Shown here: positions 1-64,000 of the stretch, in pieces
Layout of the letters: each line of letters begins with the position of its first letter
Position numbering within the stretch: the first letter of the stretch is position 1
Assembly: GCA_030704615.1 (NCBI GenBank)
Contig: CM060734.1
Coordinates: forward strand, 23,374,001 to 23,438,000
Source: Takakia lepidozioides
Lineage: Eukaryota > Plantae > Bryophyta
Direction of reading: 5' to 3'
Length of the DNA: 64,000 bases
The notes under the pieces: model-generated
Database searches by the model: none
Told to the model about the DNA's origin: nothing
Seen by the model: the letters and a program-made list of their open reading frames with translations, nothing else
Position numbers and translations under genes: made by a program

Positions 1-481
1 TTACTAAATTGTTTGGCGCTTTATGGGCCTATCGCACAGCTTTTAAAATCACTACTGGGCAAACCCCATTTCAATTGGTTTATGGATTGGAAGCTATCCT
101 CCCAGTGGAATTGGAACTCCCTACTTTGCGAATTATTATACATGAACGTCTTTCTGATGACGAGTCTTTGTCCTTATGCTTAGCCCGATTGGAACAATTG
201 GATGAAATTTGAAGGCAGGCGTTACAAAATATTGAAGTTATCCAAAGACGGCGGAAAGATTATTATGACAGCAGGCTCAAACCTAAATCCTTTAAAGTTA
301 ATGATTTGGTTCTTCTTTATGACAGTCGGTTCCAGAAGTTTCTTGGCAAGTTAAAAATGAGGTGGCTGGGCCCCTATCGAGTAAAAGAAGCATTATCTAA
401 TGGATCCGTCCAATTTCATGGGAAGGCGAGGATTTACCTACTCGCATTAATGGGGATCGAATAAAAATATACTATCATTAA
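1..481 (+). mobile_element. Ty3/Gypsy (Athila/Tat-like) integrase C-terminus, degenerate
   Basis: ALWAYRTAFKITTGQTPFQLVYG, then after an in-frame stop VLLYDSRFQKFLGKLKMRWLGPY (GPY/F motif). Confidence 0.9.
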
Positions 482-539
482 TCCCGAGGGCGGGATTAAT
501 AATAAAAGGGGGGGAATTCTTCATTAATTCAGTCATTAC

Positions 540-830
540 TTAGTATTCAATATTCAATATTCATTCTTCAATATCCAATATTCATTACTCAATATCCATT
601 CTTCGATATTCAGTATTCAATTATAACTACCTGTTCTTCAATATTCAATAGTCAATTATAACGACATGTTCTTCGATATTCAGTATTCAATTATTCATTT
701 ATAACTACCTGATATCGTTCTCTAAATATTCAATATTCATATTCAACTTTAACTACTGCATCTTCATCATTTATTATTCACTATTCAATACTTAACTACC
801 TATTATATAATATTTAAACTGTCCAATAAT
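540..830. repeat. AT-rich degenerate short tandem repeat (TATTCAA/TATTCAG units) in the retroelement 3' region
   Basis: Many tattcaa/tattcag/ttcttcgatattcag copies. Confidence 0.7.
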
Positions 831-1052
831 AATTTATTCTTTCTGACCAGGATATCTTTTAGAGATTATTATTATTTTCATAATAATATGTATTTTTGTA
901 TTAGTCTTTAGACGGTTAAGGCGGTTATAATTTTAAGATTTTTAGTTTTCTTTCTCTCATAAGTTGAAAAGGGGGATATGGTGAGAGATAGGAGCGGGGC
1001 AACCTCCTTATAAATATTTCTTTCTTGAGATATCTTTGAAACAAATTATAAG

Positions 1053-1517
1053 ATGTTAAGCAAATACATGACGATTGAGAGAAGAGCAAGTGAGGATGTA
1101 GAGTTGTCAACAATACCGATGAAGGTGGTGAAATCAATAGAGGGATTGAACGTGGATGCTTTATTACTGGGGCCAGAGCAGCGTCAATTGTTTAGACGGG
1201 CTGGATTGTATGAATTTTTGCAATGGTCCAGGCAATTACCAAACTCTTCTACTTTGATCAGTGAATTCATGCATAATTATAATACCATAGATGGAGAGAG
1301 CAAAGTAGGAGATAAGACGATCTTGGTGAGTGCTGAGATGCTCCACAAGATCATGTTTCTACCAATTTCAGACATGCATGTGGAAAGCGAGAGGTTCAAA
1401 GAAATGGAAGATCCGGGGAAATTTTTCCAGAAAGGCTCTTTAAGTCCAAAACATTCAAATGGTTGGGACGGTGGCCGAGGAGGGCGTGATTTGAAGCCAA
1501 TCTATTTGGAAGGATGA
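1053..1517 (+). pseudogene. Probable extra 3' ORF of the Athila/Tat-like element (truncated)
   Basis: Same strand as and downstream of the integrase; GLYEFL...LISEFMHNY resembles the LVxEFYxN motif of Athila-type accessory ORFs. Confidence 0.45.
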
Positions 1518-3360
1518 GGGTTTTGTGGAATAGTAGGTGGTCTTCTGATAACGGCTAAAGTGCTAGGATCTACTTCACACTCTCCGGCCACGAGGCAGAA
1601 ATGGCTAAGTGCTCGGCACTTTCAAAAACAGCAGAGGACGGGCCACACCACCACGTGGAGCAGTAGTGGGGAGTGTAGCAGCCATGGGCTGTGAACCACG
1701 ATATCACACGACCACGTCGCAATTAGGCTTATTGGTAGGAGAAGTAGTGAGGGACCGTGGGCCGCCCCTGTACCACTAAGGCACACGACACACGATACGC
1801 AGCCACTACACGGGCCACTTTTTTGGCAAAACCTTTTTAGGTTTGCGTAGGCAGTTAGCAACAGACAGTAACGACCGTTATAGATGTAAAATGGCTCTTT
1901 CGAGCAGAGTAGAAAAGGACTGCACGTAACTTAGGAAATATCAGTGTATCAGTGTGGAATCAGAGCGATTCAATGTGTACTTATGCTATGATGTGGGGAC
2001 TCTGAAGTAAAGCCATGTTTTCCAAGTATACCATGTGTAGAGTGATGTGAGATGGAGAGAATGTGTATCATCTGAATGGATCTTCTTTGCGATTGCATAG
2101 ACTGCTGTAGGCTTAGATAGAACTTAAAATCACAGGTGTAGTAATACAACTACGCCTAAGTTCCTAGCATGACTGATTAGTTACCAGACTTAAGCGGTAC
2201 CAGGGATGTTGATTCATGGAACACGAGTAAGCCCATTTCACCTAAGTCATGAAGCAGCGGTTAATATTTGGCGACCATACTGGGGACTAACGGTATGTTG
2301 AGTTCCAGTGAACTCAAGGAAGGATGTCTACTCAGTGATTTCCTGAAACCACGAGAGAACGAGTTAGCAGAAGCAAAGGAATGGAAAGCATGCTGGGAAA
2401 GTTTCACGGATTACCAGTAGCAACACAACAGAGGATCTTTCTTTCAATTGCCAACTGAACTTAATGAATCTTTAAAAGCTTTGAGTGTTATTCGGGTGAC
2501 TTTCTGTGGAGAAGCAGTTTCAATTATTTCATCTTCTTCAATAAAAAGATCCTCAAAACTTTTCTCCAATAACTCCGTAAAACCTCGATTTGGGCTTGTT
2601 ACTGTGGAAGGTGCTTCAGATCTTTCTTGTGGTAACCATTCGTTGAGTGTATTACTAGTTCCTTCTGGTGTGGTATTTTCAGTTTCTAGAGATCTGGTCT
2701 CTCGATCTTCTGGATTATTAGTGTCAGCTTGTCCTGATGTCTCTCATTGAAGAATATTAAGCATCTGTAGTTCTGGGAATTCTACTCTCAATCAAGCTTC
2801 CCTTTCCGATGCGTATCTTACTAATCTCTCAGACTATATCGGCTTAGCTTTCCTATTTTTCATTTGTAAGTAAAAAAAATTATAGTGGTCCCTACCCTTT
2901 CTTCAAGATTACCACATCCTGTCAGAATCCATAGCACAACTTAATCTTTCCTTACCGATGGTCACCATCCTTTTAATGGGTTACAAGATAATACCATTTG
3001 TCCTTCTCAGTGTAGTTGACTTGTAACAAGTCTTTGGGTATCTAGTACTCTACTGCTTCTATGATCATATGACAATATTCATAGTTTGAACACCATTCCT
3101 TGAAAACATAACTAGTGTAGCATACTTTTCTGATTGGTAACAGAGTAATCAATAAAGCCCGACGAGAAAGCCAATCTTCACTCTAATTCCACACTCCCAA
3201 GGTGCTCAGTGCAATATCGATTACTCTCCCTTCAATCCCCACGTTATCTCGGGGGAGGAAGGCAAAGTCAGGTGTACTGACTCCACATCACGAAAGAAGA
3301 TCAGAACAAGTCACTAGTCCACCACGAGTAGCACGTGGAACATCACTCAGTGGGAAGGAG

Positions 3361-3860
3361 NNNNNNNNNNNNNNNNNNNNNNNNNNNNNNNNNNNNNNNN
3401 NNNNNNNNNNNNNNNNNNNNNNNNNNNNNNNNNNNNNNNNNNNNNNNNNNNNNNNNNNNNNNNNNNNNNNNNNNNNNNNNNNNNNNNNNNNNNNNNNNNN
3501 NNNNNNNNNNNNNNNNNNNNNNNNNNNNNNNNNNNNNNNNNNNNNNNNNNNNNNNNNNNNNNNNNNNNNNNNNNNNNNNNNNNNNNNNNNNNNNNNNNNN
3601 NNNNNNNNNNNNNNNNNNNNNNNNNNNNNNNNNNNNNNNNNNNNNNNNNNNNNNNNNNNNNNNNNNNNNNNNNNNNNNNNNNNNNNNNNNNNNNNNNNNN
3701 NNNNNNNNNNNNNNNNNNNNNNNNNNNNNNNNNNNNNNNNNNNNNNNNNNNNNNNNNNNNNNNNNNNNNNNNNNNNNNNNNNNNNNNNNNNNNNNNNNNN
3801 NNNNNNNNNNNNNNNNNNNNNNNNNNNNNNNNNNNNNNNNNNNNNNNNNNNNNNNNNNNN
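3361..3860. other. Assembly gap (500 N)
   Basis: Run of N. Confidence 1.
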
Positions 3861-6800
3861 ATCTACTCTCCATTAGTTAGTCGGCGACTTCCAAGTCCCG
3901 GCCAAGGTGGAGCCTCTCAAGCTCCTCCCAGTGCACTCTTCTGGCCCACTCACGGCCAAGGAACGATCTTCCCAGGATCGAATTACCTTACTGCAACCAA
4001 TTGCTTGCGACCCGCTCATGATGCCGTTTTGGCATACCTTGATGTTCAGACTTGGGTTCAACTTGAACCCTGTTTTAACTAGAAAAAAACCTTGAACCAA
4101 TCGTGTGCCCCAATCACTACAATTAGGTCCGCCTTGAAATGATGGCCTGAGGTACGGGAAACACGCCGACGAAGCCGCATTACAACTTGGTCCGAGGATA
4201 CATGATTATGTACGTGAACGGAAGCCTAGCTTCCGTGTTAGCCCGCACTACAAGACAACCCCTCGTTAGCGCAAGTTAGTTAGTTATAGTACGCGCACGT
4301 GCAGGTGCGCTATAACACGTGAACTCCAAAGAATAAATGCGCAAGTTTCATTGCCCTTGGATGGGAGTCACCGATTTTGGCACTACGCAAACACCACAAA
4401 TTAGGTCGGAAGACGGTGCTCATCTTGAGCCTCGTCCCCATATTCTTCCAAAGTGCTCTCCAGAATTTACTCGTAAACTTTGGATCGCGGTCCGAGACAA
4501 TATCCTTCGGGACTCCATGATGCTTTAAGACGTGGGCGAAGTAGTAAAAGTCGCCCTGTCTCCTGCGCCCTTGCCGTCTCCTTGGTGGGGATGAAATGCC
4601 ATTTTACTGAACCTATCTACCACCACCATGATTGCATCGAATCCTTTTGACAGCGGCATAGCAGTCATGAAATCCATCGAGACGCTTTCCCAAGTCCCCT
4701 CTGGAATCGGCAAGGTTGTTAAAAGCCCCGATTGCTTTTGTACTCGCTCCGGTTTTGTTGGCATGTGGTGCATGTCTTGACATACTCCTCTGCCTCCTTC
4801 CTCAGTTGGGCAGAATACTCTTTCTTCAGAGTGCCGCAGTGCGCTTGGCTCCACCGTGGCCCGCAAGCGGGCTATCATGGCATTCTCTCAAGAGAGACTA
4901 TCCCTGATCCTCCTTCGGCACGTAGAGACGTTTTTGCTTGTAACGGAGCAGTCCATTTTGCAAGTGGAACTGCGATTTTAACCCCACCTCAAGTCCTGCA
5001 CCACAGACTTCGCCGCTCATCCTTCGGCAAGCCTTTCGGATCTTCCTTTGGAGTGCCGTCTCGCCCTTGTACACCAACAAGAGTTGCTGCTTTCTACTTA
5101 AAGCATCGGCCACCACATTGTCCGTCACCGGTTTGTATTGGATATCCATGTCGAACATCGCTAAAGTGTCTTGCCACCTAAGTTGTTTAGGGGACAACTT
5201 AGGCTGCGTGGCAAAATACTTCACCGTGACGTTGTCTGTGAACACCTTCACCGGGTTGGAACCAATATAGTGGCGCCAAAGCTCGAGGCAATGTACCACC
5301 GCCTTCATTCTTTTCTCGTGCGTAGGCCACCTTTGCTCCACTTCATTCAGTTATTACTTTGTAAGCCACTGGACGTCCATCCTGCATGAGCACACCCCTA
5401 TTACGAAGTCCGACGCATCCGTATGAATCTCAAATGGACTGGTGAACTACGGGATTTGAGGAACGGAGCTTCCGCCATCCGCTTGCTTCAACTTGGTAAA
5501 AGGTTGGCCACAAAAGGTGTTCCATACCCAGACTTTGGACTTACACAGAAGGTCTGACAGCGGCCCCACGATCTTGGCGAAATTTCTCACATACTTCCGG
5601 TAATAGGAGGCGAGTCCTAGGAAAGATCACACTCCTGGGACCGAAGTTGGAGGCTCCCAGTCCAAGATCGCCCTCACCTTTCTGTCATCCATTTTGATCT
5701 CATCCTGTGTAATCACATGCCCCAAGAACTCCACTTTTGTGACCCCAAATTTGCACTTTGAAGCTTTGGCATACAGCTTCCCTTCCGCAATTTCTGGAAA
5801 ACCCTTTGAGGTTGCTCCAGGTGTTTTTTCCTTTGTTTTTAGTACACCAAGATGTAAGTCGATTAGTACACGATCACAAAGTCATCCAACCACTCCTAGA
5901 AAAGTTGTTGCATTAGCGTGTGTTAAAAGGTCATGGTGCGTTGGTGAGCCAAAAGGCATCACAAAGAACTCGTACGAACCATATCTTGTCCTGCACGCGG
6001 TCTTCTCTTCATCTCCTTCCGCCACTCAGATTTGATGGTAACCTGAGCGCAAATCAATCCGGCTGAAATACTTTGCTCCTGCCAACCTTGAAGAGGTCGT
6101 CGATTCTTGGCAAAGGGTACCGGTTTTTTATAGTCACCTTATTCAGAGCCCTGTAATCGACACACATCCGCAGCGTCCCATCCTTCTTGTCTGCGAATAG
6201 CACCGGGGCCCTGTAAGGTGACTTACTCGGCCGGATGTACCCCTTTGACATTAGATCCTTGAGCTGAGTCTTGAGCTCGATCAACTCTCTGTGCTAACCA
6301 GTAGGGCGCCTTGGCAGGCGGCTCCGATCCCGGTATCACCTCAATCTTGTGTCAACTCTCTTCGCGGTGGCAAGCCGCTTGGTAAATCCTCGGCATCAAT
6401 CCTGGTATTTCTCCAAATCCCCTTGATCCAATCTGGGCTCGGCTCCCTATCGCTTCTCCCTTCATTGTCTTACGTAAGCAAAACTAGGGCTCGTGTGGCT
6501 CCTCCACGGCCCACTCTTTTGCTGAAAGCACGTTTATTCGCCCTCCCACTAGGTTGGGCGTTTCCGACACTCATAAAACTTCGCCACCATTCCCACAAGG
6601 TAGCGTGACTATTCTCTTGCGGCCATCTATGACTCCTCCAGACTTGCCCAAAAAGGTCATCCCCAAAATGAGATCCACTCCATCGAGCTCGCAAATGGTG
6701 AGTTCTCACGTCCACCAACTCCCTCCCCCGCTGAAGAGGAAAATCGACGCCAAAACCTCACACCAATTGTGGTTCTCCTTTGGCAGAACGCACTTCAATA

Positions 6801-6993
6801 GAGGCCCCCACATCACTGTCGGGAGCCCCAGCTTCCGTGCTGTTGCCGGTGTATGAAGGAGTGCGACGCTCTTGTGTCCACCAACAACGACAAGTTAGTT
6901 CCGGAGATTATCCCACCACAACATTAACTGACTCTCTTTACGCAAGGTGCCAGTTTCCTGATACAATTCACAAGAGTAGTTGCCTACCTTACA

Positions 6994-7718
6994 TGTCGCG
7001 CACCTCACTTCGGTAAACTCCCCTTCAAGTCATAGTTACTCGCTTTGATGCGCGCGCCTGACTCCCAACCTGGCCGCCGGGCCAACTTGGAGCTTCGGCT
7101 GCTCACCGGGACATAACGGTCCCCTTTCGCTTCCCTCTAAAACCCTCCACCTAATTGGGACTAGGAGAATTCCCTTTGGTAGATGGCAGTCCGGAACAGC
7201 TCCCCACTCTTTGGTCGCTTTCCGGCTCGCTCGCTTACTCACTAGTTTTTGGTCACCAACGGGCTTGCACCGTTCTCGGGGTTACTACTCCCTATATATA
7301 CTTCTGTAGCTGTCCGCGGGGGTTTCACAACCAGCCATGCCATTTTATGGCGAACCACCACGAAAACCCTCGATTCCCGGTGGTGAGTCGCGGTGAGTCT
7401 TGGCCCGCTCACCACGGCCCCTATGGACCGTGATGAGTCCCAAGACTCCCCACGACTCCCACCACGAGGTCTCCGCCCCATGGTGAGTCCTATGCCACCC
7501 CCACTAAGTCCCACTAAGCTACCACCACCCCTTGTGGAGCCACCCCCACCGCAACCCGGTGTGCGGGGCTCCACCTAGTGAGCGCCTCCGCTTCCCTGAG
7601 TGCCTTGGGCACTCAAGGGTGCTTCAGCCCCCCATACCTATCGCTGCCGCTGCCCCCACCACAGGGGCAGCCCCTCATGTGTCCCGACCCCCTGCCCTCA
7701 AGGCAAAGGGCCGCGACA
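6994..7718 (-). repeat. 3' LTR of the inner chromovirus
   Basis: tgtcgcg...ccgcgaca, matches 13230-13954. Confidence 0.95.
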
Positions 7719-7730
7719 CACACCCCTACC
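7719..7730 (-). promoter_or_regulatory. Polypurine tract
   Basis: GGTAGGGGTGTG on the minus strand, abutting the 3' LTR. Confidence 0.8.
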
Positions 7731-8621
7731 AACAGGGAGTCGATGTCCTCATCGACTTGTCCATTTTGTAGAAACGAACATCCAAGTTGTGGCGTCCCAC
7801 ATCAAGGAGTTTGTTTCCGTACCATGGCGTCCCATGGCAAAGAACCAAACCCCACACTTGACTCTCTCCACTAGCTAGTTCGGCCGACTTCCTCCAAGTC
7901 CCGGCCAAGGGTGGAGCCTCTCCAGCTCCTCCCAGTGCACTCTTCTTGGCCTACTTCAAGGCCAAGGAACGATCCTCCCCGAGGATCGAATCGCCTTACT
8001 GCAACAACATTGCTTGCGATCGCTCATGATGCCGCTTTTGGCATCACCTTGAGCAAGGGTTCACCTGGAACCCTCTTTGACTAGGAAGATAACCTTGAAC
8101 TAACCGTGCGCCCCAATCACTACAATTGGGTCCGCCTTGGAATGCTGGCCTGAGGTACGGGAACGCGCCAAAGCCGCACTACGACTTCGTCCCGAGGCTA
8201 CACGATTATAGTACGTGAACGGAAGCACGTAGCTTCCGCGTTAGCCCGCACTACAAGGCAACCCCCTCGGTAGCGCAGTTATAGTACGCGCACGCGCCAG
8301 GTGCGCACTAGCACGTGAACTCCCAAAGAAGGCGCAAGTTTCCTTGCCCCTTGGATGGAAGTCACCCGATTTCGGCACTGCGCAAACACACGATTAACCC
8401 AATTTACCTCTCCCACTTTTGTAAGCTAGCATGCATTCTACACACTAGCCAACCACACCATGCATCACCATTCCAAACACAATAAGACGCACAATATTTG
8501 GAACCCATTTCCTTTATAACAAATTTTTGTACAATACAAGTTTTTGCAATCGGATTCCTGAGCTAGCTAAACCGGGCTAAGCATGCATTTCCTCCCCCAC
8601 GCTCCAAGGTTGATGTCCCCA

Positions 8622-11600
8622 TCAACGCTTCTTCCGCTTTTGAGGTCGCCCTTCGAAAGCTGCAACCGCCTCGGATGCGTTTCCCATTTCTGAGGCACGC
8701 ACCCAAGATGCCTCCACATGATGATAGCCCTTCCATTTGACGAGATACTCCGTTTCTCGGTTCCTGAACCTCCTCGACTTAAGTATTGCCTCCACCTCGT
8801 ACTCAGGTTCATTTTCATGATCCAACAGCATAGGTGGCGGACGCAACACTTGATGCCGATTCGGACGCGCTTCATCTTTGAAGTAAGGCTTCAAAAGGGA
8901 GACATGGAATACTGGGTGCACCTTGCTGTTTGCCGGCAGCTCCAATTCATACACATCCTCATTCATAACCTTCCGAATGCGAAAGGGTCCCGCATACGGA
9001 GACGAACTTCGGACTCACTTCCGGAGGTAGTCGGAAATTCTTGATGTTCAACCAGACCTCTGTGCCTGCCTCAAACTTCACTTCCCTCCGCTTCCGATTC
9101 GCCTGCCTTTCATACCGTTTCCTAGCTTTGGCAATATTGTACTTTGCGAGCTTCAACAAACGCTCGCGTTCTTCCAGTACCGCCGCTACTGCCGGTTCCT
9201 CAACGTCCTGGGCGGCCCAACTTGTCGGCACCAGAGGTGCTTTTCCATAGACCAACACGAAAGGGGAAACTCCCGTTGCGGAGTGTTCTGTGTTATTATA
9301 ACAGAACTCTGCCGCGTCTAAGTGTTCCATCCAGTCTGATTGGTCTGCCGACACGTAATTCCGCAAGATTGCTTCACTACGGAATTCACTCTTTCCGTTT
9401 GGCCGTCAGTCGTAGGTCGGAAGGCGGTGCTCATCTTCAGCCTCGTCCCCATCTTCTTCCAAAGTGCTCTCCAGAATTTACTCGTAAACTTTGGATCGCG
9501 GTCCGAGACAATATCCTTCGGGACTCCATGATGCTTTAAGACGTGGGCGAAGTAAAGTCGCCCTGTCTCCTGCGCCGTTGCCGTCTCCTTGGTGGGGATG
9601 AAATGGCCCATTTTACTGAACCTATCTACCACCACCATGATTGCATCGAATCCTTTTGACAGCGGCATAGCAGTCATGAAATCCATCGAGACGCTTTCCC
9701 AAGTCCCCTCTGGAATCGGCAAGGGTTGTAACAGCCCCGCTTGCTTTTTGTACTCGCTCCGGTTTTGTTGGCATGTGGTGCATGTCTTGACATACTCCTC
9801 TGCCTCCTCCCTCAGTTTGGGCCAGAAATACTCTTTCTTCAAGAGTGCCGCAGTGCGCTTGGCTCCACCGTGGCCCGCAAGCGGGCTATCATGGCATTCT
9901 CTCAAGAGACTATCCCTGATCCTTCCCTTCGGCACGTAGAGACGCTTTTGCTTATACCGGAGCAGTCCATTTTGCAAGTGGAACTGCGATTTAACCCCCA
10001 TCCTCAAGTCCTGCATCACGGACTTCGCCAGCTCATCCTTCCGGCAAGCCTTCCGGATCTTCCTTTGGAGCGCCGTCTCGCCCTTGTACACCAACAAGAG
10101 TTGCTGCTTTCTACTTAAAGCATCGGCCACCACATTGTCCCGTCCCGGTTTGTACTGGATATCCACGTCGAACACTGCCAAAGTATCTTGCCACCTAAGT
10201 TGTTTTGGGGACAACTTGGGCTGCGTGGAAAATACTTCACCGTGACATTGTCCGTGAACACCTTCACTGGGTTGGAACCAACATAGTGGCGCCAGAGCTG
10301 AAGGCAATGCACCACCGCCTTCATCTCTTTTTCGTGCGTCGGCCACCGTCGCTCCACTTCATTCAGTTTCTTACTTTCGTAAGCCACTAGACGTCCATCT
10401 TGCATAAGTACACCCCCAATCGCGAAGTCCGACGCATCTGTATGAATCTCAAATGGACGATCGAACTCCGGGATTTTCAAGACTGGAGCTTCCGCCATCC
10501 GCTGCTTCAATTCAGCAAAAGCTTGGCCACAAAAGGTGTTCCATGCCCAGACTTTAGATTTACACAGAAGGTCTGACAGCGGCCCCGCAATCTTGGCGAA
10601 ATTTCTCACATACTTCCGGTAATAGGAGGCGAGTCCTAGGAAAGATCGCACTCCCGGGACCGAAGTCGGAGGCTCCCAGTCCAAGATCGCCCTCACCTTT
10701 CTGTCATCAATTTTGATCCCATCCTGTGTAATCACATGCCCCAAGAACTCCACTTTCGTGACCCCGAATTCGCACTTTGAAGCTTTGGCATACAGCTTCC
10801 CTTCTCGCAATTTTTGGAACACCCTTTTGAAGTGCTCCAGGTGCTCCTCCTTTGTTTTCGAGTACACCAAGATGTCGTCGATGTACACGATCACAAAGTC
10901 ATCCAACCACTCCTGGAAAAGGCTGTTCATCAGCGTGCTAAATGTCGCTGGTGCATTGGTGAGCCCAAAAGGCATCACCAAGAACTCATATGAACCATAC
11001 CTTGTCCTGCACGCGGTCTTCTCCTCATCTCCTTCCGCCACCCGAATTTGGTGATATCCGGAGCGCAAGTCGATCCGGCTGAAATACTTCGCTCCTGCCA
11101 ACCGATCGAAGAGGTCGTCGATCCTCGGCAAAGGGTACCGGTTTTTGATAGTCGCCTTATTCAGAGCCCTGTAATCGACACACATCCGCAGCGTCCCATC
11201 CTTCTTGTCTGCGAATAGCACCGGGGCTCCGTAAGGTGACTTACTCGGCCGGATGTACCCCTTTGACATTAGATCCTTGAGCTGAGTCTTCAGCTCGACC
11301 AACTCTCTGTGGCTCAACCGGTAGGGCGCCTTGGCAGGGTTCCGATCCCGGTATCACCTCAATCTTGTGGTCAACTCCTCTTCGCGGTGGCAAGCCGCTT
11401 GGTAAATCCTCCGGCATCACATCCTGGTATTTCTCCAAAATCCCCTTGATCCAATCTGGGCTCGGTTCCCCATCGCCTTCTCCTTTCACTTCTCTAATGT
11501 AAAGCAAAAACTGGGGCTCGTGTGGCTCCTCCACGGCCCACTCCTTTGCTATAGAAGGTTTATTTGCCCTCCCACGGATTTGGGCGTTTCAGACACTCGT

Positions 11601-13174
11601 AAAACCTCGCCACCATTCACACATGGCAGCGTGACTACTCTCTTGCAGCCATCTATGACCGCTCCGGATTTGCTCAAAAAGGTCATCCCCAAAATGAGAT
11701 CCACTCCATCGATCTCGCAGATGGTGAAGTTCTCACGTCCCTCCCAACTCCCCAGTTGAAGAGGAACATCAATCGCCAACCTTGTCGCCAACTGTGGTTC
11801 TCCTTTGGCAGAACGCACCTCAATAGAGGCCCCAACGTCACTTGTCGGGAGTCCCAGCTTTTGTGCCGTTGCCGGTGTCATGAAGGAGTGCGACGCTCCT
11901 GTGTCCACCAACAACGACACATTAGTTCCGGATATTATCCCATCCACGAACAATAACTGACTCCCTTTTCGTAAGGTGCCAGTTTCCTGATACAACTCAC
12001 AAGAAAATTTGCCTACCTTGCAAGTCCTGGCGACCACCGCTTCCACCAAGCGACTGATGGTATCTTCCGACAGCTCCGTGGTTGCCCGAGTCATGTTCAA
12101 TTGTCGGGGCTTCGTGCACTTCTTGGCCATGTGCCCGGGCTCCCGCAATTGAAACACACTCCATCAAAGGTCGCCTTCTGTCCGCCATAAGCCGCTCCAC
12201 CCGCTTTTCCTTTCGAAGCACCGGGTGCCGCCTTGACGTGTGAAGGCCCTCCCTTCGATTTCCACGTGCCATTTTGCCGCGTGGCCTATCCCACTTCTTT
12301 TCCGGTCGGAAGGAGTCACCTTCCCGCCGAATCTTCTTATGGTTCAGCTCCGTACGGCCTTGTCTTTCACCCTTAGGGACATCCGAGAAACATTCAACCC
12401 TCTCAATTGCCTCGTTCAAAGTCTTGGGTGGCTTCTCCTCCAACTTCCGCCTGGCCCATGGGGCCAGTCCCGCCACAAAGTTGAAGACCATTTCTGGTTC
12501 TGCCATGTCCGCGACTTCGAGCAACAGCACATTGAAAGCCTGGACATACCCCCGAATGTCATCTGTTTGCTTCAAATTCCTCATCTTGTCCCGGGCAAGC
12601 CAGGACGCGTTGAGGGGCACAAATGTCTCTTCAACAATTCCTTGAACCCACTCCAGTTCAAGGTTTCTGGACTTGGACCTCGGTCGTGAAGGCGTTTCTG
12701 CCACCATTGTTGAGCATAGCCCCTCAAATAGGTGGGAGCCACTTCCACGCGATCCTCGTCACTCAACTTGGCCGCCCGGAAGTACTGCTCCAGCTCCAAG
12801 AGCCAGGTGTTGAGTGCCTTCCGATTTCGGACGCCCTCGAAGGTGCCGGGTTCCTTAGGCTTCACCTTAAACTTTGCCTTAGTGGAAGTGGCATTAGCCG
12901 CCTTCAACACGTCTTTCAACGTCCCGCCAAACTGCGCCAACAACCCTTCCCAAAAGGCTGCCGGCATGGGAGACATCTCTTGGTTTGTCGGAGCTCTCAA
13001 GGATTCCTCGGGCTCTGACTCCTCGGATTCCTCCCGCTCTTGGGCGGCCTCGTTTTTGGAAACATGCATCGTTTCCTCAAACGGCCGCCTCGGTGACACG
13101 CCGCCCCCATCGGGCTCACCGGGATCATCATCTTTTGGGCCGTTCCGCTTTCGCTTCGGCTTGCCCGACCCCAT
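8622..13174 (-). CDS. Gag-Pol polyprotein with chromodomain (several frameshifts, real or sequencing errors)
   Basis: Zn knuckle CFNC..GH...C, protease [16 protein letters not shown], RNase H DASD, integrase H-H-C-C and core, chromodomain YEVEAIL...EYLVKWKGY...SW. Confidence 0.93.
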
Positions 13175-13215
13175 GATGAGGCCAATCCCAAGGACGATCG
13201 CGTACTGAACTCTAA

Positions 13216-13227
13216 GCTCTGATACCA
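13216..13227 (-). promoter_or_regulatory. Primer-binding site (tRNA-iMet)
   Basis: TGGTATCAGAGC 2 nt inside the 5' LTR. Confidence 0.93.
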
Positions 13228-13229
13228 AG

Positions 13230-13954
13230 TGTCGTGCACCCCACTTCGGTAAATTCCCCTTCAAGTCATAGTTACTCGCTTTGATGCCTGCGCCTGACTC
13301 CCAACCTGGCCGCCCGGGCCAACTTGGAGCTTTGGCTGCTCACCGGGACATAACGGTCCCCTTTTGCTTTCTAAAACCCTCCACCTAATTGGGACTAGGA
13401 GAATTCCCTTTGGTAGATGGCAGTCCGGAACAGCTCCCCACTCTTTGGTCGCTTTCCGGCTCGCTCGCTTACTCACTAGCTTTTGGTCACCAACGGGCTT
13501 GCACCGTTCTCGGGGTTACTACTCCCTTATATATACTTCTGTAGCTATCCGCGGGGGTTTCACAACCAGCCATGCCATTTTATGGCGAACCACCACGAAG
13601 ACCCTCGATTCCCGGTGGTGAGTCGCTGTGAGTCTTGGCCCGCTCACCACGGCCCCTATGGACCGTGATGAGTCCCAAGACTCCCCACGACTCCCACCAC
13701 GAGGTCTCCGCCCCCATGGTGAGTCCTATGCCACCCCCACTAAGTCCCACTAAGCTACCACCACCCCTTGTGGAGCCACCCCCACCGCAACCCGGTGTGC
13801 GGGGCTCCACCTAGTGAGCGCCTCCGCTTCCCTGAGTGCCTTGGGCACTCAAGGGTGCCTCAGCCCCCCATACCTATCGCTGCCGCTGCCCCCACCACAG
13901 GGGCAGCCCCTCATGTGTCCTGACCCCCTGCCCTCAAGGCAAAGGGCCGCGACA
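13230..13954 (-). repeat. 5' LTR of the inner chromovirus
   Basis: Matches 6994-7718. Confidence 0.95.
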
Positions 13955-15169
13955 TTACAAGTCTTGGCGACCACCGCCTGTACCAAGCGGCTAATAGAAT
14001 CTTCGGACAGCTCCGTGGCCGCCCGAGTCATATTCAATTGTTGGGGTTTTGTGCACTTCTTGGTCATGTGCCCGGGCTCCCCGCAATTAAAGCACACTCC
14101 ATCGAAGGTCACCTTCTGTCCGCCATAAGCCGCCGCACCTGATTTTTTTTTCGGAGCACCGGGTGCCGCCTTGACGTGTGAAGGCCCTCCCTTCGATTTT
14201 CACGTGCCATTATTGCCGCGTTGCCTATCCCACTTCTTTTTCGGTCGGAAAAAGTCACCCTCTCGCCGGGTCTTCTTGTGGTTCAGCTCCGTACGGCCTT
14301 GTCTTTCGCCCCTAGGGACATCCGAGAAACATTCAGCCCTCTCAATTACCTCGTTCAAAGTCTTAGGTGGCTTCTCCTCCAACTTCCGCCTCACCCACGG
14401 GGCCAGTCCCGCCACAAAGTTGTGGACCATGTCTGGTTCTGCCATGTCCGCGACTTCGAGCAACAGCACATTGAAAGCCTGAACATATCCCTGAATGTCA
14501 TCCGTTTGCTTCAAATTCCTCATCTTGTCTCGGGCAAGCCAGGACGCGTTGACGGGCACAAACTGTCTTTTCATAAGTTCCTTGAACCCACTCCAGTTCA
14601 AGGTTTCCGGGTTTGGTCCTTGGTGGTAAAGGTGTTTCTGCCACCATTTTTTAGCATAACCCCTCAAATAGGTGGGAGCCACTTCCACCCGATCCTCGTC
14701 ACTCAACTTGGCCGCCCGGAAGTACTCCTCTAGCTCCAAGAGCCAGGTGTTGAGTGCTTTCTGATTTTGGACGCCCTCAAAGGTGCCAAGTTCCTTAGGC
14801 TTCACCTTAAACTTTGCCTGAGTGGAAGTGGCATTAGCCGCCTTCAACACGTCTTTCAACGTCCCGCCAAATTGTGCCAACAACCCTTCCCAAAAGGCTG
14901 CTGGCATGGGAGGCATCGGTTGGTCTGTCGGAGCCCTCAGGAATTCCTCGGGCTCCAACTCCCCAGATTCCTCCCGTTCTTGAGTGGCCTCACTTTCAAA
15001 AGCATGCATCGCTTCCTCAAATGGCCGCTTCGGTGACACGTCGCTCCCATTGGGCTCACTAGGATCATCATCTTTCGAGCCGTTCCGCTTTCGTTTTGGC
15101 TTGCCCAACCCCATGATGAGGCCGATCTCAAGGACGATCGCGTACTGAACTCTAAGCTCTTATACCAAG

Positions 15170-15885
15170 TGTCGCGCACCTCACTTCGGTAAGCTCCCCT
15201 TCACGTCATAGTTACTCGCTCTCGATGCGCGCGCCTGACTCCCAAACTGGCCGCCGGGCCAACTCGGAGCTTTGGCTGCTCACCGGGACATAACGGCCCC
15301 CCTTTACTCCTCCACGAGACCCTCCCTCAATTTGGGCCAAGTGGAAATTCCCTTTGGTCGATGGCAGTCCGGAATAGCTCCCCATACCTTGGTCGCTTTT
15401 CGGCTCGCACGCTTACTCACTAGTTTTTGGTCACCAACGGGCTTGCACCATTCTCGGGGTTACTACTCTCTATATATACTTCTGTGACTGTCCGCGGGGG
15501 TTTCACAAACAACAACATCCTTTTATGGTGAACCACCACAAAAACCCACGACTCCCGGTGATGAGTCGCGGTGAGTCTTGGCCCACCCACCACGGTCCCA
15601 TTGGACCGTGATAAGTCCCAAGACTCCCCACGACTCCCACCACAAGGTCTCCGCCCCCATGGTGAGTCCTATGCCACCCCTACTAAGCTACCACCACCCC
15701 TCGTGGAACCACCCCCACCGCAACCCGGTGTGCGGGGATCCACCTAGTGAGCGCCTCCACCTCCTTGAGTGCCTTGGGCACTCAAGGGTGCTTCAGCCCC
15801 CGCATCTATTGTTGCCACTGCCCCCACCACAGGGGCAGCCCCTCTCGTGTCCCGATCCCCTGCCCTCAAGGCAAAGGCCGCGACA
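15170..15885 (-). repeat. 5' LTR of the outer chromovirus
   Basis: Same LTR family, more diverged, next to a PBS and gag. Confidence 0.92.
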
Positions 15886-18620
15886 GGGGCTAGCTTCGAG
15901 TTGGCGTTTGTTGGTGATGATGGCTGTGAGGGAGCGGAGTGCTGTAAGATGGATTGCTTTGAAACATTGATGGATTGAGATAATTGGTATTTTGAAGTTA
16001 TCATGCTGATCATTAATACTGGCGTTATGTATGTCGCCCCGGGTTCCGGCAGTGATGACTGTGAGCGGGCCAGTCTTCCAACCCTGCCTACGAATTGCAA
16101 GAATGAGTGGGGCGTATTTTTGCCGTTTTTCCAAGATTGAGTCATGAGGGTATCGATCATGGCAGAATGTAAACTCGATGAAAAGGATGGTGAGCTGCGG
16201 GGATGGTGAAGTAGGTGGCGAGGCTTGAACGGGCAGCCCTTGGATAATGAGTATGTTCGGGCAGAGCCGGGCGGGGCATGAGCAGGGTACTCGGGTGCAC
16301 GTGCATGGTATGAGCCATGGTGGTAAAGTATGGTCTGGTGGCCTCCCTTGGAAAGTACCGGCGTTAGTGAGGGTGAACCATCGGGTTTCGACACGCTTTG
16401 TGAATAGTTTGTAGAGATGCCAGACTGCTTGGTTGTGTCGGCTGATATGAAGACCATAGATGACCAGATGCGTGCATTGGCTAAGGAGGTGCGGCCAGGT
16501 ATCATGTGCATTGTGAGTTGTGGAGCACAGTGGGCAGTAAGGTGATGGAAAACGATGTGGCCAAAAAATGTGTTTGCGTTGGTGACCCATGTATTGGGCG
16601 TATCTGAATTTAAGTGTCTGGCGGATTTGTGCATCAGTGGTAGCTTTGGTTTGCCAGAAGTGGTTCGAGAGTTTGTGATGTAATACCTCGGATTGGGTCC
16701 ATTTTTGAATATGCACTTTGGTATGACTGATAGAGGCTGCGGCCTGTTCGTTTGCTTCTCGGGTGACGGTGGCCAAGAGATTGCGTGTGGGTCGTGGTGC
16801 GGTCAGGTTTGGAACTGGGTGTATAAACCAAAAGGGGTAGGAGTGGGCAATGTGGATAGGGTTGTTTGTGTGGTTAACTTTGAGTTTGGTGGCACCGAGC
16901 TGAGCAAGGAGGTCGGCCTCCTCATTCCCTTGAATGCCAGTGTGCGAGCGTACTTTGAGTAGGTGTACTGGGTGCTTTATAGAGACGGCCACATTGACGA
17001 TGGCTGAGATGAGGTTGCGGTCAAGATGATGGTGGTGGGAGGAGGGGCGGGCAATGTGATTGCGGATGAGGAATAAGGAGGTAAGGCTATCAGTGAAGAT
17101 GAAGTGTGTGGGGGGGGGGAAGGTATCGAGTAGGAGGAGAGCGTCGTATATGGCCATAAGCTCGACTCTGAGAATAGTTGCAGGGCCAGGGAGCCTGAGG
17201 GCCACCCCTCTTCCTGTACCTACGTGATAGATACCGTAGCCTGCATTAGTTTGAGTAAGGGATCCGTCAGTGTAATGGGAGTTTGCAGGGGGGTATTTGA
17301 GGGGATAGGATTGCTGATAGGATGGAGGAATGGGGGGGGGGGGGGGGGGGGGGGGCTTGTTGGTGTTGGTGTGGCTTGTGGGGAACGTTGCAGTGCCTCG
17401 ATCCAAGCTTTATTTGTTTTAATTCGGGGGAGGGGAGTAGGTATATTGGTACAATGGGGGATAGGTGGGTGGTGGATGATGGCCTTTATTTTATGAGTAA
17501 CGGTTAGTAGATGTTCTAGTTTCTGATAGAAGGTTGTGGGTATGTCAACGTAGTGGGGGTTTTGGACGTGCATGATGCGGATTAGGGTGGGTTCTTTTTA
17601 CTAAGGTATTTGGGGAAAGGGGGGGTATGGGTATATTTAAGCTGGTTTGGGTCAATTGTGGCTATTAGCTTGACCTCCGTAGGGAGGTGTAGAAGTGGGT
17701 GGGAGGTGGTAGGTGTGCTTTGATATGTGAGGATGAGGACGGTTGAAGCATAAGAAGAAGAATGTGCAGCAAATTTGGCCCTTCATGGGTGAGAGGTCCA
17801 GGTGGGGGGTGAGCGAGACCACGGCCTTCACAGGTATGCTGGGTAGCATTACCAGAGGCCCCGAAGATGCAGTCTCTATGATGCGGGCTAGCAAAGGTGT
17901 CGAGTTCCATAGGGCAGGTTAGTGGGTTGGAGTAGTATGAATGAGTGATCTGAAATGTTTGGATAAGTAAGGTGAGAATATCTTGGGGAATAGTATGATG
18001 TACGCTTGCCGTTTCTAGTCACGCAAGGGGACGTGGTTTTTTAGGTGGAGTGTCTTTGAGATAGCGGTCGATAAGCCAATATACTTCTGTGGCAAAATCT
18101 TGTTGAGGTGGAAGTAGCTCATGTGAATATGTCTTTGGGGCAGAATACTTGCTCCATAGCCATGTTAATTTATTGGTGGGGATAAGCCCTATGTGACGGC
18201 CGTTTTGTGCATATATACTAGAAAGGCGAGGTCCCATGCGGATTAGAGGTTGGGCATGTTGGATATCTTTGTCCGGGTTGCATTCAGCTATGCATATGTG
18301 TATGTTGGGGGTCGAGATCGGTTTATGAATTATCTATTGTCTATATGCTGAATGGGGGTGGCATGTTGTTGGTGAATATGTGTTTGGTAGTCAATGTTAA
18401 TGGTTTTGTAGAACGTGGTGAGAAGGGTGAGATTGTGGTCGGGGTCACATTCATCATGTGGGCCAAATATATCATCTTTTATTTGCCATGTATTGTCTTC
18501 ATCAGGGTAGCCAGCACACTTGCAATGGTAGTACGTGTCAACACAAGTGGCCCCAAAGGCGTCAATTGATGTTTGGGTTTTTATACCTAATATGGCTTCA
18601 ATGACGTAGGCATCTGGATT
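15886..18620 (-). mobile_element. 3' part of a Dualen/RandI-like non-LTR retrotransposon: chromodomain, PCIF1-like MTase-like segment, RNase H, CCHC finger, restriction-like endonuclease
   Basis: RNase H YTDGS...VELMAI...FTDSL...KVRSHTGIQGNEEAD; CPLC...HLLSQC; PNILII...FIEFTFC...KRQKY...TAGTRG; chromodomain-like ORF 18330-18626. Confidence 0.8.
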
Positions 18621-20097
18621 GTTCATCTTCCCACTACCACTCTTGGTCCACCTTGGTCAGCTTGGTTAGAGCCTTTGCAATAGCACTAAACCCCTTCACA
18701 AACAGTCGATAGTAGTTTGCCAACCCCATGAAAGCTCGAACTCAGCTCACATCCGTGGGGCGTGGAATCTGTGCAATGCCCTTTACCTTAGTCTGCTATA
18801 CCCCCAGTCCTCCAAGATATATCATGTGACCCAGATATTCAATCTGGTTTTGGAAAAACTTGCACTTTCCCGGATGTAACTTCAATCCGTGCGCTCTCAA
18901 GCGCTCAAAAACCACCTGAAGGTGTCTCTCATGCTTCTCCACTGTAGCACTGAAGATGATGACGTCATCTATGTAGCATCGAGCAAACTCCACCCCTACC
19001 AGAAACCTATCCATAACCCTCTGGAACTCTGTAGGAGCGTTCTTCAACCTGAATGGTAAGAATCGCCACCGATATAGACAATCTTTGCCGTGCTCATTGA
19101 TCCCCCAGAATGTCGTCTTCTGCTTATCCGCCCTTTGATCGGCAATTGGTGATATCCGGATCGCAAATCCAAAGTGCTAAAGACCTTGGCATGCCCAATG
19201 ACATCAAAGATCTCCTCCGGCGTTGGCATGGCATACCTATCGGACTTGGTCTGACGATTTATAGGCCGGTAATCCCTGCACATACGTCTCTCCGTCCAAT
19301 TGCCATAGACATCCTTCTTGGCTGACATCACTGTGGCTGAAGCATACTCTCCACCAGATAGCTCCACCAAACCAGCCTCCCAAAGGTCCTGAGTCCTCAT
19401 CTGAATCAAGGACCTCTCAATGTCACTGTATCTATAGGGTCTCCGAAAGATTGGCGTGTCAGTGGCCAACTCAATGCAAATTTCCTAACCCTTCAGTGCT
19501 CCCAAGTCCTTCAAACTGAAAGCAAAGCAGTTCCTGTAAGCCCTCAAGAACCGTTGTATACGTTGTCTCTCTTCTCCACTGACTATGGGTCCAACATCCA
19601 CTCCCAATTGTCCTCCGTGACTGCAACCTTAAGTCCAGCAAGCTTAGAGGTAGAAGACGCGTCGTCCCGTGGTTGCTATGCTGCAACCTCTTGAGCAAGA
19701 CTCCCTGCCTGCTCTGTCAGTGACAAGGCCTCATCCTGCCCTATCATCCCTTCCTTGAGGACTTCCTCAACCCGAGAAAAATCCCCAACATCATCCATCA
19801 CTGCCACCTTGGCTGCCAACTCCCTCTTAACCTCGAGCACTTCCCAGTGTGTCATGGATGCCTGCACCCCGTGGTCCTCAGCTGCTCACCCCCACTCGCT
19901 GCCTGTACCATCTCGGTAGGCAGAGAGACCATCAAGGAAAGTGTACTCCGCACTCTGCGCTGCTCAGCCATAGCCAAGCTAATAATCCAGGTCAAGCAAT
20001 TGAGATCCATTGCTTGCCCCAATACCTGACGACGTGATGCCTCAGAAAGAGATGGCACCGCCGTGGTACCAGTGGCAAAACCCATCGCCCGGACTCT
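18620..20097 (-). mobile_element. Gypsy fragment: C5-DNA methyltransferase C-terminus followed by RT and connection domain
   Basis: RAMGFATGTT...RRQVLGQAMDLNCLTWI (C5-MTase motifs IX/X), then PYRYS...DYRPIN...LDLRSGYHQ...NAPTEFQR...YIDD. Confidence 0.8.
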
Positions 20098-20369
20098 TAT
20101 TGTAACGAATGATTGTGTTGTATTTCGTGTTTTTGTGTCATCAGACAGTGTGAGTTTGGTTTTCATATCGATTGTGGCAGACTACTTCATTGTGCATATA
20201 TGTGTGGTGTGGTTTGGACAGCGATGTAGTTGTGTAACGATACGTATGCGCACGACACATAAAATACATTAGAGAGGAGCCTAAAGATAGTGAAAATCTC
20301 TTTTCTTTTGCAGCACGTTTTCCACAAGTGCCAGAGGACGGATCCTCTAAGGGTCTAAAAAACAGGGCA

Positions 20370-20610
20370 GGTCAGAGATCTTCTTTTAGCGTTCTGATCA
20401 TAGTTGAGAAGAATATCCAAGGAAGGGAGCTGTTTGTGATCCCAATGCTGGTAGAATAGTTTGACCAGGGGCCGTACTCTGGCGCGACCTGGCAAAAAAG
20501 GAGGCAGTGCTCAATAGATTCCAAGATACCTGCTGCACAGCAACCACAGAAGATAGCATCATGGAATTGTAACCACTCACCCACTTTCAATACTCTATTA
20601 CTCATAGAAA
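20370..20610 (-). mobile_element. L1-type LINE 3' remnant (zf-RVT)
   Basis: CGCC...ESIEHCLLFC..A motif. Confidence 0.55.
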
Positions 20611-21156
20611 TGCTGCAATCTTTGCCGGGCGAGTCACGTTTTTAATTTTGTTTTTTAAATTTTGAGGCCACTGTCCCTCTTCTAAAAAAAATAAAAAAAT
20701 CCGACGTAGGTAGACCTAATATGCAAAAACACGAGACATGAGGGGACAATTGAGGGGACAAGAGAGGGGGCACCTGGGTTGGGGGGGGAGCGCCGAAGAA
20801 GCTGTGCAGCAGCCATGGCACTGCAGCTTACCTGCCTCGCCATCCGCTCTCCGTCTGTCTGCTCTACTGCTGCTCGGACTGCAATGGAAGGTTGTGGCTG
20901 CTGATCTCGATCTGACTGGGAGAAGCTTTAGTTTTGTGGAATTTAGGGGTAAGTTAGGGAGAGGAAACGGAGAGGACAAGAATGTGGGGTGAGGGGGAGG
21001 TAGGGAGAGGGGAATGAGGAGAAGCGCCGGGCTGAGGAAGGGCCGCAGGCAGCAGTAGTGGCAGAAGGAAGATGAGTGGCATTCAAATGAGGCAGGGTTG
21101 ACACCAGAGAGGTTAAAAGCACGGAAATTGGCGAGAAGGTGGGGCGGGGGCCAGGC

Positions 21157-24100
21157 ATGGCGGCTGCGGACGCGCCCTCCCCTGCTCCGCTTCCTCCCTC
21201 CCCCCTCGCTCCTGCAGCCACGCCCTCGTCGCCCTCCGAGATTCCGTCATCTTCGTCAACAAAGAGTGGGATCAGCAACGGTGACAATAAGGGCCGGCCG
21301 GTGAGCGCAGGGACGCGGCTGAAGGGGGCGTGGTCTCATGTGGTACGGGGTCAAGTGGCTCCCGAGGCACAGGCTCATTTGTCGGCCAATGGTCCCTCGT
21401 CCTCTACCACCCACACTCCGCCTCTTCCTGCATCCACCTCCAATCCTGACAGCCTTTCGACCAAGCGTCCAAGTCAAGGACAATCTGGTCAGCCGGCGGC
21501 GGAGCATCCCTCACCATCACTGTCGGGGCCATTAGGGTCGTTTTCATCAGCAGGCACGAAGAAGAGACCGGATAGTACTCAGTCAGAGGTGGTAAAGCAA
21601 TCAAACTCTGTTACCACGAAAGTAGAGCAAGGGAGAGAGGAGGGGCACTGTAACCCCCACGGCGAGTGGCACTACTGTGGCAGCGACAGACGAAGTTTTG
21701 AAGCCTGCAAAACCTGCATGGAGAAAACCGAGCAGCAGTGCCGGCAAGGTGCCCGCCATTGGTCCTGTGATGGGAGCAGTATCGTGGCCAGCATTGGCCG
21801 ATGCACGAAGATCCAAGGCTACCTCTGAGCCCTCCAAACCGGCTGCTCCTTCTGTTCCTCCTGACAGTGGACCCTCCGAGCAGGTTTTCCCTCTGAGATT
21901 TTACTTGTTGCTACAGGACATACCAAATTTATTTGATGTACCAGAGAATGTATTTTCTGCTTTCAGTCTTACGGACGGCTGTAGTTTGTGAGAGCGGTTG
22001 TCTTTCGTCGAGCACCTGAGAGCCTGGCAGCCACACTGAAGTAAACTGAATTTTATTTTGTGTCTATTTTAGAAGCCCCTTTCTTATCCAAGGGGCAGGT
22101 TACAGTTTGTGATGAAGTCTGTAATCAAACTGAGATGTGGGATATTCAGATGCCCTTAGTCTATCCTCTTACGTTTTTCAAGCAAGGTGGGACACCTGAC
22201 AATATGGCTTGCCTAATGTTGGAGCGATCTTAGGTCTGTGGTACATTCCCATTTTGCTTGGGCCAAAGTGTCTTCTTTTCATGGATTTACATGTTTACCT
22301 GATATTCCTCAGACTGGACACACAAAACCACCACCAAAGAAAATAAAGGCATTTGTACTTGGGTTGCAGGGCTGGCACTGACATTGAAGTAGTTAGAAGC
22401 CAGTATTATATTATGGCCCGTTTATTCTGTGAGTTTTTGGTCTACAGGAGAAAACCCTGATGTGAGAATGGGTGTATGGTTTTGGAGACAGACGGTGTCT
22501 GGGTGGCCAAGGGCAGGTAGCAGTAGCAATATCAACCATGTGGCACCTTCAGGAAACAAGCAGCAGGTGATTAAAAGGAGCCCAAGCCCCTCTGTGAATT
22601 GTACAGCGGTGCCAGTCCCTGTCACAGTTTCTGCTCCACCAGAAGTTGCAACAGCAGGGGAAGACCTGCGTGGAATTGATCATGCACCCACTCAACCGGC
22701 CCCTAAAAGTAGCAGTGAGGGGACCACAAAGCAGAATACTGCTAGTGTTGGGGGCAATGACCGGAGTCGGCCTTATCACAACAGAGGAGCTGGGAACTTC
22801 GCCGGTAACTCTGGGAACCGCCGCAGCTTCCGAGATCAAAGGGGTGGCAACAATCACGGGTGGCACCAGCATCGGCCATTTGGAAATAATAACAATGGTG
22901 GAAGAGACAATAACACTCCTGGTGTGCAGCACCGCAATGGTCCCAGGAACTTCGGGAGCCGTAACAATTTCATAAATAATCCCTCGGGCTTCATCAATCC
23001 TGCAGGTGTGTCATCTGTTGAAATTGAATATTGTTTCTTTTTTGGCTGGCAGAACAACGAAAGTACACTACATGGGTAAGAGGTGAAAGTTGATGGATTA
23101 TCTCACAGATTCTTCTTCATGGTTTCTACTGGCAGTGGGGGCTTCAAACAAAGGAAGAGCCTTGCCTTGATAGGCTGTCAGGGCTTAAAACCCTCAGGTT
23201 GGTTCAGGGGTTTCACATCATGTAACACACACAGGGAACCATTCTGGAGGACAAATGATGGCAAAGTCTCAAGCGTTGGATGGAGTGCTGACAGTTTCTA
23301 CAGAAAAGCTCCTATCTATGCTCACCTACAACGTCTGCATGTTAACGTGCTCCTCTCTCAGCATGCAAGCCTAGCAGCACTTTCATTAGTTGGGTCTTGT
23401 GCATGGGTATGGAAAATAATTGGGTATTTGGACTCTGCTGCTGCTACTGAATGTGGAAGCAGGTGGCAAACATGTCAACCACTCATGAGTATTGAGTAAT
23501 GGTTCTTGGCAGTGTGCATGGTGGCTGGTTAGCAGGTCTAGTGACTACAGGTGTCTGTTTTGCTAGGCTTTTGTCATGTTTTTCCTAAGGTTCACATTTT
23601 CTGAAGCGTTTGTGTGTTGACCTGAATCGCCTCCCATTTAACCGCTTTTGGGTAGGGATTTTTATAACATGCTCGGATGTATGAAGCCTTGATTAGCAAG
23701 GGGTAATGATCGTACAGGAAATATGTACTATGTGCCAGCTAGCACCGCAAGTGCTTTACGCAGATATTTCCCACCTGGAGTAGCGCCGGCAGTGTTGCCT
23801 GACACAGGCACAACATTAAGAGTGATGTTGGTGAAGCAAATTGAATACTATTTCAGGCAAGTGCTTTTTTATGTTGTGGGATTAAGTGCGTTAGAGTGTT
23901 TCCCGTAGTTGCTGGAGACAGAGATCCTGCATCCGATTATTTGCAAAAACTGGGTTGCCTAGGCTGGCTCTGGCCGATGTAAACATCACATCTTGGTATT
24001 ATAGGAGTCCAGGAACTTGGAATGGATAGGCTGCCAAAATGTAAAGTGCCTTCACAAGCTGGATGTATACTCACTGCCAGACAGACGTCACTCATTCATT

Positions 24101-27100
24101 TTATAAAAACTCGACCATCCGCACTCACGATGTGAGGCCATGTTGTCTACTCAGAGTCTGCAACCTTTGACAATGGTGGCCTGAAAGGCTTTCTGGTGGG
24201 CTTTGAGTGAGCTGCAATTTAGGGCTCAAGGGCCCTGCACTGGCAGTCATCTCCTTACACAGAGGCCATATTACGAAATGTTTTTATCTTTTAAGAATCA
24301 TACCGAATGAAAACAACTATCTTGAAGGGCTCCTTCCTTTGTACTACTTTGTGAATTGTTATGCTCAACATTCTTCATAGCAGCATGAAAATTATTAGTG
24401 AATTTGCTTCGAAGGCTTGAGGTTACAATATGCTTAGTGTTTCGTCTCATTCTATGATGGCATCATATGCAAATTTGACAGTGGCCCACCTATTAATGCC
24501 AAGGGATTTGGTGCTTCTGGTTATGCAGCATTGAGAATCTATGCAGGGACATTTTTTTGCGATCTAAAATGGATGACCAAGGCTTTATTCCTGTGTCTGT
24601 GATTGCAAATTTCAATAGGGTTAGTATGCTACCTCCTTCTCTGATGCTCTTTGAATTCCTCCATGTATTTTCTGGTTTATTGGGGCTTCCTTCAAAAACA
24701 TTTGTATTTCTTCAAGGAGATCCAGTGAAGTTTGTTTTCTCAGAGACACTGGTTTCCAAACCTACATATTCCCACATGGCAAGTCAATCTACATCCAATT
24801 GAAACGTGAATATTTCGAATTTCCACAATTGCTCTCAGGAATCCCCTGAGATCTTTGAAGCTATTGCCCCTTGTGTAACTTACAATCGTTGGCCGCACAC
24901 AACCAATTAATGGATGGAGGAATGGCACAGGTACGCATGTTGACGGTGGATGCAGCCATCATCATGGATGCTCTTGGTGATTCTGCTGTGGTAGAACTGC
25001 AGGTATGCTGGAAAGGCCTTCTTGAGATAATGTCCTTATTTGTAGTCAGGAGCTGGTTGTTTTTAACCGGGAAATTTTGAAGCCTTTCAGCCAAGTGGTC
25101 TACATTGTTGGATGTCTCCGAGGTGCTATTTACTTGCTTTAGAGAATCAAATCACCAAATTTTCAAACAGTAGTGGAGCTTCCCAGCTGCAAGCTGGCAT
25201 GTTGTGACTACGACCTTGGTCCACAGTTCTATCACTCCTGTAACTTGACTGTGAAAGTATAAAGGCGATTCTGGTGGTGTGTCAATGGAGCTGGCTTATT
25301 GATACAAATAGGTCTTCCCTCTCCATCATGTTTCATCGGAGTGCAAGTGTCTTTGTTCCTTGGGTTCAGGCCTTAGAAATTCAGAATGTACATTCTTCGG
25401 CCCAACCAGTTAAGCGTTAGCAGTTGTCAACTTGTCATGATTAGATTTGATCAGGGGTGAGGCTGTCATGCAGGGTGATAAAGTTCGGAAGCGGGATGAT
25501 TGGGCCAATTGGCTACTTCCACTCAGCCACTACTCTGGAGCCTCCTTGACCTCCAGTGTTCAAGATAAAGGGGATGAGGCTCATGTTGGAAAGGCTGACC
25601 TGGAGGAGCAAGGTCTCGCAGCCCTGAACAAAAGTAAACATGAGAATGGTGCTGTCAATATTATGGGTGTTGAAGAGCAAATCAGTGTCCCTTGGAGTAG
25701 GAGTTTGGCACGTGAAGCAGAACTGGAAGCGACTGTTAAACAGAGCACAGAGACTCTCAGCGCTGATGCTGTACAGAAGAGGTGTCTAGCCTCAGAAGCC
25801 AAAGGTTTGTTCCATAGCTTTTGAGTTTTCATGCCAATTGAAAAGCTGTGTATAGGACAGTCCATCTGACAATATCAAGTGCTCAGTCAGCTGTGTGCAC
25901 CCGTGTCTCTCTCTCTCTCTCTCTCTCTCCTATGACACACTGTGGAGAGATGGTCTATGGCTCCGCCTCTGGTCTTGCTGGATCAAGGGAAAAATGTGGA
26001 GAGTTGTCCATAACTTGCATGCTCACACCAAAAGCTGTGTCATTGTTAACAGAAGTCTAACTTCTTTGACATAGACCAAGGTGTAGCTCAAGGATGTACC
26101 CTCTCCCCTCTGCTCTTCAATGTTTTCATCAATCAACTCCTCGAGGATGTGGAACGTGAGGGATTTGGGTTAAGGGTGGGTGATGCCACCATCCCAGCCC
26201 TTATGTTTGCGGATGACTTCGCAGGCATAGGGGAGACTCCTTCCAACCTCCAGGAATTGATTGATTGCGCGAAGAGATACTTTGATCTTTGGGGGCTAGA
26301 GGCTAATGTCAGTAAATGTGCAGTGGTGGCATTCAACGACAGAGGAGAGGGAGGAGGTGATCTTAAGTGGCAGTGGGGTAGCCTAGAGATTCCAGTCCTC
26401 TCTTCCTACACATACCTGGGCGTTGAGTTTTCCTCCAACTGTAACTGGGATGCACATATCCAGAAAGTTGTTCAAACTGGCAAGGGCAAAGCGCTGAGTC
26501 TCGCTAAATTTTTCCACTGCAGAGGGATTAACTCTGAGGTCAAGAAAACCTTGCTTTGCCGCGTTATTAGACCTGCCTTGGAGTACGGATCTGCTATATG
26601 GGTTGATAACTCCAACCAGGCTAAGTCTCTAGAATCCATTCAAGTGGGGGTGCTTAAGGAGTGCATGTCAGCATGCTCCAAAACAGCCAATGTGGCTGTT
26701 CGGGGTGAGTTTGGCATCCCTTCCTTAAGCTCCTGACGAGATGAATTCAAGTCAGATGGTGGGGTCAGTTGCAACACATGTCCAACACCAGATATCCTAA
26801 GTTAATCGACTCAATATCTTGGAAACAGGACCGCCCTGTCAAACAGGCTAAGTCCTGGCAGAAGAGAGTAGAAGAGATTCTCAAGGATCTGAATCTGGAC
26901 CCGCAAGTCTTGACCTTGCTGGATAAATCTGACTTAGAGACTATAGTGTCCAAAGCCATGTCTGTTACCAGAAAATTGTCCGATGAAAATGAAGTTAGGC
27001 AGAAAACTTCCCTGAACCTGTTTCCAGTCTGTGACATGGGGGAGGATGTCATGGATGACCTCAAGGGTCTACCCACTCTTGGCACTAGACTGAAATTTAA

Positions 27101-30100
27101 ACTCGGGGCAGGAAGCCTACCTTCAGTAAACAGAAGCAGAGAGGAAAGGGAGAGTGCAATTGCCCATTGTGTGGGCAACGCGAAGACAATATTCATTTCC
27201 TGATACACTGTCCAGGGTACTCTCACCAGAGAGACGCTTGCCTCAAATCTATCAAGGGAATTGTGCCTCTACCTATGTTTACCAACTTTGAAAGTCTCGA
27301 GGCTGAGCCAAAAGCCCAGGCCCTTGTGGGGCCTAGTTACTGGGCAAACCACACACAGCAGATTGATGCTTGTGTGAAGGGATTTCTAGAGGATATCTGG
27401 AAAACCCGGATCAATGTTCTTTACCAAGTTAAGTCTTACTACCGACGTCAGCCCCTGACAGAGGTAGGTTCTGTCCCTTTGTGTTCCGTTCAAACTGAGC
27501 GCGGGGTCAATGGCCACAAGGCTACGGCGAACGTCTTATGAGTACATTCTTTCTCTCTTCAAACTAGAGAAAACTCGGATTAATAGTCTGTTCCAAGGTA
27601 AGTCATACTACCGGTGTCAGCCCCTGACAAAGGTAGTTTCTGTCTCTTTGTGTTCCGCTCAAACTGAGCGCGGGGTCAATGGCCACAAGGCTACGGCAAA
27701 CAACGTCTTATGAGTACATTCTTCAAACTTGAGAAGGATTTTTCCTGCGACTTCATCATACCTTAGGGATGATTTTGACCTGCCCAGGGATACCCTAAAG
27801 TGTACAAGCAATTCCAAATGCAGAAGTCATTCTTTTGGTGGCTAATTTGACAAAATGATATATATTTACTGCTTAAACACAAACACTAATGCTGGTTTCA
27901 AATTAGGGTTTCAGTACCCTAATCCTGCAAAGTGTACTCATTTACAAGATGGTGCCTAAGTACACTATGTAGCCACGTGAATGACAGTTGCGTTATCGGG
28001 CAAAACGGCTTGCCAAGCTCTGCCCTCAAGAAGATCCATTGTATGGCTTTAAATGCACCATGCTTTAATGGTGCAGCTCGCGACTCCTGTGCAGTTTATA
28101 TCGAAGCCATGGTTCCCTTGGTATCTCAAACAGGAAGTGACACTTTGCTTTCACCTGACTGTTACATTTACATTCTTGTATGCAAGTGGATACCTGCGAT
28201 GGCAACAGCTGGTCTGCCTCAAACTTACAAGGTGGTTTGCTGTTGCACACGCTTGTTCTAACTTTGATAACCCTGTACTTGCTTTGGAATGCATGTTGGA
28301 AAGCTATAGCACATGTGAAGGCCTGCTACTCACCTTGCGCATCCTCACTAACACGCATTCTTGATGTGGTTGCTTTTTGGAATGGGCGCAGGTGAGGGTA
28401 CTTCACCTTTCATGGATTTCTAAAGCTTGGATTGACGGGTAGTTTACAGTTTGTTTGGAGTATGTGAGGGAAAGCACTTGACTCCTATGGCAGCCAGTAT
28501 CGAACGGGCCTGCTACTATGATTTGCGATTTGCTTTGTGCTTCACGAAGCGAAGTAATAAGATACTTGATCTTATAGGACTCGTTGGTGTTTATCCAGTT
28601 TGGTGGAACTGAAATTATCTTGTAATCAGTTTACAACCCCATGGATTTTGAACTTCGTTTTTTGTCAAAGCTAAGTCGAACATGGTGGTGCGCTGTAAGA
28701 ACTCGATGGTGGTATGTGGAACTCTTTCTGGAAATGACTTCTAAATAGCAGTTCTGTTTCATATGGTATTACTGAAATCAGGGTATATGCTTGTAGAAGC
28801 TTTACTACACGAACATGATCGCCTGGTTCGAAAACGTACTTGGATTTGTACTGGTAACATTTTTGGTAAACCTGTCTTTATGCATAAAGCAATGCGGAAA
28901 GCATTGATGTCCAGGTTTGGATAGCCTGGATCACCCAAGTTCCCACGACCCTCCCTGTTTTCCTCTTAAGGGAATGTACTGTTACTTGGTGCAAGACTTC
29001 CAGCATTTGAAATATTTGTCAATAATCTTATTGAAAAAAATGCTGCAGGTGCAGAGAAGGCAAGGCAATCACACATTGGTGGAGACGGGAAGTCCATTCA
29101 AGGGGACCTCTCAAGAGATGGTCTTGCATACCATAAGCCTAGAGTGGGTCTTGCGGCCGCATCTTCTCTTGGAGAATCTGTGGACAACTCCGTTCAATAT
29201 TTAGACACAAGATTTGTTGTTTCCAATGCCTTAAATGACACTGAAGAGGCGAGGTCTGTCTTGCAACAATCAGAGGGTGAGAGCTTGGGTGTGAGAATAC
29301 CAAATTTTGAGACTGAGGCCGATGCAGAGAGTCATTCTCCAAGTTCAGAATCAAAGACAGAATGTGAGGTCGTGGCTGATGATGAAGGAGACTGGTCAAC
29401 GGTTTCGATGCATGGTAATGCAAAGCGGCGGGGCCCTAGTAGCAAGCGGCTGCCCACTTCACGCCTTGCTGAGCTAAAGACAGGAGGTTTGTCTGCTGCC
29501 TTTAAAGCCAAAGACAGTCATGATGAGGACACGTTTCAATTGGATGAAGAGCTGGAGTCATCGGAGCGGTCAGCTTCAAAAGATAATTCGTCTCTCTCCA
29601 AAAGGTATTATCTTGTTATATTATTCGTGGTTATCAGTACTGAGGGATTAGTTACAGCTTCAGATTGTAGTCCTGCATGCTGGGACTGGCTGTAGGATAC
29701 TACTACAAGGCCTACTTTTGCATGTTCTCTAATTCTCTCTTTTGCTTTGAATTTACAAATTGAGTATTTGGCTTATTTTTTTCTGATGAATGGTCTATTC
29801 CTGCAGCCGTGATGAGGATGAGGATGATGATTCAGATATGAATGACCATGATGTGCAACGACTAATCATTGTCACTCAGGTATGTCTGGTGCCTACACTC
29901 AGTATTACCATTTGGTCTGTTGAATTAAGGCCAAGGTGTATGTTGAGGTAAGTCTTCCAACTGATGTTGCAGATTATACAACCACTCCCCTCCGCAAGTT
30001 ACTAGATACTTAGAGCATGCAGGACTTTCCTGTACTTGCAAAAGCCTTATTCAATGCCTTTGGCTGCAATCTTACTCCCTCTGATTCCCTCCTATTGTTT

Positions 30101-33100
30101 TGTAATCTTGTTTGTAAGGCGTGTGTTGGTTGGGCATACAGAGTAGGAAGCCAGCTCGAGCTGATCGCAAAGGTCCTGATGGTCGCGACCATGGGAGGAA
30201 GGCTATATCTGACGACCTTGTCGCTGTAATCAATGACGGTCTTTACTTTTATGAACAGGTGTGGAGTCCACATGTTGCAACTGCAAGTGCTCCTTGTTTC
30301 CTTGGAGGCTATTGTCTTTACACAACATTTTGAACAGCTGATGTTTATCATTGTTTTCAGGGTCAAAATAAGTGGGCCTGCTCAGTGGTCTTGTCATGGA
30401 CCAACTATTGTTGGTAGATATTGATTTGAGGCAAGTATATTATAGCGAAGATGTGAAAGGAAAAGAAAATCGAGTAAATAAAAGTGGATGTGACCACAGA
30501 TTTCTAGAGTACGAGGGAAGGGATTAAATAATTTGACTACTCCAATGGGAAAACACATTATTTGGGAGATGGACCTGAGTGAGGTGTCTGTGTACCAAGG
30601 ATAGGAGGAATCTGCACCATCCCCCAAGTATCAATGATTTCCAACAGACTGTTGCCTTTCTCATTTTATTGCACCTTCCGATTGTTCACCTGAAGCATCT
30701 TGCAGTGATCTGCATTCCACAAGTGCTTCCAATTTCAGTGAGAGTTGACAAGTGTATTTGTTAAAGCGAAATGATGCAATGCCCTTGTGCACAGGCTCTG
30801 GCTTGTTGTGAGAATTTAACTGACTTTGCAAATTCACCAGAATCGCTAGTGAGATTTCCAGGTATTTCTTATAATAGCAAAGAAATCTTCAGCTCTAACT
30901 AAATCAACGAGGTTTGTTGGTATGTTGATTTTTGTAGTGCAAGAGGTACTTATGGGTACAAGATGTCATCCACAAGATCCTGGTTGACACCTGTATGAAA
31001 GCATGCGTGCACATTCTCTTCACATCTGCTAAGGAATGATATAGAATATCTACCCATGGTTATTGTAAGAGATCACAATTTGTCTGTAACAGGGGGATGT
31101 CTCTGTCATGGGGATACACAGGAGTTGCGGCAAGGTCAGTCAAAGCGCAGCAGTGGAGCCCAGGCAAGCAAACCAGGCAGTGCTGAACCGGGCAGCAGTG
31201 TGGGTGACGTTGCAGGGCGCTCGCTTGTAGGCAGTGTGGGTAGCGGTGGGTTGGGGGCATGGCCTCCTAGGGGCCACCAAAAGACCTCATGCTTCAACCA
31301 CCAACAGCGCCTCTTTCCAAGTGACCCTCGTGATGTAAGCCATCGAAGTCGGCACAGCACTTCTTTAACCACTGAGAGCCCACCCAATGACTCTGTGGGG
31401 TTCTTTTTTGGTTCAACCCCTCCTGACAACCAGAGGTTGGTCTTTTGCTTTGGAAATATGTATATTAGAGTGCAAATGTTGTCAATGTACCTCCCCTTTG
31501 TGTTTAATTGGATTGAAGGAAGGGACAGCACAGCACAGCACTCCTGCGACGGCCGTCGCAGGAGCGCCCGGCCGTCGCTGGGGCAGCGGTGCTGCAACGC
31601 CTCGTTGCGATTCCCCGGCGTCACAGCCTCCCGGGGGCGTCGTAGCGAATTGTTGCGACGCCAGGGCGTCGCAACCCCCAGCGCGCTGGCGGGGGAATGG
31701 GGTCAGTCCCCTTTCCGGCGACGGCGTGGCATCTTGCCACGCAAGATGCCACAACTTCCACTTGCGCATCTGCTGTTGTGGGAGCTTAGCTGCTCAAAGG
31801 GACCTTTCCACCCACCTAGTGGAGAAAAGGGTAGGTGTTGGTGGGATTGTATGACTGAGTGATTAATGTGCATCTGATGGTGTTCAACGCAGTCAAGTCT
31901 CTCAAAACTGATAAATGCTGCTGTGATGTTTGCAGTGGAGCTGCTAATCTTTCCTCGTCAGGTGGATCTGCATCAGCAAGGCTGGGATCATCTCCTTATG
32001 GCACTTCGCCCATGAGTAGCTTTCTGCCTGGCAGCAGCCCACAAGTTGGATCAGTGCCAAAATCCTTCCCCCATTTTCAGCATCCTAGTCATGCACTCCT
32101 GGAAGACAATGGCTTCAAACAACAAAAGTGTGCACTTTCCCTTGTTGTTGTGCTTTATGTTGATATGTTGGTGTAGGTTTGTTTGTCAGTGATTTTTAAT
32201 GTTCTGTTTCTTCTGCCCCCAGTCCCTTTTTGGAGTGGAGGGTTTTAGTTTTTGGGTGTTTGCTTTAGACATGTTTTTGTGTAGTCACACAGCAGTCATG
32301 CAGGTCTGTCTGGCTCAAGTCCTGAGGTTTTGTACATCATTCTGTATAAGAATGTTTCTTTGCTTCCTTCTCAAGTACAGAGTTTATGAGGCTCTCACAT
32401 TGATATATGTCATTCTGTCATAGAATCACCGTATAGTCTCTCCTGTGCTGCTGGAGCTGTATTTTCGTCTCGTGAGGAACCAGCTATACTTTTGCCAGTA
32501 GTTGCCAGTTCCTTTCAAATGCAGGCATACTTGAGAGGTTATGAAAGAGAAAGACAATTGTCTTTTGTCAACAGGCCACAGGAGGCCTAGAGGACCTGGG
32601 GTCACTGTAGAGAAGCAAGAGATACAGAATGAGTGTGTCTACCCTCCCAATCTTTGATCGGAGGTGTACTGTCAGCATGTATTGTTGAGTGGAATTGGAG
32701 TGTGTGTGTGTGAGAGAATGTACTCATAAGACGTTTGCCGTAGCCTTGTGGCCATTGACCCCGTGCCCAGTTCGAACGGAACACAAAGGGACAGAACCTA
32801 CCTTTGTCAGGGGCTGATGCCGGTTGTAAGACTTACCTTGGAATAAACAATTGATCCGGGTTTTCCAGATATCCTCTAGAAATCCCTTCACACAAGCATC
32901 AATCTGCTGTGTTTTGCCCAATAACTAGGCCCCAAAAGGCCCTGGGCTTTTGGCTCAGCCTCAAGACTTTCAAAGTTGGTAAACAGAGGTACAGGCACAA
33001 TTCCTTTGATAGATTTGAGGAGAGCGTCTCTCTGGTGAGAGAACCCCGGACAATGAATTAGAAAATTAATATTGTCTTCAGGTTGCCCACACAACGGGCA

Positions 33101-36100
33101 ATGGCACTCTCCCTTTCCTCTCTGCTTATGTTTGCTGTTCAAAGGTAGGCTTCCCGCCCTGAGTTTAAATTTCAGTCTAGTGCCGAGAGTGGGTAGACCC
33201 TTGAGGTCATCCATGATGTCCTCCCCCATGTCACACACTGGAAACAAGTTCAGGGAAGTTTTCTGCCTAACTTCATTTTCATCCGACAATGTGTGTGTGT
33301 GTGAGAGAGAGAGAGGGATTTGGTAGGTCCAATTTGTTCTACCACAAGTGCCCTTGGTTGCTCAGGTCGATCAAAGTTCATGCAGATTTGTCGAATGGGA
33401 TTGACTGAGGGATGCAGGTATGCGAAGTACTACAAGCGGTGTTTGGCAGAGCGCAAGCGCGTTGGCATCGGCTGCAGTGAAGTAAGGCTTCCGTCCTATT
33501 TGAGTGAGTTTTGGTTTCGGAGATTGTAATTTCAGGCCTTTTATAATTCGTTAGACGACACTTGTACAACTTCGGATCCGTTCCTCTGGGTCATGTGGAT
33601 GATGGCGGCACATTGTCTCCCTCCAGTGATGAGCACCTAGAGGCTGCAGGTTCAAGCAGCGGGTACTACTATGCCTCGATGTGTCATAACACTGGTTGTT
33701 GCCTCTTGTCTTCCTTGAAAAACATGAAATTAAGTATGTAGGATACTAGAGCTCCTAAGTTCTTAGTGAGGGAATACTTCCTTTATGCCCCTGTTCCCTG
33801 TGCACCTCTTTCCTTGAGCGACATGTACCTCTCTAAGTCAAATGTTTTCATTCAAAATTCCATGATTGAACTTTAATTTCTCCTGCTGATTCTCTTCTCA
33901 ATAAGCCAACGTAAAACCTGTGGACTAAACTCTTTTGTCCTTGCTTTATCCAAAGATATTGGTGCCGCAAATATTGTGTCACAGACTAGTAAACGCCACT
34001 GGCACTTTTGCTTGTTAAACTTGTAGCCCATGGCTAGCCAAGGTACCTGAAGATCCCAATCTCCTAGGTGTCTCTTTTGCGAGCCATACTTGCGCAAACC
34101 CCTCTTCACCGTCTGTACCACTCTCTCTGCCAAGCCATCGGCCTCAGGATGATCCCGAGAAGTGGTACGGTGGTCTATCAAGGCTTTATCATACAAAGCC
34201 TGAAACTCCCCCAAGAACTCTCTCCATTGGTCCGTGAGTACCTCAGCTGGAGCACTGAATCGGCTAAGCACACGATCCAGGAATGCATACGCAGCCCCCT
34301 CACTAGCTTTGTCAGGAAATGGAACCAACTCAATCCACTTGGCGAAGTGCTCCACCATCACCAACAAGCTTAAATCTGCTACATGTGCCTTGACCAGTGG
34401 ATGCCAAAGCTTAAGTAGTGAGACAATCTGTGCTGCCCGTTCAAACTGCTGATCTGCACTGAAGGACACTCGTCGGTGTAAAGGAAAGTGGTTCAAAGTG
34501 CCACAGACAACAGACATATTGGATCCCGAAAGTTTTCTTTCATTGTCCGTCTCCTTGCCACGAGACAAACTTCTCCCTGTTTGATGTTTTGGGCAACAGG
34601 GCCATGGACGTTTGTTATGGAGGAAAAAGCTTACAGAGTAAACATTATTTTATTGGAGAGAAATGCTGGGCAGAGCTTTTGAGCCATCAAAATCCAGCAT
34701 ATGGAAGAAGCCCAACCAAATATTGAAGTGATGAAGTGAAGTAAGCCTGATGTCCTGTAGCTACAGCTTTTTCTTATCGCAAGTATGTCATTACCCCCGG
34801 CAATACTGAAGTTAAGTCAGGATATTGTCAAGTTTCAGAGATAAGCCAAAGCAAAGGTGTCTTGTAGCTACGAGCTGAAATTGGTTCCACCTGTAAGTTA
34901 TCAGTCTTATTCCTGGATCTTAAATCTCAGATGAATCCAGCTTTACTAGCCCTTTCCCTGAAAATAGTGAGACTTCATTTTTTACACAGCCTAGAGAGTC
35001 TCATAGCTACAGATGGAATAGCTCCCTGTTGAAGTTTCCTTCCTAGGCAACAAACTCTAGAAGTCTTGATTCCAAATTTTTTACATAGTGAACATGGAGG
35101 TCTTGACTGTTTAGAACTTATGTGAAGATGTATAACGTAGTGAATTGTGTGGTGTTTTGCGTTTCTGACACATATCTGTGTTTCCAAAGAGAGTAAGCTG
35201 CTTAATGGAAACTGATAAATCCGTATCGAAGCCAATTTGAAATTCCCAGTTCCATGTTTAAGATATGAGACACGGTCATACTTTCTGCATGCTCCCTTCT
35301 GGCCACCAGATTGACAAGGCTAGCCGAGGAACCGGGCGGTTTGTAGTTAGCCTTGATGTTGTTTGTGCTATTTTGAGGTCTTCAGTGGCAAGATTCTATC
35401 CTCGTCCCTAAGAGGGCTGTGGTGGTTAATTTTGGGAGATGGGGAGCAAGATAATCTACATAACTGGATGGGCGGAACTTGGGATTTGAGAAACTAAGTT
35501 AGTTATCTTTGAAGGAGGGAGTATCATCGGTTGGATCTCCACCAAGAGATTTCATTTGAGCAAGCTTGTTTGGTAGGAATCATGCTCATGGGCGTGGTAA
35601 TGTAATTCCTTGATGGATGTCTGATGTCTGCCTTGAGATCTTAATGGAGTTCAACTTGCCTTGGGGTGGAAAGTTGGGGCAAATGATCACCCGAAGAGCT
35701 TGGAAAGCTAGACCAGGACTCTTGAAGGGTAAGACGTGTCTCTTTGTTAGTAATAAAGACTCCTCATAGCTCAAAAGCATGGGATGTGTGTCTAATGTAG
35801 GCTGTGGGTCCAGAATGAAAGAGTTGAAAAGAAGGGCACAGGAGGTGCAGAGTGAGAGGTCTAAAGTGTATGCTTGATGGGCATGCGTGCAGGAAATGAA
35901 CACACTTTTTAGGTTCTGGTCTTACTTCTTGCGGACCAACTTTAATCGCTCCATGTACCTTGAGTTTCTTAAGCTCGCGGAGGAGGATGCTGCCGCTAAG
36001 TACAACTATGGGATGGAATGCCTCTTCAGATTCTACAGGTACAAGGATGAGTGATTCCCTTCCTGGTATGCATCTTATTAGAGTAACAATGTGACTTGCT

Positions 36101-37264
36101 GGGAAACATTTTGAAGAGGGGTTTGTCCATGTCTTCCCTTACTACACTGCCACGATGATGGATGTGATTAGGGTCTGATAACCTACACTACTGGTTAGGG
36201 TGTTGGCTTGTTTTATGAGATGGTATGTAGGAACGGTGAATAGGGGACATGTTGCCCTTAGTTCAGAGATGCTCATGGCCCTTGTCGCCAACTTGTTCTT
36301 GGTGTGGTCTGTGTTATTGAGTTTTTTTGAGGTTCATGTAGTTGAAGCAATGTCGTGATGCATCAATGTCCCTACACTGACATGCCTTCAAGAAGCTGCT
36401 CTCTTAGCACAACTTGCGTATTTTTTTGGTGTGATTTTCTTGATATTTAAGATAACCTAAATTCTGCTTGATCTAAATGTCCTCATACTGTAGTATTTGT
36501 TTTGTGACTGCATGTGAAGCTTGAAAGTTGGAGAGATTGTTTATCATGCATCATTTGCCGGTGTTGTAGTTATGGCTTGGAGGACAAGTTCAAGCAGGAT
36601 ATGTATGATGACTTCGAGAATCTTACCTGGGACACATATAAGAAAGGCAATCTCTATGGCCTTGAGAAATACTGGTATGTTCTAATTTCATCGGCATGCA
36701 TTTGAGATTAGAACTAAATGTCTGTTTTAGGCTAAATTTGCATCACAGAAGTTTGTTCTTGGAGTACAAGGGATTTCACTTGGAAGTCTCTCAAGGCAAC
36801 CGTGAATGCCTAGTGCGAACTTCAGTTTTGAAGGGACAGTCAGAAACTAGCTATTTTCAATGGCAATGTGGCTTAACTAGGATGTGGATAGCTGGTGGAT
36901 GCCAGTCTGTAGTGGGTGCTGGTCTGCACCTGCCCATACTCACATTGCTAGTGTGCTGGCTGTTCGTAGAATTGTAAGTTGTGTAGTCTCAAATGCTTTG
37001 CTTGTGCAATCAATTACTATTGGTGAAGAAGTCGACATTTGTTGCAGGGCATTCCACTTCTATCGCAGGGACAAGAATAAGAGGCCACTGAGAAAACATC
37101 CAGAGCTAGAGAGATTGCTTTCAGAGGATTTTCACACGATGAATGATTTCTGTCGTGCAAAAGAAAAGCTTGCCAGAGAAAATGAAGGGAAAGAGAGTTC
37201 AAGCTTAAACAGGGGTCATGATCCATCGGTTCTATCAACCTCCTCTCCTTCATTGAGTACCTAA
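21157..37264 (+). CDS. LARP1: La-related protein 1 (La motif + DM15). Exons approx. 21157-21883, 22492-23005, 23718-23856, 24529-24619, 24931-25002, 25474-25804, 29049-29604, 29807-29879, 30142-30258, 31122-31435, 31936-32127, 33418-33481, 35893-36038, 36570-36674, 37048-37264
   Basis: [10 protein letters not shown] motif; La motif [39 protein letters not shown]; DM15 [17 protein letters not shown]...[14 protein letters not shown]...YGLEKYWAF; GT-AG introns plus one GC-AG intron; apparent 1-bp frameshift near 21642-21645. Confidence 0.93.
26060..27550 (+). mobile_element. 5'-truncated LINE (RT + C-terminal CCHC, RTEX/CR1-like) in LARP1 intron 6
   Basis: [38 protein letters not shown]...HFLIHCP. 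Confidence 0.9.
27570..27722 (+). mobile_element. Second, very short 3'-end copy of the same LINE, with TSD
   Basis: Repeats the LINE 3' end; flanked by tcttcaaact(a/t)gag at 27556-27569 and 27720-27733. Confidence 0.8.
31530..31755. other. GC-rich multi-hairpin insertion in LARP1 intron 10 (possible MITE or other TE remnant)
   Basis: Perfect palindrome ctcctgcgacggccgtcgcaggag plus three further inverted repeats. Confidence 0.5.
32715..33290 (-). mobile_element. Third copy (3' fragment) of the same LINE in LARP1 intron 11
   Basis: Highly similar to 26975-27550 in reverse; 17-bp TSD gtgtgtgtgtgtgagag. Confidence 0.9.
34010..34365 (-). mobile_element. Gypsy integrase core fragment in LARP1 intron 12
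   Basis: EHFAKWIEL...VLTDQ.REF...[14 protein letters not shown]. Confidence 0.85.
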
Positions 37265-39718
37265 ACGGCATCCATTATTATTTCTTAAGCAGGCACCTGC
37301 TATTTTTTTTATCAGTTCGGATGCCTGCCTGGGGCCTGGTCATGGAAATATTTTTGGAGGTAGATTTACTGAGGCTGTCAACCTTTGGAGTGTTGATGCA
37401 AATGCTGTTAGCTTAGCGGATACAAGCAAGTATCTGCAAGAGAGAAATGGGTGGAAGTACCTACCCGTTCAGAGGCGGGTGATACAGTTCAACTGACAAA
37501 ATTTATTAGTGAAATCTCTTTGTAGAAAACTAATTAGTTTTCGTTAGTGATAGGAACTCAATTCTGTGTAGGTTGACTGCCCCAGAAACCATCCGGGGCT
37601 CACAGAGGCAGCGGCCCTGCCTCTGCCCTGCCCTTCCAATCTGCCAAACCAGGCCTGGTTGGGCATCTCGCTTTGCCTCTTCGGTCCCAATGAAGCACAA
37701 AGGGTTCTGTGACAGGGGACTAAAATGGTTTCCTTTGTTTGGCGAAGTTGCTTGTTGTCTATCATGCACTTCAGCGGTCTTGACAAGTTACTGCGGAGAA
37801 GGTACACCTCTGGCAACTCTTACAGGTGCGGGTGGTTCATTATTCTACTGTAGAGACAAATCTGTTTACCTCGGCTTCTAGTATTAGTGCATGTAGGTGT
37901 AATTAGGCAGACAGTTTTGAGGGTGCACATGAGGAGTCCATTTTCTTTGTGGCAGGTTAGCCAGTTAATTTAACAGGCTGTCTGCATAGGATGCCGTTCT
38001 TGATGGTTTTATGAATTTCGGACTTTGTCCTGTGAGAATGTGATTGATTGCATTTTAAGACACCATTTATTCTTGTCTTACTGCAACTGATTTGATGTGC
38101 ATGGGAAATCTTGGACAACGATAAGGTACCCGCTAGGTTTAGGGAAAAGTCTGATTGTCTGATACAAGTCCAAACATCTCCTTATGGATGATTGTCTGAC
38201 TGATTTAATGTCATTCTCTAATCCACCTACATGTGTCCGGGTCTTAGTTGTGTGTTATGCGGAGGGCCATGGTTAGTCTGGCTGTTGCCTGATTGTTTTC
38301 CCTTCTCCCACGTCCTTGCACGGAGTTAGGTGCCTAGTACATACTAGTGTTGGAGAATGCTGAAATGGTTGTTGTTTTGCAGAAGCGTGTTCTTACATCA
38401 TGAAACCTTAGACCTCAATCGGTTGTTGGTTCCCAGCTCCTACATCTACTGTCATACCATTGGAGTATGTCAGTCTGGCCGATTGTAAGACAATGCTTGC
38501 CACTGTCCAGCAATGTCCATGAAAACGTCAGAAATGCGGATGTATTCCACTGAGACCAGCAAAAGTCCAAATTTTTCCCCTTGAAGTCATAGCACCATGG
38601 ACATAAAATCCGCATGCATGAAGTTTGGAAGAACTGTAGTCCACAACCCTAATTCACAATGCATTCACATTCCTAAAACATGCAGCAGCAAATCCCTACA
38701 AAGTCTACAGCCCTAAATTTGGAATTTTTGGTGCATATGAAACTCCAAAAACAGGTGGAAGACGAGTACTTTGGGCTAAGATCTGTTTGCGTTCACAGAC
38801 TGCCGACCTTCCAATTTTGCCCGGCCACTTTTTTTTTCAGTAAATTCTAACTCTGTGGGGTGGAGGGGCTGCGTTAGGCTGCATCAAAGGGTAGGGTCCG
38901 GTTACAGTTAAATGATTATACCCTGATATACCCTGCGGGTATATCCAGATATATGATATACTCCCAAAGCACTGGTTTGGTCATGACGTGAAGTCAAGCA
39001 AATGGTCAAGCCAGCTTGGTAAGATAAGAAAGGCTCCTAGTCAGCAACTTGGTCAAGGAAGTAAGGGTTCAAAGGATGCAGAGTGACCTGCTGCTCAATG
39101 CATAGAGCTTGAAGAGGTGGACCACACAGGAGGATGGTGTGAATGTGCAACATGTAGGACAACCCATCATCATCATGAAACACAACATCAGTGCGGCAAG
39201 ACAAGGGGAAGCAGAAGGCACTGTTTCATCCCACTGCAAATAGAAGCCACCAGGTACTTTGAAGGTCTGTGCTCGTGAGTGTGTGCCTCACATATAGATG
39301 CTTGAAACACAAAATCTTAGAAGTTAGAGCTGGAGAGGTTCACATACCTCTGGGCTGATTTACAGATGTTTAGACCCTCTCCTGAGGAAGCCAATAATCG
39401 GGCTTTGAGATGTCAGAGTGTGTTGAGTAGCAGGAAGTACTCTATTTAACCATACACTGAGGGAGGGATACCACAAAAGAGGGACTACATCACCCAGTTG
39501 TGCCTGTACCAAAAGTTGCAAACACGACCTATGCCATGAAAATGCTAATTCAATTGGACAAGCTCACTTGACATCATCCCAGAAACATGAAAAAATGACA
39601 GTATCTCCCTACAAGTCCAGTAACTGCATTATCGTACACATGGAAGGAAAAGTCTACTCCAAGCCGCATGATTGCTGATGTCAAAGAGCACTGTTTGCAT
39701 GCGTGTTTATCCACAAAA

Positions 39719-47333
<7,615 letters not shown>

Positions 47334-47516
47334 CTTGCCCCTCCCTCTCCCTTCTTCCCTCTTCTTCTCCTGCCTCCCTGCCCTCATGCAGACTGGAGTT
47401 TCGAGAGACAGCTGCTTTTATTCATCCACATTTAATAGTTCTTCCCGTTTAGTATTTTACTGAGAACTCCGTACGCATTATTTAGATAAAGACTAATACT
47501 GCGACGCGTATAGATA

Positions 47517-47589
47517 GCCGCCCTAGCTCAGTTGGTAGAGCGCAAGGCTCTTAACCTTGTGGTCGAGGGTTCGAACCCCTCGGGCGGCG
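47517..47589 (+). tRNA. tRNA-Lys (CTT)
   Basis: 73-nt cloverleaf: acceptor GCCGCCC/GGGCGGC, anticodon arm caagg-ctCTTaa-ccttg, GGTTCGAA T-loop, downstream T-run. Confidence 0.96.
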
Positions 47590-47644
47590 AGGTAAAGTAT
47601 TTACAGTTTTTTGGTTTTGGTCCTACTTGTAGTAGTAGGCCTTA

Positions 47645-47930
47645 GAGCATCTCCACGGTGCCACGACACTTGCCCGAAAATGGCAATCTAACGTTGCCGG
47701 CCCCGCCTTAAATCTGCCAACCACTCTACATTAAATTTGTGAGTTAATGAGATGTGATGTCCTCGGTCAACGTGCCAAGATTGTGATAGAGCGGCGAGCC
47801 TCCCTCAGGGCTATCTCTGCCGGGTTTCCTACCGTCCCAATCATGGAGTATCAACCAACCAGTCCTTGTAAAAAATACCGTAATCAGGGTATATAACGTT
47901 TGGCGGGCCGTCCTCACCGTGGAGATGCTC
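47645..47930. mobile_element. PIF/Harbinger (Tourist-like) MITE
   Basis: 16-bp TIRs GAGCATCTCCACGGTG / CACCGTGGAGATGCTC flanked by a TTA TSD. Confidence 0.88.
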
Positions 47931-48302
47931 TTAGTGATTCCTAGCATTTCATGACAACTCCATTTTGTATTTTGTAATGCAGCAGCTTTTGTCAGCTTTG
48001 GATTCTCCTGAAGACACGCATTACAAGCTGAAATGTACTAACTGGTTTATGGTGTCTAGATCATACGACCAAACCTTTTAAATCCTTAACCCCTAAGCGC
48101 CCAGTGCATTACTTTGACTTTTGGGAAAAACACGACCCCTAGTCGTTAGAAAAGTTGTTGGTATTTTCTGGAAAAAATGAATTTGAGAAAACTGACCACC
48201 CATAAGTTATGTGCACAACTACCTCTACATTTCGGACAAATCCTGGATAACCACACCGTTGGAGGTGGCCTCGCCCATTTTTGGCTCCTATCAAAAAAAC
48301 CC

Positions 48303-48335
<33 letters not shown>

Positions 48336-48759
48336 AGATCTGTGTTTTGAGTGACGAGATGAAAGTGGATTGGCCTGAATCTGCTCCCACTTCATTCCCA
48401 CGAGTTCCAGCATCCATCCAAAATTGGAGAGCTTACACTTTGGTCATTTTTTCATTTTTTTGGTGGGTTTTGCAAATGGGACAAAAGCAAGACTTGCTTG
48501 CAAGCTGGATTTCAACTTTACCATGGCTCTGTCTCTGACTGCATAAGCTCCAATGCTAATGTTGGTCAATCCTTGAGTGATTGGCTCCTCAATTTCCTCG
48601 TCATCTTCTTCCGGGTCTGATTCTTCCTCATATATTGTTTCTTCCTCATCTGTGGTTTCTTCCTTATATGTTGTTTCTCCTTCTTCTGTCTCATCAAACA
48701 ATTTAAGTCTTAAGAGAATCGGGAAGATCATAATCCGCTTGAAACGCTCCTAGAGCGTC

Positions 48760-51420
48760 CAAAGGATCTGACTCCTCTTCTTGTGCTTCAGGTTGAACAG
48801 CAAACAGAAATGCATCGGGAAGTTGATCTTACACTCTTGTTGCTGGTTCACCTATGGTAATTCTTGACAGATGATCTGCCGTAACATGTAGTCTTCCAGG
48901 TTTATGAACCACTTCAAAATCATACTCATGAAGTGGTAATAACTATCGAGCAACCCTGCTACTAGTTAGTGGTCGATTTGCCAAATGAACCAAAGCCTGA
49001 TGATCAACAATAAATTTAAAGTGATTGCCAAGTAAATAATGCCGAAACTTCATTGCCAATGCTTCCCTCTCTGTGGTGCTTTAGTTCTTTTCAGCAGATG
49101 TCAGTAGTCTGCTTGCATAATAGATTGGAGAATCTATTGTGCCTGTCACATTCTGAGCCATAACTGCTCCAAGGGCGATGCCTCATGCATCACTATGTAC
49201 ATGGAATGGGTAGATCCCATCTTGGATTGATCAAGATTGGTGCAGTTATGAGTGCCTCTTTCAGCGAATCAAATAATTCCTGACAAGCTGGAGACCATTG
49301 GTGTTTGACATCTTTTTTTAGCAGTCTGTAGACTGGTGCTGCTCTGTGAGCATACTTGCACATGTATCGTCTGTAGAAACTTGTCTGTCCCAGGAAGTTT
49401 TTAAGCTTCTTTGGATTCTCTGGTGGTGGTATTTTCTTGATACTGTCCACATTCTTTGGGTCAACCAGAAGTCCCTGTTGGCACACAATGTGTCCCAATA
49501 ATACTCTTGAATTCACACAAAATGTGCATTTTTCGGGGTTTAGACTTACCCCATTGATTTTGCATACTTATAGGTAGAGCTTTAAATTTGTAAGCGTAAG
49601 CTCCCCATTCAGTGATGAATGTGGTCTTCTTTCGGTCTTCCTCTGCCATCTGCAGATCTGATTGTACCCACTGAATCCATCCATGAATGAGTACATCTCG
49701 TGTCCTGCCACCATGTCCAACACTATCTCTGTAAAAGGTAGTGGAAATGGGTCTTTCTTGGTTCCTGCATTCAATTTGCGGTAATCCACACATACTCGCA
49801 ATTTGTCATTTTTCTTAGGCACGATTACAATGGGTGATAACCATTGTGGTGTCTCTACTTGGTATATGAATCCTGCAAAGGTAATTTCTTGATTTCTTCC
49901 CAAACCTTTGCTGCAAAGTTGGGATTCATCCTGTATCCGTTCTGTCGAACAGGTTTAGTATCCACTTCTAGCTCAATCCAGTGCTGACAGATAATTGGGA
50001 GGTATTCCCTTCAGATCCTTGTAGTTCCAAACGAATACATCTTTGTATTCGGTGAATAGTGCAGCAAGGCCTCATGTAGGAATGATTCTTCAAGGCCTGC
50101 ACTTACTCGTATTATCTGTGGGTCTTCCACTGTACCCAAATTCATTTGAATCAGTTGAGTTTCTTCCGGCAGTGTCCATCCTGCAATATCTTGTCCTATG
50201 GTAGCAATCGTGGCTGGTACTTCACTGATTTCTGATATCCTCTTCTCTTTCTTGATAGAAACGAGCGGGATGTTGAGGTGTGTCCATGGCTTCCTCCTCA
50301 GGGTCATCTGTTACTGGATTGCTTGTTTCCCCTTGTGTGTTCACCATGTGACATCCTACTGTCGTGGTATGCTTGACCACTAGTTGACCAATAGGTTCTA
50401 GCTGTGGATGTGTTGCATACACCGTAGCTTCTTCTTCATCCGACAGTCCATTAGACCAGTCATATTCTTCCACTAGGCAAGGTCGTTTCTCTCATAGCAT
50501 CGTACCTCGTTGCTTAGTGGTGATAGTGACTTGTTTCGACCCTTTCTTGATCGTGAGAGTTAGACTTCCCCAATCGTGGTAAGATTGGGCTTGGGTTAAC
50601 CATGGTCTTCCAAGCAATAACAAATACCCTTCTGCCACGTCTTCCATTCTGAGAATTGTCACTGGTACTTCGTATAGCAGTCCTGCTACTTCCATTGCTA
50701 GACGTCTGATGATACCCAATGGCTATAATTTCCGTTGATCTACCATTCGTACCGTGAATGGAGCAGGTTCCATATGCCCCAATCCCAGTGACTTCTTCAT
50801 TTTCTTTGTCATTGTATTAACTCCCGATCCTCCGTCGATGAGTACATGCATCACCAATTTTCGTCCAATACGTACTTGTATCACCGGTATTGCTTCATCT
50901 TAGTCTGGAACTCGTGGTATAATCGTGGGTTTAATCGTGTAAACCTCTGGTGTTGGCGTCCTTTTTGGTGTAGTGGTCAAGGCCTCAATTGCCCGAAATA
51001 ATGTTTTATTGCAGTGTGGAGCAATTTTCAATAATTGTCCAATGGTGATTTGTGTCTTAGTCTGGCATATTACTTCAGTCAATGCCGTCTTCGTGGTTTC
51101 ACTCGTGGTTTTCGTGGTTGGTCTGATCTGGTCATCTGGAGTTGGATCTCCAGAAGGTATATGGGTCCTTTCTTGCATTTGGGCTATGGCCTTGCTTACC
51201 TCCTGGTGTAAGCTCTTTTCTTCCTGCCATGCTACACTTTCTGGATATTGTTTCCGGTCTTCGTCGGATTCAGACTCCTTATCTGGAGGTTTCTGTTCTT
51301 GTCTCGAGTTTGGGTTACCGCAAGGGTATCCACTAGTTGGAGAGAGCTCATCGCAGGTATCGGCTGGTCCCGGAGTGTTTACATGGATCTGCCTATGTCT
51401 GGACGCAGACTGCAATTCAG
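48760..51420 (-). mobile_element. Decayed Ty3/Gypsy (Athila/Tat-like) gag end-PR-RT-RNase H
   Basis: VLIDGGSGVN, LLLGRPWL, WLSPIVIVPKK...CVDYRKLN...MDGFSGYNQI, LLGHIVC; many stops and frameshifts. Confidence 0.88.
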
Positions 51421-52020
51421 CAAAGGGTAAGCAAGTGGATGGAAGCAAAAACTTGGCCAGAGTTATTGACGGCCAGATGGATGGAGGACTTGTACATCAA
51501 TCAACCCAGTGCTACACAAGTCACACAGGTGGGGTTTGCGATATTCGAACGATGTCACTTTCCTACTAACTGGGAGTACTCAGAGTTTTTGGGCAGGACG
51601 GAGAAGGTCTATGCGGATTCTGACGATAAGGTGTTGCCATGTTGCGAGGCTGGAAGGATGAGTCTGATGTCGAAGAGAATGAGACCTTAGAGACAACAAC
51701 AAAGCCCTTTCAAATTCCCCGTGGTCAGAACCACTCGCCACTGCGGGTTGCAATAATGGATGCAATGGGTCCCACCTATCCACCTGTCATCCCCGTACGT
51801 CTTCATGAGGCCACCGACGGAAGGAAAAGAGGCTTCTCATTCTCATCCCCTGCCAACTCCTCCATTCATTTTAAACAGTATCCCGGCTTCAGATTACTCC
51901 GAAAAACCAATGTTATGTCATTCCTTCACGGACAGTGCGTATGGGATAGCGACAATCCCATCGGCTTTCCATGCATTTTGTAACTTTGCATGCCACACAT
52001 TGCTCTTTTAATGCCGAAAC

Positions 52021-52655
52021 ACATGTAGTTGTCACCGACTACATGTCAATGTAATTGACTGATTCCGTATGGATTTTCAAAAGGGGTGAACACGTAGTAC
52101 TCTCTCCAACTGTTGAAATTGAAGGACGGTACCGAACGGAGCACATAAGGTAATGCAAACTTCCGCAATTGGGCGAATGAGGTCATGGAATATGTGGAAT
52201 TTAACATATTCAATGGATTTTGCACTCTTTCATTGGGCAACAGTAAAGGTCGGTGCCGACTAAAAGTATATGAGATCGTGGAATGTGCGGTCTTCATCAA
52301 ATTATATGGAAATTGATATCTTTCGAAGGGCTAACAGTGAAGGTCGGTGCCGACTACATGTGCACATCCTCTCATTGAAACGTGGTAAATGGGCATATTG
52401 TAGGCAAATCCCACAGTTCTTAGCCCAAAGTCTTATACGCCCAACAGTAGAAGCTATATTCGAGAATAGCATAAGACCACCTTCCAACAGTGGGATTTGG
52501 CATATTATGGGCTCACTCCAATGGACCAACGGCATGATGTGGGTGGTGCGGTGCCGATTACAAGCATATGAGGTCAAGGAAACAACGGAATTGGTCATAC
52601 AATAGGCAAATTGAACTGATCGAGGGGTTTTCAATGGAGGTCGGTGCCGAGTAAA
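52021..52655. repeat. Spaced palindrome family A (TAGTCGGTGCCGACTA-like), cluster 1
   Basis: Copies near 52021, 52249, 52343, 52548 and 52640; degenerate copies near 52126 and 52438; spacing ~100 bp. Confidence 0.75.
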
Positions 52656-52820
52656 GGTAAATGGGTCCATGGATACGACGACAATGATGGCATATTATAA
52701 GAAAATACGATTCCCCCGCAACGAGTACATCCCAATTATCCAATTGCTCTCATGATTGCACGGTAGAAAAGAATAGCGACAGCGCATTCTCATCAACTGG
52801 GACACCTTGGATAGGCAGGA

Positions 52821-54005
52821 ACGGAAATGCGGTGCCGCATTTTCCGTCCGGGCTCTTTCAATGGAATCCAGAGGACGGAAATGCGGTTCTGCATTTCCGT
52901 CCTGCTACGGCTGTTCTGCTACTTTCGATTGCTGTTGGACGAAAATGCGGCACCGAATTTCCGTCCGAGGTGCACCTTTGTATTTTCAAGAACCGGAATG
53001 CGGCTACTCATTTCCGTCCAACATGCAACGCCTGTAACAGTGCAACGGAAATGCGGCACCGCATTTCCGTCCAAGTCGTACCTTCCGACTTTCCAGAACG
53101 GAAATGCGGCGCCGCATTTCCGTTTTTCATCTCAGGCATGCAGCACGGCAGGCAATGCGGCATGGGGGCCGCGCATTTCCGTCCAGGTTAAAACCTTATA
53201 TCTCCAGAACGCGAAATGCGGTGCCGTATTTCCATTCTGATTGTAAATCATGAAACACTGCAACTAAAATGCGGCACCGCATTTCCGTCCGAGTCGTACC
53301 TTCCGGCTTTCCAGAACGGAAATGCGGCGCCGTATTTCCGTTTTGCATCTCAGGCATGCAGTAGTGCGACGAAAATGCGGCACCGCATTTCCGTCCGGGG
53401 AAAACCTTTATACTCTCCAGAACGGAAATGCAGTGCCGCATTTCCGTCCAACAAGTAAGGTATGTAATAGTGGGACGGAAATGCGGTGCCGCATTTCCGT
53501 TCTGATTGTAAATCAGCATGAAACACTGCACAACTTAATGCGGGGGCGCAGTTCATCCGAGTCGTACCAGGGGACTCTGACTTTCCAGAACGGAAAGCGG
53601 CGCCCGCATTTCCGTTTTGCATCTCAGCCATGCCGCAGTAAGACGGAAATGCGGCACCGCATTTCCGTCCAACAAATAAAGTATGTAACAGTGGAACGGA
53701 AATGCGGTGCCGCATTTCCGTTCTGATTGTAAATCATGAAACACTGCCACTGAAATGCGGCACCGCATTTCCATCTGAGTCGTACCTTCTGTTTTTCCAA
53801 AACGGAAATGCTGCGCCGCATTTCCGTTTCTTGTCAGGCAGCTTGAAACCGCATTTCCGTTCGGAGGATGCAACTCAAAGCTGCCTTAACGGAAATGCGG
53901 CACCGCGCATTTCCGTTTTCACTCTAACTCATGAGATGTTGGTGACGCAAATGCCATGATATGTGAACACGTGGTACGCACTGGAAATGTCCGGGCACCG
54001 CATTT
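52821..54005. repeat. Array of ~21 26-bp palindromes ACGGAAATGCGG-NN-CCGCATTTCCGT separated by ~27-bp spacers (53-bp period)
   Basis: Units start at 52821, 52875, 52939, 52992, 53045, 53098 ... 53263, 53316, 53369, 53422, 53475 ... 53590, 53643, 53696, 53749, 53802, 53889. Confidence 0.95.
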
Positions 54006-55799
54006 TGATGTCTGCACTCAGCTCAGTCTGTGTGGTCAGGAGGCGCGGGGGGCGCCTGACCATTAATTAATGATTTTGTTTTTGCGGACGGCAGACTACT
54101 CTTGACGATTCAAATTTCGTAATGACGCATAGTCCACGAGGAGACACTTCCATCCCAGCCTTTCGAACCCAAGTGGTGCATCACCGCCGTTTCATCTTCT
54201 TTTGTCGTGTCTACTCAGTCATCCCTCTCGCCCTTTCCATCTGCACTCTTTTCTATGTCTGTGTTCCTCTTATGCTCTCAGCTTGAGAGGGAGGGAGTTC
54301 GTGCACCAGAAGAGACACATCGGCCGCATTAGCTCCGCAAGTTGTACTTCAGACGTAGCCAATGCCGAAGGGGAGGAAGCAGATGTGTTCTTCAGGAGGA
54401 GATGGTCATCTCGCAGCAGCAGGCAACGCAGTAACCAGCCCAGCCCGGCAGTAGAGCTCCGTGCTATCGGGATGCGCGCAGCTGATCGAGCACCCGAAAC
54501 CCTCCCTCATTTTCGTTGTGCAATTCTTAGACTATATGATAGGACACTTGAATGTAAGATGTTTTGCAATGCCTAACTCGAAGGTGGAGGTGGTGGAGGG
54601 ATCGCAGGAATCCGAAGAGAGCCGCAAGAAGATCCGTGGAGCTAGCTGGCAGCACGCACAACCCAGCCGATCCACGAGCACGGGGTCTTCCTGCCGGGCC
54701 TAGCCCTGTGCATTTTAAGGATGCGGCTTGGAAAGGCAAGTTTTTGCAGTTCAAAGCCCCAAAAAAAAACTCGCGGTTGAAGGTCATGGAGAATCGTCAG
54801 CAAGGTTTGGGCCCTTCTCCAGCAAAGACGAAGAAGAAGCAGCCTATCCTTGAACTGGTTTCTGAACCGTACCAGGCCGTTTCCCCCTCCCCCCAAGAGA
54901 ATGAAGCAGAAGGGTCATTGCAGATTCAAATGCAGCAGGACACCTTCACCTGCAAGAATCAAGAAGCAGAAGGCAATCAGGGGGAGGGGGCAGCAGTCTC
55001 CCGCAAAACCGATTCCACGACCTGAAGCCCAGTTCCTCCTGCTTGATTTCCAGGCATGTGATGTTGGGGGCGTCTCTGCTGCAGCGAAGGCAACGGGATC
55101 GACCGATTTCGTCGATCTGTCAGCGGAAGAGGGTGCTGCTGCTGCTGTGTGTCAGACAGCAAGAAGGAGCGTGGAGTTTACACATCAGGAGGGGGCGGGA
55201 AAAACTGCAATGCAAATTGTGTATAGGTGAAGCCCAGCTCCCGTTGTATGCAAAAGCTGGGTTATGAGGTTTGCCTGGGAATGCGGCACCGCATTCGCAC
55301 TTTATGTTTTCGGTTGCACTCTGCGAATACATTGGTCATAACTTGTGCTCACACATGCTGACTGTCTTGCAGGTATATGAATAATGTGCTTCTTAAGACG
55401 GGGCCCTGGCTCAAGAGCCCCCGTTCTTCATGGCTTGGACCGTGGCGGGCCCAGCTGTGTCTACACACCAGAGATGCAGAAACAATGGCATGCCGCGCAT
55501 CTCGTTGGATGCCCGTGGTACCTGGACATGTCCGGCGGACTTGTTGACAAATCAGAGAAAGATCTGCACATGAAAGCGGAGGAGAAGAGAAAGGAAAGAC
55601 GTGTCCCTGCTGGGCCTGAGTCAGCAAAGGACGTTGCGTCTCTGGAACAATCCAGAAAGGTCACTGAGATGCACAGAAGACGGTGGATGCAGCTGTGCAG
55701 GCTCAACAGAAGGGGTCGAAGAAGAGGACTCACCAGCAAGGAGCAGCAATTGTGAAACCCAAGAAGACGAAGAAGCAGAAACAGAAAGAGCAGGAAGAG

Positions 55800-56500
55800 G
55801 GTGACGAAGAGGACTCCGATGGAGACTTTGCAACCAGCCCACCCCCCGAAACGCAGCTGAAATCCCCTGTGCCCACCGAGGGACGAGAACAGGCTCAACA
55901 AAGAAGGCACTCTTCAACCCCCCGGGGGGGCACCCTTTTGAGCCGGTGGAAATGAAGAGGCCGAAACTGGAGCCAGAAACAGTAGTTCAGTGTGTTAATG
56001 AGAGTTTCTTGGCGGCTTTGGATGGACGGGCAGCGCAAGTTGGCATACATCAAACCATGGAGGGTCTGAAGGGCAGAGCACTGAAGAAGGTAGCTGCCAA
56101 AGAGCCTCCGACACCCCTGGGTTTCTGAAGATGGTCTCGTTCTTTGAGAAGGTGTGTGCAGGGAAGGATTGCAGGAGGGGCGGAAAAGCCACCGAGTGGT
56201 CTTGCGATATGATCATCTTGGATATTCCGGACGGAGAGCTTGTGGAACTAGGACTGCAAGCTTTGCCATCTTGGAACAGGTACTCCGAGGACTTTTGGAA
56301 GAAGGACATGTCGGGCTCGCCCGCATGGTGTTGGACGATAGAGGCTGTGTGGTTGTCCTGGCGAGTAGAGGCAAAAACACGGAGGCATGAATTGCGAAGT
56401 GGACCCGCAAGAGCGTCGTCCCAATTCTGAAGAAGAAGTGGATGTGCATCAACACATTGGGCCTTCGGTCGGAAGGGAAGAAGGGGGATTGAAAATGCAT
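55800..56500 (+). pseudogene. Beta-class amino-methyltransferase-like ORF, copy 1 (3' part of a frameshifted, probably spliced gene starting near 54550)
   Basis: CDMIILDIPDG...PSWN...LARMVLDDRGCVVVL...WMCIN resembles DLIITDPPY...RVLKxxGxI...WxKxN. Confidence 0.5.
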
Positions 56501-56696
56501 GCGCGGTGAGCATGAGCGGAGTATTCCGAACCTTGCCCGAACCTACACCAAACCAGAATTATAGACCAAAAACACGCAGGTCCGACCTCGCCGAGCACAC
56601 TACTTCCCCATACCTAACAGGGACAATTTGGGATTTTGTAAAAGCGCAGGGAAATTGGGGTTTCAACGCTTATAGCCATGCCCCAAGTTTTGCCAT

Positions 56697-56980
56697 TATA
56701 GTCGGCACCGACTAAAACATAGCAGGCCAATATAGGGTAAAACGCCCCGTGCGAAGCTTGCGGGTGTTGTAATCGCCAACGACTACAGAAAGCATACGAA
56801 ATTAGGAGGGTAATCGTCGTTGAATTAATTCAAATACAATGTGGCAAATAAAACTTGGTTACTGTTATAGAAGGCACCGAGTAGGTGACACGCGTTGGTG
56901 AACGATTGAAGAAGCATATGAGGAACGTAGATGAGCGAAGGTACTGCGTTCCAAGCTCAAAGTATAGTTGGTGCCGACTT
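56697..56980. repeat. Palindrome family A, cluster 2
   Basis: tatagtcggcaccgacta at 56697; variants near 56769, 56865 and 56963. Confidence 0.7.
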
Positions 56981-57544
56981 CATGCACTTAAGTTAAATGA
57001 GGGACAACCAACATGTAGCCCAGTGGTAATGGGCACATACCACGTTGGATGTGGTTGTTCAAACCACAGTCTGGTGTGTCATGAAGGTGTCCACCTTTCA
57101 GCTGGAAAGCAGTAGCCCTTGTGGTGAAGAGACACCATAAGTTACGTTCCATTCGGGAGGCGTCATAATGAATGAATGAATGATTAAATGAGGCAACTGA
57201 GTGGAGTCTCTGTTTAAAAGTTCATAGAGCGCATTGCCTACCCATGGCTGTTGGTTTTGGAGGAGATCAGAAAGCACTCAAAGAACGAGTTTGGGTTGCC
57301 TTGGCCATTGCACCATCATGTCAAGATCATGGAAGCTGTTGAAGCATCGTGGAAGAGAAATTGTAATCCGCAATATTGAAATCCGGGCACATCATTGGAT
57401 GATACCAAACAGTTTAGGTGGCATAGAAAAGCCTAGTGTCTACTCAGTGATAATTGGGGCCTCATTAAGTACTAGATGTGATGACACCATGGTCGGCCAC
57501 GATAGACAATCGTCACTATGGTAACCAAGGACAAGGGTCGTGAA

Positions 57545-58890
57545 CTAACATTGTCTTCACCTCATTTATGGAGAGATTAGGGTGGTTGATGTCCTCCGAG
57601 TCTTCTCCCGCATTTTCAATCGGCGCAAAAAATATAGTATATATGCTTGCAGTGGGTATATGCGGATTTAGCCCTCTTCATTTTTCCAAAGTCAGGGCAG
57701 GTGCACTCCAGACTTCTAGAGATGCACACATTGTAGACCTCCCCTGCTTTGGCCATCCCGTGTGCAGAGTGTGTACACACGACCAATTCCAGGGCGGGAA
57801 CATCTTGAACGATTGTACAATTGCCTTCAAAGATTGTCCGAGCTCCATCTTTTTACGGGCTTGTGCACTCAATGGCTTTCGTCGATATATTTTATCCCAT
57901 CTCTTGGTTGCATATGTGTCCGGATCCAGGTGATTGGTATCCTCCCTCCTCCGCAACAGGTGTCCCCTCTCTCCTGGCAGCGCTTTAAATCGTCTGTAGA
58001 CAATCAAATCGCCAGCCACGGTTAAGGGTGCCACCTCCTCCTGATTTAAATTTGTCCCAACCATCACAGGCCAAACGTCGGGACATCTAGTCTATTGGCA
58101 CGCATCGCCCTGCTTCATCACCACCGACGGCAGTAACACGATTCAGTTGGAGGGGGCAGTGCCACATTTCCATCATCTTTGGTTTTACGCAAAGCCGGAG
58201 GATGTGGGCGACCACATATCTTGGGAGTGGGCAGGAACACCTCAAACTGTTGAGTTGCCGGATTCTTCTTTGGCCGGATTCTTCTTTGGAGAGACATCTG
58301 AACAGTAGTTGTGGGCACTCTTAGTCTTCCAGCACCTTCACGGCGCCTGGGTGTGGTGCGGAGGTTCATGTCAGGCCTCCATGAATGAAGGTGTTCCTCG
58401 TCTTCTAAGTTGCCTAAAACAATCTTCCGCTTCGTTGTCCGAGTGAGAAGGTCGCCCTCGAGCCCAGGATTTCTACCATAGAGAGGAGTTCCCTCCACAA
58501 AACTTCTTACCGCCTCTGCCATCTTCAGAGGATCAGAAGACCGCGCTGCCGCCCAATGTAATATTGTTGGCGGTCGGGACCAGAACCCTTTGCACCACCC
58601 TTTAGATAAATATGGAAGGCCGATGATTGCAAAATAGCCCTTGTCATGTGTCGTCTTTTGTTGGCTGTGTACAGGTCCACTTTTAAGACACCACTCCCGG
58701 CCTGCCAGCTCGCATTTGGCATTGCTGCGTCCTCTTCCAAATCCAATCCTTGCAGGTAAAATCTCCATCATGAGAACTACATTTGCGTGGACAACGAAAA
58801 AGGCAAGGTCTTAAGGTGAGGTTCATCGAAACGATATCGAGCCTGAAGTTATCAGCACCGAATATAGCCATCGAATGCTTCATGACACAG
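57545..58890 (-). pseudogene. SWIM zinc-finger protein gene, frameshifted (transposon-associated)
   Basis: Minus strand 57780-57616 translates YNVCISRSLECTCPDFGKM...YTHCKHIYYIF (CxC...CxH); co-linear upstream ORFs 57678-58067 and 58118-58771. Confidence 0.65.
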
Positions 58891-58902
58891 AACCCAATCT
58901 TA

Positions 58903-59325
58903 AAGTCGGTGCAAACTATAAGCTACCCACAATAGTGCCATGTCTTACGCTATAGTCGGTGCTGACTATAGAGGGAATGTTCTACTGAAGTGAGCTGCAC
59001 AGATGGGACGCTATGTTATAGTCGGTGCAACTACTATATCCACAATAGTGGCATTCCAACCGAGGCCGGAGTTTGGAGGATAATTTGCTACATGTTATTT
59101 GCTACATGTTATGCTATGTAGACTATAAGCTGTGGACAATAGTGCCCTACGCTACGGTATCTTCGGTGCAAACTGTACAACGAGTGTTCTGCTGCTGTGA
59201 ACCTCATGTGATCAGAGAAAATGTATTCACATTAAGGATCAATGTTAAAAATCTAATGTCATAGTCGGTGCAAACTATAAGGTAAAACAGTGCCATTGCA
59301 ACGCTATAGTCGGTGCAGACTACAG
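58903..59325. repeat. Palindrome family A, cluster 3
   Basis: tatagtcggtgc(a/t)(a/g)actata-like copies near 58904, 58951, 59018, 59162, 59261 and 59306. Confidence 0.75.
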
Positions 59326-60779
59326 TGGAATAAGGTCTCCTCATATGTGTTGTGCTTCATATCACCGAAGCGACTATGAAAGCAAGGTTTCGCTCATGTG
59401 AGCAGATCTACATCCGCTCATGGATTCTTTTTAAGGTAGAATAAACATAGTTCTCGATGGAACTGTAATAGTCAGACCTATGTAACAAGATTAAATGGGT
59501 TGTGGTTTGGTATGGATTATGTTTTTTAAGTTATGAGATTGCGGGTTCGATTACCAATCAATAGTCTTTTTTGTAAAATTGACGGGCCATCGCCATTTAC
59601 TACCCAAATGCGCAGGCGGACCATCTCCATCACATTGTCAAGCCCCCTAGCATTCCCTTAGCATTGCTCCATTCTGAACTTCAAACTAGACTCCCACCAT
59701 TGGAAGAGCCCGTACCTTCACCATTTGTATCTAACAAGGAGCCATGCCTCGTCACTTTTAATTTTTCGACCTTTTTCTCATGTTGGAAAGCCATAAAGCA
59801 ACATGTTCCTCTCCCATTCCTACACTCACCCATGTGGAATAATAATACAATAATATGGAATATTCTATATGGAATATTCTTATTCCATCCTTTGATATTT
59901 TGACTATGGACCCTAAGATTAGATGAATCACAATTTTATTTTATTTTTTTGGGTACCCTTATTTAAGTGTTGTGCATATAAAATTGTTCCTATGTGTATC
60001 TAAAATTTGTATGCACGCATACATTCCTCCATATGCATGCATTTGTGTGCGCATATAGTATAGGCTACCTCCAACTACATATATTTCCCCTATTCCAAGT
60101 CTAATAACCAAAAAAACAAATGGTTAGAAATTATGGACTTTGGAACGAGTCCATAAGGATTTGTTATAGTCCATATAAAAAGCCGTTATGGATTTTTTTT
60201 AGAGCATGATTAATAGAAAATTAAAAAAAGGACTTGACCAAATGTGCTTTGAGGGATAAAGAATCTAGAATGAAAACATCCACTCAAAAATATTGAGTAA
60301 TATAAACTTTATGTACTATTTTGAGCCTTCAAAATAACTATTTTTGTAAAGTCCTTTACATATAGAATTCTTTGAAATATCAACACTACCTCATTAAATA
60401 TATAGACCAAGGGTAAACCCCCGGGGTGGATCAAGGTCAAATTTGAAAAAAAAACTATCGTGCGGGTGGGGGTGATGCATCTGATTAGCCCCTTCCTCCA
60501 CCTCCAGATCTGTCACTGGAGGAATTCCAGAGTGCAGCGGATGCCATATTGGAGGAGACACACAGCAGCATTGGCAGAGTTCTGGGGAGCAGGGTCTTCG
60601 CTCGGACACTGCAAATTCCACTCTGTCACATGGTCTCCTTCCCCATCGTCAGGTAAGCTCTCCCAGGGAATGTGGATAAGCTGAAGTTTGCATTTCGAGA
60701 AGGGTCTCATCTAGGTTCTCCCGCCTTCTACATTTCCATTGAAGAATGAGGAAGGTGAATCGCGTGGACCCACAGAAGG

Positions 60780-61480
60780 AGCAGGAAGAGGCTGAAGACT
60801 AGGGCGAAGATAGGGACTTTGTAACCAGCCCACCCCGCGAAACCCAGCAGAAATCCCCTACTGCCGCTGTTGTGGCGAAAGGCACGAGAACTGGCTCAGC
60901 AAATAAAGCACTCTTCAACCCCCCGGGGGGGCATCCGTTCGAGCCAGTGGAAATGAGGAGGCCAAAAATGTTGCCAGAAACAATAGTAAAGTGTGCCAAT
61001 GAGAGTTTTTTGGCGGCATTGGATGGCCGGGCCGCCAAGTTGGCACATATCAAGCAAATGGAGGGGCTGAAAGGCAAAGCTCTAAAGAAGGCGGCTGTAG
61101 AAGAGCCTAACAACACCCCAGGATTTGTAAAGATAGTGCAGTTCTTTGAGAGGACAAGTTCAGGGAAGAATTGCATGAGGGATGGAAAACAAACCGACTG
61201 GTCTTGTGATATGATCATCTTGGATATTCCGGATGGAGAGCCAGTGGAAGGATTGGATGTTGTGCCTTCTTGGAGCAGGTACTCCGAGGACTTTTGGTAA
61301 AAATGATGTGGGCTAGCCCGCATGGTATTGGATGATAGAGGGTGTATGGTCGTCCTTTGCAAAACTAGGACTAACCTCGGTAGTGGTGATCAGGGCTGAG
61401 ATATCAGTATTCATTCCCCAGCATAGGCAAAAACACAGAGGCATGAATTGCGAAGTGGACCCGCAAGAGTGCCGTCCCAA
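60780..61480 (+). pseudogene. Methyltransferase-like ORF, copy 2 (diverged duplicate of 55790-56425)
   Basis: NESFLAALDGRAA...WSCDMIILDIPDG...PSWSRYSEDFW...LARMVLDDRGC; followed by family-B palindrome remnants at ~61508 and ~61594. Confidence 0.55.
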
Positions 61481-61969
61481 TACGTCCCATTTCATCCAAC
61501 CCACCCTGGATGGAAATTCGGCGCCGCAGGGGCCTCAGGTTGGGTGCCACCTGTGCTTCTCTCCCCCACACAAGGTTTCATCCAACTCCCACCGGATGGA
61601 AATAGGGCGCACCGCATTTCCATCCGGGGGGCTCGCAATTGGCTATCATCCTCCCCCCGGACAATATATAGTTCATCTGGAACCATGACCAAGAATTTAA
61701 ACTTTGGAGTTTCAATATGGAATTTAAAAACATTGATGGAATTTAAAAACATTGAATTTGGAGGTCCTTGTCCCCTATGACCGTGGATCCCTATACCCTA
61801 TTCCCGTGGACAATCATTTGTGAAAAAAAAATTCCCGTTCATGATTTTTTCGGCAATTACGAGTCTGCTCATGGCTCATGAAATAGCAGCCCCCGTTTGA
61901 CGAGTATTGTGCTAGGGGTGCAAGATTTGGCCATGTAATAAAATTCGCTGCACATTTACGAGGGGTCAG

Positions 61970-63266
61970 ATACGTTAGGGGGCAAATGAGGTAGTGACTG
62001 GTGGGATAATAGGCATTAGCATGCTTGGGGTGATGTCTAGGCGTTGCTGTATGGACTGGCGATAATGGATATTGATGAAGCAGGGAGCAGGCTGAAGGTG
62101 GTTTGTAGGAGTGTTAATAAACGCGGGTATAACTTGGTTGAAGGTAATCGGATGTGGAGTAATGCGATGGTTTACTATCAAGTGGGGGCGGTTATTGAGG
62201 TGAATATAGGGAGTGGTGATTAAGGTATAGGTGAGGTTTGCCTGCCGCCAGTCATGAATATTGTGTAATATTGGGGCTATATAGATTGAACAAGGGAATG
62301 GGGGGGGTAGTAAAGGTGTAGCAGGGGGGTGGCTAGTCTGTTGGTCAATTGGGCAGAGGGATATGTGGCATTTACGCAGTGTGTAGTGGTGGGGGGTGAG
62401 GGGTATCCAGTGTTAGATGGTATAGGGCTGCAGGTCTAAGTGTGAGGATCTTGGCATAGTGTAATTGTGCTTTGTGTATAATATGTGCTGCACAGAGTTT
62501 AATTGGGCAGTATTAAGCATGGTAGAGGCAGGGATTGGGAATCCCTGGTGTTTGGAGAAATAAAATCGATGGCATTTGATTGTATATGGAGGGGGGGGAG
62601 TTGGGGGTGTAAGTACTTTGTGAGTACTGAGAGATTGTGGTGGAGAGTGGTGGGGTATCTATTGGTATAATAGAAGTGTACAGGAGTTGGAAAGTATCCA
62701 TGGGAAAAATAGTATATCCCTTGATTTCGGAAGGGAATGGAATATGGAAGGGTGACACCGTGTGTATAACAATTACAAATTTGTACCAGATACAGCCCAT
62801 ATCAGGGGGTAATGAACAGACTGAGGGGAGAAGGTAGCTGGTAGTTTCTGAAACTGGGGGAATAACAGTAATTGCATCAAGAGTTAGCAGAGCCATGAAG
62901 CATAGCCTAGTGGGTGCAATTGATGTGCCAAGCATGAAGATTGGCCCTGAGTCTAAGCATCACATATGTCTGGGCACTTGTAAGCCAGTGGCAGTGAGTA
63001 TTGGTTGAGTAGCTAGGTGGGCTAATCCATGTAGTGGGCAAGACAGAATGGTATGTTGTTGTTGGGAACGATGGCAGGTAAGTGGGAGGCCAACACAGCT
63101 CCATACTGTTGTAATGGGATAAGATGTGCTCGGTTGTAACGAGTGTTGCAGAGAGTAGTTGGGGGAGGATGTTGTAAAGCCTTCGGGAAGCCAACGTGTG
63201 GATGGAACCTGCACATGGGGAGAGCACCTGGTGAGAATACTGTAGATGAGGGTTAAAGGGCTGCAG
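61970..63266 (-). mobile_element. Decayed sequence with the same strand-biased composition as the Dualen-like LINE
   Basis: C/A-rich minus strand with Pro/His/Thr-rich broken frames; no firm domain. Confidence 0.3.
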
Positions 63267-63997
63267 TGTCACGGCCCTTTGCCTTGAGGGTGAGGAGTCG
63301 GGACACAAGAGGGGCTGCCCCTGTGGTGGGGGCAGCGGCAGCAAATTGGGATAGGGGCTGAAGCACCCTTGAGTGCCAAAGGCACTCAATGAGGCGGATG
63401 CGCTCACTAGGTGGAGCCCCGCCAACCGGGTTGCGGTGGGGGGGGGCTCCATGTGGGGTGGTGGTAGCGTAGGGAGTCGTAGTGGGGGGTGGCATAGGAC
63501 TCACCATGAGGCTGAGGCCTTGTGGTGGGAGTCGCGGGGAGTCTTGGGACTCACTATGGTCCATGGGGGCCGTGGTGGGTGGGCCAAGATTCACTGCGGC
63601 TTATCACAGGGACAGTCGAAGGTCCTAAGTGGTGGTGCACCAGATTTGGACTTGGCTACTTGTGGAACCCCCGCGGACACCTACAGAAGTATATATAGAG
63701 AGTAGTAACCCCGAGAACGGTGCAAGCCCGTTGGTGACCAAAAGCTAATGAGTAAGCGTGCGAGCCGAAAAAGCGACCAAGGTGTGGGAAACTATTCCGG
63801 ACTACCATCTACCAAAAGGAATTTCCACTAGGCGCAAAGTGGTGGAGGGTCTTTTGGAAGCACAAGGGAAACCGTTATGCCCCGATGAGCAATTGAAGCT
63901 CCGAATTAGCCCGGCAGCCAGTTTGGGAGTTCGACGCGCACATCAAAACGAGTAACTATGACTTGAAGGGGAGTTTAGCAAAGTGAGGTACGCGACA
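63267..63997 (+). mobile_element. Probable solo LTR of the same chromovirus family
   Basis: Reverse complement of the 6994-7718 LTR, TG...CA ends; left flank TGCAG and right flank begins TGC (window ends), consistent with a TSD; no PBS or PPT adjacent. Confidence 0.88.
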
Positions 63998-64000
63998 TGC

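Follow-up and report, generated by a model that had tools for sequence, protein, structure and literature searches.

The locus described here raises the question of whether a group of broken genes and short palindromes in the bryophyte Takakia lepidozioides derives from a mobile element, and which protein the palindromes might serve. The genes and palindromes form a block in a window of 64 kb, i.e., the whole stretch of DNA that was analysed and to which all positions refer. An earlier note proposed that the block is an undescribed, large cargo-carrying DNA transposon, the proteins of which bind or modify its own palindromic sites. The layout reported there, with clusters of one palindrome family (A), a 53-bp array of another (B), a second copy of a gene, and an AT-rich segment, was recovered in the analysis (Table 1). 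The block is, nonetheless, best explained as a patch of debris and not as one intact element.

Table 1. Features of the palindrome-bearing block, with positions in the window
Feature	Position	Strand	Description
Unassigned ORF remnant, left edge of block	51420-52010	+	Stop-free pieces of 84-117 aa
A-left cluster	52024-52655		About 5 copies, consensus TATAGTCGG-TG-CCGACTATA
B array	52821-53906		18 copies of ACGGAAATGCGG-NN-CCGCATTTCCGT at 52821-53827, plus partial copies at 53847 and 53889
Gene copy 1, pseudogene	54560-56363	+	Low-complexity K/E-rich 5' part, then conserved coding segment 55781-56363
B-like palindrome	55276-55293		GAATGCGGCACCGCATTC, within putative intron of gene copy 1
57-nt block	56369-56425	+	95% identical between copies; partner 61425-61481
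Putative decayed B-like site	56470-56510		Position matching the B-like palindrome of copy 2
A-mid cluster	56697-56982		4 A sites, spacing 71, 98, and 97 bp
SWIM-finger gene remnant	57619-58320	-	Frameshifts near 57830 and 58100; motif at 57643-57705
A-right cluster	58901-59324		About 6 A sites
AT-rich segment	About 59400-60440		GC 0.35, CpG observed/expected 0.50
Gene copy 2, pseudogene fragment	60772-61297	+	Open 165-aa piece at 60803-61297
Two B-like palindromes	61509-61632		Directly 3' of copy 2; include CCGGATGGAAAT...ATTTCCATCCGG

The B palindrome measures 26 nt, and its 18 sites in the array follow a strict 53-bp phase. The B 20-mer was matched 15 times, compared to zero times in shuffled sequences. 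As DNA, the palindrome can form a hairpin (-12.6 kcal/mol, z -5.5), and a nested palindrome of 87 nt in the array reaches -34.4 kcal/mol (z -12). The CpG observed/expected ratio is 1.30 in the array vs. 0.59 in the window. The array also contains higher-order repeats of 106 and 274 bp, and plain tandem duplication could be the source of its regularity. A CRISPR-like reading was rejected because the spacers are not unique but recur as these higher-order units; the eukaryotic, transposon-rich sequence counters it as well. Beyond the array, B-like sites are found at 55276, 61509, and 61597, and the palindrome 3' of copy 2 has a folding energy of -15.0 kcal/mol (z -4.9). In tblastx, 56471-56509 matches 61594-61632 weakly but collinearly, which suggests one further site, now decayed, behind copy 1.

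The A palindrome (TATAGTCGG-NN-CCGACTATA) is 20 nt long and occurs at 12-15 sites across three clusters. Its 12-mer gave seven matches vs. 0.08 expected. In the left cluster, local units recur at 94 and about 297 bp, and in the right cluster the right-arm CpG has decayed in several sites (CCGAC to CAAAC, CTGAC, or CAGAC). When the three clusters are compared, the 20-nt palindrome alone is conserved and the flanks are unrelated, suggesting that what functions is the palindrome as such. Orienting the A sites via their flanks failed for the same reason.

The arms of the two families are unlike, yet both share a CGG-NN-CCG core and are restricted to a block of 9.4 kb. The common CGG-(TG/CA)-CCG core noticed earlier was confirmed by counting: all 21 CGGYRCCG octamers of the window, representing the CGG-YR-CCG core of A and B, lie between 52127 and 61519, and shuffled sequences contained 2.8 on average and eight at most.

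The duplicated segment comprises about 650-760 bp (55781-56425 and 60772-61481) and shows about 80% nucleotide identity between the copies. The start and exon structure of copy 1 are putative. Copy 1 is interrupted by at least two frameshifts relative to copy 2 (about 55870 and 56110), and copy 2 by in-frame stops (60800 and 61298). The 57-nt block stands out with three differences vs. about 20% elsewhere (binomial p = 0.0014). Between the copies, dN/dS is lowest in the plus frame (0.24), compared to 0.46 for the antisense shadow frame and values above 1 for the remaining frames, and 21, 22, and 42 substitutions fall on codon positions 1, 2, and 3, respectively (p = 0.007). The duplicated segment is a true plus-strand coding sequence that evolved under purifying selection. 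Given the dN/dS and the codon-position bias, most of the 20% divergence predates the loss of a working protein in both lineages; the copies were broken independently, after diverging. Sublineages of a multi-copy family would be expected to diverge in this way. Minus-strand ORFs at 55998-56558 and 60802-61389 were rejected as genes, as they share third codon positions with the plus frame and have a worse dN/dS. Both gene copies have B-type palindromes at hand: copy 1 is preceded by the array at a distance of 0.7-1.9 kb and has an intronic site, and copy 2 is followed by two sites.

These parts might also be neighbours by chance, i.e., a palindromic minisatellite and dispersed short palindromes lying beside unrelated pseudogene debris with no functional link. 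All parts are decayed, nothing in the window ties a protein to the sites, and higher-order units such as those of the B array are typical of satellite growth. We consider such a coincidence highly improbable since both palindrome families, with their common core, are restricted to one block, B-type sites adjoin both diverged gene copies, and the A sites are conserved but not their flanks.

Several searches were directed at the proteins of the block. Pfam was scanned with 40 stop-free pieces and ORFs from the block and the sequence directly flanking it, and PHROGs and NCBIfam with ten pieces; no block piece gave a match above noise. An exact look-up of eight ORFs of the window in a sequence collection found none. 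The duplicated gene has no relatives in Pfam, PHROGs, NCBIfam, or word searches; across the block, word searches were blank for pieces of 165 aa, 137 aa, and 230 aa. A HMMER profile search of 1.84 billion proteins (representatives) returned just two spurious repeat-protein matches, metagenome and viral scans by protein returned nothing, tblastn against plasmids found neither a methylase nor a relative, and the ESM atlas gave no meaningful match for the 165-aa piece. The AlphaFold model of the two-copy alignment was unusable (mean pLDDT 44.8).

These results bear on the label "amino-MTase-like", which the gene had been given and which is unsupported, as its sole basis was the string DMIILDIPDGE and no search revealed methyltransferase homology. 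One could still see in the gene a highly diverged, catalytically dead ParB and N6/N4-methyltransferase-like accessory gene of the algal kind, with the palindromes as parS-like loading sites. Indeed, SCDMIILDIPDGE is shaped like amino-methyltransferase motif IV (a hydrophobic strand, then D-x-P-x-G), and inverted-repeat arrays adjoin the gene, as with algal ParB-domain accessory genes. However, motif IV, (D/N/S)-P-P-(Y/F/W), is absent, both copies reading D-I-P-D (LDIPDGE). Beyond 56363 and 61297, the plus frames contain no piece with AdoMet-binding motif I (FxGxG), and the end of each copy lies no more than about 150-300 bp from the conserved exon. Neither an N6_N4_Mtase profile (e.g., PF01555) nor a ParB domain was matched in Pfam at E up to 10, PHROGs, or NCBIfam, and the ParB/Srx N-terminal domain (PF02195) was missing from all stop-free pieces of 51337-62000. 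The outcomes of the profile search, the plasmid tblastn, and the structure prediction also speak against this explanation, which we regard as unlikely. More generally, the stop-free pieces yielded no DNA-binding domain, be it ParB or WRKY-GCM1. For the earlier proposal that the element's proteins bind or modify its palindromes, no ParB or methyltransferase domain was found, and the window does not allow a functional link to be drawn between genes and palindromes.

On the minus strand, the reported SWIM gene turned out to be a broken remnant, but the finger itself is probably real, judging from its motif and from protein-language-model features. The signature CxCxnCxH is present as CTCPDFGKMKRAKSAYTHCKH; a bare SWIM motif turns up about once in 64 kb of shuffled sequence and is weak taken alone. 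By its atlas features, the piece scored 0.93, with 182-189 of 256 features shared, and 25 of its 30 matches were SWIM clusters (recognition 2661). The Pfam models for SWIM (PF04434) and MULE (PF10551, DDE) had no match in the block, word searches with pieces of the remnant were blank, and a PDB sequence search with the SWIM piece found nothing. The remnant represents the 3' end of a gene and is plausibly the tail of a Mutator-type transposase, for which a C-terminal SWIM finger is typical in MULEs (PMC1702500).

The whole block might be ordinary debris of a Mutator-like element. Its palindromes would be subterminal or internal sites of the transposase, read by an N-terminal WRKY-GCM1 finger, and the duplicated gene, just captured or accessory, would play no part there. 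In MULE transposases, the catalytic core is combined with a WRKY-GCM1 domain at the N-terminus and a SWIM finger at the C-terminus (PMC1702500). In addition to the SWIM finger in the block, a comparison by eye only shows some likeness to MULE motifs in the minus-strand frames that lie upstream of it. Moreover, the B half-site AAATGCGG contains ATGCGG, i.e., six of the eight bases of the GCM-domain binding site ATGCGGGT (PMC2172107). Nevertheless, this origin appears rather doubtful. The Pfam models and word searches were silent, a regex scan of the block and Pfam revealed nothing convincing as an N-terminal WRKY-GCM1 zinc finger, no TIRs were found, and the B palindromes accompany the plus-strand gene in both copies, not the SWIM remnant.

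As for the setting of the block, the window is rich in transposons, and clear Ty3/gypsy genes lie elsewhere in it. The retroelement remnants said to flank it were not recovered, as Pfam had no match in the immediate flanks. The ORF remnant at the left edge, a putative member of the block, has no match in Pfam, PHROGs, or NCBIfam. The AT-rich segment, in which no tRNA was found, is probably an unrelated insertion. Except for the palindrome array, the block contains no long-range inverted repeats. TIRs and TSDs were sought at the block ends, at a putative insertion of B into A, and around the AT-rich segment, with nothing convincing found. As stated in the earlier note, no DDE domain or termini were found, and the idea of one large element was not supported.

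A mobile-element origin is still the best reading, as suggested by two diverged and independently broken gene copies, purifying selection, B-type palindromes beside each copy, and a transposon-rich region. Against it stand the missing transposase catalytic domain, TIRs, and TSDs. Other copies were sought by protein, profile, and palindrome in public, metagenome, and viral collections, and none was found; with the B palindrome, the metagenome scan gave just four single chance matches and the viral scan nothing. The mobility of the block is hence putative. Our preferred explanation, to which we give an even chance, is that a family of DNA transposons with palindromes left at least two copies here, of which rearranged and decayed fragments make up the block; the palindromes would be phased sites bound by a dimeric protein that the element encodes. 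The gene copies have just about 650-760 bp in common, and the A and B families could come from different elements and be merely nested.

The preferred explanation implies the following mechanism. The two pseudogene copies would represent a protein-coding gene borne by the element, with B-type palindromes adjoining each. A protein encoded by the element would bind the palindromes as a dimer, reading the CGG/CCGs and the family-specific flanks. A spacing of 53 bp (B) and about 48 or 97 bp (A) would bring neighbouring sites to about the same side of the helix, enabling a cooperative coating of the element's own DNA. This coating may serve either the recruitment of transposase or the protection from silencing. 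We infer both which protein binds the palindromes and what the binding does. In a bolder reading, which is quite improbable, the duplicated gene would be the first piece of a so far unrecognised family of accessory proteins that evolve fast and are encoded by transposons of seed-free plants. By itself or together with the SWIM protein, its product would read CGG-NN-CCG palindromes. Within a single element lineage, the arms of these palindromes would have diverged to become private "address labels" (A and B). Protein-site co-variation would then create a self-recognition code independent of ParB and methyltransferases.

If element proteins are linked to private palindrome arrays, these transposons would carry the means of recognising their own DNA, which could be used in transposition control or in silencing escape. 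So far, this idea exists as a prediction for algae only, and the decay of the window is too advanced for testing it.

Among known systems, bacterial ParB-parS partition or clamp systems offer a parallel in that clusters of short palindromes could serve as dimer-binding sites. In contrast to them, the block shows no ParB homology; its sites of 20-26 nt are built on a CGG-NN-CCG core and follow a 53-bp phase. The block resembles MULEs in the SWIM finger that ends a minus-strand gene remnant and in the context of a plant DNA element with internal repeats; since a catalytic domain, an N-terminal finger, long TIRs, and TSDs were looked for without success, it is a candidate member at most. The closest precedents come from brown and red algae, where accessory proteins encoded beside tandem inverted-repeat arrays were proposed to bind or modify their own transposon (PMC12477816; bioRxiv 10.1101/2025.02.11.637652). 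Sola1-1_Ec32 of Ectocarpus carries a ParB-like and DNA methyltransferase accessory gene with adjacent inverted-repeat arrays (PMC12477816), and Plavaka and Mutator elements of Bostrychia/Chondrus (PAG3) carry ParB-domain accessory genes with such arrays (bioRxiv 10.1101/2025.02.11.637652). The general design is therefore already published, and the block is not "undescribed" as a kind. In contrast to the algal transposons, the block has no detectable ParB, methyltransferase, or oxygenase domain, and its gene has no detectable relatives. It also comes from a land plant, combines two palindrome families that have one core, and contains dead fragments as its copies. Like the algal transposons, it contains a non-transposase gene beside tandem inverted-repeat arrays within transposon sequence, the B array and B-like sites adjoining both copies, and it invites the same proposal of an element protein binding its own DNA. 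To this picture, the window adds a second, homology-less gene accompanying such palindromes, one core common to two palindrome families, and sites that were retained when their flanks were not.

The block at 51420-61970, proposed in the earlier note as a candidate multi-gene DNA element, lies in a eukaryotic, transposon-rich window (CpG o/e 0.59), in which Pfam identified clear Ty3/gypsy gag, RT, RNase H and integrase genes outside the block. The left-to-right order of the parts was borne out, and the observation as a whole was largely correct. The note had also placed the block between two retroelement remnants; its immediate flanks are without a Pfam match. A tRNA-Lys (CTT) gene at 47517-47589 precedes the block by about 4 kb. 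Immediately beyond the other end, a 19-nt sequence, ATGGAATTTAAAAACATTG, is duplicated in tandem (two copies, 61717-61755), and the region 62000-64000 shows a strong G skew (GC skew up to 0.6) and no Pfam matches.

Parts of the block, in window positions; A and B are the two palindrome families
Feature	Position	Strand	Remark
ORF remnants	51420-52010		without any homology
First (left) A-palindrome cluster	~52024-52655
B array	52821-53906
Gene remnant (copy 1)	~54560-56363	+
Second (mid) A-palindrome cluster	56697-56982
Remnant with SWIM-type motif	57619-58320	-	motif at its end
Third (right) A-palindrome cluster	58901-59324
AT-rich segment	59400-60440		GC 0.35
Second copy of part of the gene (copy 2)	60772-61481	+	diverged
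B-like palindromes	61509-61632		two

The most likely reading, at about even odds, takes the block as what is left of a DNA transposon family that bore palindromes, represented by two or more copies or sublineages. In its favour are a gene shaped by selection and present as two copies that were broken independently, the palindromes of the same kind adjoining each copy, the SWIM-finger remnant and second palindrome family of the same core alongside, and the transposon-rich surroundings. The transposon reading is plausible but unproven: searches of the block found no TIRs, TSDs, or DDE- or KDZ-type domains, no further copy came to light, and none of eight window ORFs looked up in a protein collection was present.

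Alignment of the duplicated gene segments, 55781-56425 and 60772-61481, gave about 80% identity, and weak collinear similarity runs on to about 56510 and 61632, respectively. Substitutions at codon positions 1, 2 and 3 of the plus frame numbered 21, 22 and 42 (p = 0.007), and Nei-Gojobori dN/dS was 0.24 in this frame, 0.46 in the antisense frame with which it has third positions in common, and above 1 in the other four. The codon-position bias and the dN/dS of the plus frame indicate a real coding sequence which diverged mostly under purifying selection. The open antisense frames at 55998-56558 and 60802-61389 (minus strand; 187 and 196 aa) were rejected as shadows of the plus frame, since their third positions coincide with it and their dN/dS is the higher (0.46 vs 0.24). 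Neither copy is functional any longer: the frame of copy 1 has to be corrected at least twice (about 55870 and 56110), and that of copy 2 is interrupted by stops at 60800 and 61298. The last 57 nt of the common region (56369-56425 and 61425-61481) are 95% identical against the 80% background (p = 0.0014) and contain ACCCGCAA, a sequence similar to the GCM site in reverse.

The label "MTase-like" given to this gene found no support in any search. Its sole basis was SCDMIILDIPDGE, a string outlined like motif IV but with DIPD in place of (D/N/S)PP(Y/F/W). No match was obtained in Pfam (E up to 10), PHROGs or NCBIfam. A protein word search was blank, and the atlas (the ESM protein atlas, searched by language-model features), scans of metagenome and viral DNA, and tblastn against plasmids were negative. 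A profile search with HMMER over the full set of 1.84 billion cluster representatives yielded two hits, both of them repeat-protein artefacts. The AlphaFold model of the gene was unusable (mean pLDDT 44.8). Pfam performs well on the window's intact genes, so its silence here is meaningful for intact domains; it is compatible with a very diverged or truncated domain.

Both palindrome families occur far above chance, and the core on which both are built, CGG-YR-CCG, is confined to the block: the 64-kb window holds 21 of these octamers (shuffle mean 2.8), every one of them within 52127-61519. The B consensus is ACGGAAATGCGG-NN-CCGCATTTCCGT (18 sites), with 15 motif matches in the window and 0 in shuffles. 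Its sites follow one another at exactly 53 bp, except towards the left end, where intervals of 54, 64 and 59 bp occur, and at a single interval of 115 bp, i.e., two periods plus 9 bp. The units form higher-order repeats of 106 and 274 bp, and pairs of them give rise to larger nested palindromes, one of which (87 nt) folds as DNA at -34.4 kcal/mol (z -12). CpG o/e reaches 1.30 in the array, compared to 0.51-0.62 in the gene copies. In one B-like palindrome beside copy 2 (61592-61627), ATGG...CCAT stands where the array has ACGG...CCGT. The change is symmetric in both arms; deamination of paired CpGs may account for it, or else co-variation that preserves the dyad.

The A consensus is TATAGTCGG-NN-CCGACTATA (12-15 sites), with 7 motif matches against 0.08 expected from shuffles and a spacing inside clusters of about 45-50 or 94-102 bp. 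Across the three clusters, the palindrome alone is conserved and the flanks are unrelated, which argues for the site as such as the unit of conservation. At several palindrome sites, CpG has decayed to TpG or CpA; in the right cluster, for example, CCGAC has become CAAAC, CTGAC or CAGAC. Exact A-type arms, TAGTCGG-NN-CCGACTA, also occur in two phage contigs, 4 times in IMGVR_UViG_3300033388_001667 and 11 times in IMGVR_UViG_3300027822_000032, with a variable central dinucleotide and largely at the boundaries of genes. Judged solely by size and order, the genes nearby resemble terminase, portal and capsid genes, and no DPPY-, GERR- or SWIM-motif ORF was seen in either contig. Though the arm identity is striking, it is probably a chance match to the phages' own intergenic hairpin.

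The motif of the minus-strand SWIM gene, CTCPDFGKMKRAKSAYTHCKH (57643-57705), would be weak alone, as the pattern turns up three times in the window, against roughly one occurrence in each shuffled version. In the atlas, however, a 78-aa piece scored 0.93 with 182-189 of 256 features in common, and 25 of its 30 nearest named clusters were SWIM clusters. Judged by motif and features, the finger is probably real, though the Pfam SWIM model does not match this piece. The remnant needs three frames, which implies frameshifts near 57830 and 58100. Minus-strand frames upstream of the motif hold strings resembling MULE catalytic-domain motifs, a resemblance unsupported by any search run.

The palindromes are inferred to be phased binding sites of a dimeric protein encoded by the element. 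By analogy with algal transposons, in which tandem inverted-repeat arrays adjoin ParB-domain accessory genes (PMC12477816; bioRxiv 10.1101/2025.02.11.637652), the binder would be a ParB-domain accessory protein. Alternatively, as a lead, the WRKY-GCM1 finger of the transposase itself could have read the array. The B half-site, AAATGCGG, includes ATGCGG, i.e., 6 of the 8 bases of the GCM-domain recognition site ATGCGGGT (PMC2172107), and MULE transposases carry such fingers combined with a catalytic core and SWIM (PMC1702500). However, the WRKY-GCM1 domain is absent from the window, block included, and the ParB domain likewise. The block was assigned neither to a ParB-methylase-like nor to a MULE family, whose defining domains were searched for and not found.

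A non-exhaustive literature search found no land-plant report of such a transposon design. Nevertheless, the element cannot be called undescribed in kind. For brown, red and green algae, the literature describes transposon accessory proteins with a proposed role in binding their own element and modifying it epigenetically (PMC12477816; bioRxiv 10.1101/2025.02.11.637652), as well as ParB-fused methyltransferases in chlorophytes (PMC4738411). Specific to this window are a once-functional gene without homologues travelling with palindromes, one core in two palindrome families, and sites conserved without their flanks.

What the first reader, a model, noticed from the sequence alone, without database searches (positions are those of the whole stretch)
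52821..54005. CRISPR-like repeat/spacer array of perfect palindromes with a 53-bp period in a plant genome
Seen: ~21 copies of ACGGAAATGCGG-NN-CCGCATTTCCGT separated by ~27-bp spacers of near-constant length but different sequence. Five spacer types recur in shuffled order (about D-A-B-C-E-A-B-C-D-E-A-B-D-E-A), so whole units were duplicated and deleted while the repeat and the spacing were kept. Isolated copies lie at ~55278, ~61508 and ~61594. Inference: 53 bp is ~5 helical turns, which would place dimer-binding sites on one face of the DNA (iteron-like). Alternatively, a transcript would fold into serial 12-bp hairpins that could be cut into ~27-nt spacer RNAs.
Basis: partly seen in the sequence, partly recalled or inferred. 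Interest (0 to 1): 0.78.

Follow-up and report, generated by a model that had tools for sequence, protein, structure and literature searches.

The report
Transposon-end palindrome array, not CRISPR
A row of 22 evenly spaced DNA palindromes sits at one edge of a highly repeated stretch of a plant genome that is likely a jumping gene; the row likely grew by copying five-unit blocks rather than by capturing foreign DNA as CRISPR does, and the palindromes are likely docking sites for a protein of the element's own family.

Summary
The array is real: 22 units at 52,821-54,009, mostly 53 bp apart; only 5 match the motif exactly. It is not CRISPR-like. The five spacer types keep one cyclic order, A-B-C-D-E, with single dropouts (15 of 15 steps; p 0.0002). 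They fall into two related classes, and repeat variants travel with their spacers: a 265-bp higher-order minisatellite. No outside match was found. Palindromes differ 7% where spacers differ 62%, so the motif is selectively kept or homogenised. Contig depth places the array at the left edge of a discrete, very abundant 3.7-kb repeat (about 52,760-56,488) carrying a broken spliced gene. A CACTA-like end (CACGGTAGAAAA) lies 62 bp before the first palindrome, but no matching right end or transposase was found. Best reading: the subterminal docking array of a non-autonomous EnSpm/CACTA-type DNA transposon, as in soybean Tgmt*; binding is inferred. The gene's methyltransferase resemblance is motif-level only (tests inconclusive); no SWIM domain was found. 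New member of a known kind; interest 0.3.

The parts
52821..54009 (.). Array of 22 palindromic units (26-bp dyad plus ~27-bp spacer, 53-bp period) organised as a five-unit (265-bp) higher-order repeat A-B-C-D-E with single-unit dropouts; decayed after about 53,830
52759..52770 (+). Candidate left terminus CACGGTAGAAAA, resembling CACTA/EnSpm ends (resemblance to CACTA TIRs recalled; CAC-starting EnSpm ends seen)
   Evidence: Lies inside the boundary bracket 52,716-52,784: depth is still 407 at 52,715, and another copy aligns from 52,784. No matching inverted copy in the window.
52759..56488 (+). High-copy interspersed element (likely non-autonomous DNA transposon) holding the array and a broken gene; left end inferred, right end estimated from the depth drop
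   Evidence: flanked by GATTG at 52,754-52,758 and 56,487-56,491, which may be chance
54362..56390 (+). Broken, probably spliced gene of the element (several frameshifts and stops); no family assigned
   Evidence: frames; 80% DNA identity to a second copy; 12 synonymous against 8 nonsynonymous codon changes in one 49-codon block, 6 against 17 in a 59-codon block; no hits
55227..55372 (+). Predicted intron (GT...CTGAC...TTGCAG, read by eye) that holds the isolated palindrome at 55,275-55,298
56113..56390 (+). Segment resembling motifs IV-VI of beta-class N4/N6 DNA methyltransferases, with DIPD where DPPY-type residues stand; no downstream FxGxG motif; ends in a stop
   Evidence: profile alignment lands on motif IV but a reversed control scores the same; HMM test negative; motif scan
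60772..61481 (+). Second, diverged copy of the gene's 3' part (80% identity over 592 bp, then 95% over 57 bp)
61510..61623 (.). Two degenerate palindromes (arms ATGGAAAT...ATTTCCAT) in an 86-bp duplication behind the second copy; possibly the short array of the other end
   Evidence: single-copy sequence resumes at about 61,890
52249..52650 (.). Second motif family GTCGG-YR-CCGAC in the lower-copy flanking repeat (also 56,698-56,712 and half-sites at 58,905-59,320); shares the CGG-YR-CCG core with the array

Best explanation
The array is a 53-bp-unit minisatellite at the left edge of a very abundant 3.7-kb repeat that is likely a non-autonomous EnSpm/CACTA-type DNA transposon, and its palindromes likely serve as clustered docking sites for a dimeric protein of that transposon family. 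Shown: the unit structure, the fixed A-B-C-D-E order, the kinship of spacers, the far stronger conservation of palindromes than of spacers, and the position at the edge of a high-depth repeat. Inferred history: one unit gave two spacer classes (B/D and A/C/E), these diverged into five types, the five-unit block was copied about three to four times, and whole units dropped out by slippage or unequal exchange between palindromes, which keeps the 53-bp phase. Inferred function: each 12-bp arm is a half-site; 53 bp is 5.05 turns at 10.5 bp per turn, so bound dimers would line one face of the helix; as for TnpA on Spm ends, the dense cluster would recruit the transposase and help the end escape silencing. 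The binding protein is not identified: it may be supplied in trans by an autonomous partner or be the intact form of the broken gene beside the array.
For: Depth in a DNA run that matches single-copy window sequence letter for letter: 68.5 for single-copy DNA, 200-990 left of 52,700, 45,771-324,070 over most of the array, 28,000-427,000 over 54,061-56,476, and 562 after 56,628 (summed depth is not a copy number, but 11,247 contigs were laid on 4.5 kb, 4,760 of them under 95% alike). CACGGTAGAAAA at 52,759 lies within the 68-bp boundary bracket, 62 bp before the first palindrome. Palindromes differ 7% and spacers 62% between unit types (31 pairs). 21 of 21 CGG-NN-CCG cores in 52.0-61.7 kb have a pyrimidine-purine centre, against 0 of 5 elsewhere. 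Soybean Tgmt* has 12 subterminal palindromes at one end and 2 at the other, with GC-rich and AT-rich parts (PMC2613891 section 7); here there are 22 at one end, and 2 behind the related second copy. TnpA binding needs dense motif clusters at Spm ends (bioRxiv 10.64898/2026.08.24.746577 section 4). EnSpm ends start with CAC in Ectocarpus (supplement row), and CMC-clade Plavaka elements are reported in moss (PMC13519894 passage).
Against: No inverted copy of the candidate left end was found in the window, so no TIR pair and no proven target-site duplication. No transposase was found in or beside the element. No protein of the element has a significant database match. Depth dips to 1,340 at 53,910-54,060, and the link between array and gene in other copies rests on a few short joints, such as 53,124 to 54,136 with 27 letters on the shorter side. 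Within recent duplicates, palindromes have also drifted (13 differences in 144 positions against 30 in 162 for spacers, 6 pairs, one inflated by an internal shift), so this copy is decaying. The YR centre can be explained by CpG decay alone. The high-depth stretch ends in an 18-nt purine run (56,471-56,488), a feature of LTR elements. There are no binding data.
Confidence: 0.6

Rival explanations
1. A functionless minisatellite carried by the repeat: the palindrome is kept uniform by cruciform-driven slippage and gene conversion between units, and the 53-bp phase is only the unit length inherited from duplication.
For: The higher-order structure, related spacers and co-inherited repeat variants are what neutral tandem duplication gives. 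Several substitutions fit methyl-cytosine decay. No binding protein is identified.
Against: Spacer classes have diverged to near-random identity (B-C 15%, C-D 8%) while keeping 27 nt and near-identical palindromes. Lone copies of the palindrome without the spacers occur in a predicted intron and behind the second copy. A flanking repeat carries a different palindrome with the same core.
Confidence: 0.2
2. The array is the target strip of an accessory ParB-like/methyltransferase-type gene carried by a giant DNA transposon (Plavaka- or Sola-type), and what lies here is an internal piece of such an element rather than its true end.
For: Tandem inverted repeats lie beside the ParB-like PAG3 gene of red-algal Plavaka elements, which also carry an N6-methylase gene (bioRxiv 10.1101/2025.02.11.637652 passages). 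Sola1-1_Ec32 carries a ParB-MTase gene (PMC12477816 passage). The neighbouring frame aligns to methyltransferase motif IV, with 2 of 300 column shuffles scoring as high. One palindrome sits in the gene's predicted intron.
Against: The reversed query scores as high as the real one (21.0 against 20.8); 219 of 2,000 shuffles reach the HMM score. There is no ParB G-x-HR motif and no + strand FxGxG after the segment. The catalytic motif would read DIPD in both copies.
Confidence: 0.12
3. The array is the variable non-coding region of a retroelement or of a TIR-less mobile element, not a cut-and-paste end.
For: An 18-nt purine run followed by TTG ends the high-depth stretch, GATTG flanks it on both sides, and no TIR pair was found.
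Against: The two flanks share no similarity, so they are not LTRs. Depth falls to 562 after the purine run, where an LTR should stay high. There are no gag/pol or recombinase hits in the element. A 5-bp match is expected by chance given the boundary uncertainty.
Confidence: 0.06
4. A CRISPR-like cassette: the array is transcribed and cut at the hairpins into ~27-nt guide RNAs whose spacers were captured from elsewhere.
For: Repeat-spacer look; each intact repeat alone folds into an 11-13-bp stem as single-stranded DNA (z -6 to -8); other genomic copies show further spacer sequences (table 5c).
Against: Spacers recur in fixed order and are mutually related. None of 16 spacers matches the rest of the window better than shuffles do. 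No significant match in 50,697 phage or 72,556 plasmid records. No Rfam family reaches its gathering score. No Cas-like gene was found nearby. A multi-unit RNA pairs between units.
Confidence: 0.02

Closest known systems
CACTA (En/Spm) subterminal repeats, e.g. soybean Tgmt* (PMC2613891; passages and section 7 read) and Arabidopsis Spm ends bound by TnpA (bioRxiv 10.64898/2026.08.24.746577; abstract and section 4 read)
   Same: A dense cluster of inverted motif pairs forming serial palindromes close to a CAC-starting end; each arm has a GC-rich and an AT-rich part; many palindromes at one end and possibly two at the other.
   Different: Here the period is a strict 53 bp with a five-unit higher-order structure; no TIR pair, target duplication, transposase or TnpA homologue was found; the motif is unrelated in sequence.
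Plavaka (EnSpm) accessory genes PAG2/PAG3 of red algae (bioRxiv 10.1101/2025.02.11.637652; passages read; supplements not seen) and the ParB-MTase gene of Sola1-1_Ec32 (PMC12477816; passages and two supplement rows)
   Same: A tandem array of inverted repeats beside an accessory gene in a DNA transposon; the neighbouring frame resembles an N4/N6 methyltransferase by eye.
   Different: No ParB, SET or oxygenase domain was detected; the methyltransferase resemblance is not statistically supported and covers only the catalytic half; the host is a land plant.
VANC target repeats of Arabidopsis VANDAL elements (PMC5735166; passages read)
   Same: A short motif multiplied by tandem duplication in non-coding parts of an element, introns included.
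   Different: VANC motifs are 8-9-bp non-palindromic words in MULEs; no VANC or MULE protein was found here.
CRISPR arrays (recalled)
   Same: Constant-length palindromic repeats separated by spacers of near-constant length.
   Different: Spacers are duplicated, related and ordered; no outside match, no cas genes; eukaryotic host.

Membership tests
CRISPR array | Unique, independently acquired spacers | tested here: not met
   Five types recur in a fixed cycle (15 of 15 steps are +1 or +2, p 0.0002) and form two related classes
CRISPR array | Spacers match foreign or distant DNA | tested here: not met
   None in the window, phages (best E 0.4) or plasmids; host genome and eukaryotic viruses were not searchable with the spacers
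CRISPR array | cas genes nearby or a known CRISPR repeat family | tested here: not met
   Pfam on 29 frames; Rfam shows only sub-threshold miRNA hairpin matches over the array
CRISPR array | Processing into unit-length RNAs | not testable with these tools
   No raw small-RNA reads were offered
CACTA/EnSpm transposon | Clustered subterminal motifs in inverted pairs near an end | tested here: met
   22 dyads starting 37-105 bp from the depth-defined left boundary
CACTA/EnSpm transposon | Terminal inverted repeats starting with CAC at both ends | tested here: inconclusive
   Left candidate at 52,759; no matching right end in the window; this copy may be truncated
CACTA/EnSpm transposon | 2-3-bp target-site duplication | tested here: inconclusive
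   TTG (within GATTG) flanks both inferred ends, but the right end has no TIR and chance is not excluded
CACTA/EnSpm transposon | TnpD-type transposase or TnpA-type gene in autonomous copies | tested here: inconclusive
   None in this copy; other copies could not be read (no genome)
CACTA/EnSpm transposon | Interspersed, multi-copy | tested here: met
   Sharp-edged high depth from thousands of diverged contigs; a second copy 5 kb away
ParB-methyltransferase accessory module (Plavaka PAG, Sola1-1_Ec32) | N4/N6 methyltransferase domain (PF01555) | tested here: inconclusive
   No Pfam or NCBIfam hit; HMM negative; profile alignment hits motif IV but the reversed control ties
ParB-methyltransferase accessory module (Plavaka PAG, Sola1-1_Ec32) | ParB-like DNA-binding domain | tested here: not met
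   No Pfam hit in the frames scanned and no G-x-HR motif on the + strand; the gene is broken, so a decayed domain is not excluded
ParB-methyltransferase accessory module (Plavaka PAG, Sola1-1_Ec32) | Tandem inverted repeats adjacent to the gene | tested here: met
   The array ends about 350 bp before the first ATG at 54,362
Higher-order minisatellite | Diverged monomers repeated as an ordered block | tested here: met

The most novel reading that the evidence does not exclude
A very abundant bryophyte transposon family carries a bacterial-type methyltransferase-derived pseudo-enzyme together with a helically phased, parS-like strip of its own binding sites, and nested families have co-diverged arms around one CGG-YR-CCG core: a family-specific self-recognition and anti-silencing code in a land plant with an exact, testable 26-bp target.
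Probability: 0.15. Interest if true: 0.6.

Novelty: new member of a known kind. Interest (0 to 1): 0.3.

Why it matters
It removes a tempting 'plant CRISPR' reading and shows how such look-alikes arise: a transposon-end binding motif multiplied as an ordered minisatellite. If the docking model holds, the exact 26-bp dyad and 53-bp phase give a direct handle for finding the autonomous partner of a very abundant, unannotated repeat family and for testing whether helical phasing matters in transposon end recognition or anti-silencing.

Tried and rejected
No whole genome is held, so copies could not be aligned. Collection scans for the exact palindrome gave 0 in viral and 0 in metagenome contigs. 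A two-core pattern gave 13 metagenome, 3 prokaryote-genome and 0 viral stretches; none of the 16 aligns to the window by blastn, so they are look-alikes only. Protein searches were blank: the second copy's frame against longer proteins, as an alignment against near lengths, the MTase-like part, ESM Atlas (best 0.86 with low recognition), PDB sequences (best E 0.6), NCBIfam, PHROGs (best E 0.014 to an unknown family), phage tblastn, viral loci, and the 230-aa minus-strand frame at 58,121-58,810 against 1.84 billion representatives. A single-sequence fold had pLDDT 33 and was not used for a fold search. Expression: no RNA holder listed; two runs guessed to be RNA hold a few diverged contig pieces on the element, which is no evidence either way. 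An LTR-bounded reading was rejected because the flanks are unlike each other. A SWIM neighbour was rejected. CCGTG at 61,781 and 61,804 were considered as right ends of the second copy, but they match the left candidate over only 5-6 bp and multi-copy depth runs on to about 61,890. Paper searches listed no description of this array or family; most hits were seen as listings only, subscription papers and Repbase were not searched, and the supplements of the Bostrychia preprint, which may list plant relatives, were not seen.

Full report
1. Observation. The motif ACGGAAATGCGG-NN-CCGCATTTCCGT matches 14 times with at most 3 mismatches, all between 52,821 and 53,827, against none in 100 dinucleotide shuffles. 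A gapped scan of the whole window gives 22 units from 52,821 to 54,009 and three weaker lone copies at 55,275, 61,510 and 61,596. Only 5 units are exact. 12 of 21 intervals are 53 bp and 15 of 21 are 52-54 bp. The core observation holds.

2. The spacers are not a record of captures. Leaving aside the two unique spacers at the left and three decayed ones at the right, the 16 typed spacers read D-E-B-C-D-A-B-C-D-E-A-B-C-E-A-B. In the cycle A-B-C-D-E, 12 of 15 steps move one place and the other 3 move two; shuffled orders, each allowed its best cycle, reached 12 single steps in 0 of 5,000 trials and 15 one-or-two steps at p 0.0002. Among the 13 spacers of 27 nt, same-type pairs are 70-96% identical, B with D averages 62%, and A, C and E average 48-53% among themselves, while B-C and C-D are 15% and 8%; shuffled spacers give 25%. 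Repeat variants are inherited with their neighbours: the ACT-starting variant stands at 3 of 3 A-to-B junctions, and a CG-type centre precedes type C. Tandem Repeats Finder reports periods of 53, 106 and 274. This is a five-unit higher-order repeat with whole-unit dropouts. None of 16 spacers of 26-29 nt matches the rest of the window better than its shuffles. The whole array has no significant match among 50,697 phage and 72,556 plasmid records, and no Rfam family reaches its gathering score.

3. What still needs explaining is the contrast: between unit types the palindromes differ by 7% and the spacers by 62% (31 pairs), while spacer length stays at 27 nt. All 21 CGG-NN-CCG cores in 52.0-61.7 kb have a pyrimidine-purine centre (CA 9, TG 8, CG 3, TA 1), against 0 of 5 elsewhere. 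This fits either decay of a central methylated CpG or a flexible hinge between half-sites. A single repeat folds into an 11-13-bp stem, but a five-unit RNA is predicted to pair mainly between units, which does not suit orderly cutting into spacer RNAs.

4. Setting. The window is eukaryotic and rich in retroelements; earlier unchecked notes call the host a likely moss, which I did not test. No genome is held, so I used contigs of a public DNA run that matches single-copy window sequence without a difference over 1,546 bp at depth 68.5. Summed depth is 200-990 up to 52,701, 21,869 in the next bin, 45,771-324,070 over 52,853-53,758, 12,793 and 1,340 over the decayed end of the array, 28,000-427,000 over 54,061-56,476, 8,445 in the next bin and 562 after 56,628. 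Summed depth is not a copy number, but 11,247 contigs were laid on 4.5 kb, 4,760 of them under 95% alike, so the array belongs to an abundant, diverged repeat family with sharp edges. The left edge lies between 52,716 and 52,784; the right edge is estimated at about 56,488. Other copies show both variants of the local spacers and different ones (table 5c; 12 of 70 rows shown). Inside the left bracket, at 52,759, stands CACGGTAGAAAA, which resembles CACTA ends (recalled); no inverted partner exists in the window. Both flanks are lower-copy repeat DNA with a second palindrome, GTCGG-YR-CCGAC, which suggests a nested insertion.

5. The gene beside the array. From an ATG at 54,362 a broken, probably spliced frame runs to 56,390; a lone palindrome lies in a predicted intron at 55,227-55,372. 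A second copy of its 3' part lies at 60,772-61,481 (80% over 592 bp), followed by two degenerate palindromes. One block shows a coding signature (12 synonymous against 8 nonsynonymous codons; 14 of 22 differences at third positions), the next does not (6 against 17). No library or database recognised any frame tried. The last 90 residues resemble motifs IV-VI of beta-class N4/N6 methyltransferases by eye. Tested against 19 bacterial members, an HMM gave no support (219 of 2,000 shuffles scored as high). A profile-profile alignment landed on motif IV and beat 298 of 300 column shuffles, but the reversed query scored the same. The catalytic motif would read DIPD, and no FxGxG follows on the + strand. 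It is at most a pseudo-enzyme remnant. No SWIM pattern and no ParB motif were found near the array.

6. Mechanism. The best-supported reading is a subterminal docking array of a non-autonomous EnSpm/CACTA-type transposon (confidence 0.6). Shown: array anatomy, position at the edge of a high-copy repeat, and selective constancy of the dyad. Inferred: the element class, protein binding, and a role for the 5.05-turn phase. Against it: no TIR pair, no transposase, a depth dip between array and gene, and drift of the palindromes in this copy. Rivals are a functionless minisatellite homogenised by conversion (0.2), the target strip of a ParB/methyltransferase-type accessory gene inside a giant transposon (0.12), a non-coding region of another element class (0.06) and a CRISPR-like cassette (0.02).

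7. Comparison with print. Soybean Tgmt* has 24 subterminal repeats forming 12 palindromes at one end and two palindromes at the other, with GC-rich and AT-rich parts (PMC2613891, section 7 read). TnpA binds dense motif clusters at Arabidopsis Spm ends and induces local demethylation (bioRxiv 10.64898/2026.08.24.746577, section 4 read). VANC targets multiply as tandem repeats (PMC5735166, passages). Red-algal Plavaka elements carry tandem inverted repeats beside a ParB-like gene (bioRxiv 10.1101/2025.02.11.637652, passages), a brown-algal Sola1 element carries a ParB-methyltransferase gene (PMC12477816, passages and supplement rows), and Plavaka elements are reported from moss (PMC13519894, passages). 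PMC4738411 and PMC6446971 (passages) added nothing specific. My searches listed no account of this family. Earlier AI notes describe similar arrays in transposons of other genomes; they are leads, not support.

8. Verdict. A real and tidy feature, but of a known kind: it works like CACTA subterminal repeats, and membership is unproven because ends and transposase are missing. The strict helical phase and the shared core with a neighbouring family are the points worth a follow-up. Interest 0.3.

Noticed in passing
window 52,249-52,650, 56,698-56,980 and 58,905-59,320: A lower-copy repeat (depth about 200-1,400) carries its own motif family GTCGG-YR-CCGAC and half-sites GTCGGTGCAAACTA, with the same CGG-YR-CCG core as the array; the last cluster lies upstream of unassigned minus-strand frames at 57,681-58,810.
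   Followed up: partly
window 57,003-57,185: SINE-like insert with a tRNA-like head and a (GAAT)n tail; many contigs of runs guessed to be RNA have loose ends here.
   Followed up: no
window 47,645-47,930: Short element with inverted ends GAGCATCTCCACGG and TTA on both sides, Tourist/Harbinger MITE-like (read by eye, family recalled), just behind tRNA-Lys(CTT) at 47,517-47,589.
   Followed up: no
window 48,086-48,330: TTAA followed by CCCCTAAG, resembling a piggyBac-type end (recalled), then a 29-nt A run.
   Followed up: no
window 39,684-47,417 (minus strand): Exons that resemble CCR4-NOT subunit 11 (recalled from the translation; Pfam gave no hit on three pieces).
   Followed up: no
window 26,975-27,701 and 32,712-33,290: Inverted pair of LINE 3' fragments, about 90% complementary and 5-6 kb apart, around a host gene fragment that resembles a La-related protein (recalled).
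   Followed up: no
window 4,400-15,900, 48,760-51,500 and 63,266-64,000: Several Ty3/Gypsy-type elements and LTR copies; the LTR at 63,266-64,000 is 83-84% identical to three copies at 7-15.9 kb on the other strand.
   Followed up: no
L003, L009, L010, L011 (metagenome contigs): Dense arrays of ATGCGG-NN-CCGCAT cores (4-7 per contig) in unrelated contigs; no alignment to the window.
   Followed up: partly
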